NCBI GenBank assembly: GCA_963702005.1
Contig: OY969696.1
Location: 1,856,001 to 1,920,000, forward strand
DNA length: 64,000 nt
DNA from: Candidatus Aminicenantes bacterium
GTDB taxonomy: Bacteria; Acidobacteriota; Aminicenantia; Aminicenantales; JAFGBC01
Direction: 5' to 3'
In this document: positions 1 through 64,000 of the stretch, piece after piece
Layout of the letters: each line of letters starts with the position of its first letter
Position numbering within the stretch: position 1 is the stretch's first letter
Made by a program: the position numbers and the translations under genes
Notes under the pieces: model-generated
What the model was told of the DNA's origin: nothing
The model's database searches: none
The model's input: the letters and a program-made list of their open reading frames with translations, nothing else

Positions 1-241
1 AAACCGCAATGGTCGCATGGCCGCACAAATCCACCTCGGCGGCCGGAGTGAAAAATCTTATTTTGAAGTCCGCCGCAGCGGACTTTTGAACGAACGCCGT
101 TTCTGATAAGCCGACTCTCGCGGCGATCTTTTGCATGGAGGTTTCAGCTAGACGATCCGCATCAAGCACAACCCCCGCAGGATTGCCGCCCTTCGTTGTT
201 CTCGCAAAGGCGTTCAAGGTAGTGACGATGATTTTCTGCAT
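1..241 (-). CDS. PhzF-family isomerase/epimerase (runs off the left window edge)
   Basis: Not in the ORF track. Hand translation from the ATG at 241: MQKIIVTTLNAFARTTKGGNPAGVVLDADRLAETSMQKIAARVGLSETAFV...FKIRFFTPAAEVDLCGHATIAV. It carries the PhzF motifs GNPAGV, SETAF and EVDLCGHAT. Confidence 0.9.
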   Translation of the reverse strand, partial: MQKIIVTTLNAFARTTKGGNPAGVVLDADRLAETSMQKIAARVGLSETAFVQKSAAADFKIRFFTPAAEVDLCGHATIAV

Positions 242-386
242 CCTTACAATATTAATCCGTGTCGAATCAATTTGTAAATGAATACGATCGTGGGAGCCTT
301 TTTTGCGGCTTGACGGTTCCCGGCTGTTTATGTTAAATGTCGAATAATTAGTTGGCTTCTCACAGCTCGTTACGAGTGGAGGCAAT

Positions 387-1700
387 ATGATCAAGAAGGA
401 CGGAAACCTGACACGCGGACGTGATTACCGAAAGATCCCCATCTGGAAGAATGTCTCCGCGGCCGAATGGGACGATTGGAATTGGCAGCTTAAGAACAGG
501 ATCACCTCGGTTGACCAGTTGAAGCAAGTCGTGGAGATGACGGAAAAGGAACAACAGGAGGTGAACACGGCCCTGAAGTTCCTTCGTATGGCGATAACGC
601 CTTACTACGCCAGCCTCATGGATGCCTCCGACCGGAATTGTCCCATCCGCAGAAGGGCCATTCCTGCCGAGAAGGAAGTCAAACTCAGCCCGGAGGACAT
701 GGTCGACCCTCTCCATGAGGATGCGGAGTCGCCCGTTCACGGACTGACGCACAGGTATCCCGACCGCGTCCTCCTCCTGGTCACGGACCAGTGTTCCATG
801 TACTGCCGGCATTGCACGAGGCGGCGGAATGCCGGCGAGACCGACCGGGCCCTGCCTAAAAGCGATATCCTGGCGGCCATCGAGTACGTCCGGGAAACGC
901 CCCAGGTGAGGGACGTGTTGATCTCCGGCGGTGACCCCCTGACCCTGTCGGACGGGTTTCTTGAGGATATTCTGCGGAGGGTCCGTCAGATCCCCCACGT
1001 GGAGATCGTCCGCTTGGGGACAGCGGCCCCGGTGGTCATGCCGCAGAGGATCACTCCCGGGCTGGTCGCCATTCTCAGGAAATATCATCCCCTGTATATC
1101 AACGTCCATTTCAACCATCCCAAGGAGATCACGCCGGAATCCAAGAGGGCCTGCGAGATGCTGGCCGACGGCGGCTTCCCGCTGGGCAATCAATCGGTCC
1201 TCCTGAAGGGGACGAACGATTCTCCCATCGTCATGAAGAAACTCGTCCATGACCTGGTCCGGATCAGGGTCCGCCCTTACTACATCTATCAGTGCGACCT
1301 CTCCCAGGGCATCGGCCACTTCCGGACATCGGTGAGCAAGGGCATAGAGATCATCGAGAACCTGAGAGGCCACACCACCGGTTTCTGCGTCCCAACCTTC
1401 GTCGTGGACGCCCCGGGGGGAGGGGGCAAGATCCCTGTGATGCCCACCTATCTGATCTCCCGGAACGAGCGCCGGGTCGTCCTTCGTAATTATGAGGGGG
1501 TCATCTGCATCTATACAGAGCCCGAACCTTCCGAGGGGAGGTGTCCCGACGAAGACGATCTGCGGCGGGAGTTCCCCGGCCTGGAAAGCCGGGAAGGCGT
1601 AGCGGCCCTCCTGCGCGGCGGCCGGGTCAACATCGCCCCGGCCGGCCTGGAGAGACAGCGCCGGAGCAAGCTCTACAAGAAAGTCAAACGCACATCATGA
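387..1700 (+). CDS. kamA: Lysine 2,3-aminomutase (radical SAM/PLP)
   Basis: W-x-DW-x-WQLKNRI N-terminus, HRYPDRVL, CSMYCRHC radical SAM motif, SGGDPL, and PLP lysine in GGGKIP. GGAGG RBS upstream. Confidence 0.93.
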   Translation: MIKKDGNLTRGRDYRKIPIWKNVSAAEWDDWNWQLKNRITSVDQLKQVVEMTEKEQQEVNTALKFLRMAITPYYASLMDASDRNCPIRRRAIPAEKEVKLSPEDMVDPLHEDAESPVHGLTHRYPDRVLLLVTDQCSMYCRHCTRRRNAGETDRALPKSDILAAIEYVRETPQVRDVLISGGDPLTLSDGFLEDILRRVRQIPHVEIVRLGTAAPVVMPQRITPGLVAILRKYHPLYINVHFNHPKEITPESKRACEMLADGGFPLGNQSVLLKGTNDSPIVMKKLVHDLVRIRVRPYYIYQCDLSQGIGHFRTSVSKGIEIIENLRGHTTGFCVPTFVVDAPGGGGKIPVMPTYLISRNERRVVLRNYEGVICIYTEPEPSEGRCPDEDDLRREFPGLESREGVAALLRGGRVNIAPAGLERQRRSKLYKKVKRTS

Positions 1701-2905
1701 CCCAAGCCTTGAACACCCTCCATTCTCATTTTCCGCCCGACGGGGATATCCGGGACCTCCTCGTTCGGCTCATCCGGACGCCTTCCTATCCGGGAGTGCC
1801 GCGCCAGGAGGAGGCCGTCGCCCGGGAGATCGGCGGCTTTCTTCAAGCCCGCGGCATCGAGCCGCTCTATCAGGAAGTCCGCGAAGGGAGGCCGAACCTT
1901 CTGGCTTCGCTAGGGGGGAACCGGCCCGGTCCGCACCTTCTCTTCTGCGGCCACATGGACACGGTCCCCCCGAACACGGGAAACCCTGAAGATGCGCTTG
2001 CCGCCGTCGAAAAAGACGGCCGGCTCCACGGGAGGGGGACCGTGGACATGAAAGGCGCCTTGGCCGCCATGGCCGGGGCCTTGGTGGCCCTGAAGAACGC
2101 CGGGGAGCCCGCCTCGGGCCGGGTCAGCCTGGCCGCCGTGATCGATGAAGAAATGGAAAGCCTCGGCGCCGAAAAACTCATTCTTGAAGGGTTCACGGCC
2201 GACGGGGCCGTCATCGGCGAACCGACCGGCAACAGGATCGCCATCGGCCATCGGGGTTTGGAGTGGCTGCAGATCGACTTCCAAGGCCGGGCCGCCCACG
2301 GCGGAACGCCGGAGGCGGGTCTCAATGCCATCTCGGCGGCGGCCCATTTCGTCCATCTCGTGGAAAACGAGCTTGTTCCGGCCTTAGCCCGGAGACGTGA
2401 CCCCGTGCTCGGCCCTCCAGCCATCAACCTTGGGACCATCGCCGGCGGAGATCAGCCGAGCACGGTCGCCGCCCATTGCCGGATCAGGCTCGATCGGCGT
2501 TGGGTGACGACGGAGACGATCGAGATGGTCTTTGAAGATTTAGAGGGCCTCTTGCGCCGGGTCCGCGAATCTCGCCCCGGTCTCAAGACCGAAATATCCC
2601 GGATGCCCGGCGGGATGGCCACGATGGTCCACGGCCCGGTGACCATTCCCCCGGAGCACTCCCTTGTCCGGGCCGCGGAAACGGGCCTCGCCGAGCTCGG
2701 CCATTCCTCCCGGCCCCTGACCGTTTTTCCCGCTTGGACGGACGCCTCGCTCATCTCCCGGGAAGGGCACATCCCGTCCATCGTCTGGGGCCCGGGGGGG
2801 CTTGAATACGCTCATTCTCCCGAAGAAAGCATCCTTCTGGCGGAGGTCTATCAGGCCGTCAGGCTCTACGCTCTGGCGGCTTGGCATTTCACCAGGCCCG
2901 AATGA
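1697..2905 (+). CDS. M20 metallo-deacylase (ArgE/DapE/YodQ-like)
   Basis: Motifs CGHMDTV, GRGTVDMKG, DEE, GEPT and AHSPEE. Start placed at ATG 1697, which overlaps the kamA stop (ATGA), not at 1541. Confidence 0.88.
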   Translation: MTQALNTLHSHFPPDGDIRDLLVRLIRTPSYPGVPRQEEAVAREIGGFLQARGIEPLYQEVREGRPNLLASLGGNRPGPHLLFCGHMDTVPPNTGNPEDALAAVEKDGRLHGRGTVDMKGALAAMAGALVALKNAGEPASGRVSLAAVIDEEMESLGAEKLILEGFTADGAVIGEPTGNRIAIGHRGLEWLQIDFQGRAAHGGTPEAGLNAISAAAHFVHLVENELVPALARRRDPVLGPPAINLGTIAGGDQPSTVAAHCRIRLDRRWVTTETIEMVFEDLEGLLRRVRESRPGLKTEISRMPGGMATMVHGPVTIPPEHSLVRAAETGLAELGHSSRPLTVFPAWTDASLISREGHIPSIVWGPGGLEYAHSPEESILLAEVYQAVRLYALAAWHFTRPE

Positions 2906-4281
2906 AGATCAAGATCCCCCACACCTACGTCCTTCTTATCTCCCTGACCGTGTTCGCGGCCATCCTGACATGGGTTGTCCCGGCCGGGCGGTATGAGCGG
3001 GCCGTCGACCGGGACCGGACCCTTATCGACCCCGCGTCCTTTCATGCCGTCCAAGCCCAACCGGCGGGAATTTTCGAGATCCTCCTGGCGTTTCCCAAGG
3101 CCCTGGTTGAAGTCGCCAACATCATCTTCTATATCTTCATCATAGGCGGCACATTCGGTGTTCTCAACAGGACGGGTCTCATCCAAGGCGGCATCCAGGC
3201 TTTAGTCAAACGGATCGGCGGCCGGCAGGCCTTGATCGTCCCCGTCCTGACGCTCGTTTTCGCGGTCGGCGGGGGGACCATCGGCATCGCCGAAGAGACC
3301 CTTGTCTTTCTGCCCGCCCTCCTTCTCCTGGCCCGCTCCTTGGGTTATGACTCGCTCACCGCCGGCGGGATCGCGCTTGTGGGCGCCAACGCGGGATTCG
3401 CCGCGGCCTTCATGAACCCCTTCACGGTCGGAGTGGCCCAGGGAATCGTCGGACTTCCGCTGTTTTCGGGAATCGGTTTCAGGGTCATCCTATGGGTGGT
3501 CATGACCACGGTGACCATCCTCTTCCTCTCCCGCTACGCGGCCAGAGTCAAGGCCAACCCCGGGATCAGCCTGATGCGCGAATACGACCTGAAGAGGGAG
3601 GCTGGGGCTCCACGGGACGAGGATGTTTTATTTACCCGGAGGCACGTCGCCGTGCTTGTCGTGACGGTGGCCGCCCTCATCGTCCTGATCCTCGGCGCGA
3701 TCCGCTGGCATTGGGGCCTTCTCCAACTCTCGGGCCTATTCTTCGGCCTGGCCATTGCGGCCGGCCCGATCGGCGGGCTATCCCTCGATGACACGGCCCG
3801 GAGTTTCATTCAGGGCGCCCAGGACATGACTTATGCCGGACTTGTCGTCGGATTAGCCCGGGGTGCCCTCGTCATCCTTCGGGACGCCAACGTCATCGAT
3901 ACCTTGACCCACGCCATGGCGGGCCTCGTCGGACGTTGGCCGTCCTCCATCAGCGTCATCGGCATCTACCTCATGCAGAACTTGCTCCACTTCATCGTCC
4001 CTTCGGGGAGCGGCCAGGCCGCGGTATCCATGCCCATCCTGGCGCCCCTCGGGGACCTGGTCGGCATCACCCGTCAGACAAATGTCCTGGCTTACCAGCT
4101 GGGGAACGGGCTGACCAACGTCTTCATCCCCACCCAAGGCTATTTCATGGCCGCCCTGGGCATTCTCAAGATCCCTTGGGAGAAATGGATCCGCTGGCTC
4201 CTGCCGCTTCTTCTCATCTGGCTGGGCCTGGGCATGGCGGCGGTAATCATCGCCCAAGCCATTCATCTGGGGCCGTTCTGA
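2902..4281 (+). CDS. YfcC/DcuC-like (basic amino acid antiporter-type) membrane transporter
   Basis: PHTYVLL...LTWVVPAG N-terminus, NPFTVGVAQ, PSGSGQA and multiple TM helices. ATGA overlap with the upstream stop. Confidence 0.85.
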   Translation: MKIKIPHTYVLLISLTVFAAILTWVVPAGRYERAVDRDRTLIDPASFHAVQAQPAGIFEILLAFPKALVEVANIIFYIFIIGGTFGVLNRTGLIQGGIQALVKRIGGRQALIVPVLTLVFAVGGGTIGIAEETLVFLPALLLLARSLGYDSLTAGGIALVGANAGFAAAFMNPFTVGVAQGIVGLPLFSGIGFRVILWVVMTTVTILFLSRYAARVKANPGISLMREYDLKREAGAPRDEDVLFTRRHVAVLVVTVAALIVLILGAIRWHWGLLQLSGLFFGLAIAAGPIGGLSLDDTARSFIQGAQDMTYAGLVVGLARGALVILRDANVIDTLTHAMAGLVGRWPSSISVIGIYLMQNLLHFIVPSGSGQAAVSMPILAPLGDLVGITRQTNVLAYQLGNGLTNVFIPTQGYFMAALGILKIPWEKWIRWLLPLLLIWLGLGMAAVIIAQAIHLGPF

Positions 4282-4332
4282 AAAAGGGGGGGAACGGGTC
4301 AACGGTCATCCCGGGAGTCGAAGGAGGCTGTC

Positions 4333-5502
4333 ATGAACCGCCGTGATTTTCTCAGGGCCACCTTGGCAGGGGCGGCCATCCTCCCCTCGGCCCCTCCTCT
4401 CTTATCCGTTCCCGTGCTTGCGGACGACGGCCGGCGAAAAAGGCTCCGGGAGCTCGGCATTATCATCGGCGACCTGGCCCCGGGACCCTTCAACGCCATC
4501 ACGGATGTCCGGGGAGTCAGGGTCGGCCATACGACGATCATCGAGGGCCAAGGCAAGGGAGCCGCCCGGACCGGGATCACCGTCCTCCTGCCCCACGAAG
4601 GCAATATCTATGAGGAGCGTCTCTTCGCTTCTTCGTTCGGGCTTAACGGCTGGGGAGAAATGACCGGGCTGGCCGCGATCGAAGAGACAGGGCTGCTCGC
4701 GACTCCGATCTTCCTGACCGGAACCTACAATGTCGGCATTGTCCAGAGCGCCGCCTCGGCCTATCTCCGGAAGACGAACCCCAGGCTGGGGCTTTCAGGA
4801 GGAACCGTCCATCCGGTCGTGGCCGAGTGCTTTGATGATTTTCTGAGCGATACGCCGAGCCGCCCCGTCTCCGCGAAGGACGTTTTTGCCGCCATCGAGA
4901 GCGCCGCGGGAGGACCCGTGGCCGAGGGAGCGGTCGGAGGCGGGACCGGGATGACATCCTTCGGCTTCAAGGGCGGCATCGGCACGTCCTCCCGGAAGAT
5001 CAAAAGCGGCGCCACGGTCGGCGTTCTGGTCATGGCCAACACCGGCGGCCGAGGTCAGTTGCGCATCGACGGCGCGCCCGTCGGCCGGGAAATTCGAGGA
5101 TTCGAAAAAGCGGAAAAACGGACGAAGTCCATCATCCTCATCGCCGCTACGGACGCTCCTCTCCTTTCCTATCAGCTCAGGAAAATCGCCAAGAGGGTCG
5201 CCCTGGGACTGGCCCGGGTAGGGGCCATTTCCGAGACAGGAAGCGGCGACATCATCTTGGCCTTCTCCACGGCCAATCGGGTTCCGCGGGTCTCGGCCGG
5301 GGCGGTCCAAAATATCCGGGCCGTCAACGATTTCCTGATCACGCCCCTTTATCAGGCGACCGTCGAGGCCACCCAGGAAGCGATTCTCAACGCCTTGACC
5401 TCCGCCGCGACCATCATTGGCAAGGACGGCAACACGAGCTATGGGATCCCTCTTGACCAGGTCGAAAGGATCATGAAAAAATTCCGGAGGCTGGGGGAGT
5501 AG
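4333..5502 (+). CDS. DmpA/BapA (P1/S58) aminopeptidase with Tat signal peptide
   Basis: Twin-arginine signal MNRRDFLR. NAITDVxGVxVGH, PVVAEC, GAVGGGTGM, KGGIGTSSR, nucleophile Ser in K-SIILIAATDAPL, and SGD. Confidence 0.9.
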   Translation: MNRRDFLRATLAGAAILPSAPPLLSVPVLADDGRRKRLRELGIIIGDLAPGPFNAITDVRGVRVGHTTIIEGQGKGAARTGITVLLPHEGNIYEERLFASSFGLNGWGEMTGLAAIEETGLLATPIFLTGTYNVGIVQSAASAYLRKTNPRLGLSGGTVHPVVAECFDDFLSDTPSRPVSAKDVFAAIESAAGGPVAEGAVGGGTGMTSFGFKGGIGTSSRKIKSGATVGVLVMANTGGRGQLRIDGAPVGREIRGFEKAEKRTKSIILIAATDAPLLSYQLRKIAKRVALGLARVGAISETGSGDIILAFSTANRVPRVSAGAVQNIRAVNDFLITPLYQATVEATQEAILNALTSAATIIGKDGNTSYGIPLDQVERIMKKFRRLGE

Positions 5503-5505
5503 ACC

Positions 5506-6507
5506 ATGCGAGGCGAGAAGAATTCCATCACCGACGTCGGCGGGGTCAGGGTCGGGAATCTCACGTTCCAACGAGACATCCAGGGTCCGTCGGGAGGTCT
5601 GATTGCGGCGCGGACCGGTCTGACCGCCGTCCTACCCTCGCTCATGGAAAAGGAGCTGAGGTTCTTTTTCTCCACCGATGCCCTTGGGGCGGGGCTGGAG
5701 ATCACGGGCTACGAGGTCACGGAGGATTTTGGCTACCTGAATTCGCCCCTGGTCATCACCAATGCCTGCAACTTGGGCAAGGCTTACAATGCCGCCCTCT
5801 CTTACGGCTTCACCTTGAAGCGGGGCGAAATCTGGCCCCCGGTGGTCATCGGGCTCAACGATTCCTTCTTGAACGGGATGGACCGGGAATGCCTTGAGGA
5901 AGGGGACATTCTGGATACCTTCCGCCGGGCCACGGACGGGAAGGTCGAAGAAGGCTCGGTCGGGGCCGGGACTGGGCTGCGGGCCTTGGGCGCCAAAGGA
6001 GGCATCGGCACGTCTTCCCGCCGTGTTTTCATCGGGGAAGAGGCATACACCTGCGGCGTCTTGGCCGCCTCTCATTTCGGCAACACGGGCGCGGCGAACG
6101 GGAAGCCCCCGGCCGAACGAGCGGGTGAGGATGAGGGCGCCCTCATCCTAATCACCGCCATGGATATTCCTCTCCTCCCTCATCAGCTCCGGAGAATCAC
6201 CAGGAGCCTGGTCGCCCGGATGGACGCCTCCATCCCATCGGGAAGCTTCTCGGATGCCGTCCTCGGGGCGACCTTCACAACGGCCAATGCCATGAACCTT
6301 TCGGAGGAGGGGCCCGTGGAATTCGAGTTCCGATCCGTCGCCGACATCCATCTCGAGGGCATCGCCGAAGCCGCCTGCTGGGCGGCGGAGGAAGCCGTCG
6401 TCCATTCTCTTCTTCAAGCCCGGCCGGTTCGAGGAAAATCCGGCCGCACTCTGGAGACCATCTCTCCGGAGCGCCTGGCCGGGATCTTCAAGAATAAGGA
6501 AGCTTGA
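5506..6507 (+). CDS. DmpA/P1-family paralog, predicted catalytically inactive
   Basis: Keeps NSITDVGGVRVG, EGSVGAGTG and KGGIGTSSR. The nucleophile site reads G-ALIL, PVVAE reads PVVIG and SGD reads FSD. No signal peptide. Confidence 0.8.
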   Translation: MRGEKNSITDVGGVRVGNLTFQRDIQGPSGGLIAARTGLTAVLPSLMEKELRFFFSTDALGAGLEITGYEVTEDFGYLNSPLVITNACNLGKAYNAALSYGFTLKRGEIWPPVVIGLNDSFLNGMDRECLEEGDILDTFRRATDGKVEEGSVGAGTGLRALGAKGGIGTSSRRVFIGEEAYTCGVLAASHFGNTGAANGKPPAERAGEDEGALILITAMDIPLLPHQLRRITRSLVARMDASIPSGSFSDAVLGATFTTANAMNLSEEGPVEFEFRSVADIHLEGIAEAACWAAEEAVVHSLLQARPVRGKSGRTLETISPERLAGIFKNKEA

Positions 6508-6515
6508 TTCGTGCC

Positions 6516-7937
6516 ATGAATAACTCTGAACAACAACCCCGCCTGCTCCGAAAAATGAACCTCCTGGACGCCACCTTCCTGGTCATCGGCTCCGTCGTCG
6601 GCTCCGGGATCTTCATGACCTCGGGCATCATCGCCGGATATCTGCCGTCGCCCGGCCTGCTCCTCGTCGTCTGGGCCGTGGGCGGCCTGTTCACGCTCTG
6701 TGGGGCCCTGTCCTTCGCTGAGCTGGGGGCCATGTTCCCCAGGGCCGGAGGACAATACGTCTATATCCGCGAAGCCTACGGTCCCTGGGCTGGGTTCCTC
6801 TTCGGCTGGGGCTTCTTCTGGTTCATTATGTGCGGCGGGATTGCCACTCTGGCCGTGGGCTTCGCCGAATTCGCGGGGTATTTCCTCCCTTCATTGTCCA
6901 CCCAGGCCGTCATCCTAAAGTTGACCCTTTTCGGCCTGCCCTATACCCTTTCCGCCGGGCAGCTCCTGGCCGCCGGAGCGATCATCTTCCTGACCGCCGT
7001 CAACTACCTCGGTGTCAAGACGGGGGTCGTCGTCCAGAACATCTTCACCTTTCTCCGGCTGGGATCGGTGGCGGCCATCGCGGTCTTCGGGCTGACCCTG
7101 GGAAAACGGGCGGGCATTACAAACTTCGGACAGCTCTTTTCAGGCGGAGAAGCCCTGGGGCCTCACGTCTTCTCGGCCTTCGGGTTGGCCCTTATCGCCG
7201 TCCTCTGGACCTATGACGGCTGGTATTCGGTTAACTGTACGGGAGAGGAAATCAAGAGGCCGGAAAGAAACATCCCCCTTAGCCTTCTGCTCGGAACGTT
7301 AAGCGTCACTGTGATCTATCTCGTGGTCAATGTCGTCTATGTCCTGGCCCTGCCGGTGGAGAAGATGAAGGGAGTGGTCCGTATCGGCGAACTCGCCTCC
7401 ACCCAACTCTTCGGGCCGATGGCTACGTCGGCCATCGCGGCGGCCATCATGATCTCCGTCTTCGGCTGCTTAAGCGCGACCATCCTCTACGGTCCCAGGG
7501 TCTATATGGCCATGGCCGAAGACCGGGCATTCTTCCGGAGCATGACCTATATCCATCCCCGTTACCGGGTTCCCAGCAAGGCCTTGATCGGCCAGGCCGT
7601 GTGGTCCTGCCTTCTCTGTCTTTCCGGGAAATACCAGGCCCTCTACGAGTACGTCGTCTTCGCCCTCGTCATCTTTTTTGCCGCCACGGGGTTCGCGGTC
7701 ATCGTCCTCCGCCGCAGCAAGCCGGACCTTGTCCGGCCTTACAGGGTCTGGGGCTATCCTTTCATCCCGGTCCTCTTCGTCCTGATCAATCTGGCCATTT
7801 TCGGCAACACCATCGCCGCCCAGCCGCTTAAGTCTCTCATCGGGATGGCCATCCTCCTCATTGGGATCCCGGCCTACCTCCACTGGCAAAAAAAGGGCGC
7901 GGCCGCCCGGAAGGAGTCAACGTGTCCGCGAAAATAA
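6516..7937 (+). CDS. APC-family amino acid permease
   Basis: IGSVVGSGIF, AELGAMFPRAGGQYVY, YDGW, EEIKRPERNIP and RPYRVWGYP. About 12 TM helices. ATG 6516 preferred as start. Confidence 0.92.
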   Translation: MNNSEQQPRLLRKMNLLDATFLVIGSVVGSGIFMTSGIIAGYLPSPGLLLVVWAVGGLFTLCGALSFAELGAMFPRAGGQYVYIREAYGPWAGFLFGWGFFWFIMCGGIATLAVGFAEFAGYFLPSLSTQAVILKLTLFGLPYTLSAGQLLAAGAIIFLTAVNYLGVKTGVVVQNIFTFLRLGSVAAIAVFGLTLGKRAGITNFGQLFSGGEALGPHVFSAFGLALIAVLWTYDGWYSVNCTGEEIKRPERNIPLSLLLGTLSVTVIYLVVNVVYVLALPVEKMKGVVRIGELASTQLFGPMATSAIAAAIMISVFGCLSATILYGPRVYMAMAEDRAFFRSMTYIHPRYRVPSKALIGQAVWSCLLCLSGKYQALYEYVVFALVIFFAATGFAVIVLRRSKPDLVRPYRVWGYPFIPVLFVLINLAIFGNTIAAQPLKSLIGMAILLIGIPAYLHWQKKGAAARKESTCPRK

Positions 7938-9370
7938 AATCCATCAGCAACCCCCGATTGAACCTCAGGGTCCTACGTGTCGAGGACATCCGCAGGATCC
8001 ATGAGACCACCCTGGAGATCGTCGAAACCATCGGCGTGAAATTCCCGTCCCCAAGGGCCCTGGACATCTGGGAGGCTCATGGCGCCCGGGTGGACTGCGG
8101 AACGCAGGTCGTCAAAATTCCCGCGGCCCTCCTCGAATCCGCCCTGCGCAGCGCGCCGCCCGCCTTCACTCTTGCCGCCCGGGAGCCCTCCCAGGACCTT
8201 CCCCTGGACGGAAACCACGTCTATGTCGGCACGGACGGCTGCGGCTTCGAGGTGATCGACATCGCAACGGGCCTGAAGCGGCGGTCAACGGTCCGGGACG
8301 TGGCGGACATCGCGCGCGTCGCCGATGACCTGGAGGAAGTGGCCTTCCATTGGGTCCCCGTTTCCGCCCAGGACTGCCCGCCCGAAACCCGGGGACTTCA
8401 CGAGATCCTCGCAATCTGGAGCAATTCCACCAAGCATGTCCAGACGGAAAGCATTTATTCCGGAAGGGAAGCCCGGGCGGCCGTGGAAATGGCCTCGGTC
8501 CTGGCCGGCAACCGGGATGCCCTCCGCAAGCGGCCTCTCCTATCCATCATGGAATGCACCATCTCCCCCTTGGCCCAGGACAGCGGGAGTCTCGAAGCGG
8601 CCCTTGTCGGCGCCGAGGCCGGGTGCCCCGTTGGGTTCATGACCATGGCCTCCTGCTGCTCCACGGGACCGGCCACCATGGCCGGGAACCTCGCCTTAGG
8701 CAACGCCAAGGTCCTCAGTGCCCTGGCCCTCATCCAGCTCGCGTTCCCCGGTGCCCCGGTGTATTACGCCTCCGCGCCGACGGTCATAGACCTCCGTTCA
8801 GGCGCCTATACGGGAGGCGGTCCGGAGGACTTCCTGTTTGGCGCCGCTTCCAACGAGCTGGCCGATTTTTACAATCTTCCGCTTTCCATGGGCTCCTTCG
8901 CTACGGGCGCCAAGGAACCCGGCTGGCAGGCCGGCCTGGAAAACAGCCTCTCGACCTTCATGGCCTCGGCGGTCATGTCCGATATGCTTCTCGGCGTAGG
9001 CCTTCTCAATGGGAGCACCATCTGGTCCTTTGAGCAGATGATCATGGATTGCGAGATCTTCAGCATCGTTCGCAAGATGATGGAGGGCATTCCCGTGGAC
9101 GCCGAGACGCTGGCTCTGGAGGCCATCCGGGAGGCCGGCCCCAGGGGAGATTTTCTGACCCATGACCATACCCTCCGGCACATGCGAGGGCTTTGGATCA
9201 ACACTCTCCTTGACCGCCGTCCTTATACGGTCTGGGAGAGCAAAAGGGACGGCGCCCGGGACTGGGCACGCGACAAGGCCAAGGCCATCCTCGCCGCCCA
9301 CCATCCGGCCGCCTTGGAGCCCAAGCTGGAAGCGGAATTGAGGAAAATCATTCTGTCCGCGGGAGTCTGA
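7922..9370 (+). CDS. MttB-superfamily (trimethylamine methyltransferase-like) corrinoid methyltransferase, non-pyrrolysine
   Basis: IHETTLEIVETIGV, TISPL, TGPATMAG, G(A)PVYY, FYNLP, AKEPGWQAG, SFEQMIMDCEI and GDFLTHDHT. No in-frame TAG. GTG start after AAGGAG. Confidence 0.88.
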   Translation: MSAKIKSISNPRLNLRVLRVEDIRRIHETTLEIVETIGVKFPSPRALDIWEAHGARVDCGTQVVKIPAALLESALRSAPPAFTLAAREPSQDLPLDGNHVYVGTDGCGFEVIDIATGLKRRSTVRDVADIARVADDLEEVAFHWVPVSAQDCPPETRGLHEILAIWSNSTKHVQTESIYSGREARAAVEMASVLAGNRDALRKRPLLSIMECTISPLAQDSGSLEAALVGAEAGCPVGFMTMASCCSTGPATMAGNLALGNAKVLSALALIQLAFPGAPVYYASAPTVIDLRSGAYTGGGPEDFLFGAASNELADFYNLPLSMGSFATGAKEPGWQAGLENSLSTFMASAVMSDMLLGVGLLNGSTIWSFEQMIMDCEIFSIVRKMMEGIPVDAETLALEAIREAGPRGDFLTHDHTLRHMRGLWINTLLDRRPYTVWESKRDGARDWARDKAKAILAAHHPAALEPKLEAELRKIILSAGV

Positions 9371-9595
9371 AGATCTGAAACCGCCGGACACCGCGGATCG
9401 CATCGTAAAATCTTTCCCGGCCGCTGTCCTGGGCGCCCTTGTCCTCTTCGCGGCCCGCGGCCGGGACAGAGGTCCTCGTCCCCAGGAAAAGGCAGAGTGC
9501 GAACCGCTCCCATCCCCTGTCCATCCAGGGTAAGTTTCTTAAATGGCAAGATATAGGCCCCTTCGGTAACATTTTAGACGGCGCGATTCGCGAAA

Positions 9596-9624
9596 TTGAC
9601 ACCCCCCGGGCCGTGTGCCATAAT
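9596..9624 (+). promoter_or_regulatory. Sigma70-type promoter for the LKR-SDH pair
   Basis: TTGACA (9596-9601), 17-nt spacer, then CATAAT (9619-9624) preceded by TG (extended -10). Confidence 0.7.
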
Positions 9625-9667
9625 ATCTCTTTAATTTTCGCGACTCTAAGAAGAAGGCCTTATCATC

Positions 9668-10984
9668 ATGAACAAAGTTGCCATCGGCATCCGCAGGGAA
9701 GACATCAACAAGTGGGAGAGACGGGCGCCCCTGATCCCATCCCACGTCCGTGAGCTCATCCGGGATCATGGGCTCGAGGTCTACCTCCAGCCTTCGACCA
9801 TCCGGGTGTTCCCCGACACCGATTACGCCCTGGAGGGGGCCCGGGTCAAGGAGGATATCTGCCCATCAAGGACCGTTTTCGCCATCAAGGAGATTCCCAT
9901 CGAGAGCCTGGCGAAAGACAAGGTCTACGTCTTCTTCTCGCATACGGCCAAAGGTCAGTCCCATAACATGCCCATGCTCAAGCGGATGATGGAGCTCGGC
10001 TGTTCCATCATTGATTACGAGAAGATCGTCAACGAAAAGGGCCAGCGGATCCTGTTCTTCGGGAGCTACGCCGGCCAGGCCGGAATGATCGACTCCCTCT
10101 GGGCCTTGGGGCGCAGGCTGCAGCTCGAGGGCGTCGAGACGCCCTTCCTCCGCCTGGAGCAGACGATCCGCTACAAAAGCCTCGTCGAGGCCAGGGAAGA
10201 GGTCGCCGAGGTCGGCCGCCTCATCCACAAGAAAGGCCTGCCGCCCCGGCTGGTCCCGTTTGTATGCGGATTCCTGGGCTATGGCCATGTCTCCCAGGGG
10301 GCTCAGGATATCTTCGACCTCATTCCCCACGACACGGTCTCGCCCAAGGACCTCGCGGGCCTCTTCCGGAAGGCGGGACCTCCCGCCCGCGGGCTCTACA
10401 AGGTCGTCTTCAAGGAAGAGGACATGGTCCGGCCCGCAGCTCCCGGCGGGACCTTCGATCTTCAGGACTATTACCGCGAGCCCGGGAAGTACGTCCCGAT
10501 CGTGGAAAGCTATGTCCCCTATCTCAGCCTGCTCATCAACGGCATCTACTGGACGTCGAAGTACCCCAAGTACATCACCAAGCCTTTCCTCGCAAAACTC
10601 TACGGCGGGGACGTCCCGCCCCGGCTGAAGGTCATCGGGGATATAACCTGCGACATCGACGGCTCTGTGGAATGCACCATCCAGGCCACGGATTCCGAAG
10701 AGCCGGTCTACGTCTATGACCCCGCGAAAGACGCCGCTGTGATCGGCATCGAGGGCAAGGGGCCGGTCGTCATGGCGGTCTACAACCTGCCCGCTGAACT
10801 GCCGCTTGAATCCTCTTCCTTTTTCAGCGGAGGCCTCAAGAAGTACGTCCCGGCCATCGCTGCGGCGGATTTCCGGGTTCCGTTCGACAAGTGCGAGCTC
10901 CCGCCGGAGGTCCGCAAGGCCGTCATCCTCTACCGCGGCGAGCTCACGCCCGATTATAAATATCTTTCGGAATACCTCTCGTAA
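9668..10984 (+). CDS. Lysine-ketoglutarate reductase / saccharopine dehydrogenase (lysine-forming type, AlaDH/PNT fold)
   Basis: IGIRREDINKWERRAPLIP, FFSHTAKGQ, IDYEKI, GxGHVSQGA, INGIYW, DITCD and NLPAELP. Confidence 0.9.
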   Translation: MNKVAIGIRREDINKWERRAPLIPSHVRELIRDHGLEVYLQPSTIRVFPDTDYALEGARVKEDICPSRTVFAIKEIPIESLAKDKVYVFFSHTAKGQSHNMPMLKRMMELGCSIIDYEKIVNEKGQRILFFGSYAGQAGMIDSLWALGRRLQLEGVETPFLRLEQTIRYKSLVEAREEVAEVGRLIHKKGLPPRLVPFVCGFLGYGHVSQGAQDIFDLIPHDTVSPKDLAGLFRKAGPPARGLYKVVFKEEDMVRPAAPGGTFDLQDYYREPGKYVPIVESYVPYLSLLINGIYWTSKYPKYITKPFLAKLYGGDVPPRLKVIGDITCDIDGSVECTIQATDSEEPVYVYDPAKDAAVIGIEGKGPVVMAVYNLPAELPLESSSFFSGGLKKYVPAIAAADFRVPFDKCELPPEVRKAVILYRGELTPDYKYLSEYLS

Positions 10985-11008
10985 CCCGGAGCGGAAAGGG
11001 AGACCGTC

Positions 11009-12325
11009 ATGAAGAAGGTATTCGTCGCCGGAGCGGGCCTCGTCGTCAAGCCCCTGGTCGGGTACCTCCTCGAACAGCCCGGCTTCCAGGTCGAGGTCGC
11101 CGACGTCGAGCCCGACAAGGCGGCCCGAATCGTCGCGGGACACCCGCGCGGGATCGCGGTCACTCTGGACATCCAGGACGCGGCCGCCCTGCGGATGCGG
11201 ATCGCCGAGGCCGACCTCGTCGTCAGCATGGTCCCCTACACGTTCCACCCGGTCCTCGGAAGGATCGCGATTGACCTGGGTAAGCCCATGGTCACGGCGT
11301 CCTACGTCAGCCCGGCCATGAAGGCCCTCGACGAGGATGCTAAAAGAAACGGCGTCATCCTCCTGAACGAGCTCGGCCTCGACCCCGGCATCGACCACAT
11401 GGAGGCGATGCGCATCATTCGGCGGATCAAGGGCGAGGGGGGAGAGGTCCAGGGATTCGTCTCCTGGTGCGGAGGGTTCCCGGCCCCCGAGGCGAACACC
11501 AATCCCTTCGGCTACAAGTTCTCCTGGAGCCCCAAGGGCGTCCTGCTGGCGGGCAAGAACTCCGCCCGGTACCTCGAGGACGGACGCGTCGTTTTCATCT
11601 CTGCCGAGGAGCTGTTCGAGAGCTTCCGGACCGTCACGATACCCGGCTGCGGGGACTTCGAGGCCTATCCCAACCGCGACTCCGTGCCCTACGCGGAAGC
11701 CTACGGCATCCCGGAGGCGAAGACCATGCTCAGGGGCACCCTGAGGTATCCCGGCTGGTGCCCGACGATGAAGAAGATCGGGGATCTGGGCCTTCTCGAC
11801 CAGAAGGAACGTGACCTCTCCGGAAAGACCTACGCCGGTCTCGTCCGCGAGCTCGCCCAGGCCGGCCCGGGCAGGGAACTCAGAAATGCCCTCGGCCGGG
11901 CCCTTGGCCTCGCCCCGGATTCGGCGGTGCTCGGGCGGTTGGAATGGCTCGGGCTCCTCGAGGAGAGGCCCATCCCGGCCGGCGCCGGCACGCCCCTCGA
12001 CGCCTTGGCCGCCCTGATGATCGAGAAGCTCCGTTACGAAGAAGGCGAGAGGGACATGATCGTCCTCCGGCACGAGTTCCAGACCGCCTGGCCGAACGGC
12101 TCGACCGAGAAGATTGTCTCGACCATGATCGACTACGGTATCCCCCACGGGGATTCCTCGATGTCGCGAGCCGTGGGGCTTCCCGCAGCCATTGGCGCCC
12201 GGCTCATCCTTGAGGGGAAGATCCTCAAAACCGGAGTCCAGACGCCCCTTGATCCCACGATCTACGAGCCGATCCTCGAAGAGCTCTCCCGTCACGGCGT
12301 CGTGTTCCGAGAAGAACGGCTCTAG
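11009..12325 (+). CDS. Saccharopine dehydrogenase (glutamate-forming, Lys9-like)
   Basis: GAGLV Rossmann motif, VTASYVS, NELGLDPGIDHM, SWCGGFP, YKFSWSP, EAYPNRDS and RGTLRY. Confidence 0.92.
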   Translation: MKKVFVAGAGLVVKPLVGYLLEQPGFQVEVADVEPDKAARIVAGHPRGIAVTLDIQDAAALRMRIAEADLVVSMVPYTFHPVLGRIAIDLGKPMVTASYVSPAMKALDEDAKRNGVILLNELGLDPGIDHMEAMRIIRRIKGEGGEVQGFVSWCGGFPAPEANTNPFGYKFSWSPKGVLLAGKNSARYLEDGRVVFISAEELFESFRTVTIPGCGDFEAYPNRDSVPYAEAYGIPEAKTMLRGTLRYPGWCPTMKKIGDLGLLDQKERDLSGKTYAGLVRELAQAGPGRELRNALGRALGLAPDSAVLGRLEWLGLLEERPIPAGAGTPLDALAALMIEKLRYEEGERDMIVLRHEFQTAWPNGSTEKIVSTMIDYGIPHGDSSMSRAVGLPAAIGARLILEGKILKTGVQTPLDPTIYEPILEELSRHGVVFREERL

Positions 12326-12375
12326 ATGAAAGCCTGATCAGCCGCTGAGGCTCTTTGGCCCGGCCCCGCGGATCC

Positions 12376-14751
12376 TTATCGTTTCCTGGTCCTGGCCTCC
12401 AGGGCTTGGCCTTTTCCCAGCTCCGCCCGATACTCGGACAGACGCCCCAGGCGGTTGTAGATATCGGCCAGGACATAATGACCCAAGGGAGCCGATTCCG
12501 CCTCGGGCTCCAATTCCAGCCCCTTCCGGGCGAGGCTAATGGCTTCGTCGAAGTTCTCGTTCCGGTCGAGATAGGCCTTGGCCAGGAAGAGGTATCCGCG
12601 CGCGAATTGAGGATTGGCCTTGACGGCTTCTTTGAAATGCTCGAATTCACCCTGCCGGTCGCCGGTCCTGCCGCAGACGAGCGCCAAGTTGAAATGGGCC
12701 AGGGAGGCGGCGGGATGGATCTCGATCTCTTTCCGGTATTCATCCGCGGCTCGTTGGAGATCGCCTTTCTCCTCATACAGAAGACCCAGGTTGAAGTGGG
12801 CGTCCGGTATCTGTGGCCGCATCTCGAGCGACCTCCGGATCTCCCGTTCCGCCGGCTCGAGCATCTTCTTCTCAAGATAGGCGGAGCCCAGGAGATTATG
12901 GGCGACGGCGCTGTGTTCCGGGTCCGTAGCGATCGCCTTCTCGAGATGGGAGATGGCCGCGTCGAAATCCCGGACGTCCAGAGCGATCTCACCGAGGTTG
13001 ACATAGGGCTTCGGGTCCTTCGGATCGAGCTCGATGATGCGCCGGAAGCCGGCGGCCGCTTCGTCCGGCTTCTTGAGTTTCCTGAAGGCTTGGGCCATGG
13101 TGAAGATCGCCGCTTCGTAGTCGGGGTCGATCTCCAGGGCCGCCCGGCATTCCTCGACCGCTTCTTCAGGGCGATCGAGCTCCATGTAGATCTGACCCCG
13201 GACCTGGCGGGCCTCCATGATCCCGGGGTCCTCATCGATGACCTCGCCGATATTCTTTAAGGCATCGTCGTATTCGCGGTCGGCCGAAGCCCCCTCGGCC
13301 TGTTTGATCTTGTTGTAGAGGTGGATCTTGTCCTTGGGGTCGGCGAGGTCGGCGGAGCGGCCGAGTCTCGCGCTCGATGTGAACCCGCCGACGTAGCCCA
13401 AGGCCTTCAGTTTCTCCAAGGTATCATTATCCGGTTGCCGGGGGGCTTTCGATTCGTCCCCTTGAACCGGCGAACGCTCCTGGATCCTCTTCATCTCTTT
13501 GATGAACTTCTCCGCCTGGGGGCCGTTTTGCCCGTAGATATTGGCCCTTTCCATGGGGTCCCGGACGATGTCGTAAAGCTCGGGCCGCGGCGCCTGGATG
13601 TATTGGTACCGGACGGTCCGGAGGCTCTTGAGCTCGCTCCACCCATAATGGTATCGAGGGTAATAGCTTTCGCTATAGGCCATCTTTTCGGTTTCGGACC
13701 GGCCGCCGGCCAAGAGGGAGGCCAGGCTTCTTCCCTGGACCTCCTTGGGAACGGCGATCCCGAGGAGGTCGAGGAGCGTGGGCATAATGTCCACGTTCTC
13801 CACCTGGGCATCGATGATCTTCGCCTTCAAATTCGATGCGGGGAGCTTGAGGATCAAGGGGACGGAGACGGTGGAATCGTAAATGTAAAAAGCGTGTGAA
13901 CTCTCCCCGTGTTCCCCCAGGCTTTCCCCGTGATCGGCCGCGATGACGATGATGGTCTTGTCCAGGACCCCCCTTTCCCGGAGGCTTTCCAGGACCTTAC
14001 CGATGAGCGAATCCACATAAGCGATCTCGCCGTCGTAGAGCCCCCAGGGCCGCGCCGCATACTCGCTCTTGTAGGGCTCGGGCGGATCGTAAGGGGTATG
14101 GGGGTCGTAGAAGTGGATCCAGCTGAAGAAGCGGCGGTCCCCGTTCGTTTTGAACCAATCGAAAAAGGCTTTGATGACCTCGCCCCCTTTACGCTGGACG
14201 GAATCGAGGCTTATCTTCTTGTACTTGGCGAAATCGAAATTGTCATAGTAGTAATCGAAACCCTGGTCGAGCCCCCAGCGGGAATCGAGGACGAAGGCGC
14301 CGACGAACGCGCTCGTCGCCCAGCCTTTTTGCTTCAGGAGTTCGGCCAGAGTGACTTTTTCCGGCCCCAGGTAGAAACCGCCGTTGTCCCTGACACCGTG
14401 AACGAACGGATAGGTCCCCGTGAAGATCGAGGAATGCGATGGCAGGGTCAAGGGGGCCTGGGCCGTCGCGTTCTTGAAAAGGACTCCATCCGCGGCCAGC
14501 CCGTCGATATTCGGCGTCCGAACGTTCGGGTAGCCGTAACATCCGAGGTGGTCGGCCCGGGTCGTGTCCAGGGTGAAGAGGAGGACGTTCATCTCCGAGA
14601 ACGTCCCGAGTCCTTTCTTGAAAAAGCCCTTGTTCAGCCCGAGATAGATCAGAAAACCGAGGGTGGCAATGCTTGCCGCCCAGAGAATGATGCGGCCCGC
14701 GGAAGGCCCATCGCCGGCTGAGGCCCTTTCATGATCGCGCTTGGCGGACAT
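12376..14751 (-). CDS. Membrane-anchored sulfatase-like (alkaline phosphatase superfamily) hydrolase with C-terminal TPR repeats
   Basis: N-terminal TM helix, LDTTRADHLGCYG, PLTLPSHSSIFTG (Thr instead of CxPxR), HFYDPH, ADHGE, and a TPR array in the C-terminal part. Confidence 0.88.
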   Translation of the reverse strand: MSAKRDHERASAGDGPSAGRIILWAASIATLGFLIYLGLNKGFFKKGLGTFSEMNVLLFTLDTTRADHLGCYGYPNVRTPNIDGLAADGVLFKNATAQAPLTLPSHSSIFTGTYPFVHGVRDNGGFYLGPEKVTLAELLKQKGWATSAFVGAFVLDSRWGLDQGFDYYYDNFDFAKYKKISLDSVQRKGGEVIKAFFDWFKTNGDRRFFSWIHFYDPHTPYDPPEPYKSEYAARPWGLYDGEIAYVDSLIGKVLESLRERGVLDKTIIVIAADHGESLGEHGESSHAFYIYDSTVSVPLILKLPASNLKAKIIDAQVENVDIMPTLLDLLGIAVPKEVQGRSLASLLAGGRSETEKMAYSESYYPRYHYGWSELKSLRTVRYQYIQAPRPELYDIVRDPMERANIYGQNGPQAEKFIKEMKRIQERSPVQGDESKAPRQPDNDTLEKLKALGYVGGFTSSARLGRSADLADPKDKIHLYNKIKQAEGASADREYDDALKNIGEVIDEDPGIMEARQVRGQIYMELDRPEEAVEECRAALEIDPDYEAAIFTMAQAFRKLKKPDEAAAGFRRIIELDPKDPKPYVNLGEIALDVRDFDAAISHLEKAIATDPEHSAVAHNLLGSAYLEKKMLEPAEREIRRSLEMRPQIPDAHFNLGLLYEEKGDLQRAADEYRKEIEIHPAASLAHFNLALVCGRTGDRQGEFEHFKEAVKANPQFARGYLFLAKAYLDRNENFDEAISLARKGLELEPEAESAPLGHYVLADIYNRLGRLSEYRAELGKGQALEARTRKR

Positions 14752-14783
14752 TGCGATAAATCTCCTATCTTATCCATATCGGT

Positions 14784-14813
14784 ACTATATCTTCGGCCTG
14801 TTGGCCCTGTCAA
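14784..14813 (-). promoter_or_regulatory. Sigma70-type promoter for the sulfatase-TPR gene
   Basis: Minus-strand TTGACA (14813-14808), 18-nt spacer, TATAGT (14789-14784). Confidence 0.55.
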
Positions 14814-14918
14814 TCGCGGCGAAAAGCCGCGAAATGATTGCCTGTGGAAATCTGCGGAACTATCCCTGGCTTGAATTTCTTAGAATGAGCGGATAAAATA
14901 TTTGCTAAAGGCAGAACG

Positions 14919-16988
14919 GTGAAAAAAGCGATTTTTTCCATCTTGGCCATTAGTTTTTTATTTTCCCAGGCTCGGGTTCAGGCTGAGACTGCGGCCCAAG
15001 GCTCTCTCCCGGATAGATATAAAAAATGGCTGACCGAGGAGGCGGTTTACATTATCACTCCCCGGGAACGGGAAGTATTTCTGAAGCTCGCAACGGACCG
15101 TGAGCGCGACCTTTTTTCAGAAGCTTTCTGGAAGCACAGGAACCCGACACCCGGTGCGGCCGAGAACAGCTTCAAAACCGAGCATTACCGCAGGCTGAAT
15201 TACGCGAATACTTATTACGGACGGTCTTCTCCAAAGCCTGGCTGGCAGACGGACAGGGGGCGGACCTACATCATTTTGGGGGAACCCCGGCATATCGAGA
15301 GGTTCACGGGGGAGTCCGAGATCTATAACACCGAGGTCTGGTTTTATCAGGGTTTGACACAACTCGGCCTGCCTCCTGGCTTTAACCTCATGTTCTTCCA
15401 GAAGGGGGGAACGGGCGATTATGTCCTTTACAGCCCCGTCAATGATGGTCCCCAAGCGCTCCTGCCCGCGTATTTTGGCGACCGGGCGAACTCCGTCCAG
15501 GCTTACAAACAATTGAAACAAATTCAACCGAACTTAGCCAACGTGGCGATGTCGCTCATCCCCGAGGAATCATCTCCCTTCGGCCAGCCTTCCCTGGCCT
15601 CGGAAATCCTGATCCAAAATATCTATAGCGTCCCGCAGCGGCAGTTCAATGATACCTATGCCGAGAAGCTTTTGTTGTACAAGGATATCGTCGAAGTGGA
15701 CTATTCGGCCAATTACATCGATAGTGATTCCCTGGTTGCCGTGGTGAAAGACCCCTCAGGCCTGTATTTTGTCAACTATCTTCTGGAGTTGAAGAAGCTT
15801 TCTATCGCCGGCGATAGCGATACCTATTCCACCCAGCTTATCGTCAACGGAAATGTCACCAATCCAAAGGGGGAGTCGATTTTCCAGTTCGAGAACTCGA
15901 TCCCTTTGAAGCTTACGGAAGACGAACGCAAAAAAGTGACCTACAACCCCTTCGACATCCAAGAGATGTTTCCGCTCATTCCCGGCCAGTACCGGTTGTC
16001 CATCCTCCTGAAGAATGAGGTCTCCAAGGAATTCACTTCGATGGAGAAAGCGATCACCATTCCCGAGGTGGAATCCGTGCCCAGGATCGGACCTCTCCTT
16101 CTGGGATTCCGGACGACTTGCGACGTCCCGGGGACGGAGAAGGCCGCTATGCTCGCTCCCTTCAAGTTCGGGACTCAGCGCGTCTATTGCCAGCCGCGGG
16201 CCATGTTCCTCACCACGGATAAAATGTTCCTGGCCTTTCAGGCTCTGGGGCTGACTCCCGAGTTCAGGCAGAGAGGGCAGCTCAAATACGAAATATTCAA
16301 GGGAGAGGAGCCGGTCTTTTCGGCTGAAAAGAAGCTCTCCGACTATCCGGACACACTCAGCTGCGTCGAAGAATTTTCCATGGAAAAATATCCCCCCGCG
16401 GACTACAAGATCCGGGTCAGCCTCATGGACGGTCCTGATGTCCTGGGCGTGGGTGAAGAAAGGTTTGAAGTGACTTCAGTGGCGAGCTTTCCGCGACCCT
16501 GGAATTATTCCCGTTCGTTGGCTGCGCCCAAGGAATCCATTTATCCGCTCATGCTGGGCACGCAGTACCTCAACGCCGGAGAAAAAGCGAAGGCGCGGGC
16601 TCAGTTCGAGAAGGTCTATCAAAATCCGCCGGCGTCGCTCCTATACGCCATGAACCTGGCCCGCGGATTTTTCGAGCTTGGGGATTTTCCGAAGACCGTC
16701 AAGCTTTTAGCACCCTTTTCGGAAGTGGCCGATAAACACTACGAGGTCTTTTTCATGCTCGGGCGGTCCTATCAGGCGCTCGGGGATTGCGGCCAGGCTT
16801 TGGCCTTCTACCAGAAGGCGCTTTCTCATTTTGGGGCGAATGTCCCGCTTCTCAACAGCTTGGGAGAATGTCATCTGAAACTCGGACAAAAGGAAGAGGC
16901 TATCTCCGCCTGGAAAAAATCGCTGGAGTTGAATCCTCGACAACCGGAGCTCAAGGCCAAGATGGATGCCTTGCACTCCCGACTATAA
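14919..16988 (+). CDS. Secreted GWxTD-domain protein with C-terminal TPRs
   Basis: Signal peptide, YKKWLTEEAVYII, FWKHRNPTP, EHYRR and GWQTDRGRTYIILGEP. TPR helices at the C-terminus. Confidence 0.9.
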   Translation: MKKAIFSILAISFLFSQARVQAETAAQGSLPDRYKKWLTEEAVYIITPREREVFLKLATDRERDLFSEAFWKHRNPTPGAAENSFKTEHYRRLNYANTYYGRSSPKPGWQTDRGRTYIILGEPRHIERFTGESEIYNTEVWFYQGLTQLGLPPGFNLMFFQKGGTGDYVLYSPVNDGPQALLPAYFGDRANSVQAYKQLKQIQPNLANVAMSLIPEESSPFGQPSLASEILIQNIYSVPQRQFNDTYAEKLLLYKDIVEVDYSANYIDSDSLVAVVKDPSGLYFVNYLLELKKLSIAGDSDTYSTQLIVNGNVTNPKGESIFQFENSIPLKLTEDERKKVTYNPFDIQEMFPLIPGQYRLSILLKNEVSKEFTSMEKAITIPEVESVPRIGPLLLGFRTTCDVPGTEKAAMLAPFKFGTQRVYCQPRAMFLTTDKMFLAFQALGLTPEFRQRGQLKYEIFKGEEPVFSAEKKLSDYPDTLSCVEEFSMEKYPPADYKIRVSLMDGPDVLGVGEERFEVTSVASFPRPWNYSRSLAAPKESIYPLMLGTQYLNAGEKAKARAQFEKVYQNPPASLLYAMNLARGFFELGDFPKTVKLLAPFSEVADKHYEVFFMLGRSYQALGDCGQALAFYQKALSHFGANVPLLNSLGECHLKLGQKEEAISAWKKSLELNPRQPELKAKMDALHSRL

Positions 16989-17059
16989 TTATCGACTATC
17001 GTTAAGGCCCGGAACCGATGACCGTTGGGGCGGAAAATCTTCCCGGGCGGGGGATTGCG

Positions 17060-18850
17060 TCACTTGCCGATCCAACCCTGGTAAATCATCTCCTGATCCG
17101 GGCTCGGGCTCGGAAGCCTCTTGATGCGGTATCCGGGATCTATTTTTTTGGCCAGGACGACCGAGACCTCTTTTTCCTCGCCACCCCGGGAGAAGCGGAC
17201 GACGACCGTATCCCCGGGCTTTTTGGAATCGATGATCTTCTTCATGGCCGCGGCATCGACCGTGACGCCGTCCAGAGCTAATATCACGTCCCGGGGAGCG
17301 ATGCCCGCGAGCCCCGCCGCGGAATGACCACCCGCACTCCAGACGAAAAGCTTGCCGTCCCGCTCCCGGACCGTCGCTCCCAGGTCGGCCTCGTCGAGTT
17401 CCTTGGGCAACTCGACCTCCAACCCGGCATAGCCGAGGTATTTGGGATAATCGACGGCCTTGGTCGTATCGGCGTATTCAAAGATTTCGCCCAGGGGTGC
17501 GCCGGCGATGCGTTCGCAAACTTCCTGGAATTCCGCATCTGAAAATCCGCGGCCTTTCTCCTTGTAGTATTCTTGATAAAGAGTCCTCATCACGTCGTCG
17601 AGAGACTTGGCGCCTTTCGTTTCCTGCCGGATCTTGAGGTCCAGGAGGAACGCGATGCCCGCCCCTTTATCATAGTAGGAAATCGATTTCTCGGGATCGC
17701 CTCCGAACGGGCCCTGGTCCCAGGATTCGTAGCTCGACTGCGCCGCGGACTGGACGAGACGGCCCGGCCTGTTCTCGTAGCCGGCGATCGGCGAACCCAC
17801 GGACTCGAGCATCTCGGGGGCGGTCATGAAACCCGCGCGCCTGAGAATCATGAATTCGTAATAGACCGTGAACCCCTCGGACATCCAGAGCAGGCGCGTT
17901 CGGTTGGATCTGTCGTAATCGAAGGGCCCCAGCTCGACGGGACGGATTCTCTTGACGTTATAGAGGTGAAAGTACTCGTGGGCCAGGAACGCCAGCGTGC
18001 CCCGCTTGTCCCGGGCCGAATATCCGCCGAGTCCGTCGAGGCTGACGGCCTGGGAATTCATGTGCTCGATGCCTCCCCGGCCGGGGCCCACCGCCAGAAA
18101 CGTGTAGTGCTTATAGGGGATTTCGCCGATGATCGACACGGCCGCTTCGACGACGCGCTTCAGGTCGGACGTGAATTCCGCCCGGTTGAAATCCCCCAAA
18201 TTCCAGCCGACGAAACTATGCGGGACTCCCCGGACTTCGAAGGACAGCGTCTCAAGGTTGCCGACGAGTATCGGGCAGTCATAGAGGACGTCGAAGTCGG
18301 GGGCGGCGAAGGTGTTGGGCGTTCCGGGAACCGGATCGAGCCCGGTGGCGACGTCCTTCCATTTTTTATAGGGTTTCACCATAACCGTCACCGGATGCTT
18401 GATTTGTCCGGCGGCGTGCATGAAAACGCCGACCGGAGCGATATAGGCGCGATTTTCATCCAAATAGCTCTGGACGATGAACTGGACGGTCGCCTTCACG
18501 TCGTAGGAAACCGTCAGGGGCGACACGTTCCCAGTCTGGATCCGCCAGCAGTTGGCCGCGGTCTTTTCCCACTTCAGCGGATTCCCCGATCCGTCGACGG
18601 CCCTGAAATCCTGGACGTTTCCGGCATAATCGATAATTCCATAATAGCCCGGCATCCAGACCGGCATCTTGAAATCCTGCGTCTCACCCTTCAATCCTTC
18701 GCAGCGAAGGACGATGTGGAACAGGTGCGAAGCCGGTTCGTTCATGGAGACCGTGAAGGCCATGGTGCCGTCCGGAGGCGCGGCGAAGGCTAAGGCGGCT
18801 ACGACGAGCCATATCATTATGAACGCGAATGCCCTGGGCCGAGTTTTCAT
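17060..18850 (-). CDS. M61 glycyl aminopeptidase with PDZ domain, secreted
   Basis: Signal peptide, MPVWMPGYY, GGIEH, AHEYFHLYNVKRIRP, WMSEGFTVYY, SYYDKG and a C-terminal PDZ. Confidence 0.92.
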   Translation of the reverse strand: MKTRPRAFAFIMIWLVVAALAFAAPPDGTMAFTVSMNEPASHLFHIVLRCEGLKGETQDFKMPVWMPGYYGIIDYAGNVQDFRAVDGSGNPLKWEKTAANCWRIQTGNVSPLTVSYDVKATVQFIVQSYLDENRAYIAPVGVFMHAAGQIKHPVTVMVKPYKKWKDVATGLDPVPGTPNTFAAPDFDVLYDCPILVGNLETLSFEVRGVPHSFVGWNLGDFNRAEFTSDLKRVVEAAVSIIGEIPYKHYTFLAVGPGRGGIEHMNSQAVSLDGLGGYSARDKRGTLAFLAHEYFHLYNVKRIRPVELGPFDYDRSNRTRLLWMSEGFTVYYEFMILRRAGFMTAPEMLESVGSPIAGYENRPGRLVQSAAQSSYESWDQGPFGGDPEKSISYYDKGAGIAFLLDLKIRQETKGAKSLDDVMRTLYQEYYKEKGRGFSDAEFQEVCERIAGAPLGEIFEYADTTKAVDYPKYLGYAGLEVELPKELDEADLGATVRERDGKLFVWSAGGHSAAGLAGIAPRDVILALDGVTVDAAAMKKIIDSKKPGDTVVVRFSRGGEEKEVSVVLAKKIDPGYRIKRLPSPSPDQEMIYQGWIGK

Positions 18851-19088
18851 TCCATAGTCTCCTTTGCGTTAACCTTAACTCATCGGCACACGCCATTATA
18901 ATCCTTTCTTCCGCCACCCCTATGTTTTTTTGTGCTCCCCCATGACGACCGTGCCTGCCGGACGAGGCGCGTTATGAGCCGTCGCGCTTGATGCCCATGG
19001 GCCCTGAACGCCGAAGGCAGTTTGTCCGGAATTCCATTCTTCACCCGGCCCGGCAAATCTGGTATCATAGCCCGGGCGAATAACGACC

Positions 19089-20006
19089 ATGAGCGCGATC
19101 ATTACCGCCAAAGACCTCGTCAAGAAGTACGGCGATTTAACGGCCGTGGACGGGATTGCCTTCGAGATCGAAGAAGGGGAGTGCTTCGGCTTCCTGGGGC
19201 CGAACGGCGCCGGCAAGACCTCGACGATCAAGATGATCCACTGCGTCTCGCCGGTCACGGCCGGATCGCTCACGGTCGCGGGCCTCCCCGCCCATATCGA
19301 CAACCGCGTCATTAAAAAGATGACCGGCGTCATCCCCCAGGAGATCACCCTCGACAACGACCTGACCGTTTACGAGAACCTCATCGTCTTTTCGAAGTTC
19401 TTCGACATCCCCCGCCGCGAGGCCAAGGTCCGGATCGCGGAGCACATCAAGTTCGTCGAGCTCGAAGCCAAGCGGAACAGCCGGATCAGCCAGCTCTCGA
19501 CGGGCATGAAGCGCCGGCTTCTCATCGCACGCGCCCTGCTCAACAATCCTAGGCTCATCATCGCCGACGAGCCGACCACCGGCCTCGACCCCCAAGCGCG
19601 CCACCTCATCTGGCAGAGATTGCGCCAGCTCAAGGCCCAGGGCGTGACTCTGATCCTGACGACCCAGTACATGGAGGAAGCCCAACAGCTCTGTGACCGG
19701 ATCGTGATCATGCATCAAGGGAAGATCCTCAAGGAAGGCCTTCCGGGCCGGATGATCGAGGATGAGATCGGACGCGAGGTCGCCGAAGTCCGGATTCCGG
19801 CCGAGGAGGACGCCCGCCTTATCGCCCAATTGGGCGAGCTGAGCTGCGGCCACGAGAGGGTCGGGGACACGTTGTTCTTCTACTGCAAGGACGGCCACGG
19901 CCTGCGGCACAAACTCAGCGAGCTCGACCTCCCCAACACGGTCCACCGGCCGGCCACCCTCGAGGACGTCTTTCTGAAACTCACCGGACGGAGCCTGATC
20001 GAATGA
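19089..20006 (+). CDS. ABC-2 exporter ATP-binding subunit (NodI/DrrA-like)
   Basis: Walker A GPNGAGKT, LSTGMKRR, DEPTTGLDP and TLEDVFLKLTG. Confidence 0.93.
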   Translation: MSAIITAKDLVKKYGDLTAVDGIAFEIEEGECFGFLGPNGAGKTSTIKMIHCVSPVTAGSLTVAGLPAHIDNRVIKKMTGVIPQEITLDNDLTVYENLIVFSKFFDIPRREAKVRIAEHIKFVELEAKRNSRISQLSTGMKRRLLIARALLNNPRLIIADEPTTGLDPQARHLIWQRLRQLKAQGVTLILTTQYMEEAQQLCDRIVIMHQGKILKEGLPGRMIEDEIGREVAEVRIPAEEDARLIAQLGELSCGHERVGDTLFFYCKDGHGLRHKLSELDLPNTVHRPATLEDVFLKLTGRSLIE

Positions 20007-20770
20007 ACCTCTCCTACCGGATCGGCTACGTCTTCTTCCGGAATCTGATGTCCTATAAAAGGTTCATCGTCCCGACCTTCATCGCCAGCCTCATCCAGCC
20101 CCTCTTCTACCTGGTGACCTTCGGGATCGGAATGGGCGCCTACATGGGCTATTTCGGCGGCAAGCCCTACCTCAATTTCCTCGTCCCCGGCGTCCTCATC
20201 TCGTCCGTCATGCTTTCGGCGTCCTTCGAGTGCCTGTACGGGACCTTCATCAAAATGATCCACGAGAAGCTCTACGATTCGCTTCTGGCGACGCCGGTCT
20301 CGGCCGAGGACGCCGTCGCGGGCGATATCGCCTGGGGCGCCTTCCGGGGCCTCGTCAGCGGAACCCTGATGATGCTGGTCGCCATGGTCATGGGCGTCAG
20401 CCCGGTCTCGATCCCGAGCGTCCTCCTCCTTTTCGTCCTGATGATCTTCGTCGGGGCCCTATTCGGGTCGCTGGCCATGATCGTGACCTCGTTCGCCCCC
20501 AACTTCGACTTTTTCAGCTACTACACGGAGCTCATCCTGACTCCGATGCTGTTTTTCTCGGGCGTCTTCTTCCCCCTGGACCGCTTCCCGGGCTGGATGA
20601 AGTCCTTCGCCCAGTTCATGCCGCTGACCCACGCCGTCGCGATCGCCCGGGCCGTCTTCTCCGGCGTTTATCCGAAGGGCCTAATCGTGAACTTCCTCAT
20701 CATCATCGGCCTGGAATCGGCCGCTTTCTACGCCGGCCTCAAGCTCATGAAGCGCCGGCTGGTCAAGTAA
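20003..20770 (+). CDS. ABC-2 exporter permease (NodJ-like)
   Basis: YLNFLVPG, LLATPVS, SGVFFP and PLTHAV. About 6 TM helices. ATGA overlap with the ATPase gene. Confidence 0.9.
   Translation: MNLSYRIGYVFFRNLMSYKRFIVPTFIASLIQPLFYLVTFGIGMGAYMGYFGGKPYLNFLVPGVLISSVMLSASFECLYGTFIKMIHEKLYDSLLATPVSAEDAVAGDIAWGAFRGLVSGTLMMLVAMVMGVSPVSIPSVLLLFVLMIFVGALFGSLAMIVTSFAPNFDFFSYYTELILTPMLFFSGVFFPLDRFPGWMKSFAQFMPLTHAVAIARAVFSGVYPKGLIVNFLIIIGLESAAFYAGLKLMKRRLVK
20734..20770. repeat. Left copy of a 37-bp direct repeat (3' end of the ABC permease)
   Basis: cggcctcaagctcatgaagcgccggctggtcaagtaa. Matches 32718-32754 at 34/37 positions, with the first 27 nt identical. Confidence 0.9.
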
Positions 20771-20850
20771 GGTTCAGCCCGGATCCCACAAGCGTATTCC
20801 CTGCCGGGCTTTCCCGCTCTCGAAGGACGGCTCGACGGCTTTGTTGATCG

Positions 20851-22197
20851 CTATTTTTTGATGGGCTCAAGGCCAGGGGCCGGCGGCCCGTCGTTTTGCC
20901 GAGTCGCGGCCTTATCACCCTCCCGGCTTTCGACGATCGCTTCTTCGACCGTATGAGTCGGGCTCAAGATTCGAGTTAATCGGTTTTGCCGATAAAGGTC
21001 AATCACCGCCCGGACCGTCAAATGTTCGTCCTTGATCAGATAGATATCGATAAAATTTTCCTTCAACATATAGAACGCAATTTCCCCGATCCTGTTGGTA
21101 AACAACAAGTCCAAATCGTACTGGATGACCGCCTTCACGACATTGAGACCGACGTGTTGTTTTCGATCCAGGAATTCGTTCAGATAGAAATCCTCGATGA
21201 CGGCTTCGTTTTCATCGATGCTCAAAATGACAAAATACGGCGCCCGCCCGAAGTGGCAGTAGGCTTTCGAATCCAACCCGTTGATTTCCGAGACGGGGAC
21301 GATGGCTTTCAGCTTAATTTGACGGGAGGGCTCAGCATGCACGAAAACGGATTCGACCGTCGTGAATTTTTGGATGATCTGTTTTTCGATTTCATCGCCG
21401 ATCGCGTGGGCCTGATAGATGCTGACCGAGGGGTTGGCGGCGAACTTCAATTCCACCATGCGGAACGGACCGGCCTGGCGGACCCTGATGTCTTTGATGC
21501 TCTTGACGCCCGGGATATCCGACAGCGTCTGTTCGATTTGTTCCTTCAAGGATTGATCCAAATTGGCGTCCAACAACGCCAGCAGCGATTTCCAGGCATT
21601 TTCCAATCCCAGCTTAAGAATCAACAGGGAAATCAAAATGATAATAACGCCTTCGACGTATCGGATCTGCCGGTAGGCCGTGAGAATTCCGAACAGAACG
21701 ACGATGGACGAGGCGATGTCCAGCATGGATTCCCCGGCGTTGGCAAGCAGAGACTGGGAATTGATGGCTTTGCCGATTCGCTTTTCTTTTCGGGCGATGA
21801 AGAATGCGGCCACGATCGAGAGGACGGATACGGCCACCGGCAAAACCGGGAATGGGATCAGCGGCGGTACAAAGAAGAGTTTATGATAGCCGTCCAGCAA
21901 CAATTCGACGCCGGCCCAAAAGATGAGGGCTCCGATGATCAAGGTTACCAGCGTTTCCGCCTTGAATAGGCCATAGGGAAAACGCCGGCTCTTTTCTCGA
22001 GAGGCCAGCCATAATCCAAACGCGGAGGCGAAAATGGCCACGGCATCCGCGGTGCCGTGAAAGGCGTCGGCGACCAAAATCTTGGAATTAAAACGGGTGC
22101 CGACGACCCATTTTAACGCCGAAATCAGAAGCGTGACCGCCGTTGCCCACAGGGCGACTCTTTGTCCCGTTTTTAGCCGGGCGGTCCGTCCCGCCAT
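20851..22197 (-). CDS. Cation diffusion facilitator fused to a C-terminal NifB/NifX (MTH1175-like) domain
   Basis: ADAFHGTAD, FPYGLFKAE, SQSLLANA, CDF dimerisation domain (AHAIGD, VHAEP), then CHFGRAPYF. AGGAG RBS favours the ATG at 22197. Confidence 0.87.
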   Translation of the reverse strand: MAGRTARLKTGQRVALWATAVTLLISALKWVVGTRFNSKILVADAFHGTADAVAIFASAFGLWLASREKSRRFPYGLFKAETLVTLIIGALIFWAGVELLLDGYHKLFFVPPLIPFPVLPVAVSVLSIVAAFFIARKEKRIGKAINSQSLLANAGESMLDIASSIVVLFGILTAYRQIRYVEGVIIILISLLILKLGLENAWKSLLALLDANLDQSLKEQIEQTLSDIPGVKSIKDIRVRQAGPFRMVELKFAANPSVSIYQAHAIGDEIEKQIIQKFTTVESVFVHAEPSRQIKLKAIVPVSEINGLDSKAYCHFGRAPYFVILSIDENEAVIEDFYLNEFLDRKQHVGLNVVKAVIQYDLDLLFTNRIGEIAFYMLKENFIDIYLIKDEHLTVRAVIDLYRQNRLTRILSPTHTVEEAIVESREGDKAATRQNDGPPAPGLEPIKK

Positions 22198-22215
22198 ATC
22201 CTGACTCCTCATTTT

Positions 22216-22626
22216 TTACTTTATGGCGGCCGAGGGACAGGCCGAAATGCAATTCCGGCAGTTGGTGCATGTCTCGGTCATGATAAAGGCTCTATCGTCT
22301 CTCATCTCGATGGCCGTCTCCGGGCAGACAGGAATGCAATTTTGGCAACCCGTACAGGCATCCGGGTCGACCACGGGCTTTGGAGAGGCGGCGGCATCCC
22401 GTCCGGACGTATCGATGCCGGAAGCGTTGAACTGCCGGGTCATACTTGAACCGCAGTTGGGGCAGGCGGTCTGATAGCAGGGGATTCCGATGCGATGGGG
22501 CACGGCCGTGCCGCAATGGGGACAGATGCAAATTTCAGGCCTTAGGTCCATGCTTCCGCGCCCCCCGCCCATACCGCCCCGCCCGTGCCTCCCTCTTCCG
22601 CGTCCTCGTCCAGATCCAAAGCGCAT
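22216..22626 (-). CDS. Small protein: RG-rich tail, Zn-ribbon and 2x[4Fe-4S] ferredoxin domain
   Basis: GRGRGRGRHGRGGMGGGRG, then CICPHCG...PC....CPNCG, then two CxxCxxCxxxCP motifs. Confidence 0.85.
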   Translation of the reverse strand: MRFGSGRGRGRGRHGRGGMGGGRGSMDLRPEICICPHCGTAVPHRIGIPCYQTACPNCGSSMTRQFNASGIDTSGRDAAASPKPVVDPDACTGCQNCIPVCPETAIEMRDDRAFIMTETCTNCRNCISACPSAAIK

Positions 22627-22638
22627 GGTGACCTCCCG

Positions 22639-23475
22639 TCATGTCGTTGTGACCACGAGATCTCCTTTTCGAACGCCTAGATGATCGGCCACATGGTCGC
22701 ACTTAGCCATCAACAGGAAATAGATGTTCTTATCGATCCGACCCAGCCCTTCATAATTGCCCTGTCCCTTGGTAATGACGAGGTCGGCCCGATTGAAAAT
22801 GGCCTTGAATTCGGTCGAAGTGTTCTCTAGAACCGTTCCCGGCGCGTCGTCACCGGTGGATAGGACCCGGGCGATCTTATCGATTCCAACCGCTTGCGCA
22901 TCTTCGATCGTCGCATCGTTGATGACCGGAGCGCCCCGGACGGCGAAATAGACATTCGGATGCCGGATCGTCTCCAGCAAAATTCGATCCAGCACGATTT
23001 CACCCGCATTGTCGCCGAGATAGAGCAGCATTTTTGCCCGGGGAATGGAAGCCCGCAGGGATTCCGAATCGTCGACGGCCAAGACCATCGATGGGACCCG
23101 ATTCAAGGTTTCAACGATATCAAACGGGCGGTTCGGGCCAAAGTCGATTACATTACCCGCGATCGCCAGTCTCAATGCCGTCAGAAAAGGGTCTGCCGCT
23201 TCGACCACCAATTTCTTCAAGCCTGGATAGTATTCCAACATCAACCTGTTGAAAGTCCGCTTGATATCAAGATAGGGGTCCGGAATCTTCAACACGTCGC
23301 GGATGATGCGATGCATCTCCTGGCCCATTCGGGGCGGGGACTGGTTGTAATCGAGTTGGCCGAGATAGGCGAGCAAGGCGCGCATTGCCGCTTCTTGCTT
23401 CTCTTTCGGCACCAATCCTCTTCTGAACAGCGTGACCAGACTACCGACGGCGCAGGGGATACAGTCGTATGTCAC
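22639..23475 (-). CDS. DUF89/ARMT1-like damage-control phosphatase
   Basis: DCIPC N-terminus, DPY, AIAGNVIDF, DNAGEIVLD, PVINDAT and KGQGNYE. The start is uncertain; GTG 23475 chosen. Confidence 0.85.
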   Translation of the reverse strand: MTYDCIPCAVGSLVTLFRRGLVPKEKQEAAMRALLAYLGQLDYNQSPPRMGQEMHRIIRDVLKIPDPYLDIKRTFNRLMLEYYPGLKKLVVEAADPFLTALRLAIAGNVIDFGPNRPFDIVETLNRVPSMVLAVDDSESLRASIPRAKMLLYLGDNAGEIVLDRILLETIRHPNVYFAVRGAPVINDATIEDAQAVGIDKIARVLSTGDDAPGTVLENTSTEFKAIFNRADLVITKGQGNYEGLGRIDKNIYFLLMAKCDHVADHLGVRKGDLVVTTT

Positions 23476-23669
23476 CCTGAGTGGTGCTTCGCGTTCAGGC
23501 TGCAAAAATATTCTCCCCTCGGCTAAGCCCGCTGAACCCGGTCGACGAATGCTTAGGAACAGAATTATAGGACCTCCGCCTCTTATCCACAACCTCCATC
23601 GGAGGCTCTTCATTATTCTTTTTCATAGGCATTTCGTTTTCTGCCGGTGCCGTCGGCGATAGTTCCCGC

Positions 23670-23698
23670 TTGACAAAAGGCGGCACGGAGATTATATT
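23670..23698 (+). promoter_or_regulatory. Sigma70-type promoter of the fur-headed operon
   Basis: TTGACA (23670-23675), 17-nt spacer, TATATT (23693-23698). Confidence 0.75.
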
Positions 23699-23703
23699 AT
23701 AAA

Positions 23704-23718
23704 TGAAAATGATTATCA
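23704..23718. promoter_or_regulatory. Fur-type operator (7-1-7 inverted repeat)
   Basis: TGAAAAT-G-ATTATCA, one mismatch from the TGATAATnATTATCA consensus. It overlaps the expected transcription start, just upstream of a Fur-family gene. Confidence 0.75.
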
Positions 23719-23739
23719 ATATCCATAAGAGGTGATCGC

Positions 23740-24186
23740 TTGCCCGGACATCATCAGTGGCAACACCGGTTTCGGGAGAATGTTTGTCGTTGGACGGCGC
23801 CCCGCGAAGTCATTCTCAACCTCCTCAGCCGCTCGACCCGACATATGAGCGCAAAGGAAATCTACGGCGCCTTGGTTGCCATGTATCCGGGCCTCGGTTT
23901 GACGACCGTCTACCGAACCCTGGAATTGCTCCATCGGCTGGGGTTTGTTCAAAAAGTCTCATCGGGCGACGGACAGAGCCGTTACGAGCTCAGGAGCGAG
24001 GATAAAAAAGGCCATCATCACCATCTCATTTGCACCAAATGCGGGGAAATCATCGATTATCGCGACTTCATCCAGGAAGAGCTGGATCTGGTGAAAAAGA
24101 CGGAAGAAACTCTGGCCAAAAAGCACAATTTCCTGATTCAGGACCACGCCATCGAATTCTTGGGGTTGTGCGAAAAATGCCGCTGA
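23740..24186 (+). CDS. Fur-family transcriptional regulator
   Basis: HMSAKEIY, TTVYRTLELL, HHHHLICTKCG and C-terminal CEKC. TTG start after AGAGGTG. Confidence 0.92.
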   Translation: MPGHHQWQHRFRENVCRWTAPREVILNLLSRSTRHMSAKEIYGALVAMYPGLGLTTVYRTLELLHRLGFVQKVSSGDGQSRYELRSEDKKGHHHHLICTKCGEIIDYRDFIQEELDLVKKTEETLAKKHNFLIQDHAIEFLGLCEKCR

Positions 24187-24222
24187 GTCTTCTGTCATGC
24201 TTATGAAAAGGAGGTCAACATC

Positions 24223-24615
24223 ATGCCGGCAGGCGATCGAACGGGGCCCTGGGGACTCGGTCCCAGGACAGGAAGAGGCCTCGGCTACTGTTCAGGATTT
24301 CAGGCTCCCGGGTTCATGTTTCCCGGGCCCGGTCTGGGTTTTGGCCGGGGTTTCGGCTACGGAAGAGGCCGGGGCAGGGGGATGGGCCTCGGCAGCGGCC
24401 GCGGATTTTGGCGGCCTCGTTTCGGCGGCTTCTATGGCTATCCTTATTCCGCGATGGCTCCTTTTCCCTATGGGCCTCCGGACAATCCATTCAGCCGAGG
24501 AGATGAAGAAGCCGTTCTCGCCGGGCAGGCTGAAGCGATGGAAGCGGGGCTCCGTCAGATCCGGGAGAGGCTTGAAGAATTAAATAAATTGAAAAAGGCA
24601 AAAGAGGAAAAATGA
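24223..24615 (+). CDS. DUF5320-like Gly/Arg-rich protein with C-terminal coiled coil
   Basis: MPAGDRTGPWGLGPRTGRGLGYC N-terminus, an RG-rich middle, and a heptad C-terminus. Confidence 0.8.
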   Translation: MPAGDRTGPWGLGPRTGRGLGYCSGFQAPGFMFPGPGLGFGRGFGYGRGRGRGMGLGSGRGFWRPRFGGFYGYPYSAMAPFPYGPPDNPFSRGDEEAVLAGQAEAMEAGLRQIRERLEELNKLKKAKEEK

Positions 24616-25151
24616 AAATCGCCGTATCCGCCTCATCCCCCGAGTTGGACAGTTCCGTCGATCCGCGCTTCGGCCGCTGTGCTTATTTCTTGATTGTCGA
24701 TACGGAGACAATGGCATTCGAGGCCGTGGAAAATTCCTATGTCAGCGCCTCCGGCGGCGCCGGAATTCAGGCCGCTCAGCTCGTGGCCGGGAAGGGCGCG
24801 CAGGCCGTCTTGACCGGAAGCTGCGGCCCGAACGCTTTTCAAACCCTGAAGGCGGCGGGCGTGAAGGTCGTGGTCGGCGTCACGGGGACCGCGAGAGAGG
24901 TCGTCCGGAGCTATGCTTCCGGCGCCGAATTCAAGGAGGCGAGCGGGCCCGATGTTCCTCCGCATTTTGGAATGGGCAGGGCGGCAGGCCGAGGAAGGGG
25001 AATGGGCGGGCCTCAAGGAGGAGGAGCGGCCGGACCCTTGGGGCAGCCGCCGGATGAGCTTGAGTCGCTGAAAAGGCAGTCCCAGGACCTTCGCCGCCAC
25101 CTGGACCTGATTGCCGAGAGGATTGCCGCCCTGGAAAAGAAAGGGCAATAG
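24612..25151 (+). CDS. NifB/NifX (MTH1175/ORP-like) cofactor-binding protein with RG tail and coiled coil
   Basis: MKIAVS...VDPRFGRCAYF, GAGIQAAQ and TGSCGPNAF. Confidence 0.88.
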   Translation: MKIAVSASSPELDSSVDPRFGRCAYFLIVDTETMAFEAVENSYVSASGGAGIQAAQLVAGKGAQAVLTGSCGPNAFQTLKAAGVKVVVGVTGTAREVVRSYASGAEFKEASGPDVPPHFGMGRAAGRGRGMGGPQGGGAAGPLGQPPDELESLKRQSQDLRRHLDLIAERIAALEKKGQ

Positions 25152-25213
25152 CTTACGTCCCTTTCGTGAGTCGAAACGGACCTTAGCCGAAGATAAGAAG
25201 TGAGGTGTCGCAC

Positions 25214-25927
25214 ATGAAAATCGCCATTTCCACGGACAACGGATTTGTCTCAGCCCATTTCGGGCGCTGCCCGGCCTATACCCTTGTCGATATCGAGGAT
25301 GGACGCGTTGTCGGCCGTCAGGAAATTCCGAACCCCGGGCATCAGCCCGGCTTTCTCCCTCAGTATCTAGCGGAGAAAGGGGTCGGCGTCATCATCGCCG
25401 GAGGGATGGGACCCCGGGCCCAGGGTCTTTTCGCCGAAAAAAATATACAGACGATCACCGGGGTTCAAGGCCCTATCGACGGGGTCATTGACATATTCCT
25501 CCGGGGGGAACTCGAAGCCGGCCAGGATTTGTGCGATCACGGGCATCGCCACGATGAGCCCTGCCGCCATGAAGAATCCGCCGGAGAAGCCGGCCCGGGA
25601 GCGCCTCTGGAGGGGAAAATTTGTGTGAGCGCCACGGGCTCGAACCTGGACGCCGAAATCGATCCCAATTTCGGCCGAGCGGCCTACTTCCTAATCGTCG
25701 ACCCGAAGACCCTGGAGTTCAAAGCCCTGGCCAATCCCCACGCCCAGGCCGGTCACGGCGCGGGAATTCAATCCGCCCAGTTGGTCGCGGGCCAGGCGGT
25801 TTCGACCGTCTTGACCGGCCAGGTCGGACCGAATGCCCAGCGGGTCCTCGAATCCGCCGGCGTCCGGGTCATCCGCGCGGAACAAGGCGCCGTCCGGGAA
25901 GCTCTTTCCCGGCTCCAAGGAAGATAG
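25214..25927 (+). CDS. Tandem two-domain NifB/NifX (MTH1175/ORP-like) protein
   Basis: Domain 1 has VSAHFGRCP and GGMGPRA. A His/Cys linker ([13 protein letters not shown]) follows. Domain 2 has [11 protein letters not shown] and GAGIQSAQ. Confidence 0.88.
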
Positions 25928-25929
25928 CC

Positions 25930-26733
25930 ATGGCCGCGAACGAAGAAGACGTTAAGGTTTCAAGGACGCTGGCCCGGATCAAGAACAGGATTCTGGTCTT
26001 CAGCGGCAAGGGCGGCGTCGGCAAGAGCACGGTGGCGGCAAACCTTGCCCTGGCCCTCTCGCTCAAGGGCAAGAAGGTCGGCGCTCTCGACGTGGACATC
26101 CACGGACCCAATCTGGCCAAGATGCTGGGCGTCGAAGACAAAAAGATGGACAACTCCGCCGCGGGAATCGTACCCGTCCAGGTCAACGAAAACCTGAAGC
26201 TCGTCTCCATGTCGTTTTTTATCCAGGATCCGGACCTGCCGGTGATCTGGCGAGGTCCCATGAAGATGAAGGTCATCCAGCAGTTTCTCGGCGATGTGGA
26301 CTGGGGGGATCTGGATTGGCTGATCATCGATTCTCCGCCGGGCACCGGCGACGAACCTCTTTCGGTGGCCCAGCTCATTCCCGCCACGGGCGCCATCATC
26401 GTGACCACGCCCCAGGAGGTGTCCGTCCTGGATTCGCGCAAAGCCGTCGTCTTTGCCATGAAGCTCAACCTGAAAATCCTGGGAATCATAGAAAACATGA
26501 GCGGCCTGACTTGTCCTTACTGCGGCCGCAGGATCGACCTTTTCAAGGTTGGAGGAGGGGAGTCGGCCGCGGCCGACCTGAAAGTCCCGTTTCTGGGCCG
26601 CATTCCCATCGATCCCCAGATCGTTATCTTGGGGGATGAGGGGAAGTCGTTCGCCGATAGCCGGAAGGATTCGGAGGCCTCCCGGGCCTTTGGGGAGATC
26701 GTCGAGAAGATTCTTGACGGCGGAACATCTTAA
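25930..26733 (+). CDS. Mrp/ApbC/NBP35 Fe-S carrier ATPase
   Basis: [35 protein letters not shown] and ENMS...CPYC. ATG at 25930. Confidence 0.92.
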
Positions 26734-26754
26734 AACAAAGAAACGGAGAAGCCG

Positions 26755-27198
26755 ATGAAAAAAATCGGGATCATCATCTGCGGACGTTATCAGACGTGCG
26801 GCGGAGGGAAATGCTTCCGGGCCATCCGCGAGCGCGTGGGCGGATTTGCCCGGTATCCCAAGGACGAGCCCGTCGAGGTGGTCGGCTACTCCTCCTGCGG
26901 CGGCTGCCCGGGCGGGAATATCGAGTACGTCCCGGAAGAAATGAAGAAGAACGGGGCGGAGATTATCCATCTGGCCACCGGGTTGGTTGTTGGGTATCCC
27001 CCCTGCCCCCATGTTCGCCAATTCAAGGAATTTATCGAGAAGCGCTATGAGCTTCTCGTGGTGGTCGGAACTCATCCCATCCCGCTCAAGTACCTGGAAG
27101 TGCACAGGAAGCTGTCTTTCTGGAAAAATACGAGCATGGAAGAGCTGGCCGGCGACCTGATGAAGGAAGATAGAACGGTCATGGAGTCTTATAACTGA
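26755..27198 (+). CDS. CGGC-domain metal-binding protein
   Basis: IIICxxxxxCGGGKC, CGGCPG, IHLATG, YPPCP and VVGTH. Confidence 0.88.
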
Positions 27199-27209
27199 AG
27201 GAGGTCAAG

Positions 27210-27413
27210 ATGCAAGGAAGAGGACAAGGGCGAGGACAAGGAAGAGGTCAGGGAAGAGGCGGAGGCCTCGGCAGGATGGGAGGTCAAGGTCTCGGGCTGG
27301 GCGGCTCATGCGTCTGTCCCTCGTGTGGGGCGAAGGTCCCGCACCAAACGGGAGTGCCCTGCGTCCAGGTTTCCTGCCCCAAATGCGGCAGCAAAATGAC
27401 CCGGGCCGCTTGA
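27210..27413 (+). CDS. Small QGRG-repeat / Zn-ribbon protein
   Basis: AAGGAGG RBS. (QGRG)x4, then CVCPSCG...PC....CPKCG. Confidence 0.75.
27213..27260. repeat. 12-bp coding tandem repeat x4 (QGRG)
   Basis: caaggaagagga caagggcgagga caaggaagaggt cagggaagaggc. Confidence 0.85.
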
Positions 27414-27424
27414 CTCGTCAACCT

Positions 27425-27670
27425 ATGCCCATTTACGAATACAAGTGCCTGGACTGTGGCCACATCACGGAGGTTCTAGTCCCATCGACCCAAGCCGAAT
27501 CAAATGCGTCCTGCGGGCAGTGCCGGGGTCGGAACCTGAAAAAGATAATCTCGTCCCCCGGAGCCCTGCGGATGGGGTCCTCTTCTCCCCAGGGGAAGAC
27601 CTGCTGCGGAAAGGACGAGCGGTGCGACGCGCCGCCCTGTTCGTCGGGCGGAACCTGCCGACGGGATTAG
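27425..27670 (+). CDS. FmdB-family Zn-ribbon protein with Cys-rich tail
   Basis: MPIYEYKCLDCG...CGQC and tail TCCGKDERCDAPPCSSGGTC. Confidence 0.87.
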   Translation: MPIYEYKCLDCGHITEVLVPSTQAESNASCGQCRGRNLKKIISSPGALRMGSSSPQGKTCCGKDERCDAPPCSSGGTCRRD

Positions 27671-27711
27671 TCAGATAGGAACTTGATCGGAATGGCGTCG
27701 CGGAGTCTCCG

Positions 27712-28560
27712 ATGATCATTTCCGTGGCCAGCGGCAAGGGCGGGACGGGCAAGACGACCGTCGCCGTCAACCTGGCGCTGGCCCTTGAGGCCGGTCAGGC
27801 CGTGCAATTCTTGGACTGCGATGTCGAAGAGCCGAATGCCCATTTTTTCCTCAAACCCCAAATCGAGGAAAGCCGGGACGTCTTCACGCTCATCCCCGAA
27901 ATCGATGAAAGCCGCTGCACATATTGCGGTAAATGCGCCCAGGTTTGCGCCTATCACGCCCTGGCCGTAGTGAAGGGGACTGTCCTTGTTTTCTCCGAGC
28001 TCTGCCACGGCTGCGGCGCCTGCCGCCTCCTCTGTCCCGAGAAGGCGATTCGGGAGGTCGGGAAAAAAATCGGTGTCATCGAGTCCGGCCGGGCCGGAGA
28101 GGTGGCTTTTCTCCAGGGCCGGCTGGATATCGGCCAGGCTATGTCGCCGCCCTTAATCAGGGCTCTTAAAGGGCGGCTGGACCCCGGCCGGACGGTGATC
28201 ATTGACGCGCCTCCGGGGACAAGCTGCTCGGTCGTCGAATCGGTCAAGCGCAGCGATTTTTGCCTTCTTGTGACCGAGCCCACCCCCTTCGGGCTTCACG
28301 ACCTGGAGCTCGCTGCGGCCACGGCGAAGGGAATGAAGATCCCTTGCGGAGTGGTGATCAACAGGGCCTCCCTGGGAAACGAAGACGGAAAAATCCGGGA
28401 TTTCTGCGCCGCGGAAGAAATTCCCGTCATGATGACCATCCCTTTTGACCGGAAGATCGCCGAGGCCTACTCGCGGGGACAAGCCATTCTCGAAGCGTTT
28501 CCAGAATACCGGGAGAAGTTTCTGGCGCTGTTCGAGAGGGTCGGGAAAATCGGATCATGA
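27712..28560 (+). CDS. MinD-superfamily P-loop ATPase with inserted 2x[4Fe-4S] ferredoxin domain
   Basis: SGKGGTGKTT, DCDVEEPN, two CxxCxxCxxxC motifs, DAPPGTSC and VTEPTPFGLHDL. Confidence 0.9.
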   Translation: MIISVASGKGGTGKTTVAVNLALALEAGQAVQFLDCDVEEPNAHFFLKPQIEESRDVFTLIPEIDESRCTYCGKCAQVCAYHALAVVKGTVLVFSELCHGCGACRLLCPEKAIREVGKKIGVIESGRAGEVAFLQGRLDIGQAMSPPLIRALKGRLDPGRTVIIDAPPGTSCSVVESVKRSDFCLLVTEPTPFGLHDLELAAATAKGMKIPCGVVINRASLGNEDGKIRDFCAAEEIPVMMTIPFDRKIAEAYSRGQAILEAFPEYREKFLALFERVGKIGS

Positions 28561-29429
28561 AACAGGTCGTCGTCATCAGCGGGAAGGGAGGCACCGGCAA
28601 GACCGTCCTATCGGCCTGCTTCGCCGCTCTCTCCCGGAACGCCGTCCTGGCCGATGTCGACGTGGACGCCTCCAACCTCCATTTGCTTCTCCACCCGGAA
28701 ATCCGGGAGCGGCAGCTGTTCAAGAGCGGCCAGAAAGCCCGAATTGACGCGGCAAAATGCGTCGGCTGTGGACTTTGCCTCCCGTTGTGCCGATTTGACG
28801 CCCTGGTGGAAGACGATCAGGGCCGAGTCCGTGTTGATCCTCTCTCCTGCGAAGGGTGCGGAGTCTGCTTCCATGTCTGTCCCGCCCAGGCCGTCGCCTT
28901 GGAAATTCCGACTTCCGGCGAATGGTATGTGTCCCTCACCAAATACGGCCCTTTCGTTCATGCGCGGTTGGGTATCGCCGAGGGAAACTCGGGCAAATTG
29001 GTCACCGAGGTGAGGAAAAAAGCCAGGGAGATCGCCGAGAAAGAGGGACGCGATCTCCTGATCATGGACGGATCTCCCGGCATCGGCTGCCCCGTGATCG
29101 CCTCGCTGACCGGGACGGACCTGGCCCTCGTCGTAACCGAGCCGACTCCCTCCGGTCTTCATGACATGGAGAGAATCGTGGATTTGATCCGTCATTTCAA
29201 GATCCGGTCGGCTTGTTGCATCAATAAATACGACCTCAACCATGACAACTCCGATGGAATCGAGCGCTGGTGCCGGGCGCGGTCCATTCCCGTGGTGGGG
29301 AAAATCCCCTTCGACCCGGCCGTGACGGAGTCGGTCGTTCGAGGCATCCCCTACGTGGAATACACCAAGAATTCGTCGGCGCAAGAAATCCGAGATATGT
29401 GGCTCTCCCTCTCGAATCTTTTGACATAG
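28557..29429 (+). CDS. MinD-superfamily P-loop ATPase with inserted ferredoxin domain (paralog)
   Basis: SGKGGTGKT, DVDVDASNL, two ferredoxin motifs, NSGKLV, DGSPGIGCP and VTEPT. ATGA overlap with the upstream gene. Confidence 0.9.
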   Translation: MKQVVVISGKGGTGKTVLSACFAALSRNAVLADVDVDASNLHLLLHPEIRERQLFKSGQKARIDAAKCVGCGLCLPLCRFDALVEDDQGRVRVDPLSCEGCGVCFHVCPAQAVALEIPTSGEWYVSLTKYGPFVHARLGIAEGNSGKLVTEVRKKAREIAEKEGRDLLIMDGSPGIGCPVIASLTGTDLALVVTEPTPSGLHDMERIVDLIRHFKIRSACCINKYDLNHDNSDGIERWCRARSIPVVGKIPFDPAVTESVVRGIPYVEYTKNSSAQEIRDMWLSLSNLLT

Positions 29430-29466
29430 AAGAGGAGGTTTTCTCGTAAGGAGACCGGAGCGAACC

Positions 29467-29943
29467 ATGCCCAGGAACGAAGACGACGAGGTCAAAGAAT
29501 CCGCTCGGGAGCTCCAAGAGCGGATCCTGGAGGAGATCCGCCGAACCTACAGCCCCGCCGTGATCGACCACTGGCAAAACCCGAGGAATTTCCGGAAGAT
29601 GGAAGAGGCGGACGGCTACGCCAAGAACAGGGGGATCTGCGGGGACACCATGGAGATGTTTCTTGGGGTTAGGGGTGAAACGGTCGCCGAATGCACGTTC
29701 CAGACGGACGGCTGCGGAACGACCACCGTCTGCGGCAGCGTGGCCACGGAGCTGGCGGCCGGCAAATCCATAATCGAAGCTCTCGGCGCCGTGAACAGCG
29801 CCGAGATCTTGAGGGTCTTGGGCGGACTTCCTGAAGACAGCATCCATTGCGCCCAGCTGGCCGCCGAAACGCTGCGCCGGGCCCTGGCCGATTATCTTTA
29901 TCAGAAGAACGCACCCTGGAAGAAAAATTATCGAAAGACATAA
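29467..29943 (+). CDS. NifU/IscU-type Fe-S scaffold protein
   Basis: HWQNPRN, GICGDTM, DGCG, and LGGLP...HCAQLA (three conserved Cys). Confidence 0.88.
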   Translation: MPRNEDDEVKESARELQERILEEIRRTYSPAVIDHWQNPRNFRKMEEADGYAKNRGICGDTMEMFLGVRGETVAECTFQTDGCGTTTVCGSVATELAAGKSIIEALGAVNSAEILRVLGGLPEDSIHCAQLAAETLRRALADYLYQKNAPWKKNYRKT

Positions 29944-29957
29944 AAAAGGAGATCATC

Positions 29958-30794
29958 ATGCCGTTATCATCGCCGCTCAAGTTCGCGCCTCTCGTCCTGG
30001 CCGTTCTTGTTTCCGTCGTTTCCTTGAGGGTCAACGGGAGCCAGCCCGCAAAGACCGGGGGCGTCTTGCCCGAGCGGACGCTTCGATTCACGGTTCTTTA
30101 TGATAATTACCTCTACCGGGAAGGGACCAAGGCGGATTGGGGTTTCTCCTGCCTCATTGAGGGAACGGAAAAAACGATTTTATTTGACACCGGAACCGAT
30201 CCCCGCATCCTGATGCACAACGTCGGCGTCCTCGAGGTCGACTTGAAAAAGGTGAACCTGATCGTTCTTAGCCACATCCACGGCGACCACACCGGAGGAT
30301 TAGCCGCCGTCTTGGAACAGAATCCGAACGTCACCGTCTTTTTCCCCCTCTCCTTTCCGGAGGAATTCGGCTGGCGCGTGAACAACCTGAAGGCCAAAGC
30401 CCAAACCGTCGACAAACCCGTGGAGATATGCAAAAATGTTCATCTCAGCGGCGAGATGGGCGATAAGATCAAGGAGCAGTCCCTGATCGTCGACTCGCCC
30501 AAGGGGCTCATCATCGTCACCGGCTGCTCTCACCAGGGTATCGTGAAAATCCTCAAACGAGCCAAGGAAATTCTGGATAAATCGATTTACCTCGTCTTTG
30601 GCGGGTTTCATCTCCGGAATAAGCCGGACGCCGAAATCCAGGAGATCATCGCCGCGTTCAAGGAACTGAAAGTCGAAAAATGCGGGGCCACCCACTGCAC
30701 CGGTGACGGGCCCATCGCGATGTTCAAGAAGACGTTCGGCGAGAACTATGTGCCCATGGGGACGGGGAGGATCATCGAGACCCCCGGCTTCTAG
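29958..30794 (+). CDS. Metallo-beta-lactamase-fold hydrolase with predicted signal peptide
   Basis: VLYDN, WGFSCLIE, LFDTG, SHIHGDHTGG, TGCSHQG, GGFH and HCTG. AAGGAG RBS before ATG 29958. Confidence 0.87.
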   Translation: MPLSSPLKFAPLVLAVLVSVVSLRVNGSQPAKTGGVLPERTLRFTVLYDNYLYREGTKADWGFSCLIEGTEKTILFDTGTDPRILMHNVGVLEVDLKKVNLIVLSHIHGDHTGGLAAVLEQNPNVTVFFPLSFPEEFGWRVNNLKAKAQTVDKPVEICKNVHLSGEMGDKIKEQSLIVDSPKGLIIVTGCSHQGIVKILKRAKEILDKSIYLVFGGFHLRNKPDAEIQEIIAAFKELKVEKCGATHCTGDGPIAMFKKTFGENYVPMGTGRIIETPGF

Positions 30795-30845
30795 GCTCAT
30801 GGGCTCAAGGGCCCAGTCCGTCCGAAACATGGAGCGTTCCCGAAA

Positions 30846-31511
30846 ATGAAAAGAGAAATTGTCGATCATTTTGAAAAGACCTGGAAGGATTACGATGAGT
30901 GGTTTGATGGGCATCGGGCGCTCTACCAGTCGGAACTGGCGGCTTTGAAGATGGCTGTCCCCCCAGGGGTCGGCCTGGAGATCGGAGTGGGGACGGGCCG
31001 ATTCGCAGCGCCGCTTGGGGCTCGCTTCGGCCTGGATCCGGCCATCGCGATGCTTAGGCAGGCAAAAAAGCGAGGAGTCCTGGTCGTCCAGGGCTTCGGA
31101 GAGAGCCTGCCCTTCAAAGATGAATCGTTCGACTTCATTCAAATTGTATTTGTGATCGAGTTTGTCGATAACGTCCTCCTTTTTATAAGGGAGGCGGTCA
31201 GGACAATTAAGCTGGGCGGGGCGCTGATCCTGGGCTTTATTGACAAGGACAGCGAGTGGGGACGGTATTATGCCCGAGACCCATCCCACGCAGAGTATTT
31301 CCACCCCCCTTCAGTGGAAGACATACTCAGAATTTTCGAAAAGACCGGCCTGGAATTTCAGGGGGCTCACCAGAGTCTGTTTCAGCTTCCGCCCGATATC
31401 AGGAACAAAGAGGAGCCAAAAAGCGGTTTTGGAGAGGGAGGCTTTATTGTCCTGAAAGCAAGGAAAAGAATTTTTGAGCCGGATTTAAGCCAGCAACACA
31501 AAGCGGATTAA
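30846..31511 (+). CDS. Class I SAM-dependent methyltransferase
   Basis: YDEWF, LEIGVGTGRF and GESLPFKDESFD. Confidence 0.88.
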   Translation: MKREIVDHFEKTWKDYDEWFDGHRALYQSELAALKMAVPPGVGLEIGVGTGRFAAPLGARFGLDPAIAMLRQAKKRGVLVVQGFGESLPFKDESFDFIQIVFVIEFVDNVLLFIREAVRTIKLGGALILGFIDKDSEWGRYYARDPSHAEYFHPPSVEDILRIFEKTGLEFQGAHQSLFQLPPDIRNKEEPKSGFGEGGFIVLKARKRIFEPDLSQQHKAD

Positions 31512-31590
31512 TGGTATCCTATGAGCCAAAAGAACCGGAGATTCGATCAGCACAAACCTTCCGGCTCTTCAATGCTATGGGACAGCTGAA

Positions 31591-31977
31591 ATGAGGACGG
31601 AGGATCGTGGCCTTTATATTCTGGTGATAAGATTGAAGAAAGCTCTAAGAATAAAAGTCGCAAAACTGACTCCATCCGTTTTTAAGGCGGGATTCTATCT
31701 TTACGTCGGCAGAGCCAAACGAGGGCTTCAGGCTAGGCTCGATCGCCACAGGAGGGAAAGAAAAAAGCTCTTCTGGCATATCGATTACCTTCTCCAAAAA
31801 ACCACAATAGCCGAAGTATGGATAAAACATGATTCTTTTGACGAATGCCAGACGGTCGGGAAAATCAGGGAGCAGTTAGCGGATTCCGTCTTTCCACAAA
31901 AATATTTCGGCGCTTCGGACTGCCGTTGCCCCGGCCATCTTCTCTACCTGCCCGAGGGGGTGATCTTGAAGACTTGA
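31591..31977 (+). CDS. DUF123 / GIY-YIG (Uri) superfamily nuclease, possibly C-terminally frameshifted
   Basis: GLYILVI, GFYLYVGRA, RLDRH, WHIDYL and FGASDCRCPGHL. Confidence 0.82.
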   Translation: MRTEDRGLYILVIRLKKALRIKVAKLTPSVFKAGFYLYVGRAKRGLQARLDRHRRERKKLFWHIDYLLQKTTIAEVWIKHDSFDECQTVGKIREQLADSVFPQKYFGASDCRCPGHLLYLPEGVILKT

Positions 31978-32010
31978 GGAAACAGCTTGGCTTTGAGAGG
32001 ACAGAGCGTC

Positions 32011-32303
32011 ATGGACGTTAAATTGAAATCCATCGGCATCGTCCATTTCAGGCGAAGCCGTTTCACGATTCTGAAACCCGAGGAGTTTTTTCTACGCGAA
32101 GTCCCCACCGTCCCAATCATCTGGGCTTGACCGTGGTCGGAGTCCTTGAGCGGGACGGCCGTACCGTGAAGGTCCCGGGAATCGATATGCTTGACCGGAC
32201 TCCCATTCTGGACATCAAGCCCTATGCCTCCAGAGACTTGAAATCGCCCATCCGGCTTGGCTGGCTGGAAAATAAGATGAATTTTTCATTAAGGCAGGCC
32301 TAA
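32011..32303 (+). pseudogene. tsaA: TsaA/TrmO (tRNA m6t6A37 methyltransferase-like) pseudogene with internal deletion and frameshift
   Basis: One frame gives MDVKLKSIGIVH. Another frame gives QAKPFHDSETRGVFSTRSPHRPNHLGLTVV...GIDMLDRTPILDIKPY...IRLGWL. The middle of the family sequence is missing. Confidence 0.85.
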
Positions 32304-32341
32304 TAAAAATATCTTGGAAGCCAATCCGACAAGGAGGTAAC

Positions 32342-32626
32342 ATGTTATCTCAACTGCCTCTTGACCTGGCGAAGGTCAGAAAAGAGGACCGGGACCGCGA
32401 AATCCTGCGGGCGGGAATGATCGCCGAGCTGGATGCAATCAACTTCTATGAGCAGATGGCCGCCCTGACGGAGAAGGACGTTATCCGCAAGGTCCTCCTG
32501 GATATCGCCAAAGAAGAAAAGACGCACATGGGCGAATTCCAGGCCCTTTTATTGTTGGAGGACGAGGAGCAAAAGGAAGAATTGAAAAAGGGCGAGGAAG
32601 AGGTCGAGGAGTTCCTGAAGAAATAG
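32342..32626 (+). CDS. Small ferritin-like / rubrerythrin-family di-iron protein
   Basis: AELDAINFYEQ and DIAKEEKTHMGEF (EExxH). AAGGAGG RBS. Confidence 0.88.
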   Translation: MLSQLPLDLAKVRKEDRDREILRAGMIAELDAINFYEQMAALTEKDVIRKVLLDIAKEEKTHMGEFQALLLLEDEEQKEELKKGEEEVEEFLKK

Positions 32627-32652
32627 AAGCCGGATCGCGGTTTCTGCCTGAG

Positions 32653-32724
32653 CTCCAACGGCCGATTTCCCTCATAGTAGAGGGCGTAGCGGAGATTGAG
32701 GTCGGCCTGACCGGAGTCGGCCTC
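32653..32724 (-). pseudogene. Short relic of a DUF5916-family gene
   Basis: Minus strand reads EADSGQADLNLRYALYYEGNRP-LE, versus ESDAGQVDFNQRYALYYEEKRPFFLE in the gene at 41748-43952. Hand alignment of 32657-32724 to 42982-43049 gives 56/68 identical nt. Confidence 0.75.
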
Positions 32725-32754
32725 AAGCTCATGAAGCGCCGGCTCGTCAAATAG
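32718..32754. repeat. Right copy of the 37-bp direct repeat (orphan 3' end of the ABC permease)
   Basis: cggcctcaagctcatgaagcgccggctcgtcaaatag. It encodes the same GLKLMKRRLVK* as 20734-20770, and all 3 differences are synonymous. Confidence 0.9.
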
Positions 32755-32810
32755 GAATTCCAGGGACACGATACCAAATCCGGAGATTTGGTTCATGTCC
32801 CTGGAATTCC
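32754..32810. repeat. Long palindrome (REP-like or terminator hairpin)
   Basis: Perfect 15-bp arms GGAATTCCAGGGACA / TGTCCCTGGAATTCC enclosing the inner stem ACCAAATC-cgga-GATTTGGT. Confidence 0.75.
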
Positions 32811-32908
32811 TTGGCAAACGGACGTCCGCGGCATATAATTCCAACCGTCATGCGCCGAGACGTCGAGCGCGCGCTTCATGTTATCCGAACCCATCGAAAG
32901 GAATCCTC

Positions 32909-35900
32909 ATGTCCAAGGCCATCCGTTTATTTGTTCTGATCGCGGGAATCGGACTTACCGCCGCGGCCGTGCTGGCCCAAGCCGACGGCCCCGTCGAATT
33001 CGGACGGCGGGCGGTCCATGAGGCTCTGGCCGCGCGAGGACTGAAGGCGGCCGTTACGATCAAGGTCGCCGGGAGCGGAGAGCCCGAAAGCTACGCAATC
33101 ACTTTTAAAGGCAGGTCGGCCGAGATTCTGGCCCCTGACGCCAACGGAGCCCTTTACGGCGCTCTCGAACTCGCCGAGCGGATCAGCCGCCGCGGCGCCG
33201 AAGCCCTTCGCGGCGCGCCCCTAACCGGACGCCCTTTTCTCCGCGACAGGGGCTGGAACCTCTTCCTGACGCTCCCCTGGAATTACGCCGCCAACGACAC
33301 GGACTACGACCCTCAAGCCCTCGTCGATCCCGCCCGCTGGTGGTTCGCCAACGACGGCTACTGGCGGAGCCTGTTCGACCAGATGGCCCGGGCCCGGCTG
33401 AACTGGCTCGACATTCACGGCGCTTGGGACATCAGCGTCACGGACGCGCCCAACCTCTATGCCTACTTTATCCAGAGCGAGCGCTTCCCGAAGGTCGGTG
33501 TCTCTCCCGAAATCAAAGCCGCCAACCTCCGTCAGCTCAACAAGGTCATCGCCATGGCTCACGACCGGGGCGTCCGGGTGAGCCTCATGGCCTATGAAGT
33601 GCGCTTCCACACCCCCCACGCTCCGAGCCCCTACCCGGAGAACGAAAAGGACCTCTACGATTACACCCGCGAAATGGTCGAGAAGATGATCCGCCAAGCG
33701 CCCGGCCTCGACGCCATCGGCTTCCGGATCGGAGAGAGCGGGCACGGCGAGGCTTTCTTCAATTCCTATATCGAGGCGGTCAAGGCGTCGGGCCGCGACA
33801 TCCCGCTCGTCACCCGGAGCTGGCTCGCCCGCAAGTCGCGCGTCGTGCCGCTGGCCAAGGCGGCCAAGGATTTCACGGTCGAGATCAAGTACAACGGCGA
33901 GCAGTGGGGCTCTCCCTATATGCTGATGGGCGGCCGGATGGCCGGCTGGTACAGCTACTCGTTCGAGGATTATCTGAGCGACTCTTCGACGCCCGACGCG
34001 GCCCGCCTCTGGCCCGGAAACCCGGCTCCCGGCGGCGGGACCTGGCCGGCCGAGCCCTACAAGGTCGTCTGGCAGGTGCGGGCCAACGGGACGCACCGCG
34101 TCTTCTCCATCTATAATCCGGACGGCGTGCGCCGCGCCGTGAAATCCATGCCGCTGGGCACGGCCAGCGGGTTCGTCGTCGAGGGCCTCGACGCCTATTA
34201 CCCGAAGTCTCCGCAATACTATCTGGCCGATCCCGGCGACGCATGCTGCAAGTGGCTCCACGACCGGGATTGGATGTTCTTGAACGCTTGGGGCCGGCTG
34301 GGCTATGACCCGGACACGCCCAATGAAACATTCGAGGCCATGGTCGCCGACAAGCTCGGCGCGGCGGCCGCGGCGCCGCTCGTCGCGGCCTGGAGCGCGG
34401 CGAGCCGGATCATCCATGCGGCTTTCTCCGCGTTCTCCCTCGGCCCCGACCATCGTAACCACGCCATTGAGCTCGAGTGGGGAGGCGATACGGCCGGCTA
34501 CATCCTCGGCGAACCCTTCGACTCGCACGTCTTCAAATCGGTTCGCGAGGCCCTGGCCGATGCCGCGACGGGAGGGCTGGACGGCCGGATCGCGCCCCCC
34601 GAAGCCGCCGCCCGCCTCATCGCAGACGCCGACGCCGCGGCCAAGGCGGCCGAGATTCCCCTTTCATCCGCTCCTCCGGGCGAACAAAAACGGCTCAAGG
34701 AGCTCATCACGGTTTGCGGGCAGGTCTCGCACCTTGGCCGCTATTACGCCGAACGTTTCATGTCGGCTTACCGATCGGCTCAGGCCGAAGCCGGGACCCT
34801 GGGCGCGGCCGGCCAAGCGACCGCCCATATGCAGGAGGCGGCGAAAGAATGGGGCTTGCTCGCGGCTAGCCCTTTTTATAAGCCTTTCACCGAGCGGCTC
34901 CGGATGCATACCAACGCTTTCCATTGGTCCCAGGAGCTTACCAAGATTCAGGTCGAAGCCGATCGGTTGGCCAAGCTTGCTTCCCCCGCCGCCGATCCCA
35001 TCGCGCCGTTCCCCATCCCTCCAGCTCTCCCGAAGCTTTCGCTCGAGATCGAGGCCGATGCGGTCAACGTCGTCCTTCCCGCGGCCGGCGTCTCGCGCGC
35101 CTGGGCCCTGGTCAAGCCCCTCCCCAGCAGCGCCTTCTTCCATAAGGTTCCCATGACGCTGGAGGGCGACCGCTTCGTATACGGCTTCCCGCGCGAAGCC
35201 TGGGGCCACGCCGTGGCGGCCGAGGTCGAGCGCGACGGCCGCGTTTTGAGGATCCCCGGCTGGGACGCGGACGCGCACGCGGACGCGCCCTATCTCATCG
35301 TCCCTTCGAAGCCGGGTCCGACGCCGCTCATCTATTCGAGCGAGGAGGCGTTGAATTATCTCGATCCCGCCGTCCTGACGCCCTCCGAACACGGCCTGCT
35401 CCTCATTTCGTCAAGGGCTTCAAACTTCCATCGCTACTTCAACATCCCGGCCATGCGCAAGATTCTTGACCCGGTCCGAAGAGGCATGACGCTCGTCGTC
35501 CTCGCCCAGGATTATGTGTCGGGCCGCTATTCCCTCGATTGGCTGCCCAAGCCGCTCCGCGTCGAGGCCAATCGGCTTGACGCCTTGGATCAAGCCGGGG
35601 CGCTGGGAATGGCCATGGTCCAAAACGCAGACGTTCTTCGCCAGATTTTTTTGCCCAGCCCCGGCTGGGAGGTGATGAACGGCGGCGGCGTGGCCGTCCT
35701 TTCCTGGGGAAAGGGACGGATCGTCATGCACAATTCGCGGCTTCTCGAGCTCCTGCACATGCCTTCTTGCGCGATATTTTTGGCCCAAATCCTCGCCTCC
35801 GGGGATAAAGGCAAGCCAGTGATCGTCGTCGATGCCGGAACCGAGGGCGGCCTGTACACATCCTCGGCTGTGGTCGATTTCATGAATGCCCGTGACATTC

Positions 35901-37921
35901 CGTTTCTGACACTGGGCGAGGTCATCGCACGGACTCAGGGCATGAAGGCAACGCGGTCCATCGCGGGAACACTCGATGACGATGACCTCCTGTCTTCGCT
36001 CAACATCCGCGGCGCTCAGATGGCGAACGACTTCCTGGAGCGGAAGGTCAAGGCGGCGGCCGCCCTGCCAATCCCGGCCGCGCGCCAAGCGTTCGAGAGT
36101 CGCCGCGAGTCCCAACGCCGGGAACTCTCCCGCTGCCTGGGCCTCGATCCGCTGCCTCCCCGAACGCCGCTCAACGCCCGCACGACCGGAGTCATCAAGC
36201 GCACGGGCTACAGGATCGAAAAAATCGTCTTCGAAAGCCGTCCGAATTTTCCCGTGACCGCCCATCTTTATGTCCCGGACGGGCCGGCGGGCAGCAGGTG
36301 GCCCGTCATCGTCAACCCGCATGGCCATTGGGAATGGAAAAAACAGGAGCCGACCGTCCAGGCGCGCCTGATCGGCCAGGTCCTCCACGGCTATCTCGCC
36401 CTGGTCGTCGATTCCCCCGGGTTCAGCTTCGAGGGCGACAACCGGGTCGAGCGGCGTTGGGCCGGGACGCACGACGATCTGCGCCTTATCCTCGGCTCGC
36501 AGAACGCGACGAGCGTCTATGTCTGGGACCTCATGAGGGCGATGGATTACCTGGCGACGCGGCCCGAAGCCGACATGGCCCGGGTCGGGCTGACCGGCGC
36601 GTCGGGAGGCGGGCTGGCCACGATGTGGGCTTTCGCCGCCGATGCTCGCTTCACATGCGCCGCCTCCGTCGTTTATGCCAGCAGCTATGAAATCAACCCC
36701 CGGAACGGCTGTCTCTGCAACCACGTCCCCGGCTCGCTCCGGATCGGAGACCGGGCCGATGTCCTCGCCATACGGGCGCCCGCCCCGGTCCTGATCATCG
36801 GGGCGGAGGAGGACGGCGAGTTTCCGGCCGCGGGCATGCGATTGTCCGGCGACAAGCTCCGCGGTCTCTGGGGGCTTTTCGGAAAACAGGAGGATGCCTG
36901 GCTGCGGATGTTCCCGGGCGGCCACGACTACAGCCGGCCGATGCGCGAGACCGCGCTCGGATTCTTCGACAAGTACCTGAAAGGCGCTGGCGACGGATCG
37001 CCCGTCCCCGAGCCCGCTTTCGAGACCGAGCCGCCCTATGCCGAAGAGCTCTATGTCCTGCCCGATCCGCCCCGGCAGACGCTGACCCGTTCGCCGACGT
37101 CAAGCCCCGCCTCTAAAGGCGGGGATGAGAAGCGAGGCTCAGGGTTAATCATGAACAAGCCCCGGTCTTCAGACCGGGGAGTCGATGATTTGACCATGCG
37201 CGATATCGCCAAGGCCATGTTCGATAAGAAGGGGAAAGGTCCCGCGGGCGCGGTCGAGGCGTTTATCGAGCTCAACGGCGGACTCCCCGCTGCCGTCCCG
37301 GCCGAAGTCCGGGAGCTGGGCGAATTCGAGGGGAGGCGTCGGGTGACCTTCGTTTCCGAGCCCGGATTGACGCTGCCCGCGGTCGTTTGGCCGGCGAAGG
37401 GGGAGGCCAAGGCCGTCGCCGTCCTCGTTTCCGAGAGGGGAAAGGCAACAGCGGCTGAAGATTTCGACGTTCCGCGGCTCCAGGAGGCGCGGATCACGTG
37501 CATCGCCCTCGATCCGCGCGGAATCGGCGAGACCAGGGGACTCGAGTTGCGCTACACGACCTACCTCGGCCAGGCTCCCGCCTTCGGCATGGGCTGGGAT
37601 ATCGCGCGAGCGGTCGCCGCGCTCGTGCCGGCCGGCCTTAGGGTGGCGGTTGTCGGCCGAGGTCCGGCCGCCGGGCAGGCCGCGCTCGCAGCCGCCCTGA
37701 TCGAGCCGCGGGTAGGGTTCGTCGCCGGTCTGACGACTCTCAAGGAATTTGCGGACGCCTTCCGCGACGATGTCTCGCTCCTCACGATTCAGCCTAGAGC
37801 GAACTACGCGCCTTCCTTGTCGCGTCTCCGCTCTTGTGCCCAAGCTAAGGCGGTGTGGAGCTTCCTCGACGAACCCGAGCCCAAATGGGCCGACGCCCTC
37901 GTCCGCTGGGCGGGACGATGA
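32909..37921 (+). CDS. Large secreted multidomain protein: glycoside-hydrolase-like N-terminal half fused to acetylxylan-esterase-like alpha/beta hydrolase domains
   Basis: Signal peptide from ATG 32909. ESYAI...DANGALYGALELAE...PFLRDRG resembles the GH20/67/115-type accessory domain. The C-terminal part has YRIEKIVFESRP, PHGH, GLTGASGGG, CLCN and GGHDY. Confidence 0.7.
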   Translation: MSKAIRLFVLIAGIGLTAAAVLAQADGPVEFGRRAVHEALAARGLKAAVTIKVAGSGEPESYAITFKGRSAEILAPDANGALYGALELAERISRRGAEALRGAPLTGRPFLRDRGWNLFLTLPWNYAANDTDYDPQALVDPARWWFANDGYWRSLFDQMARARLNWLDIHGAWDISVTDAPNLYAYFIQSERFPKVGVSPEIKAANLRQLNKVIAMAHDRGVRVSLMAYEVRFHTPHAPSPYPENEKDLYDYTREMVEKMIRQAPGLDAIGFRIGESGHGEAFFNSYIEAVKASGRDIPLVTRSWLARKSRVVPLAKAAKDFTVEIKYNGEQWGSPYMLMGGRMAGWYSYSFEDYLSDSSTPDAARLWPGNPAPGGGTWPAEPYKVVWQVRANGTHRVFSIYNPDGVRRAVKSMPLGTASGFVVEGLDAYYPKSPQYYLADPGDACCKWLHDRDWMFLNAWGRLGYDPDTPNETFEAMVADKLGAAAAAPLVAAWSAASRIIHAAFSAFSLGPDHRNHAIELEWGGDTAGYILGEPFDSHVFKSVREALADAATGGLDGRIAPPEAAARLIADADAAAKAAEIPLSSAPPGEQKRLKELITVCGQVSHLGRYYAERFMSAYRSAQAEAGTLGAAGQATAHMQEAAKEWGLLAASPFYKPFTERLRMHTNAFHWSQELTKIQVEADRLAKLASPAADPIAPFPIPPALPKLSLEIEADAVNVVLPAAGVSRAWALVKPLPSSAFFHKVPMTLEGDRFVYGFPREAWGHAVAAEVERDGRVLRIPGWDADAHADAPYLIVPSKPGPTPLIYSSEEALNYLDPAVLTPSEHGLLLISSRASNFHRYFNIPAMRKILDPVRRGMTLVVLAQDYVSGRYSLDWLPKPLRVEANRLDALDQAGALGMAMVQNADVLRQIFLPSPGWEVMNGGGVAVLSWGKGRIVMHNSRLLELLHMPSCAIFLAQILASGDKGKPVIVVDAGTEGGLYTSSAVVDFMNARDIPFLTLGEVIARTQGMKATRSIAGTLDDDDLLSSLNIRGAQMANDFLERKVKAAAALPIPAARQAFESRRESQRRELSRCLGLDPLPPRTPLNARTTGVIKRTGYRIEKIVFESRPNFPVTAHLYVPDGPAGSRWPVIVNPHGHWEWKKQEPTVQARLIGQVLHGYLALVVDSPGFSFEGDNRVERRWAGTHDDLRLILGSQNATSVYVWDLMRAMDYLATRPEADMARVGLTGASGGGLATMWAFAADARFTCAASVVYASSYEINPRNGCLCNHVPGSLRIGDRADVLAIRAPAPVLIIGAEEDGEFPAAGMRLSGDKLRGLWGLFGKQEDAWLRMFPGGHDYSRPMRETALGFFDKYLKGAGDGSPVPEPAFETEPPYAEELYVLPDPPRQTLTRSPTSSPASKGGDEKRGSGLIMNKPRSSDRGVDDLTMRDIAKAMFDKKGKGPAGAVEAFIELNGGLPAAVPAEVRELGEFEGRRRVTFVSEPGLTLPAVVWPAKGEAKAVAVLVSERGKATAAEDFDVPRLQEARITCIALDPRGIGETRGLELRYTTYLGQAPAFGMGWDIARAVAALVPAGLRVAVVGRGPAAGQAALAAALIEPRVGFVAGLTTLKEFADAFRDDVSLLTIQPRANYAPSLSRLRSCAQAKAVWSFLDEPEPKWADALVRWAGR
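37083..37195. mobile_element. 108-bp palindromic (REP/MITE-like) element inserted in frame in the CDS
   Basis: Flanked by TGACC direct repeats (37083-87 and 37191-95). Contains hairpins CCCCGCCT-ctaa-AGGCGGGG and CCCCGGTC-ttca-GACCGGGG. Shares two 13-nt blocks with the intergenic element at 41655-41745. Confidence 0.75.
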
Positions 37922-37970
37922 GCCGGAGGTCGCGGCCGGGCCCAAGCCGGCCAAACGTCCTTAAAGTGAC

Positions 37971-39056
37971 ATGATGCGGAATCCCGTCCTTCAGAACGAA
38001 CTGTTGCCCGTCGAGGTCGTCTTCCATCCGTCATGGTGGCACAAACAGGCGGGTATGGTCTTCGACGAGGATTTTTTCTACCATCCCGCCCGGCGCGTCG
38101 AGGCCGAGCGGACTATGGAGCGCGTCCTCCACGAGCGATTCGGCGACCTGGGCTTGGGGACGGACCATGATCGCGACCTCCCGGCCGTCGGCCCCGTCCA
38201 CAACGCCGCCGGATATCTCCTCTCGGAGATGATGGGCTGCCGGGTCAAATATCGCGAGGACGCGCCGCCCCAGGTCGTTCCCGCCCGGCGGACGGACTTG
38301 TCGCTCGACGTCGAGGCCGCTTTTGCCGGCCGCGCCTTCCGACGATTCCAGAGTCTTGTAGAGGCTCTTAAGCGGACTTGCGGTTATGTAACTGGAGACG
38401 TCAACTGGGGCGGGATTCTTAACTTTGCTCTGGACCTGCGCGGCCAGGACATTTTTCTCGATATGGCCGACCGGCCAGACGAAGTCCGCGCCTTCTTCGG
38501 CCGAATCGCCGCCGTCATCGAGCGGTTCACGGCGTATGTCCAGGGCGAGACGGGCACGACCTCGGTTTCGGTCAACCGGACGGTCCGGCATCTGAAGGGA
38601 CCGGTTTTCCTCCATTCCGAATGCGCCCTGACTATGATCTCGACCGAACACTACGAATCTTTCATCGGACCCTTCGATAACGACTGGAGCGTTCGGCATC
38701 GGCCTTTCGGCGTCCATTATTGCGGCGAGGATCCTCATCGCTATGCGGACGCCTTCGCCAAGATTCCCCATCTTGATTTCTTCGACGTTGGTTGGGGCGG
38801 CGACATGCGCCTTTTGCGGGAACGGCTCCCCGCGACGTTCCTCAACGTCCGCCTGAGCCCGGTCCTGATCGTCGATCAGAGCTCCGACGACATCCGCGGG
38901 GCGATAAGGAGCCGGGTCGCCGACTCGGGAAATCCCTATCTGACGGGAGTTTGCTGCATCAACATGGACGACCGGGTGAGCGACGACAGAGTCCGCGCCC
39001 TTTTCGATACGGTCTTCGAGCTTCGGCGCGAATACTCCGGCGGGCCGGCCCGTTGA
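37971..39056 (+). CDS. Uroporphyrinogen decarboxylase (URO-D)/MtaA-CmuA-like superfamily protein
   Basis: GILNFALDLRGQDIFLDMADRPD, HSEC...MIS..HY..FI.PFD and GVHYCG. Function unknown. Confidence 0.6.
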   Translation: MMRNPVLQNELLPVEVVFHPSWWHKQAGMVFDEDFFYHPARRVEAERTMERVLHERFGDLGLGTDHDRDLPAVGPVHNAAGYLLSEMMGCRVKYREDAPPQVVPARRTDLSLDVEAAFAGRAFRRFQSLVEALKRTCGYVTGDVNWGGILNFALDLRGQDIFLDMADRPDEVRAFFGRIAAVIERFTAYVQGETGTTSVSVNRTVRHLKGPVFLHSECALTMISTEHYESFIGPFDNDWSVRHRPFGVHYCGEDPHRYADAFAKIPHLDFFDVGWGGDMRLLRERLPATFLNVRLSPVLIVDQSSDDIRGAIRSRVADSGNPYLTGVCCINMDDRVSDDRVRALFDTVFELRREYSGGPAR

Positions 39057-39068
39057 CCGCGGCTATTA

Positions 39069-40265
39069 TCATTTACTAAAATGGCCGTTTTTAAAAAACA
39101 ATTCTCCGTCTACGAATATCTCTCCCTGAGACATGTCGCATAGCATATCCCAGTGGATGGCGGATTTATTGACTCCGCCGCATTCGGGGAAGCCTTGTCC
39201 GAGAGCCAGATGGATGGTGCCGCCCATTTTTTCATCAAAGAGCATATTTTTGCTGAAACGTTGTATTCCGTAATTCGTGCCGATGCCCAGTTCTCCGAGC
39301 CTGCGCGCCCCTTCATCCGTGTTCAACATCTCCGTTAAAAACTCCTGGCCTGGGGCGGCTTTCTCTTTGAAAACCCTTCCGTCTTTAAACCACAATTCTA
39401 CATTGTCCACCTGGCGTCCGTTGTAAATAGCCGGATAGTTGAATCGAATCCAGCCGTTTGCGGAATTTTCCACGGGCGATGAGAATATTTCTCCATCGGG
39501 GAAGTTGACTTTGCCATCTGCGACGGCGAAAATTCGTCCTCTGATCGAAAGGGTTAAATCAACGTTCGGTCCCTTGAGAACGACTTTGTCCTTCCCCTGA
39601 AGTCGTCGTGCGATTTCCCGTTGTTGAAGGGATTCGTTTTTCCAGACGGATGCGGGGTCGGATTCATGCAATTTGCAGGCATGAAAGACAAAATCCCTGT
39701 ATTCCAACAAGCCCATTTCGGCCTCCTGGGCAAGGGCATTTGTCGGATAATCCGTGATACATCGCTTCAATTTGTTTTGTTCGACTCGCTTGAATGCAAT
39801 TTCGCGAAGCTTTCCGTTGGATTTATTGAATATCTGGTACCGTTTGGGATCCACCCCCGTCAATTCTTTTGTGTTGGCCGGCGCCCGAATCAGGAGGGCG
39901 GCGTCCACATATCCGATTTCGTAACTCTCCAGCGCATTCAGGCTTGCCAATTGATCATCGTTTGCGTATCGGAAAAAAATTTCCATCCTTTCGGGCAAAT
40001 CGCAGCGGAGATAAGGGTATGCTCCGGCCAGCAAGGCCTCTCTGTATACGGCAAGAATGAGTTCTTTGGCTTCCGAATCGGATCGTATTAAAAGCGTCTC
40101 GCCCGGTTGAAGGTCGAGCGAATAACGAACCAGGAGCCGGGCCCATTTGTCTATGGGTGTTTGGGCCGGGGCCTCCTTGGCGACCTGAGCGAACGCCATA
40201 TGAGCGGAGAACAATCCGATCAACAGGAAGGCCTTAGTGATTTTCATTATGAAGGCTTTGCTCAT
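39069..40265 (-). CDS. M29 aminopeptidase (aminopeptidase T/AmpS-like) with N-terminal signal peptide
   Basis: LLVRYSL, NFPDGEIFSSP, GELGIGTN, LFDEKMGGTIHLALG and SAIHWDM. AAGGAGG RBS before ATG 40265. Confidence 0.92.
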   Translation of the reverse strand: MSKAFIMKITKAFLLIGLFSAHMAFAQVAKEAPAQTPIDKWARLLVRYSLDLQPGETLLIRSDSEAKELILAVYREALLAGAYPYLRCDLPERMEIFFRYANDDQLASLNALESYEIGYVDAALLIRAPANTKELTGVDPKRYQIFNKSNGKLREIAFKRVEQNKLKRCITDYPTNALAQEAEMGLLEYRDFVFHACKLHESDPASVWKNESLQQREIARRLQGKDKVVLKGPNVDLTLSIRGRIFAVADGKVNFPDGEIFSSPVENSANGWIRFNYPAIYNGRQVDNVELWFKDGRVFKEKAAPGQEFLTEMLNTDEGARRLGELGIGTNYGIQRFSKNMLFDEKMGGTIHLALGQGFPECGGVNKSAIHWDMLCDMSQGEIFVDGELFFKNGHFSK

Positions 40266-40418
40266 GGAACCCTCCTTTTCCATCATTCTTTTAGTTTTTG
40301 AATATTTACTTTAAAACATCCTCAATTAGAAAAGCAAGGACGACCGGCCGGGCCGAAACAGACGAGCCCGTTGCTTATGGCAAATAGGCAAACCCGCCGG
40401 GAAAGCCTCGCAGCCGTG

Positions 40419-40447
40419 TTGACAGATCGGCGAGGCCGTTTTAGACT
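40419..40447 (+). promoter_or_regulatory. Sigma70-type promoter
   Basis: TTGACA, 17-nt spacer, TAGACT, upstream of the gene at 40499. Confidence 0.6.
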
Positions 40448-40498
40448 GATAGCGCATTCCTTCCAGGGAACGAGCATGTCCGGCAAGAGGAGAAAGTC

Positions 40499-41632
40499 AT
40501 GAATGGCTTGAAACTGTGCCTTGTCGTATGTGCGATCATCATCGCGTCGATAGCCGCCCTTTCCGTCGAGCAAAAACCCTATCCCGCGGTCAGCGAAGTC
40601 AAGGACGGCGTCAAAACCGTCACCAATCCCGACTTCCCCCGAGACGGCCGCTTCACCGCCAAGCTCACCGAGGAGAGGTCCTGCGGCGAAGAGGGCGGTC
40701 CGGAGGCGGGCCTTCTGAATCGGCCGCTGGAGCTGGATGTTGACGCCCAGGGCAACGTCTATGCCATGGATATGGGCGACGTCAATATCAAGGTTTACGA
40801 CAGCCAAGGCCGCTTCCTCAGAACGATCGGCCGGCAGGGCCAGGGGCCCGGAGAGTTCGGAGGGCTGGCGTTTTTTAGGCTGTTATCCGACGGAAGGCTT
40901 TGCGCCCTCGACACAATGCAGCACCGGATCATCATCTTTGCGGCCGACGGACGCTACTTATCCGGGTTTAGCCTCGAAGGCTATTTCAGGGCCATGAGCG
41001 TTGATGGTCAGGACAAGCTCTATTTGGCCAAATGGGGCGCCGTTAAAGCGCCCGACCAACTCTCGACCGAATTCCAGGAGGTTCCCTACGTCACGAGTAT
41101 CTTCCGGACCGATATCGCGGGGAAAGACCTCGTCCATCTCGCGGATTTTCTCGGAGAATCCATGGTCATGAAAGGGATGGGCGGAGGCGGCGTTATGAGC
41201 ATGGGAGGGCTCTTTACGATCGTCTGGGCCGTTAGCAGCGCGGGAAAACTTTACGGGGGCTACAACGGGGATTACAGCCTGGGCGCCTTCGGGCCGGATG
41301 GAAAAAGGGAACTCGCGTTCGGCCGAGCCTATACGCCGGTCAAGAATAAACGCTACAGGGGCATGGTCGGCCAGAAGAAAACGATGCCTCCCCTCAGCGC
41401 CATCGTCATGGACGAAGATGGAGGCCTGTGGATCGAGCTGACGCAGGGCGACGGAGCCAAGGGCTTCCTGTACGACGTCTTTTCCGGGGACGGGATCTAC
41501 GGCAAACAAGTCGCGATCGAGCAGAGGATCGACCGGTTCAAGAACGGGAAAATCTACAGCATCCTCCGGCCGGAGGAGGGATATCCCTCGATCAAGCGGT
41601 ACAAGCTGGAGCTGGCGCCGATCGGCCGCTAG
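40499..41632 (+). CDS. Secreted 6-bladed beta-propeller (NHL-like) protein
   Basis: Signal peptide, DVDAQGNVYAMD and TIGRQGQGPGEF. Confidence 0.85.
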   Translation: MNGLKLCLVVCAIIIASIAALSVEQKPYPAVSEVKDGVKTVTNPDFPRDGRFTAKLTEERSCGEEGGPEAGLLNRPLELDVDAQGNVYAMDMGDVNIKVYDSQGRFLRTIGRQGQGPGEFGGLAFFRLLSDGRLCALDTMQHRIIIFAADGRYLSGFSLEGYFRAMSVDGQDKLYLAKWGAVKAPDQLSTEFQEVPYVTSIFRTDIAGKDLVHLADFLGESMVMKGMGGGGVMSMGGLFTIVWAVSSAGKLYGGYNGDYSLGAFGPDGKRELAFGRAYTPVKNKRYRGMVGQKKTMPPLSAIVMDEDGGLWIELTQGDGAKGFLYDVFSGDGIYGKQVAIEQRIDRFKNGKIYSILRPEEGYPSIKRYKLELAPIGR

Positions 41633-41654
41633 CCGCCCGGCGAGCCTATCCGCC

Positions 41655-41745
41655 GACCCGTTCGCCGTCTCTATACCTTTCCTTTAGGATAGAGAAGGGC
41701 GGCTCAGGGTTAACACTCACAAGCCGAAAACGCCTCGTGAGTGTT
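41655..41745. repeat. Intergenic palindromic element related to the 37083-37195 insertion
   Basis: GACCCGTTCGCCG, then hairpin TCTCTAT...ATAGAGA, then GGCTCAGGGTTAA, then hairpin AACACTCAC...GTGAGTGTT. Lies between convergent genes. Confidence 0.7.
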
Positions 41746-41747
41746 TA

Positions 41748-43952
41748 TCACCACCGCCAGAGATAGCTGACCTTGAAGAAGAAGCCGCGCTTTAGCTCGT
41801 GGAACCTGCTGCTCGGGGCGTAGTCCGTTCCCGTCCACTCCAGCTTCTCCAGGGCCGAGCCGTAGCCGAGGTGGACGACCGTCCCCGGGATGTAAGTGAA
41901 CGAAATCAGCCCGTCCAGGGTCATCCGCTTGTAGAAGTCGTTGTACTCGACGATGCCGCGCAAGAACAGGTACTTATTGATCTGGAACGCGTTGCGGCTC
42001 CGTAGAATCAGGTAATCGTATATTTTCGTCCGGTCCGACTTCCGGAAAAAATCCACGTAGCTCAGGCTCAGGCTGAAATCGAGCTGGTCCATGGGCTGGT
42101 ATTGGACGCCGCCCATGATCATGCTTCCGTAGCCCTGGTAGGGGGCGGAAGGATCGTAATAGGTCTTTCCCGTCCGCCGGGCGAAGATTTGGAGGTAGAA
42201 CTGCTTGGCCAGCTGCGACTGGACCTGGAATCCGTATCCGCTTAGGTCGAAGCGGTGCCCGACGAAAATCTCGTTGGCCAGAAGACCGTCGAACCGGACC
42301 ATGGTGTTCCGCGGCAGCCGGAGGCGGAGCGTAAAGAGGTCTACGGTCTCCCACATGTGGTAGATCGTGTCGTAGATGTGATAGCTCCAGTAGAAGGGCT
42401 CGATTTTTTGGAAAAACTTGGATGGGGGGTAGATCTGGTACATTGCGAAGGCGGCCAGCCGCCTCACCCCGGTCCGGGTGATAAATCCCGTGTCGACCTG
42501 GAAGTTCGGGGAGATGTCCTGGTAGCCGAGATCGAGGACCCATTTCCGGTTGGAGAATTCGTAGGCCAGGGACAGGGCGTGGTCTTTGTTCGCCGATTCG
42601 GCGCCGGGCGTCTTGGACAGGGACCCGAACAGGTGGAACGAGGCGACCGAAGTCTGGCTGAGCCGGAACCTGCCGTCGAAACCGCCGACCCGGTTGTAGC
42701 CGGAGCCGGATTCGCGACCCGTATAGAAGGCGCCGATGAAGGCGTCGTCTTTGAGCGTATGCTTGTAGCGGGCGATCGCGATATCGGGATGCTCGTCGAA
42801 CGGATCTCCGGGGAGGTTATCCTTGGCATAGATCGTGGCGACCGTGTCGCGGGGCGTGACCTTCCCGGTCAGCTTGAACCCGAAGACGGGATCGATGATG
42901 GTCCGGGTGTAGACGAGGGCCGACAGAGGAGCCTCCTCCATGGCGCCGCCGAATTGCCAGAGGTCGCTCCCCTCCAGGAAAAACGGACGCTTTTCCTCGT
43001 AGTAGAGAGCGTAGCGCTGGTTGAAGTCGACCTGACCGGCGTCGGACTCGACCTGGCTGAAGTCGGGATTGTAGGTCGCGTCCAGGGTCAGGTCGGAGGT
43101 GATCCCCAGTTTCCCGGTCAGGCTGAAGTCGCCGATGTCCAAAGCCTTGTTCCTGATAAGCTTGCCTTCGGAAGGTTCGTACGTCCTCCCGTAGGTGAGG
43201 GCGGGGAGGAGCTCGACGACTCTCTCGTATTTAAGGCCGGCCAGCCGGATGGGCATCGCCTGGCCGAGCAGGGACCCCTTGGCGGGGTCGAGCGGCGGGA
43301 AGCTCACCTGTTCCGAGGTCCGGGTGAAAAAGCGGATGAACAGGATGCGCCAGGTGACGACGTCCTTGTTCGGGAAGCGGATGCTCTGGAGGGGAATGCG
43401 GGCCTCGACGGTCCAGCCTTGGTCGTCGATCCGGCCCTTGCTGTACCAGACCGCGTCGAAGCTGGTCTCGATGTTTCCTGCCACGGTCAGCATGCCGTCG
43501 CCCTGGATGCCGAGGGGGTTGAGCATGAAGACGAAGGCGCTCTGGTTATCGTTGAAGGTGTCGAGGTTGATGAAAACGATGTCGTCCTGGAAGATGTTGT
43601 CGCGCTTGCTCATGGCGGCCTTGACCTTGGCCGGCTCGTTGTCGTAGCAGCGGAAGGCGAAGTAGAAGTTCTCGGCGTCATAGCTGATAAAAGCTTCGGT
43701 CTTCTGGCTCGCCTCCTTGCCGTAATCGGGCTTGAGCGTTTTAAACCCGTCGACCTTGAGGGCTTGGACCCAGACGGGATCGTCGAGGATTCCGTCGATC
43801 GCGGGCGGCTGCCCGGCCTTGGGGACGGTCAGGGGCGTTTCGGCTTCGGCCGTCCGCGGCCCGCCCCGAAGGGTTGGGACGAGAAGAAGGACGCAGAAAC
43901 TGGCGACGAGAAGAACGACATGTCTGGAGTTCGTCGGGCGATGAGACAACAT
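41748..43952 (-). CDS. CBM9-like sugar-binding + DUF5916 outer-membrane protein
   Basis: PAIDGILDDPVW, LDTFND, NPLGIQGD, WTVEARIP, NPDFSQVESD, EKRPFFLEG and a C-terminal barrel signal FFKVSYLWRW. AAGGAGG RBS before ATG 43952. Confidence 0.87.
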   Translation of the reverse strand: MLSHRPTNSRHVVLLVASFCVLLLVPTLRGGPRTAEAETPLTVPKAGQPPAIDGILDDPVWVQALKVDGFKTLKPDYGKEASQKTEAFISYDAENFYFAFRCYDNEPAKVKAAMSKRDNIFQDDIVFINLDTFNDNQSAFVFMLNPLGIQGDGMLTVAGNIETSFDAVWYSKGRIDDQGWTVEARIPLQSIRFPNKDVVTWRILFIRFFTRTSEQVSFPPLDPAKGSLLGQAMPIRLAGLKYERVVELLPALTYGRTYEPSEGKLIRNKALDIGDFSLTGKLGITSDLTLDATYNPDFSQVESDAGQVDFNQRYALYYEEKRPFFLEGSDLWQFGGAMEEAPLSALVYTRTIIDPVFGFKLTGKVTPRDTVATIYAKDNLPGDPFDEHPDIAIARYKHTLKDDAFIGAFYTGRESGSGYNRVGGFDGRFRLSQTSVASFHLFGSLSKTPGAESANKDHALSLAYEFSNRKWVLDLGYQDISPNFQVDTGFITRTGVRRLAAFAMYQIYPPSKFFQKIEPFYWSYHIYDTIYHMWETVDLFTLRLRLPRNTMVRFDGLLANEIFVGHRFDLSGYGFQVQSQLAKQFYLQIFARRTGKTYYDPSAPYQGYGSMIMGGVQYQPMDQLDFSLSLSYVDFFRKSDRTKIYDYLILRSRNAFQINKYLFLRGIVEYNDFYKRMTLDGLISFTYIPGTVVHLGYGSALEKLEWTGTDYAPSSRFHELKRGFFFKVSYLWRW

Positions 43953-44178
43953 GAGCCTCCTTTTCATCTCTGGGGCGGCATGGTTCGCATAGACCATCGG
44001 CATCCTGCTTTCATTAAGGAATACGGAATCGGAAGGCCCGAGGTTCATTGCGGATGTCAATAAAATGGCCACGGTCGCGAACGGGATCGTCCTTGAAAAC
44101 AAGCCATGCCGTATCGCCGAAGCCCCGTCTGATATACTATATCTGATCCAAAAGCCCGGATGTGTCGGGGAGGAGCTC

Positions 44179-44886
44179 ATGACCGAAAAAAAAGGCAAAA
44201 TTAAAATCTCGGAAAACGGGCCATATCTTGTTTCCGGGAACTTGCCACTCGAAAAGGAGATCATGGTGGTCGGAGGCGAGAACGAACCGGAACGATGGAA
44301 GAAGGGCGCCCGGTACCCGCAGAAGGACAATTACGCGCTCTGCCGTTGCGGAGAATCGGGGACGAAGCCGTACTGCGACGGAACGCACTTTACGGCCGCT
44401 TTTAACGGCACGGAGACGGCGCCGCGCAAAAATTATTTGGATATGGCGGAAAAGATCGCCGGTCCGGGAATGGACCTGACCGATGCGGAGTGCTATTGCG
44501 TGGCTGCGCGATACTGCCACCGGGCCGGCGACGCCTGGACTCTGACGGAAAAATCCGACGACCCCGCATCGAGACAGACAGCGATAGAGGAGGCCGGCCT
44601 TTGCCCCTCAGGACGGCTTGTCGCTTACGACAAACAAACGGGAAAGCCGATCGAGCCGAAATTCGAGCCTTCCCTCAGCCTTATCGAGGATACTAAACAC
44701 GGAGTGAGCGGTCCGATCTGGGTCAAGGGCGGCGTCCCGATCGAATCCTCCGACGGTTTTCAGTATGAAGTCAGGAACCGCGTCACGCTGTGCCGTTGCG
44801 GGCATTCCGCCAACAAGCCTTTCTGCGATGGAACGCACATCGGCACCAAGTTTGATGATGGGGACGACTCTTTGAAAAAATCATAG
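44179..44886 (+). CDS. CDGSH iron-sulfur domain protein (two CDGSH domains plus a central Cys-containing domain)
   Basis: LCRCGESGTKPYCDGTH and LCRCGHSANKPFCDGTH, with central CYCVAARYC...CPSG. Confidence 0.9.
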   Translation: MTEKKGKIKISENGPYLVSGNLPLEKEIMVVGGENEPERWKKGARYPQKDNYALCRCGESGTKPYCDGTHFTAAFNGTETAPRKNYLDMAEKIAGPGMDLTDAECYCVAARYCHRAGDAWTLTEKSDDPASRQTAIEEAGLCPSGRLVAYDKQTGKPIEPKFEPSLSLIEDTKHGVSGPIWVKGGVPIESSDGFQYEVRNRVTLCRCGHSANKPFCDGTHIGTKFDDGDDSLKKS

Positions 44887-44900
44887 TGAGATATGAGGAC

Positions 44901-45245
44901 ATGAACACAATAGATCGATGTGAGCTCCTTGCTAGCAGTCTGGATCTCGAAAAAGCTCTCAAGTCCAAAGAACGCCTTTTTGTCCTTTTTTACGCCTCGT
45001 GGTGCCCCTACTCTCGGATGTTCCTTCCCGTATTTCTGGAGCATGCGAACAGCAGCGAACATTGCTATCTGCGAGTATTGACCGACGACAAGGACGACCT
45101 CATCGACAAGTATTCCATAAAGGTCTATCCGACCGTTTTGTTTTTTGAAAAGGGCCAAATCAGGAAACGGCTCGACGGCGTCTTCCATGTCGGATTGGAC
45201 AAGGGTCAGCTCGAGGAATTTGTCCTGCGCTGCGACGCTCGATGA
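44901..45245 (+). CDS. Thioredoxin-family protein, monothiol CxxS
   Basis: FYASWCPYS and cis-Pro motif VYPTVLFF. Confidence 0.82.
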   Translation: MNTIDRCELLASSLDLEKALKSKERLFVLFYASWCPYSRMFLPVFLEHANSSEHCYLRVLTDDKDDLIDKYSIKVYPTVLFFEKGQIRKRLDGVFHVGLDKGQLEEFVLRCDAR

Positions 45246-45290
45246 GCTGAGGCGCCTTCGGCGTCGCGCCGCTTGTCGACGGCCGGTCCG

Positions 45291-46634
45291 TCAGCGTTTC
45301 CGGCCGAGCCAGAGCACGTAGACCGGGATTCCGGCCAGGACGGTCACGACCGCGGCCGTCGATTCGAGCGGCCGGTTCAGATAGTTGACGGCCATCAAGC
45401 CAAGGCTGGCCGCGAGGTAGAAGATCGGGGTCACCGGATATCCCCAGGTCTTGAAGGCGCCGGCCGGGCCGCCGCCCGATCGTTTCCGCGCAACCAAAAC
45501 GCCGAACACGGCCAGCCAGGGGAAGATGTTCAGGGCGAACCCCATGTAGATGAGGAGCTGCTCGAAGGAGCCGGCCAGGACCATGACGGCGGCGAACAGC
45601 CCTTGGCACAGGATGGACCAGCCGGGCACGCGGAAGCGGGGATGGATGCGCGACGCGAACGAGAAGAAAAGGCCGTCCTTGGCCATCGAATAGTAAACCC
45701 GGGGCCCGAGGATGATGAAGGCGCTCAGCGAGGAGAGAAGACAGAAGCCGACCAGAAAGCCCAGACCTTTTCCCATCCAGGGGCCGAAGGTCCGGACCGC
45801 GGCCTTTCCGACGATCGGAATGACGCCGCCGGCTTCGGCATAGGGCAGAGACCGGAAGATAAAGGCGTTGACGGCCAGATACAGGGCGACGACGATGAGG
45901 GTCCCGGCGATGAGGGAGAGCGGGAGATTGCGGCGCGGATTCCGCATCTCCCCGGCGATGTAGGAGCTGGCGTTCCAGCCGCTGTAGGCGAACATGACCA
46001 TCATCATGGCCGTGCCGAAGCCGAGAAGGGTACCGGTCCCGGGACCGGGGAAGGAAAGAGCGGGGAAGGGCGAACGGACGGCCAAGGCGCCGGCTATGGC
46101 TAGACCGGCGATGATCAAGATTTTGAGCGAGGTCAGGGCGTTCTGGACGCGGCCGCCCAGCCGGACACCCCTGTAATGAATGAGCGTGAATAGGCCGATG
46201 ACGGCCAGGGCGACGGCTTTTTTGGGGACGACCGAGGCGGTGGCGGGCGGAACCGCGGAGATCCCCAGCCCGGCGTAGACATACTCCGAGAAGGCGAGGG
46301 CCGAGGCGGCGATCGGAACGGTGAATCCGACGACGAAGCTCGTCCAGCCCGTCAGGAAGCCGAAGACGGGGTGGTAGAGCTTCTTGAGGTAGACGTACTC
46401 GCCGCCGACCTCGGGCATGCGGGTCGCCAGCTCCGCGTAGCACAGGGCGCCGGAAAGGGCGATCAGCCCGCCCAGCAGCCAGCAGGCCAGAATCCAGCCC
46501 GGACCGGGAAGCCTGGCCGCCAGGATGCCGGAAGTGACGAAGATCCCGGCGCCGACCATATTGGCGACCACGATAAAGGTCGCCGTGGCCGGGCCGATCT
46601 TGCGTTCGAGCGAAGGATTGGTCATTGCGGGCAT
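45291..46634 (-). CDS. APC-family amino acid permease
   Basis: NMVGAGIF, YAELATRMPEVGGEY, YSGWNASSYIAGE and KTWGYP. Confidence 0.92.
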   Translation of the reverse strand: MPAMTNPSLERKIGPATATFIVVANMVGAGIFVTSGILAARLPGPGWILACWLLGGLIALSGALCYAELATRMPEVGGEYVYLKKLYHPVFGFLTGWTSFVVGFTVPIAASALAFSEYVYAGLGISAVPPATASVVPKKAVALAVIGLFTLIHYRGVRLGGRVQNALTSLKILIIAGLAIAGALAVRSPFPALSFPGPGTGTLLGFGTAMMMVMFAYSGWNASSYIAGEMRNPRRNLPLSLIAGTLIVVALYLAVNAFIFRSLPYAEAGGVIPIVGKAAVRTFGPWMGKGLGFLVGFCLLSSLSAFIILGPRVYYSMAKDGLFFSFASRIHPRFRVPGWSILCQGLFAAVMVLAGSFEQLLIYMGFALNIFPWLAVFGVLVARKRSGGGPAGAFKTWGYPVTPIFYLAASLGLMAVNYLNRPLESTAAVVTVLAGIPVYVLWLGRKR

Positions 46635-46936
46635 TATATCATCAATGGAGCAGGGCCCCGAGGTTCCGAGTCAGGATCGGAAATCCGGGGCCCGCCTCGT
46701 CCCCAGCCCTTTCCGGGCAGGAGGGGCAATGCGCTCAGCGCGGCGAATCCCTTGAGGAAATTCCGCCATCATCTATGGCCTCCAAATTTCAGGTTGGAAA
46801 TCCTGGGACATTTCAAAATAGATGCAAGCTTCAGGCCAATTCGTCCTTTTGGAATCCCGCCTGCTTGTCTTGGGATAGGAGGAGTTCACGAAGCGCGGCT
46901 TGGAAAGATATTTTACACCTTGGCCCGGCCGGGCCC

Positions 46937-47788
46937 TCACCTTCGGTACAGGAAGATCGTGTGCTCTTCACCCATCTGGTCCTTCATGGCGAAGGAATCG
47001 ATCTCTATGCTCTTCCAGCTCGGGATGTCGTAGTTGTGGCAGACGACCCGGGCGCCCGGCTTGAGCTGGGCCTCGAACTTGGGCCGGAGCAGCTCGTTCG
47101 ACTCGGGGAGGAGGTAGATGGCCAGGACGGTCGCCTCGGAAATATCGGTCTTGGTCGCGTCCTCGCAGATGAACTTGACGAGGTTTTCGACGCCGGCGGC
47201 CTTGGCCCCGGCCCGCGACTCCATGATCCTGCGGGGGTCGATATCGATCCCGACGCCATGGGCGCCGTAGGTCTTCGCGGCGGTGATGACGATCCGGCCG
47301 TCGCCGCAGCCGAGGTCGTAGACGACGTCCCGGGCGCCAACCTTGGCCATCTCCAGCATCTTTTCGACGATGGGCATGGGCGTCCCGACGTAGGGGGCTA
47401 AGTCCGCGGCGTCCGCGCGGCCGTGGGCGCCTTGGTAAATTTGGAGTTGATCGGCTTCGTCGTAACGGAACGAATAGGGGAGGCCCGAGGCGAGGTTGTT
47501 TTCGACGGTCTTGCCGCCTTTGACGAAGGTCACGACCATGTCCCGGCTCCCCGGGTAGCGGTGGATCGCACCCAGCGGGAGCTCTTTGTAGAGGGGTCGC
47601 TCCGGGGAATCCTGGGGCTTGATCCAATAATGGACGACTTCGTCGGTGACGTTGCGGATCGTGATCTCCGGCTTGGCGGGCGTGGCCGGGAATCCCTCCG
47701 AGCCCTGGCGGCCCGAGGTCAGGATGACGGCCGCCAGGCCGGCCACGACCAGGACGGCTAATAGTCCTATCTCGAGCCTGCGCCTCAT
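46937..47788 (-). CDS. Class I SAM methyltransferase with N-terminal membrane anchor (FAM173/aKMT-like core)
   Basis: APYVGTP, VYDLGCGDGRI, GIDID, IYLLP and LKPGARVVCH. Confidence 0.82.
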   Translation of the reverse strand: MRRRLEIGLLAVLVVAGLAAVILTSGRQGSEGFPATPAKPEITIRNVTDEVVHYWIKPQDSPERPLYKELPLGAIHRYPGSRDMVVTFVKGGKTVENNLASGLPYSFRYDEADQLQIYQGAHGRADAADLAPYVGTPMPIVEKMLEMAKVGARDVVYDLGCGDGRIVITAAKTYGAHGVGIDIDPRRIMESRAGAKAAGVENLVKFICEDATKTDISEATVLAIYLLPESNELLRPKFEAQLKPGARVVCHNYDIPSWKSIEIDSFAMKDQMGEEHTIFLYRR

Positions 47789-47833
47789 GGATAATTCCTC
47801 CGCGGGCTATTTTAACATAAGCTCCGACCGGCG

Positions 47834-47863
47834 AGTCAGACGTTTCATGTTAAATAATTCATT
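47834..47863. repeat. 30-bp imperfect direct repeat, copy 1 (copy 2 at 50225-50254)
   Basis: agtcagacgtttcatgttaaataattcatt versus agtcggccgtttcatgctaaataattcatt, 27/30 identical. Confidence 0.75.
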
Positions 47864-47966
47864 CCCTACAACGATCCGGGCACCGGAAGCTGCGTTATCC
47901 GGATTCTGATCACGGCCTTCGTAGGCATCTCTTTCATCGAAACTTATGATATAATAAAATAATAAA

Positions 47967-50189
47967 ATGGCTTGGCAGCGCCCGCAACATCGTCCCGGCG
48001 CGAGACCGACGATTAATCAAGTTGACCTGGAGGCCAATGGCGCGCTTGCCAACCGGCACCAACTTCTAGTCGATGCGCTAATACTCCTTGGCTTGAGCAG
48101 CCTGGCGATTGCCCAGCCGCTCTTGGACGTGCTGGGACGGGCGGCGGAGTTCTTCATCGCCAGCCGGGCGAAGCCGCTCGATCTAGTGCTTCTCGTCATC
48201 TTGCTCTGCCTGATAATCCCGGGGGTTTTAATCGGCCTTGAGCTGCTGTCCGGAATGCTGGGCAAGCGAGCGCGGGCCAAGGTGCACCTGGTGTTCGTGG
48301 GGTTGCTCTCAGCCGTGATCGCCCTTCCGCTCATCAAGCGGTTTGGCGCCGTGCCGCTTCTTGTCGAGCTGCTGACGGCGACCGTCGTGGGCGTCGCAAT
48401 CGGGCTGAGCTATCTTAAACTCCGTCCGGTCAGGGTGTTTTTGGCTTTTCTTGGGGTCGCGACGCTGGTTGTTCCGGCCAACTTCATTTTTAATACCGGG
48501 GCCGCGAGGGTCCTGTTTTCCAAGAGCGTAGCGGCCATGGATACCAAAATTACCGCCCGCGCGCCGGTCGTTATGGTCATATTTGACGAATTGCCGTTGA
48601 CTTCGCTCCTGACCGAGCGCTATCAGATTGATAGGGTGCGCTACCCCAACTTTGCCGCTTTATCCCAAGAGGCCACCTGGTTCCGCAACGCGACTTGCGT
48701 CTCTACGATAACCCTTCGGGCGATTCCGTGTATTTTATCCGGTAACTATCCAAAAGCCGGGCTCATGCCGACTTGGAACGACTATCCGCACAGCTTATTC
48801 ACGCTGCTCGGCGGGTCCTATGAAATGCACGTTTTTGAGCCGTGCACCCATTTGTGTCCGGATCAACTCTCGGCTCCGCTCCAGGCGTCTCTTGCATTCA
48901 TCGAGAGGATAGGGAAGATGCTCAATGATGTGGCGATCGTTTACGGCCATATCGTCCTGCCCGATGCCTGGGCGGCCCATCTTCCTTCCGTCGCCGATAA
49001 GTGGAATGACTTTGCAGGGGACGCTGAAAAGCCCGCCGGCGACAAAAAGGCCGTCAGCGGGGCGGGTCCGGGGCGACGGCCGTCGCTCTTCAACGACAAG
49101 GACCGCCGCGCGATGTTTGCGGCGTTTGTCGGCTCGATCAAGCCATCCGATCGCCCGGCGCTATACTTCGCGCATGTTGAGATTCCGCACCCGCCGTTCC
49201 AATACCTTCCCTCCGGCAAGGTTTACGCGCTGAATAATTTTGTCAACGAGGGCTTGAATAACTATCTATGGCAGAAAGATCCCGCTCCCGTCCTCTATCA
49301 GTATCAACGGCATCTGCTCCAAGTCGGCTTCGCCGACAAGCTGCTCGGCGACTTGCTCGCCAAGCTGAAAGAAAGCGGCCTCTACGATCCGGCCCTCGTC
49401 GTCGTGATGTCGGACCATGGGGTATGCTTTATTCCGGGCGACAAACACCGCGGCGTCTCGGAAACAAACTACCGGGACATTCTGCCGGTCCCGCTGTTCA
49501 TCAAGGCGCCCGGCCAGCACGAGGGGATTATCAGCGAGCGGGTCGTGGAGACGATCGATGTCCTGCCGACGATGGCGGACCTGCTGGATATCTCATTGCC
49601 CTGGGCCGTGGACGGCCGCTCGGCGTTCGATACCTCCCAACCCGAGAAGGATATTAAATTTGAAGGCATCCAGGGCAAAATATTTTCCTCCCGGACGAGC
49701 GAGATGATGGAAGCGATCAAACGTAAAACAGAGCTGTTCGGCGGCGACTGCGCTTGGGATCGGCTGTTTAGCGCCCGTACCTACAAGAATCTGATCAAAC
49801 GGCGGCTCGAGGAATTTCCGATAGACAGCGGCCCGGAGGCCCGCCTTGAGCTGGACAACGTCGACGATTACGCCGCCGTTGATCCTCATTCCGATTTCGT
49901 GCCGCTGCGGATCCGGGGGAGAATCTTTCCCGGCGAGGGTCAGGGCGGGCCATTTACCTTGGCAATCGCCGTCAATCACACGATCCGGGCGATCACCGAG
50001 ACATTCCCTTGGCGGGGCAACCGAGACTGGTTCGTCGCTATGGTTCCCGAGGATTCTTTCCAGCCTGGATCGAACTCCATTCAGGTCGTCATTGTCACGG
50101 GATCCGAAAACCAGCCCCGGTTTCAACTCCTGCAACTCCAACGTTCCAAGAAAAATCGAATGCCAAGGGAAGGCGAAGAACAAAAGTAG
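47967..50189 (+). CDS. Membrane sulfatase-like/LTA-synthase-like transferase (alkaline phosphatase superfamily)
   Basis: About 5 N-terminal TM helices, VIFDELP, NATCVSTITLRAIP, HVEIPHPP, SDHG, VPLFIK and DVLPT. The start is uncertain. Confidence 0.8.
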   Translation: MAWQRPQHRPGARPTINQVDLEANGALANRHQLLVDALILLGLSSLAIAQPLLDVLGRAAEFFIASRAKPLDLVLLVILLCLIIPGVLIGLELLSGMLGKRARAKVHLVFVGLLSAVIALPLIKRFGAVPLLVELLTATVVGVAIGLSYLKLRPVRVFLAFLGVATLVVPANFIFNTGAARVLFSKSVAAMDTKITARAPVVMVIFDELPLTSLLTERYQIDRVRYPNFAALSQEATWFRNATCVSTITLRAIPCILSGNYPKAGLMPTWNDYPHSLFTLLGGSYEMHVFEPCTHLCPDQLSAPLQASLAFIERIGKMLNDVAIVYGHIVLPDAWAAHLPSVADKWNDFAGDAEKPAGDKKAVSGAGPGRRPSLFNDKDRRAMFAAFVGSIKPSDRPALYFAHVEIPHPPFQYLPSGKVYALNNFVNEGLNNYLWQKDPAPVLYQYQRHLLQVGFADKLLGDLLAKLKESGLYDPALVVVMSDHGVCFIPGDKHRGVSETNYRDILPVPLFIKAPGQHEGIISERVVETIDVLPTMADLLDISLPWAVDGRSAFDTSQPEKDIKFEGIQGKIFSSRTSEMMEAIKRKTELFGGDCAWDRLFSARTYKNLIKRRLEEFPIDSGPEARLELDNVDDYAAVDPHSDFVPLRIRGRIFPGEGQGGPFTLAIAVNHTIRAITETFPWRGNRDWFVAMVPEDSFQPGSNSIQVVIVTGSENQPRFQLLQLQRSKKNRMPREGEEQK

Positions 50190-50218
50190 AAGAAAAGGAG
50201 ATAAGAGCTAGGCTTTAA

Positions 50219-50247
50219 TTGACAAGTCGGCCGTTTCATGCTAAATA
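50219..50247 (+). promoter_or_regulatory. Sigma70-type promoter for the peptide / kinase-methyltransferase / transferase operon
   Basis: TTGACA, 17-nt spacer, TAAATA preceded by TG. Confidence 0.6.
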
Positions 50248-50269
50248 ATTCATTTTTGAGAAGGAAATA

Positions 50270-50494
50270 ATGAGAGCATTCAAACACAAAGCGTTGCTGG
50301 CGGCCGGTGTCCTGGCCTTCCTCCTAGGCTTCCCCAAGCCGAACTATGCCTACATCGATCCGGGCACCGGAAGCTACGTCATCCAGATTCTGATCGCGGC
50401 CTTCGTCAGCATTTCCTTCGCCATCAGGATCTTTTGGAAGAAGATCAAGGCCTTCCTTCTGAAGCTCTTCAAGAAAGACAGGCATGAGGAGTGA
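50270..50494 (+). CDS. Small exported membrane peptide with YIDPGTGS motif
   Basis: AAGGA RBS, a signal-peptide-like N-terminus ending NYA, then YIDPGTGSY, a TM helix and a Lys-rich tail. Overlaps the next gene by 11 nt. Confidence 0.8.
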   Translation: MRAFKHKALLAAGVLAFLLGFPKPNYAYIDPGTGSYVIQILIAAFVSISFAIRIFWKKIKAFLLKLFKKDRHEE

Positions 50495-51869
50495 CTGGTC
50501 GGAGCTCGCCGGCTCCTTCCGCGATCCGAGCGGCTTTCTGTTCGTAAAGGGCGGCATCCTCTACCGCCAGGTCAATCAAGCCTATCGAGACGATTACGAC
50601 CATCTCATCGGCTCGGGGCTCTACGAGCGCCTGGCCGGGTCCAGCCTCCTGATCCGGCACGAGGAGACGACCCTGGCGCCGGCCCTGCCCGCTCTCGCCT
50701 ACAAGGTCATCAAGCCCGAGCCGGTCCCTTTCATCTCCTACCCCTATGAATGGTGCTTCAGCCAGCTCAAGGACGCGGCCCTGGCCACTCTCCGCATCCA
50801 GAAGACGGCCCTCGAGTTCCAGATGGTCCTCAAGGACGCCAGCGCCTACAACGTCCAGTTCCGGGACGGCGCCCCCGTCTTCATCGACACCCTGTCCTTC
50901 GAGGTCGTCCGGGACTGGAAGCCGTGGGTCGCCTACCGCCAGTTCTGCCAGCATTTCCTGGCGCCCTTGCTCCTGATGGCCCGCAAGGACGAGCGGTTCG
51001 GCCTCTGGCTGAGGATCTTTATCGACGGGATTCCGCTCGACCTGGCCAGCCGGAGCCTTCCCTTCCGAACCCGCTTCGCGCCCGGCATCCTGGCCCACAT
51101 TCACGCCCACGCCGCCAGCCAGAAGCATTACGCTTCGAGGACGGAGAAGCTCAAGGAGAGGCGGTTCAGCCGGACGGCCCTGCTGGGGCTCGTGGACAGC
51201 CTGGAGTCCAATATCCGGAAGCTCCGCTTCCACTCCAAGGAAACCGAGTGGGGGGATTATTACCAGGACACCAACTACACGGCCGAAGGCCACGAGCATA
51301 AAAAAAGGACCATCGGTGAATTCCTGGACGTCGTCAAGCCGGGGACGGTCTGGGACTTGGGGGCCAACACGGGCCTCTTCAGCCGGATCGCGAGCTCGCG
51401 GGGCATTAGGACGATCTCCTTCGACGTCGACCCCCTGGCCGTCGAGAGGAATTACCGGGAGATGGCCGCCAAGAAGGAAACCAACCTGCTGCCCCTGGTC
51501 ATGGACCTGACCAACCCGAGCCCCGGCGTCGGTTGGGACAACCGGGAGCGGATGTCGCTCGAGGAGCGGGGGCCGGCCGACGCCGCCTTCGCCCTGGCCC
51601 TCATCCATCACCTGGCCATCTCCAACAACCTTCCCTTCGACCGGATCGCGGCCTATTTCCGGAAAATCTGCCGGTTCCTCGTCATCGAATTCGTGCCCAA
51701 GGACGACTCCCAGGTTCGGCGGCTCCTGGTCACCCGCGAGGACATTTTCGGCGGCTATACCCAGGCCCGGTTCGAGGAGGAGTTCGAGAGGGCCTTCAAG
51801 ATTCTCCGCTCCGTTCCCATCCGGGATTCGGCCCGGACTCTTTATTTAATGCAGGCGAAGCCGGCTTAG
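50484..51869 (+). CDS. NoeA-like fusion: protein-kinase-like N-terminal domain + class I SAM methyltransferase
   Basis: SFRDPSGF, SYPYEWCF, LKDASAYN (catalytic-loop-like) and FIDTLS (DFG-like). The C-terminal half has WDLGANTG and LALIHHL. Confidence 0.82.
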   Translation: MRSDWSELAGSFRDPSGFLFVKGGILYRQVNQAYRDDYDHLIGSGLYERLAGSSLLIRHEETTLAPALPALAYKVIKPEPVPFISYPYEWCFSQLKDAALATLRIQKTALEFQMVLKDASAYNVQFRDGAPVFIDTLSFEVVRDWKPWVAYRQFCQHFLAPLLLMARKDERFGLWLRIFIDGIPLDLASRSLPFRTRFAPGILAHIHAHAASQKHYASRTEKLKERRFSRTALLGLVDSLESNIRKLRFHSKETEWGDYYQDTNYTAEGHEHKKRTIGEFLDVVKPGTVWDLGANTGLFSRIASSRGIRTISFDVDPLAVERNYREMAAKKETNLLPLVMDLTNPSPGVGWDNRERMSLEERGPADAAFALALIHHLAISNNLPFDRIAAYFRKICRFLVIEFVPKDDSQVRRLLVTREDIFGGYTQARFEEEFERAFKILRSVPIRDSARTLYLMQAKPA

Positions 51870-51876
51870 GAGCGCG

Positions 51877-53442
51877 ATGAAAATTCTCAGGAACCTCTAT
51901 CCGTTTCTGTACGCCTTGTTTCCCCCTCTCTCCCTCTATACTTACAACATCGAAGAGGTCGAGGTCAGCGTCATCTTCGTCCCGATCGCCGCGGCGCTGG
52001 CTTTGACCGCCCTGTTCTGGCTGGCCGCCCGGGCCTTCGTCCGGGACCGGCGCAAGGCGGCGTTGCTCACCTTCCTGGCGGCCTTCATGGCCCTGTCCTT
52101 CGGCCATTTCCTGAACTTCGTCCGGACGACCCCTCTGGGCAATCCCCGGCTTTCCGTCGTCCTTCCCATGGCCGTCTGGATCCTCCTGTTCGGCGTTCTG
52201 GGAGCGCTCGTTCTTCGGACCCGCAAGGACCTCGGGGCGCTGGTCTCGATCCTGTCGACCTTCGTCCTGCTTTTAATCGTCCTGTCTCTCGTCCAGATCG
52301 GACTTTTTCACTTGGGGTCGCTCCGAAATCGCGCCGCCGACGGGGGCTTAGCCGAGGAAATCAAGACGCTCCAGGCCGGAGCGCCGCCTCGAGACAAGCT
52401 CCCCGACATCTATTACCTCATTTTCGACCGCTACGGCAACGAGGGAGTCCTCAAGGAATACTTCGGCTACGACAATTCGGGGTTTGCCGAGTACCTGACC
52501 CGGAGCGGATTCTACGTCGCGTCGGAGAGCCGCTGCAACTATCCCGGGACCTTCCTGTCCTTGACGAGCTCCCTCAACATGGACTATCTCAACGGCCTCA
52601 TTGAAAAGGGCGCGATCCGCAAACGGGTCATCCTCCGCATGCTCCAGGACTTCAAGGTCTGGCGGCTCCTCAAGCCCCTCGGCTACCGCTACCTCCATCT
52701 TGGTTCTTGGTACGAGCCGACCAAGTCGAACCCGCGGGCCGACCTCAACTTCCAGGGCGCCGGTCTGCTCGGCCTCAACCAGGAATTCCTCCTCAAGTTC
52801 ATCGAGTCGACCGTCTTCAATCCCCTGGCCAAGGGTTCGCTCATGTTTCCCAAGGCCCGCGACAGCATCCTCCAGAAATTCGAGCTCCTGACCAAGATCC
52901 CCGAGATGGAGGGGCCCAAGTTCGTCTTCATGCACATGCTGCTGCCCCATCATCCCTTCGTTTTCGGCCCGGACGGCCGCCTTCCCGACCGGAAGACGGC
53001 CAAGACGAAAACCCAGGACCAGAAGTACATCGACCAGGTCATTTTCGCCAACAGCAAGATCGTGGCCGTCCTCGGCTCGATCCTGGCCAAGTCCAAAACG
53101 CCGCCCATCATCATCGTTCAAGCGGACGAAGGGCCCGGCGACGAGGAAAAGCCCTTGGCCCTCCTGAAGGAGTCCGACTCTAAAATGAGGGCCGTCCTCA
53201 ACGTCCGGATCCGCTGCGGGATTCTGAACGCCTACCACCTTCCCGGCGTAGACGCCAGCGCGCTTTCGCAGACCATCTCCCCGGTCAACACCTTCCGGCT
53301 TATTTTCAACCTCTATTTCGGCGGACGCTACCCGCTCCTCGAAGATAAGACTTTTCACGCGACCCAGGACAAGACGACCGTCAAGGATTTCAAGCTAGTC
53401 CCCGTCAGCCTCTTGGCCGTCTCCCCGAGCCGGACTCCTTGA
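51877..53442 (+). CDS. Membrane sulfatase-like/LTA-synthase-like transferase
   Basis: About 5 N-terminal TM helices, PDIYYLIFDRY, CNYPGTFLSLTSSLNMDY, HMLLPHHPF, QADEG and SPVNTFR. Confidence 0.82.
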   Translation: MKILRNLYPFLYALFPPLSLYTYNIEEVEVSVIFVPIAAALALTALFWLAARAFVRDRRKAALLTFLAAFMALSFGHFLNFVRTTPLGNPRLSVVLPMAVWILLFGVLGALVLRTRKDLGALVSILSTFVLLLIVLSLVQIGLFHLGSLRNRAADGGLAEEIKTLQAGAPPRDKLPDIYYLIFDRYGNEGVLKEYFGYDNSGFAEYLTRSGFYVASESRCNYPGTFLSLTSSLNMDYLNGLIEKGAIRKRVILRMLQDFKVWRLLKPLGYRYLHLGSWYEPTKSNPRADLNFQGAGLLGLNQEFLLKFIESTVFNPLAKGSLMFPKARDSILQKFELLTKIPEMEGPKFVFMHMLLPHHPFVFGPDGRLPDRKTAKTKTQDQKYIDQVIFANSKIVAVLGSILAKSKTPPIIIVQADEGPGDEEKPLALLKESDSKMRAVLNVRIRCGILNAYHLPGVDASALSQTISPVNTFRLIFNLYFGGRYPLLEDKTFHATQDKTTVKDFKLVPVSLLAVSPSRTP

Positions 53443-53475
53443 GTTCGGGCTATCGGGCTACGAATTCCCGCTGAG

Positions 53476-55578
53476 TCAGGGGTTTCTAGCGTTCGGCGAT
53501 CGAACGGTCGCGGCGCCGCTCGAGAATTTCGTCACAAAAAGATCGAAATCTTTCGCGTACGTCTTCTGATAGGGCTTGAGCACGGGGAAATCGGGGCTGA
53601 TGGTCAAGCCGACCAGATAGATTCCTCCCTTGAGGTCCAGGGCTAGTTTTACTCCGAAATCTATGTATTGACCTCCCAGGTAGGTCGAATAGAGAAGGCT
53701 CTGACCGTTCGCGGCGAGGATCGATAAAAACGCGTCCTGGTTTCCCTTGAGCTTGGTTTGGTAAGGATTTTTAAGGGGCAAGTCGGGGCTTCCCGTGCCT
53801 CCAAAGATATAGACCGCGCCGCTTCCGTCTAAGGCGATGCCCTCCCCAGCGTCATCCCCAGCGCCGCCGAAATAGGTCGAGTAAACGAGCCTCTTTCCGT
53901 CGGGCGAGAACTTCGTCACGAAAGTATCGGCGTTACCCTTGCGGTTCTTCTGGAAAGCGTTTTTAACGGGAAAATTCCCGTTGGTCACGCCGACGACATA
54001 GGCGGATCCGCTGCCGTCAAGAGCCAAACCATACGCATATTCCACGGCCGAGCCTCCCAGATAACTGGAGTAAACAAGGTCTTTTCCGGACGGCGCGAGC
54101 TTCGCGATGAACGCATCCTCATAGCCGCCGAAGTTTTTTTGAAATGCGTTCTTGACGGGGAAATTGTTGCCGTCGGTAGATCCGCAGACATAGACGGAGC
54201 CCGTTCCGTCGACCGCCAGGCCATAGAGATAATCTCTATGCGTGGATCCCAGATACGTCGAATAGACGAGGCTCTTTCCGTCCGGAGTGAATTTTGAGAT
54301 GAACGCGTTATAGGCCCCTGCCAGGGATTTTTGGAATGGGTTCTTGACGGGGAAGTTTTTGCTCGTCGTCGCGCCGCCAACATAGACGGCTCCCGCCCCA
54401 TCGATCGCCAGGGACCCGCTCCAATCATCGCCCGAGCCGCCGAGGAAAGAAGAAAAGGCCAGGCTTTTTCCGCTGGGAGCCAGCTCAAGGAGGAAACCGT
54501 CGCAACGGCCGCCTCCGTACGTCTTCTGGAATGCGTTCTTGACGGGAAAACTGTGGCTAAAGGTGGTGCCCAAGACATAGACAGCTCCGGTCCCCGTCAC
54601 GCCGATCTGGGGGTATCCCCCTTCCCCTCCGCCGGCCGCCGGGAAGAAAGCGGAATAGACAAGGCTCTTCCCGTCCGGCGAGAGCTTCGAGACGAACACA
54701 TCTTTTCTGGGGAGCGTTTGTGAGGTGGGCGGGAAGTCGGAGCTTTCCGTATAACCTACGACATAGACGGCTCCGGTCTTGTCAAGGGCGATGGAGCTGC
54801 CGACATCGAAGCCGTGCCCTCCCAGATATGTCGAGAAGACCAAGACCACGGGGTCGATGACGAGGGCGAAGCGGGCGTTGTATGAGCCGATGGCAAATCC
54901 ATACGCGTCAGTCTCTGTTTTTCGGAACGCCGCCTGGACATCGACTTTGCGGCCGTCGATGATCTGATAGCAGATCGGGCGGCGATGGACGAGCCGGCCG
55001 GACGGAGTCTCGACAATAAGATTCCCCTCCCGGTCCAAACTCGTTTTAGAAACTCCGGAATAGGACCACCGGATACGATCGGGCCGCCCCCCGGCCTTGA
55101 CGATCCAATCGTATTCGACCTGCCGCTCCGCGCCGTAGACCTTGAGGTCGATTCCTTCGTAAAGGCTTTTATAGACAACCGCCCGCGAGGTCGGAAGGTC
55201 CGTCGTCCACTCGGATTCGTCGCTGCCGTAGAAATAACTCACCCGATAGTCCGCCGGGTCCGAGGCCATGACTTCGGCTTTGGTATTGGCGTTTTTGAAA
55301 ATCAATCGGGAAACAGAACAGTCAGCTTTGCCATTGGAAGCCACAAGCGTTCTATCGAACGTTAATCCATCCCCGGTCAGCCATAATGTGTAGCCTTCCG
55401 TTTTCGCGAAGTAGAGCGCTTCCTTGTCCGCCTGCCCTTGGTTGGCGATAAAATACAAGGGAGCGGACCCGAAATTCGGATGGATGCTCAAAGGGGCCAT
55501 GGGCCGGACACCGTCCGAGATAGAGAACGCCATGCCGCCGACAACAAGAAGTCCGAGAAAAATGAAACCCTTTTTCAT
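53476..55578 (-). CDS. Secreted SBBP-repeat (beta-propeller) protein
   Basis: FIANQGQ, LYEGID, LVIDPV, and about 7 repeats of YSTYLGG...IALD..GAVYV.G.T.S.DFP.KN.FQ. Confidence 0.9.
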   Translation of the reverse strand: MKKGFIFLGLLVVGGMAFSISDGVRPMAPLSIHPNFGSAPLYFIANQGQADKEALYFAKTEGYTLWLTGDGLTFDRTLVASNGKADCSVSRLIFKNANTKAEVMASDPADYRVSYFYGSDESEWTTDLPTSRAVVYKSLYEGIDLKVYGAERQVEYDWIVKAGGRPDRIRWSYSGVSKTSLDREGNLIVETPSGRLVHRRPICYQIIDGRKVDVQAAFRKTETDAYGFAIGSYNARFALVIDPVVLVFSTYLGGHGFDVGSSIALDKTGAVYVVGYTESSDFPPTSQTLPRKDVFVSKLSPDGKSLVYSAFFPAAGGGEGGYPQIGVTGTGAVYVLGTTFSHSFPVKNAFQKTYGGGRCDGFLLELAPSGKSLAFSSFLGGSGDDWSGSLAIDGAGAVYVGGATTSKNFPVKNPFQKSLAGAYNAFISKFTPDGKSLVYSTYLGSTHRDYLYGLAVDGTGSVYVCGSTDGNNFPVKNAFQKNFGGYEDAFIAKLAPSGKDLVYSSYLGGSAVEYAYGLALDGSGSAYVVGVTNGNFPVKNAFQKNRKGNADTFVTKFSPDGKRLVYSTYFGGAGDDAGEGIALDGSGAVYIFGGTGSPDLPLKNPYQTKLKGNQDAFLSILAANGQSLLYSTYLGGQYIDFGVKLALDLKGGIYLVGLTISPDFPVLKPYQKTYAKDFDLFVTKFSSGAATVRSPNARNP

Positions 55579-55616
55579 TTGTCTCTCCGATCAATGACCA
55601 GTATATACTTTTGCGA

Positions 55617-55689
55617 ATATTAGAACGCCGGTCCCCCTTTGTCAAGGCCCGTTAAAATGTTGACATCGATCCGGGGCCGGGCATATGAT
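55617..55689. promoter_or_regulatory. Back-to-back divergent sigma70-type promoters
   Basis: Minus strand: TTGACA (55645-55640), 17 nt, TAATAT. Plus strand: TTGACA (55660-55665), 18 nt, TATGAT. Confidence 0.6.
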
Positions 55690-55712
55690 TTCTCGCAGGG
55701 AGTCTAAGCCTA

Positions 55713-56414
55713 ATGAATAATTTTAATCCTAATTGGCCCATCTATGCGGGAGCCATAGGCGTGTTGCTGGGTCTGTTATTCATTCTGACATTTTTCTACA
55801 GGCGCATTCGCTGGCTGGTCGGGAAAGCCGGCCGAAAGAAAACAGCCTCTCCCAAACTGTGGTCAAGCCTGCGAAACCTTGTCCTCATCTTGCTGTGGAC
55901 CTCCGTATTCGGAATGGTGCTTTTCATGGGGTTTTTCTTCCGGGCCTATCAAGCCTTCACCTACGAAAAGCCCGTCGCCAGAGTTGTCACGCAGGCAGGG
56001 GAGCCCGGCGGCAGAAACATGCTGACGCTGACTCAATTCGGGCCCGCTGGGGCCGAAACCATAAGACAATATCCCATCAAGGGCGACCAGTGGATGCTTG
56101 AGGGGGATATTCTGAAATGGCCCAACTGGCTGAATTTTTTAGGCAAGCACACCCGTTTCCGATTGACCCGACTCAGGGGACGTTACATTCAAGCCAAGGA
56201 CGAGCTCTCCAAAGAGGCGACCGTCTATCCTCTTGTCCGGGATGAGGACCATCCGCTCTGGAGATATCTATACAAGTTCGGCCATAAGACGCCCTTTGTC
56301 AGCACGGTCTATGGAAATTCCGTTTTTCAAACGGCCGGAGAAAACGACCGTTTCCTGGTTTACGTCGGGACGTCCGGATTCATCGTGAGACACGAAGAGC
56401 CGCCGCGGCGATGA
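55713..56414 (+). CDS. Hypothetical membrane protein
   Basis: Two TM helices, then a soluble domain (GDQW...RLTRLRGRY...VYGNSVF). Promoter and RBS upstream. Confidence 0.7.
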   Translation: MNNFNPNWPIYAGAIGVLLGLLFILTFFYRRIRWLVGKAGRKKTASPKLWSSLRNLVLILLWTSVFGMVLFMGFFFRAYQAFTYEKPVARVVTQAGEPGGRNMLTLTQFGPAGAETIRQYPIKGDQWMLEGDILKWPNWLNFLGKHTRFRLTRLRGRYIQAKDELSKEATVYPLVRDEDHPLWRYLYKFGHKTPFVSTVYGNSVFQTAGENDRFLVYVGTSGFIVRHEEPPRR

Positions 56415-57462
56415 ACGCCTCGGGGTTGATGATCATGTAGAGGCCGTTCTTGAGGTAAGCGGAGGAATAGGCCCGGCTCAAGATCTCTGTTCGCGTCAGA
56501 CTCGGATCGACCTGCCAGCCGAGGGCCAGGACGCCGGCCAGGACCGGAACCGTCCAGCTTAGGCCGCCGCGTCCCGTGTAAAAATAAGAGCAATCCCCCT
56601 TGTTATATTCTTCGGCCAGAGTCCGGCGGACGCTCGGGATGTGGATGGCCTCCGGGTCGGGGAAATAAGTTTGACCCGGGAAGCCCAGCCGGCACTTGGA
56701 GAGGTCGTCCGGAGCGTTCAGGTCGTAGTAGGCGGCGTTCGTGACGCAGTGGTCCTCCGTGCAGTCCAAGACCAGGATACCGGCCCGTTCGGCCTTAGCC
56801 CTGGCGTTTATCCAGGCCTGCGGATTCTTATAGAGCGTGCCGGCGCCCGAGGGTGCGGCGGAGACCGAGACGGCCCGGATCTTTGAGCCTGCCGGAAGCT
56901 TGGCGTTTTCGGCGACGATCCAGTTCAGGGCGTTTCCATAATAACGGGCGTCGGCCAGCCAGGAGGGGACGGCCGCGAAGTAGATCCGGGCGCCCGGGGC
57001 GGCCCCGATATGGGTCCCGATCAGAAGGCTGGTGACGGCGGGGCCGTGCATGCTTCCCTCATTGGAGGATGTTCCGGTGCCGAAATCCTTGTACTTGATG
57101 ATCTTGCCGGCGAACTCGGGATGGTCCAGGCACATGTTCTGGTCGATGATGGCCACCGTGACGCCGGAACCGGTGATGCCGCGGGAATGGATGCTCCGGA
57201 GCTTGAGGCCCGGATTCTTGCCTTTGCGGAGGACGTTCCCGGCGGCGGCCGCCGTGGTCGTATCCGGCCAGACGGTCTTTTCGTTGAACCACAGCGTCTT
57301 GATGATGGAGGCGTCTACGGTCCAGCCGAGTTTTTTCAGGTCTTTATCGCGGACGTCCTCATAGGGTTTGACGGCTCGCGCCTCAGCCTGAATGACAGCG
57401 GCGCCGACGGCCAAGACGAGAAGGAAGGGACGAATACGCTGAGGGAAATTGATTTTAAACAT
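56380..57462 (-). CDS. Secreted S8 (subtilase-like) serine peptidase
   Basis: GSGVTVAIIDQ (Asp), MHGPAVTSLL (His), GAAPGA and GGLSWTVPVLAG (Ser). Confidence 0.83.
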   Translation of the reverse strand: MFKINFPQRIRPFLLVLAVGAAVIQAEARAVKPYEDVRDKDLKKLGWTVDASIIKTLWFNEKTVWPDTTTAAAAGNVLRKGKNPGLKLRSIHSRGITGSGVTVAIIDQNMCLDHPEFAGKIIKYKDFGTGTSSNEGSMHGPAVTSLLIGTHIGAAPGARIYFAAVPSWLADARYYGNALNWIVAENAKLPAGSKIRAVSVSAAPSGAGTLYKNPQAWINARAKAERAGILVLDCTEDHCVTNAAYYDLNAPDDLSKCRLGFPGQTYFPDPEAIHIPSVRRTLAEEYNKGDCSYFYTGRGGLSWTVPVLAGVLALGWQVDPSLTRTEILSRAYSSAYLKNGLYMIINPEAFIAAAALRVSR

Positions 57463-57699
57463 TGTTGAAAAATATTATACTGTTTCCGGCCGATGGCCGC
57501 CATCAATAATAATGAATACCCCTTCCCGCCAAGGACGTCAGGAAGAAAATCTACCGGCCGGCGTCCAAATAGTGCCTGACGCGGACCTGAAAATGAATTC
57601 AGTTGAAACGGGTGCCGAAATGGATATATTAATTCTTTTTAGGCCCCGCCTCAGGCCCTGCGGAAGACGCGGAGTTCCGGGACCGAGTCAGGCGTTTTA

Positions 57700-59127
57700 G
57701 TGAAAACGAATCCGTTGCTCAAAATTGTCGGCTTGACCATTGTCCTGTCGATCGCGCCTTGCTGCGTCCGCTTTCACCCCAAACCCATCGTTCCGGCCAA
57801 AACCATGGAGGAGTTCGAGACCCGGAGGCTCGATGCGCCTGAGCTGGGGGATTTCCTTCTCCAAAACCGGGAGGCCAAGGATTGGCCTCCGGCCGTCTGG
57901 GACCTCAAATCGCTGACTCTCGCGGCGCTTTTTTATCACCCCGACATGGACATCGCCCGCGCCCAGTGGGGCGTCGCCCGGGCCGGCCGGATCAGCGCCG
58001 GAGAGCGGCCCAACCCGGCCCTGAATCCGCTGATGGGATATAACGCCACGACGCCGACGAGCGAGATCACTCCCTGGATTCCCGAGATTACCCTGGAGAT
58101 CCCGATCGAGACCGCGGGCAAGCGTGGAATCCGAATCGCCGAAGCCCGGCATCTCTCCGAGGCGGCTCGCTGGAACATCCTGTCCGCGGCCTGGGACGTT
58201 CGCAGCCGTCTGCGCGGCGCTCTTCTCGAGTTCTACGCGGCCGGCGAGATCGCATCCCTCCTTTCGGATCAGGAAAAGCTCCAGGCGGAAATCAGTCGGC
58301 TCCTCGAGATCCAGAAGGAGGCCGGGGAGGCTTCGGTTTATGATGTCACCCAAGCCCGGCTCGCGCTCGGCGGCAGCCGGCTGGCCGCTATCGAAGCCGC
58401 CCGGGCCAAGGAAGATGCACTGGCCCGCCTGGCCGCCGCTCTCGGGCTGCCGCGGCAGGCCCTGGACGGCGTCAATCTCTCCTTCGATTGCTTCCGCGAG
58501 CCCGTTTCCGACCTCCCGGCGGCCGAGATCCGCCGCCACGCCTTGCTCAATCGGTCGGACATCCTGGCCTCGCTCTCCGAATACGCGGCCAGCCAGTCCG
58601 CCCTGCAGCTCGAAATCGCCAAGCAGTATCCCGATTTCAGCCTCGGTCCCAACTTCCAGCTCGACCAGACCGACGCCAAATGGACGATCGGGTTGACCCT
58701 CGACCTCCCCATCTTCAGCCGCAACCGGGGCCCGATCGCCGAAGCCGAGGCCAGGCGCCAGGAAAGCGGCGTCCGCTTTCTGGCCCTCCAATCCCAGGTC
58801 ATCGGCGAGCTCGACGCCGCGGTTCAGGACTGCCGTTCGGCCCTTCTGAAATCCAAGGCGGCCGACGATCTCCTGGTCAACCTGACCAAACAGGAGGCGG
58901 CGGCCCGGGCCCGGCGAGAGCTCGGCGAGATTTCCAAGCTGGAGCTCCTGGGCGTCCAGCTCGAGCTCAACGCGGGCGCCCAAGCCCGGCTGGAGGCCCT
59001 GGTCCAGGTTCAAGAAGCGATCGGGCGGCTGGAGAACGCGGCCCAGAGCCCGCTCGACGTCAAGGATTGGATCTATACAAAAACAGCCGGGGATTCCGGG
59101 CCGGAGAAGGAGCGCAAGGATGACTAA
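57700..59127 (+). CDS. TolC-family outer membrane efflux protein
   Basis: Lipoprotein-like signal, PNPAL, PIETAGKR, QYPDFSLG and LPIFSRNRGPIAEA. First gene of the RND operon. Confidence 0.88.
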   Translation: MKTNPLLKIVGLTIVLSIAPCCVRFHPKPIVPAKTMEEFETRRLDAPELGDFLLQNREAKDWPPAVWDLKSLTLAALFYHPDMDIARAQWGVARAGRISAGERPNPALNPLMGYNATTPTSEITPWIPEITLEIPIETAGKRGIRIAEARHLSEAARWNILSAAWDVRSRLRGALLEFYAAGEIASLLSDQEKLQAEISRLLEIQKEAGEASVYDVTQARLALGGSRLAAIEAARAKEDALARLAAALGLPRQALDGVNLSFDCFREPVSDLPAAEIRRHALLNRSDILASLSEYAASQSALQLEIAKQYPDFSLGPNFQLDQTDAKWTIGLTLDLPIFSRNRGPIAEAEARRQESGVRFLALQSQVIGELDAAVQDCRSALLKSKAADDLLVNLTKQEAAARARRELGEISKLELLGVQLELNAGAQARLEALVQVQEAIGRLENAAQSPLDVKDWIYTKTAGDSGPEKERKDD

Positions 59128-60196
59128 ACGCCAGGTCATAACCGGATTGATCATTCTGGCGGTTGTCGCGGCGGCCGCCCTGGTTCTCATCCATAGGCTC
59201 GGGTCCCGAGCCGCCGGGGAGGAGGAAGAAATCGTCACGGATGTCGCCGTCCACGTCGGAAAGATCGTCCGGGCGACGCTCCACCGATATGTGGCGGCTT
59301 ACGGAACGGTCGAGCCGGAGCCTCCGGGAGAGGGAAAGCCCGCCGCCGGAGCTTATCTATCGGCTCCGCTGGGAGGCATCCTCGCCGAGATCCGCTGCAC
59401 GGAAGGCGGCTTGGTCGAGAGCGGCGCGGTCCTCTTCCGCCTCGATACGCGTTTGGCGGAGATCGCCGTCGCCAAAGCCCGAAAGGAGATGGAATTCGCC
59501 GAGCAAACGTACGAGCGCCAGAAGAAGCTCCTAGCGGCCGACGGCACGTCGCAGAAATCATTCCAGGAAGCCGAGCTGCAGCTCAACGCCGCCCGGAACG
59601 AGCTGACCGCGGCCCAGACGGAATTGTCCCTCCTCGAAATCAAGGCGCCTCTGGCCGGGACGGTGATCCGGATCAACGCCCGGCTCGGCCAGTCCGTCGA
59701 GCCAAACGCGGTCCTGGCCGAAGTCATCGCCCTCGACCGCCTCGTCGTGACGGCTCAAGTTCCCAGCCGGGAAGCCGGCCTGCTCAAGCCCGGCCAGCCG
59801 GTGGATTTCGGCTCGGGGAGTGCGATCGCCGGGAAGCTAACCGTCGTCGGCAAGGACATCGATCCCCGGACCGACACGGTCCTCGTCCGGGCAGCCATCC
59901 CGGCGGGGGCGGGATTCCAGCCGGGCGAGTTCCTGAACATCAGGATCGTCGCCGAGGAGCGCCGCGACGTCCTGGCCGTCCCCGAGGAGAGCGTCGTCCC
60001 CGGACCCGAAGGCGGGACCGTGCTCATGATGATCGAGGGCGATAGAGCCGTCCCGAAACCGGTCAAGGCCGGCCTGCATGACGCCGGACTGGCGGAAGTC
60101 GAAGGCGAGGGACTGAAGGAAGGCCTGGTCATCGTCACGACGGACGCCTACAACATCAGCGGGGAAACGAAAATCCACATCATCGAGGCCCGATAG
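59120..60196 (+). CDS. RND efflux periplasmic adaptor (MFP)
   Basis: N-terminal TM helix, lipoyl halves (SAPLGG, IKAPLAG), coiled hairpin, IDPRTDT and AVPEESV. Confidence 0.9.
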   Translation: MTKRQVITGLIILAVVAAAALVLIHRLGSRAAGEEEEIVTDVAVHVGKIVRATLHRYVAAYGTVEPEPPGEGKPAAGAYLSAPLGGILAEIRCTEGGLVESGAVLFRLDTRLAEIAVAKARKEMEFAEQTYERQKKLLAADGTSQKSFQEAELQLNAARNELTAAQTELSLLEIKAPLAGTVIRINARLGQSVEPNAVLAEVIALDRLVVTAQVPSREAGLLKPGQPVDFGSGSAIAGKLTVVGKDIDPRTDTVLVRAAIPAGAGFQPGEFLNIRIVAEERRDVLAVPEESVVPGPEGGTVLMMIEGDRAVPKPVKAGLHDAGLAEVEGEGLKEGLVIVTTDAYNISGETKIHIIEAR

Positions 60197-60201
60197 TTTT
60201 C

Positions 60202-63200
60202 ATGAGCAAGGATTCCGCCCTTGGCCGGTTCGCGACCCGCCACGCCCTCCCGATCGTTTTTATCAGCGCCGCCCTGTGCCTTACCGGCGTCTATGCGGCC
60301 CTGACCTTGCCGTCATCGGTTTTCCCCCAGACGAATTTCCCGCGTGTCGTCATCATCGTGGACAACGGCGTCATGCCGGCCGACGAGATGATGGCGACCA
60401 TCACCCGGCCCATCGAAGAGGGCATGAAGGACATCCCCGGGGTCGTCACGATCCGCTCGGCCACCGGGCGCGGCTCGGCGGAGGTCAACGTCTTCTTCAA
60501 CTGGAAAGTCGATATGATCCAGTCCGAGCTCTACGTCCTGGGCCGGCTGTCCCAGATCCGGGCCTCGCTGCCGTCCACGGCCGAGGCCGACGTCTACCGG
60601 GTGACCTTCTCGAACTTCCCCATCATCGGCGTCAGCTTGACGAGCCCCCGGCGCGACCTGACCAAACTCTGGGAGATCGCCCGCTACGAGCTCAAGCCGC
60701 GTTTCCTCCAGATACCCGGGATCGCCCGGGTGGACCTCATGGGGGGGCGCACGCCCGAATTCCACATCGTGGTCGACCCTCTGCGCCTCCAGGCGGCCGG
60801 CCTGACTCTGACCCAGGTCACGGAGGCTTTGAACAAGAACAACCTGGTGACCTCGACGGGGCTCCACGAGGAAAACCGGATGCTCTACCTGGCCGTCGTC
60901 GACGGTCGCGTTCACTCGATCAAGGACATCGAAAATTTCCCCATAACGGTCGTGGGCCGCCATCCGGTCCTCATCCGCGATTTCGCTCGAGTCGTCCGCG
61001 GCCCCGAGCCCGTGTTCAACGTCGTTACCGCCGACGGCCAGGAAGCCGTGCTGCTCAACATCTACAGCCAGCCGGACGGAAGCACGCTCGACATCGCCAA
61101 GCGCTTAACGGCGGACCTGAAAGTCTTCAGAGCCGAGCTGCCGTCCGACTTGAAACTCGTGTTTTTCTACGATCAGTCTCTCTTGGTCAGGGCCTCCGTC
61201 CAAAGTGTCTGGGAGGCCATCATCTTCGGCCTGGTCCTGTCGGTCCTCATCCTCTACTTCTTCCTGAAGAGCTGGAGGACCACGTTCGTGGCGATCCTGG
61301 TCATCCCGGTCACCGTCCTGGTCACTCTCATCTCCATCAAGGCCGCCGGGCTTTCCTTCAACCTGATGACGTTGGGTGGGATTGCGGCCGCAATCGGCCT
61401 CGTCATCGACGACGCGATCGTCGTCGTCGAAGCGATCCACACCAAACGCAAGTCCGGCCGGGACCGGCTGACGGCCATCCGCGAGGCCATTAGCGAGATT
61501 CTCCGCCCCTTGGTCGGCTCGACACTGACGCCGGTCGTTGTTTTCATACCCCTGGCCTTCCTGGCTGGCGTCACGGGCGTTTTCTTCCGAGCCCTGGCCT
61601 TGACCATGGTCGTCGCCCTCCTGACCTCTCTGGTGCTGGCTGTAGCCCTGACGCCCTCCCTGGCCGCCTGGCTGCTCCGCACCCGGAAGGACGAACCGGT
61701 CGGGCTCCATGAGGAGCACGGCGGTCCTCTCCTGCAACGCGTCATCGGGATCTACGAGAGGGGGGTGCGGATCGCGCTCAAACGCCCGTGGCTGACCATC
61801 GCCGTCTGCGCCGGCGTCCTGCTGGCGGCGATCGCCCTTTACCGGGGGCTCGAGAGCGAGTTCCTGCCGCCCATAGACGAGGGTGGATTCGTCATCGATT
61901 ATCTCACGCCGCCGGGGACGAGCCTGGCCGAAACCCACCGCCAGCTCCAGTACGCCGAGGATATCATCCGCTCCCTCCCCGAGCTCGAGAGCTATTCCCG
62001 CCGCACCGGATCCCAGCTGGGCCTGTTCATCACCGAGCCGAACAACGGTGATTTCGTTCTCAAGTTGCGGTCCGACCGGAAGCGGACGACGGCGGAAATC
62101 CTCTCCGAATTGAGGCATAAGCTCAACGCCGCCCTGCCCGACATCATCTGGGAATTTCCGGGCATTCTGGGCGACGTCATCGGCGACCTGATGTACGCGC
62201 CCCAGCCGATCGAGGTCAAGCTTTTCTCAACCGATACGGCTTATCTGAAAGAAAAAGCCCCCCAAGTCGCCGAACGGCTGGGCAAGATCTCGGGTGTCGT
62301 AGACGTTTTCAACGGCCTGATCTACACCGGGCCGACCATCAGTTTTCGCGTCCGCTATGTCGACGCGGAGCGTTTCGGCCTGACCGCCGAAGATATCGCC
62401 GCCGCGGTCAACACGGCCATGCTGGGGCAGACGGCCTCGACCGTCCTCGAAGGAGACCGGGTAGTGGCCATCCGCGTCAAGGCCGATCCGTCGGGTATCG
62501 ACAGGCTGGAGAAGCTCCGCCACCTGCCGCTCCGGGCCGCGGACGGGACCCTGATCCAATTGTCTCAGGTCGTGGACGCGGTCGAGGAGCCGGGTCAGCT
62601 CGAGCTGCGGCGCGACGGCTTCCGCCAGGACGTGGCCGTCACGGCTCGGCTTGAAGGTAGAGACTTGGGGAGCGCTATGGCCGAGATCCGCCGCGCTCTC
62701 GGCAAGGATGAAACCCTCCCGCCGGGGGTGATCGAGTATGGCGGCCTCTACCAGCAGCAGCAAGAATCCTTCCGTAACCTTATGATCGTCCTGCTGATGG
62801 CCATCTTCTTCGTCTTCACCGTGCTGCTCCTCGAATTCGGCTCGTTTTACGAGCCCCTGGCCATCGTGTTCGGCGCGGTGCTGGCCATGTTCGGAACCAT
62901 TCTCGCCCTGTGGATCACGGGGACGTCCCTGAACGTCGTTTCGCTGCTGGGGGCCATCATCGGGGTCGGCATCGTCGCCAAGAACGGGATTCTGATGCTG
63001 GATTTCGTCAAGGCGCTCCGAGCCCAGGGGTTGGACCTGGCCGAGGCGCTGGTCCGTTCGGGGCGGCGCAGGCTGCGGCCCGTCCTGATGACGTCGCTGG
63101 CCGCGGCCCTGGGGATGCTGCCCCTGGCCTACGGCATCGGCTCGGGCGCCGATATGCTGAAGCCCCTGGCCATCGCGGTCATCGGGGCCCTTTGCATCTC

Positions 63201-63270
63201 GGTCCTTCTGTCCTTGATCGCTACGCCGACGATCTATTACCTGATGATCTGCCGGCGCAAAGCCGACTGA
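60202..63270 (+). CDS. RND efflux permease (AcrB/CzcA family)
   Basis: FNLMTLGG, GLVIDDAIVVVE, STLT, GIVAKNGILM, RLRPVLMT and PLAIAVIG. Confidence 0.94.
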   Translation: MSKDSALGRFATRHALPIVFISAALCLTGVYAALTLPSSVFPQTNFPRVVIIVDNGVMPADEMMATITRPIEEGMKDIPGVVTIRSATGRGSAEVNVFFNWKVDMIQSELYVLGRLSQIRASLPSTAEADVYRVTFSNFPIIGVSLTSPRRDLTKLWEIARYELKPRFLQIPGIARVDLMGGRTPEFHIVVDPLRLQAAGLTLTQVTEALNKNNLVTSTGLHEENRMLYLAVVDGRVHSIKDIENFPITVVGRHPVLIRDFARVVRGPEPVFNVVTADGQEAVLLNIYSQPDGSTLDIAKRLTADLKVFRAELPSDLKLVFFYDQSLLVRASVQSVWEAIIFGLVLSVLILYFFLKSWRTTFVAILVIPVTVLVTLISIKAAGLSFNLMTLGGIAAAIGLVIDDAIVVVEAIHTKRKSGRDRLTAIREAISEILRPLVGSTLTPVVVFIPLAFLAGVTGVFFRALALTMVVALLTSLVLAVALTPSLAAWLLRTRKDEPVGLHEEHGGPLLQRVIGIYERGVRIALKRPWLTIAVCAGVLLAAIALYRGLESEFLPPIDEGGFVIDYLTPPGTSLAETHRQLQYAEDIIRSLPELESYSRRTGSQLGLFITEPNNGDFVLKLRSDRKRTTAEILSELRHKLNAALPDIIWEFPGILGDVIGDLMYAPQPIEVKLFSTDTAYLKEKAPQVAERLGKISGVVDVFNGLIYTGPTISFRVRYVDAERFGLTAEDIAAAVNTAMLGQTASTVLEGDRVVAIRVKADPSGIDRLEKLRHLPLRAADGTLIQLSQVVDAVEEPGQLELRRDGFRQDVAVTARLEGRDLGSAMAEIRRALGKDETLPPGVIEYGGLYQQQQESFRNLMIVLLMAIFFVFTVLLLEFGSFYEPLAIVFGAVLAMFGTILALWITGTSLNVVSLLGAIIGVGIVAKNGILMLDFVKALRAQGLDLAEALVRSGRRRLRPVLMTSLAAALGMLPLAYGIGSGADMLKPLAIAVIGALCISVLLSLIATPTIYYLMICRRKAD

Positions 63271-63333
63271 GCCTTCTGAAGTAATCCCCCGATTTCGGGC
63301 CGCGTTTCCCGGATTCCTGGAATGCCGCCTAGC

Positions 63334-64000
63334 TCACTTTCCGAATTCCAGGACTTGGAACGTGCCCGGGACAATCGTCGGCCGGGGCCGCGGCTGTTCT
63401 TTCGTGGGGGCCGGAGCCGGCCCGAATTCCGCCGTCGCGACGAAGACATGGTGCGTCTTGGGGTCGAGTTCCATCGTCCGGGCGCGGGGGGCCGTGGTCA
63501 CGGTCTCAAGAACGCTGTACTTATCGGCCGATTCCTGCTTGACGACAGTCAGCGTCCCATCGCCGTTGGAGGAAAAGACCAGGCCTGCCCCGGCATCGTA
63601 GCGGACGGCGTCCGGGCCGCCCCCGATCGGGACGGTCGTGACGACTTTCCCGTTTTCATAATCCGAAACGACCATAACCGCGTCGCAGACGCTGAACAAG
63701 CGCTTGTTCTTGAGGTCGATGGCCAGTCCGCTCGGGCCCTCGCCGGGCGCGATCGACCACCTCTTTTTGACCTCGAGCGACTTGGCGTCGAAAACGACGA
63801 TTTCGCTCTTGTCCTCGTTATTGACGAAGATGGTGCCCTTGCCGTCCGTGACGGCGAACTCGGGCTTGCCGCCGAGGTCGACGGTTCCCACCACCTTGTC
63901 CGTGGCCGCGTCGATGGCCGTCGCGTTCGCGGACCGGCCGTTGAAGGTGAAAACCCGGTCCGAGAAGGCGTCGTACATGATGGCGTCCGGATTCTGCCCC
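63334..64000 (-). CDS. YncE/YVTN beta-propeller protein (start lies beyond the right window edge)
   Basis: DAIMYD...VFTFNG, GKPEFAV, GPSGLAID, PIGGGPDA and ARTMELD. The frame is open to the window end. Confidence 0.85.
   Translation of the reverse strand, partial: GQNPDAIMYDAFSDRVFTFNGRSANATAIDAATDKVVGTVDLGGKPEFAVTDGKGTIFVNNEDKSEIVVFDAKSLEVKKRWSIAPGEGPSGLAIDLKNKRLFSVCDAVMVVSDYENGKVVTTVPIGGGPDAVRYDAGAGLVFSSNGDGTLTVVKQESADKYSVLETVTTAPRARTMELDPKTHHVFVATAEFGPAPAPTKEQPRPRPTIVPGTFQVLEFGK

Follow-up and report, generated by a model that had tools for sequence, protein, structure and literature searches.

A mosaic of three separately inherited gene modules around a divergent MttB-superfamily methyltransferase in an uncultured Aminicenantes bacterium

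Nine co-directional genes of an uncultured sediment bacterium bring together a lysine 2,3-aminomutase, two S58 peptidase homologues, an MttB-superfamily methyltransferase and the saccharopine pathway, and we wondered whether they encode one conserved pathway for modified lysines, as an earlier note on this DNA had proposed, or whether the block unites genes that are inherited separately. ORF calls, Pfam and NCBIfam recovered all nine genes, with the identities and coordinates given before, in the window (the whole stretch of 64,000 nucleotides that was analysed). The features are as follows.

222..250, + strand: weak sigma-70-like promoter match upstream of kamA (9 of 12 positions, consensus match only)
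387..1700, + strand: kamA, lysine 2,3-aminomutase (TIGR03820 AblA equivalog, 590 bits against a cut-off of 525)
1697..2905, + strand: M20 deacylase of the ArgE/DapE family (Peptidase_M20 and M20_dimer; TIGR01910, 226 against 217.6)
2902..4281, + strand: yfcC, YfcC/DcuC-family transporter (PF03606, 338 bits; NF008611, 339 bits, below the cut-off of 500)
4333..5502, + strand: dmpA1, S58 aminopeptidase with a twin-arginine signal (PF03576, 352 bits)
5506..6507, + strand: dmpA2, S58 paralogue with no signal peptide and the nucleophile replaced by Ala (PF03576, 190 bits)
6516..7937, + strand: APC permease of the LAT (L-type amino acid exchanger) branch (AA_permease_2 domain; best NCBIfam match TIGR00911)
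7922..9370, + strand: mttB, non-Pyl MttB-superfamily methyltransferase of a distinct clade (PF06253, 293 bits; TIGR02369, 426 bits, below the cut-off of 525)
9515..9530, + strand: weak terminator-like hairpin after mttB (5 pairs)
9596..9624, + strand: sigma-70-like promoter match before LKR (TTGACA-17-CATAAT with an upstream TG, 11 of 12 positions)
9668..10984, + strand: LKR, lysine-ketoglutarate reductase-like (AlaDh_PNT_N; human AASS LKR domain, E 8.5e-76)
11009..12325, + strand: SDH, saccharopine dehydrogenase of the glutamate-forming type (Sacchrp_dh_NADP and Sacchrp_dh_C; 1E5L, E 4.9e-99)

From here on, mttB and MttB without further qualifier denote the gene and protein of this locus and their orthologues. 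Read from kamA to SDH, the junctions measure -4, -4, +51, +3, +8, -16, +297 and +24 nt, and the tight coupling claimed for the first seven genes is confirmed, as kamA through mttB overlap or are separated by no more than 51 nt, with the kamA stop overlapping the M20 start (ATGA) and 16 nt shared between APC and mttB. The promoter of its own that had been ascribed to LKR-SDH finds a strong candidate in the promoter-like site at 9596-9624, which ends 44 nt before LKR; terminator-like sites in the region are in total not above shuffled sequence. The block is flanked by PhzF and sulfatase-TPR genes, the former divergent and the latter convergent. LKR and SDH match both domains of AASS (E 8.5e-76 and 1e-86), and the fungal Lys9-type saccharopine reductase is matched as well (5e-99); unlike the animal bifunctional AASS, they are two separate genes here.

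The nine proteins were compared by tblastn with 80 loci anchored on mttB, and prevalence within the class was counted in a sample of 201 genomes. The results of this comparison revealed that the block is pieced together from three separately inherited modules, kamA-M20-yfcC (module A), dmpA1-dmpA2-APC-mttB (module B) and LKR-SDH (module C). The full nine-gene order recurs only in the nearest relative (L189), where the LKR-SDH copy adjoining mttB is truncated, and LKR-SDH lies beside mttB only in these two. Within the window's tree clade of 15 loci, APC stands within two genes of mttB in all 15 and directly upstream of it in 12, the S58 pair is present in 10, M20-yfcC in three, and kamA and LKR in one each. 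An LKR homologue is carried by 170 of the 201 genomes, an M20 orthologue by 20, MttB by eight, a DmpA2 orthologue by four and a kamA orthologue (at least 73% identity) by three. G203, G204 and G137 carry the dmpA-APC-mttB module but no kamA, G192 has kamA but no dmpA2, and M20 orthologues are found in 14 genomes without MttB. SDH adjoins LKR in 70 of 80 related loci, and the pair, commonly found among uncultured anaerobes from many phyla, is a core gene pair of the class. With the modules split across relatives and LKR-SDH belonging to this core, the single conserved lysine pathway does not hold; module B is the distinctive part of the block. The digested-protein context suggested before is borne out by the module's neighbours in Aminicenantes loci, which include M28, C69, M14 and S15 peptidases and TonB-dependent receptors; in Chloroflexi loci, an S9 peptidase is present in 31, an M20 peptidase in 26 and a family-5 peptide-binding protein in 11, neighbours being called with a codon-model gene caller that fails on several loci.

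As for the link to lysine, KamA is predicted to be lysine-specific, since it matches 2A5H with E 4.5e-169 and keeps the residues aligned with D293, D330 and K337. The closest solved structures to the M20 deacylase are DapE (2.6e-33) and ArgE (4.9e-27), and the NCBIfam name of YfcC is putative basic amino acid antiporter. Orthologues of kamA occur in three of eight MttB-positive genomes of the class sample versus none of 193 MttB-negative ones, counts that overstate the link because the relatives are not independent; kamA is absent from the other five, as it is from G203 and G204, and is also carried by G201, G202 and G205. It is linked to LKR/SDH in the window, G192, L078 and L166, and in L078 kamA-SDH-LKR is divergent from an adjacent corrinoid protein-mttB pair, while kamA, LKR or SDH lies near mttB in only one of 65 Chloroflexi loci. 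The proposed lysine link is thus partly supported by the restriction of kamA to MttB-positive genomes and its recurrent linkage to LKR/SDH, with methyl-lysine no more than a candidate substrate. That AblB and a classical lysine fermentation set are missing extends from the window to its genome, where searches found no AblB and no Kce/BKACE, both matched in control genomes, and no KamD, the last a weaker negative because that search matched no control genome. In the relative G091, the genes downstream of kamA encode IclR, a class III aminotransferase, a thiolase and a CoA transferase. Like the window, the Bacillus subtilis operon, ordered yodT-yodS-yodR-yodQ-yodP-kamA, pairs kamA with an M20 deacylase. 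Unlike that operon, whose function is still undetermined according to the available text of PMC6522883, the window and its genome (G000) contain no acetyltransferase, and G000 holds no close orthologue of the aminotransferase/thiolase/CoA-transferase set.

The two S58 proteins belong with the self-processing aminopeptidases DmpA and BapA (1B65, 3N2W) and PH0078 (2DRH). DmpA1 matches these with E values from 2.3e-90 (2DRH, the best solved match) to 7e-66 and keeps the Ser nucleophile as Ser266; its RR-x-F motif is present in eight of eight orthologues, and TatC is encoded in the genome. Unlike in DmpA/BapA, the genes form a conserved tandem pair, in which the first copy bears the Tat signal and the second has none. 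At the position aligned with Ser250 of DmpA (1B65), DmpA2 has Ala in the window, L019 and L017 and Ser in L023, L061 and L020, so that DmpA2 is predicted to be catalytically dead in the window's lineage and the idea of a dead partner subunit is limited to that lineage, Ser being kept in three of six orthologues. A DmpA1-DmpA2 complex model scored 0.87 versus 0.00 for the best of three controls, a mark reached by 116 of 157 solved complexes and two of 215 mismatched pairs, although this pass may only mirror the likeness to solved S58 homo-oligomers; three runs share at least 88% of contacts, with a partner pLDDT of at least 85. The model suggests that the two probably form a hetero-oligomer; alternatively, DmpA2 without a signal may simply be cytoplasmic.

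MttB itself appears to be a genuine corrinoid enzyme of a separate clade. Its reading frame is uninterrupted by stop codons, and the residue at the Pyl position is Ala327, in keeping with the non-Pyl assignment made before. To our knowledge, characterised non-Pyl members of the superfamily all act on acidic quaternary amines, via an Arg that is absent from MttB, and remove only one methyl group from them. The best solved match is MtgB of the Desulfitobacterium hafniense MtgB-MtgC-MtgA system (2QNE, 9YCE; glycine betaine:tetrahydrofolate), with E 7e-72 over residues 16-480, and the Pyl-dependent trimethylamine MttB (7XCL) is nearly as good a match (E 2e-68); unlike the latter, MttB stays below the TIGR02369 cut-off and has no TAG, and no PylD was found in the genome. 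The available text of PMC13080624 reports that MtgB residues Y97, R312, H348 and F356 bind glycine betaine, that R312 is conserved in all characterised members and that its change to Leu abolishes activity. In MttB, these positions are taken by C107, S322, L357 and S365, so that none of the four is kept; of 68 orthologues, 66 share the signature C/S/A/L/S and two have C/S/A/A/S. In the phylogeny, these 68 orthologues from Aminicenantes and Chloroflexi form a tight, distinct clade. Identity to the second MttB of the same genome (MttB2) is only 26%; an in-frame TAG considered as a pyrrolysine codon of MttB2 was rejected, as it precedes the ATG, at 14 codons from the start of the extended frame.

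The gene neighbourhoods of mttB differ between the two phyla. A corrinoid-protein gene lies directly upstream of mttB in 59 of 63 Chloroflexi loci versus none of 15 Aminicenantes loci, and 17 Chloroflexi loci have a gene for a pterin-binding methyltransferase, so that the Chloroflexi orthologues keep the three-gene logic of MtgB-MtgC-MtgA. Unlike that system, the window contains no corrinoid protein, no second methyltransferase (MtgA) and no activase, and in Aminicenantes mttB is coupled to the LAT-type permease in place of the corrinoid-protein gene and, in the window, to the S58 peptidases. The window's genome does hold an operon for a homocysteine methyltransferase (HcyMT), RamA (RACo), a corrinoid protein and MttB2 (C1:2829199-2834228), the counterpart of the split methionine-synthase-type MtgBCD cassette of Ruegeria pomeroyi, with the difference that mttB lies about 970 kb from it. 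The same cassette is co-linear with APC-mttB in L085 and lies a few kb from the locus in L020 and L021. We assume that MttB is served in trans by the distant operon; MttB could also be inactive or have another role in Aminicenantes.

Taken together, we consider a lineage-specific fusion of three modules in the genome of a peptide-living Aminicenantes bacterium the best explanation, with a probability of about 0.45 for the following scheme as a whole. DmpA1 would be exported by Tat, probably together with the signal-less DmpA2 in a hetero-oligomer, and would trim an unusual N-terminal residue or amide off peptides in the periplasm. The LAT-type APC exchanger, whose best solved matches are BasC (6F2G, 1.6e-60), xCT, y+LAT1 and b0,+AT, would take in the freed methylated amino acid, possibly swapping out the demethylated product. 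MttB would then pass one N-methyl group to the corrinoid protein of the HcyMT operon, and because of that origin the methyl group would end in methionine, or possibly folate. The substrate would not be glycine betaine and is probably a larger amino acid with a methylated side-chain amine, methylated lysine being the leading guess. Module A would import and deacylate a basic or beta-amino-acid derivative, for which our leading guess is N-epsilon-acetyl-beta-lysine, KamA would interconvert beta- and alpha-lysine, and module C, behind its own candidate promoter, would receive the lysine, being the saccharopine route usual in this class. By analogy, the peptidases or deacylases would prepare a substrate as in the choline system MthB-MthC-MthA-MthK of Eubacterium limosum, where an accessory enzyme modifies the substrate before MttB-family demethylation (available text of PMC12155760), except that the preparatory enzyme there is a kinase, the substrate is phosphocholine and corrinoid and folate components lie in the cluster.

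It is unlikely, in our view, that all nine genes serve one family of modified lysines, with MttB demethylating, M20 deacylating and KamA passing alpha-lysine to saccharopine. The common direction and tight coupling of the genes, their identical order in L189, the confinement of kamA to MttB-positive genomes, the arrangement in L078 and an amino-acid type of permease all speak for it. However, the modules are inherited separately, LKR-SDH beside mttB is truncated in L189 and has a promoter-like site of its own, and a full-text literature search found no paper pairing trimethyllysine with MttB. The locus encodes no known enzyme for full demethylation to lysine, and because known non-Pyl enzymes take one methyl group only, the stripping of methyl-lysine to lysine for saccharopine, as proposed earlier, is unsupported, with no corrinoid protein or second methyltransferase at hand. 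Similarly improbable is an ordinary betaine methyltransferase that feeds methionine from glycine betaine or a similar osmolyte in a meaningless peptidase and lysine setting. In MAGs, it is routine to annotate non-Pyl MttB genes as mtgB (available text of PMC6081815), MtgB is the best solved match, and the genome has the split methionine-synthase-type cassette with another MttB, a design demonstrated for glycine betaine in Ruegeria (available text of PMC12478193); against this stand the loss of all four glycine-betaine-binding residues, R312 among them, the nearly equal Pyl-MttB match, a LAT-type permease where no BCCT-type or OpuA-type betaine importer is found, and the association with peptidases and peptide importers that recurs in two phyla.

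The substrate might instead be an N-terminally methylated protein residue (trimethyl-alanine or dimethyl-proline), freed by the exported S58 enzyme, with MttB harvesting a methyl group from the resulting alpha-betaine. S58 enzymes take unusual N-termini and could cut a blocked residue that ordinary aminopeptidases cannot, the nearest S58 relatives are named D-aminopeptidase and beta-peptidyl aminopeptidase, and alpha-betaines fall inside the family's known chemical range. The S9 and M20 peptidases beside the Chloroflexi members belong to the families that include acylaminoacyl-peptidase and aminoacylase, enzymes that act on blocked N-termini. Since LAT-type permeases recognise a free alpha-amino group and the carboxylate-binding Arg is missing from MttB, we find this quite improbable. 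Least credible, at odds we would call very long, is a biosynthetic role in which beta-lysine from KamA is built into a solute or peptide for export by the S58 pair, working as a beta-peptide-forming transferase. In its favour, the KamA equilibrium lies towards beta-lysine, aminolysis is among the reactions of S58 enzymes and the block has two transporters. Against it, genes for AblB, a ligase, an NRPS or an ATP-grasp enzyme are all missing from the block, export is predicted for DmpA1 while KamA is cytoplasmic, and the relatives' neighbours are degradative peptidases and catabolic genes. Under the preferred reading, a fusion of modules in a peptide-living lineage, this branch of MttB probably acts on a methylated amino acid freed from peptides.

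The block was annotated from open reading frames and from Pfam and NCBIfam searches of the window; it and its downstream flank hold the following genes.

387-1700, + strand: kamA, lysine 2,3-aminomutase
1697-2905, + strand: M20, ArgE/DapE-family deacylase
2902-4281, + strand: yfcC, YfcC/DcuC-family transporter
4333-5502, + strand: dmpA1, S58 peptidase
5506-6507, + strand: dmpA2, S58 peptidase paralogue
6516-7937, + strand: APC, APC permease
7922-9370, + strand: mttB, MttB-superfamily protein, no in-frame stop
9668-10984, + strand: LKR, LKR-like protein
11009-12325, + strand: SDH, saccharopine dehydrogenase
12376-14751, - strand: sulfatase-TPR fusion, 791 aa (downstream flank)
14919-16988, + strand: GWxTD-domain TPR protein, 689 aa (downstream flank)

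The junctions from kamA to SDH measure, in order, -4, -4, +51, +3, +8, -16, +297 and +24 nt, and LKR is preceded, at a distance of 44 nt, by a sigma-70-like site with 11 of 12 positions matching; a search of window positions 1-15000 for lysine and cobalamin riboswitches gave no Rfam family match at E up to 1. The block is bordered by a divergent PhzF gene on one side and by the convergent sulfatase-TPR gene on the other (the + strand ORFs at 12355-14721 are antisense shadows of the latter), and upstream of it the genome carries genes for an M28 peptidase, a TonB-dependent receptor and a C45/AAT-family protein. PhzF-family genes neighbour kamA in several lineages (window 2-394 on the - strand, L189:3941-4453 and L221:11011-11946), and at L166:2867-3754 a DapF-like isomerase gene stands beside kamA in place of the PhzF-family gene. 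The source genome, G000, is 94% complete and consists of a single contig, C1, of 4.31 Mb, on which the window occupies C1:1856001-1920000. From sequence comparison, we read the block as a fusion of three units, namely kamA-M20-yfcC, dmpA1-dmpA2-APC-mttB and LKR-SDH, the second of which is its distinctive unit. In what follows, MttB* denotes the mttB product of the window together with its orthologue clade.

The earlier note had suggested that the nine genes may form one lysine-centred salvage pathway, in which MttB would demethylate, M20 deacylate and KamA feed saccharopine catabolism, and had proposed a check of synteny across genomes. The nine-gene order recurs only in the nearest relative (L189, the same record as L018 and L111), which has a truncated LKR-SDH copy next to mttB (L189:14022-15927) and an intact pair elsewhere (L110). 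Among 201 sampled genomes from the class, G000 included, LKR is present in 170, an M20 orthologue in 20, MttB* in 8, a DmpA2 orthologue (at least 46% identity) in 4 and a kamA orthologue (at least 73% identity; next best 56%) in 3. The kamA orthologue occurs in 3 of the 8 MttB*-positive genomes versus 0 of the 193 negative ones, a count that is descriptive only because the genomes are related to each other. Among further relatives, G202 has a kinase gene between kamA-M20-yfcC and dmpA1 and its LKR-SDH on another contig, G205 has kamA about 15 kb upstream of dmpA1, and kamA is absent from G203 and G204. The genome G192 holds two LKR copies in all, the extra one following kamA without an SDH; an M20 orthologue lies 11.5 kb away and its MttB* on a different contig. 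G091 has IclR, class III aminotransferase, thiolase and CoA transferase genes after kamA, a layout that resembles the Bacillus subtilis yodT-kamA operon. The function of this operon is described as still open (PMC6522883).

With LKR as the query, 80 loci spanning many phyla were retained. SDH follows LKR in 70 of them, and kamA is nearby in only two, namely in the nearest relative and in a locus of Bipolaricaulota arranged as LKR-SDH-DapF-like-kamA. An Anaerolineae locus (L078) has LKR-SDH-kamA divergent from genes for a corrinoid protein, MttB*, a further MttB and a pterin methyltransferase. Upstream of MttB*, this locus encodes a corrinoid protein of 446 aa (L078:8651-9991), with an N-terminal extension of about 230 aa that has no Pfam match. 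Lysine 2,3-aminomutase, the saccharopine genes and the MttB* clade are thus linked recurrently but loosely, and the link may reflect the catabolism of beta-lysine-type solutes made by methanogens. The links among kamA, MttB* and LKR bear out the earlier lysine theme in part, and they establish neither a single nine-gene pathway nor methyl-lysine as the substrate.

KamA itself scores 590.1 bits against the AblA equivalog model TIGR03820 (cut-off 525.4), stays under the cut-offs of both the glutamate and the arginine aminomutase models, and aligns with 2A5H, the enzyme from Clostridium, at E 4.5e-169. Its radical-SAM motif CxxxCxxC reads CSMYCRHC, and the residues at 2A5H positions D293, D330 and K337 are D, D and K, the first two being the Asp pair that holds the epsilon-amino group and the third the PLP lysine. 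Classical lysine fermentation was rejected as the reason for kamA, since Kce (PF05853) had no match in the 94% complete G000 while control genomes did match, and KamD (PF09043) had none either, a weaker result because no control genome matched. Synthesis of N-epsilon-acetyl-beta-lysine by AblA/AblB was likewise discarded, as AblB (TIGR03827) had no match in G000 and the controls did, two of them above the cut-off. Of the genes that the earlier note had missed in the window, kamD, kce and ablB were not found elsewhere in the genome either, kamD by a search without a positive control. A yodT-like aminotransferase/thiolase/CoA-transferase route was also rejected for G000, which holds only generic homologues of 27-48% identity, at other places in the genome. 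With AblB, Kce and KamD not found, KamA most plausibly connects beta-lysine and lysine in this block, and it could run towards LKR-SDH. The M20 protein is closest to DapE and ArgE among solved structures, and kamA-M20-yfcC is predicted to be a unit for beta-lysine or an N-acyl basic amino acid. LKR and SDH correspond by homology to the two human AASS domains, over the full length of each, SDH also matching fungal saccharopine reductase, and the pair is assigned by homology to the saccharopine pathway, the general lysine route of the class.

We then considered what MttB* might act on. The protein matches PF06253 over its full length (292.9 bits, positions 21-492 of 500), and among solved structures it is closest to MtgB (9YCE/2QNE, E 7e-72), Pyl-MttB (7XCL, 2e-68) and 4YYC (2e-38). 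These comparisons with solved structures were pairwise. A Pyl-dependent trimethylamine methyltransferase was rejected, given that there is no in-frame UAG, that Ala327 stands at the Pyl position of 7XCL and that the TIGR02369 score of 426 falls below the cut-off of 525; PylD was not found in G000. In MtgB, residues Y97, R312, H348 and F356 are reported to bind glycine betaine, on the strength of mutagenesis and a ligand-bound structure, and R312 is reported to be conserved across all members with known function (PMC13080624). These four align with C107, S322, L357 and S365 of MttB*, so that none of the MtgB binding residues is present. The placement of Ala327 at the Pyl position and of Ser322 at R312 follows from the stretch from FYxxP to K..QAG, which aligns without gaps. 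At these five positions, 66 of 68 MttB* orthologues (at least 55% identity) carry C/S/A/L/S and the other two C/S/A/A/S. The choline enzyme MthB has an acidic substrate too, phosphocholine (PMC12155760). On our reading, the substrate of MttB* is not glycine betaine; an amino acid whose alpha-amino group is free is the probable one.

The earlier note had proposed to place MttB in a phylogeny. A scan of the collection with the protein returned 233 related stretches, of which 80 loci were kept, and a FastTree tree was rooted on paralogues. In this tree, whose support values were not inspected, the window groups with 15 loci in a single clade that is nested within Chloroflexi sequences. Neighbours were annotated with a home-made codon-model gene caller, which failed on L024, L026, L030, L051, L066 and L078, so the final neighbour counts rest on tblastn. 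All 15 Aminicenantes loci carry an APC gene no more than two genes from mttB, which it directly precedes in 12, and the S58 pair is present in 10; the pair is absent from the available sequence of L025, L027, L028 and L085, and L016 is too short to judge. M20-yfcC is found in three of these loci and kamA and LKR in one each, and tblastn places a corrinoid-protein gene directly upstream of mttB* in none of the 15; in the window, neither a corrinoid protein nor a methyl-corrinoid:acceptor methyltransferase was found beside mttB. Other neighbours are M28, C69, M14 and S15 peptidases, TonB-dependent receptors, IclR regulators and an ornithine-cyclodeaminase-family gene, and two loci (L020 and L027) also hold a class III aminotransferase, aldehyde dehydrogenase, CoA-transferase and thiolase set. 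Of the 65 Chloroflexi loci, 63 have enough upstream sequence to judge, and 59 of these 63 carry a corrinoid-protein gene immediately before mttB*. An MttB paralogue directly follows mttB* in 37 of the 65; tblastn also detected an S9 peptidase in 31, a GntR regulator in 27, an M20 peptidase in 26, a pterin-binding methyltransferase in 17 and a family-5 peptide-binding protein in 11. These neighbour counts point to MttB* as a corrinoid-dependent enzyme whose gene accompanies peptide uptake and peptidases in two phyla. A separate observation concerns L061, from a relative, where genes for a PylS-like protein, a corrinoid protein, a PylB-like radical SAM protein, a PylC-like ATP-grasp protein and PylD lie next to mttB* (L061:13451-20062), followed by a dimethylamine methyltransferase ORF that breaks off at position 353 of the 463 in the profile, where a short ORF carries on; this arrangement suggests pyrrolysine decoding in this Aminicenantes-type MAG.

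Possible methyl acceptors are encoded elsewhere in G000. An operon at C1:2829199-2834228 (L100:7199-12228) runs homocysteine S-methyltransferase (HcyMT, C1:2829199-2830272), RACo/RamA (C1:2830279-2832066), corrinoid protein (C1:2832056-2832745) and a second non-Pyl MttB (MttB2), and fits the design shown in Ruegeria (PMC12478193). Its corrinoid protein is 46% identical to a Chloroflexi corrinoid protein encoded beside MttB*. MttB2 shares only 26% identity with MttB*; pyrrolysine in MttB2 was rejected, as the apparent TAG sits upstream of the ATG and no PylD was found in G000. L085 has the cassette in the order RACo, HcyMT, corrinoid protein and MttB2, with genes for an aminotransferase, APC and MttB* after it on that strand, and in L020 and L021 the cassette is found a few kb from mttB*. 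We infer that MttB* uses the partners of the G000 operon in trans. G000 also encodes a second small corrinoid protein (2194838-2195503) and an 832-aa protein in which MTHFR and DUF5981 are fused to a weak pterin-binding domain (C1:473266-475764; L104:3266-5764), and it is possible that this MTHFR-pterin-binding fusion links methyl-corrinoid with the folate pathway.

The S58 pair would act before MttB*. On our reading, the dmpA1-dmpA2-APC-mttB* unit would free a residue in the periplasm, take it up and strip off one methyl group. In DmpA1, the nucleophile Ser266, within a SIILIAATDAPL motif, aligns with Ser250 of 1B65, and the N-terminus reads MNRRDFLR before a hydrophobic stretch, with the twin-arginine RR-x-F kept in 8 of 8 orthologues; G000 encodes TatC (229 bits), and DmpA1 is predicted to be Tat-exported. 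DmpA2 has no signal peptide and carries Gly-Ala at Gly249-Ser250 of DmpA 1B65. Across six DmpA2 orthologues the nucleophile position is Ala in three (window, L019 and L017) and Ser in three more distant ones (L023, L061 and L020), and the DmpA2 of the window may be a pseudoenzyme subunit. A single-sequence search of genome contigs with DmpA2 found five loci only, all from close relatives. A model of the complex between mature DmpA1 and DmpA2 scored 0.87 versus 0.00 for the best of three controls; 116 of 157 solved complexes and 2 of 215 mismatched pairs attain that mark. The runs have at least 88% of contacts in common, with a partner pLDDT of at least 85; since S58 homo-oligomers are already solved, this pass may only mirror a likeness to those. 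A third S58 gene of G000 (C1:869201-870409; L105:5201-6409) has a signal-like N-terminus and neighbours a cupin, an asparagine synthase and two SAM-methyltransferase genes. The best solved matches of the APC permease are BasC (1.6e-60) and xCT, y+LAT1 and b0,+AT (1e-55 to 1e-49), and its best NCBIfam model is TIGR00911, with a score far under the cut-off; by these matches the permease is placed in the LAT branch, with L-type exchangers as its nearest kin.

It is tempting to speculate that MttB* founds a new substrate class of the MttB superfamily, as a corrinoid-dependent demethylase of protein-derived methylated amino acids, and that in Aminicenantes it belongs to a methyl-harvesting unit with an S58 heteromer, an exchanger and a methionine synthase in trans, a proposal to which we give about one chance in five. 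A Tat-exported S58 heteromer of one active and one dead subunit would liberate the residue in the periplasm; a LAT-type exchanger would import it, trading the methylated residue for its demethylated product; and MttB* would remove one methyl group, which would pass in trans to a split methionine synthase. Candidate substrates would be N-epsilon-trimethyllysine or methylated N-terminal residues. No link of trimethyllysine with MttB was found in the papers searched by full text, nor was the cluster found described in the titles and abstracts listed for Aminicenantes with mttB or on kamA with saccharopine dehydrogenase and beta-lysine.

Non-Pyl MttB homologues are among the commonest annotated methyltransferase genes in sediment MAGs and are usually read as glycine betaine enzymes. 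A floodplain study reports mttB annotations in 17% of MAGs, most often in Aminicenantia and Anaerolineae (PMC11264602). By its aligned residues, the well-delimited MttB* clade would lack the known mode of glycine betaine binding, and in two phyla it is associated with peptidases and the uptake of peptides; it is a concrete, testable candidate for a new substrate class. Genes of this type should accordingly not be tallied as betaine demethylases in carbon- or methane-cycle models. If the proposal is true, anaerobic sediment bacteria would draw one-carbon units and methionine from the protein of dead biomass, by a route so far unrecognised.
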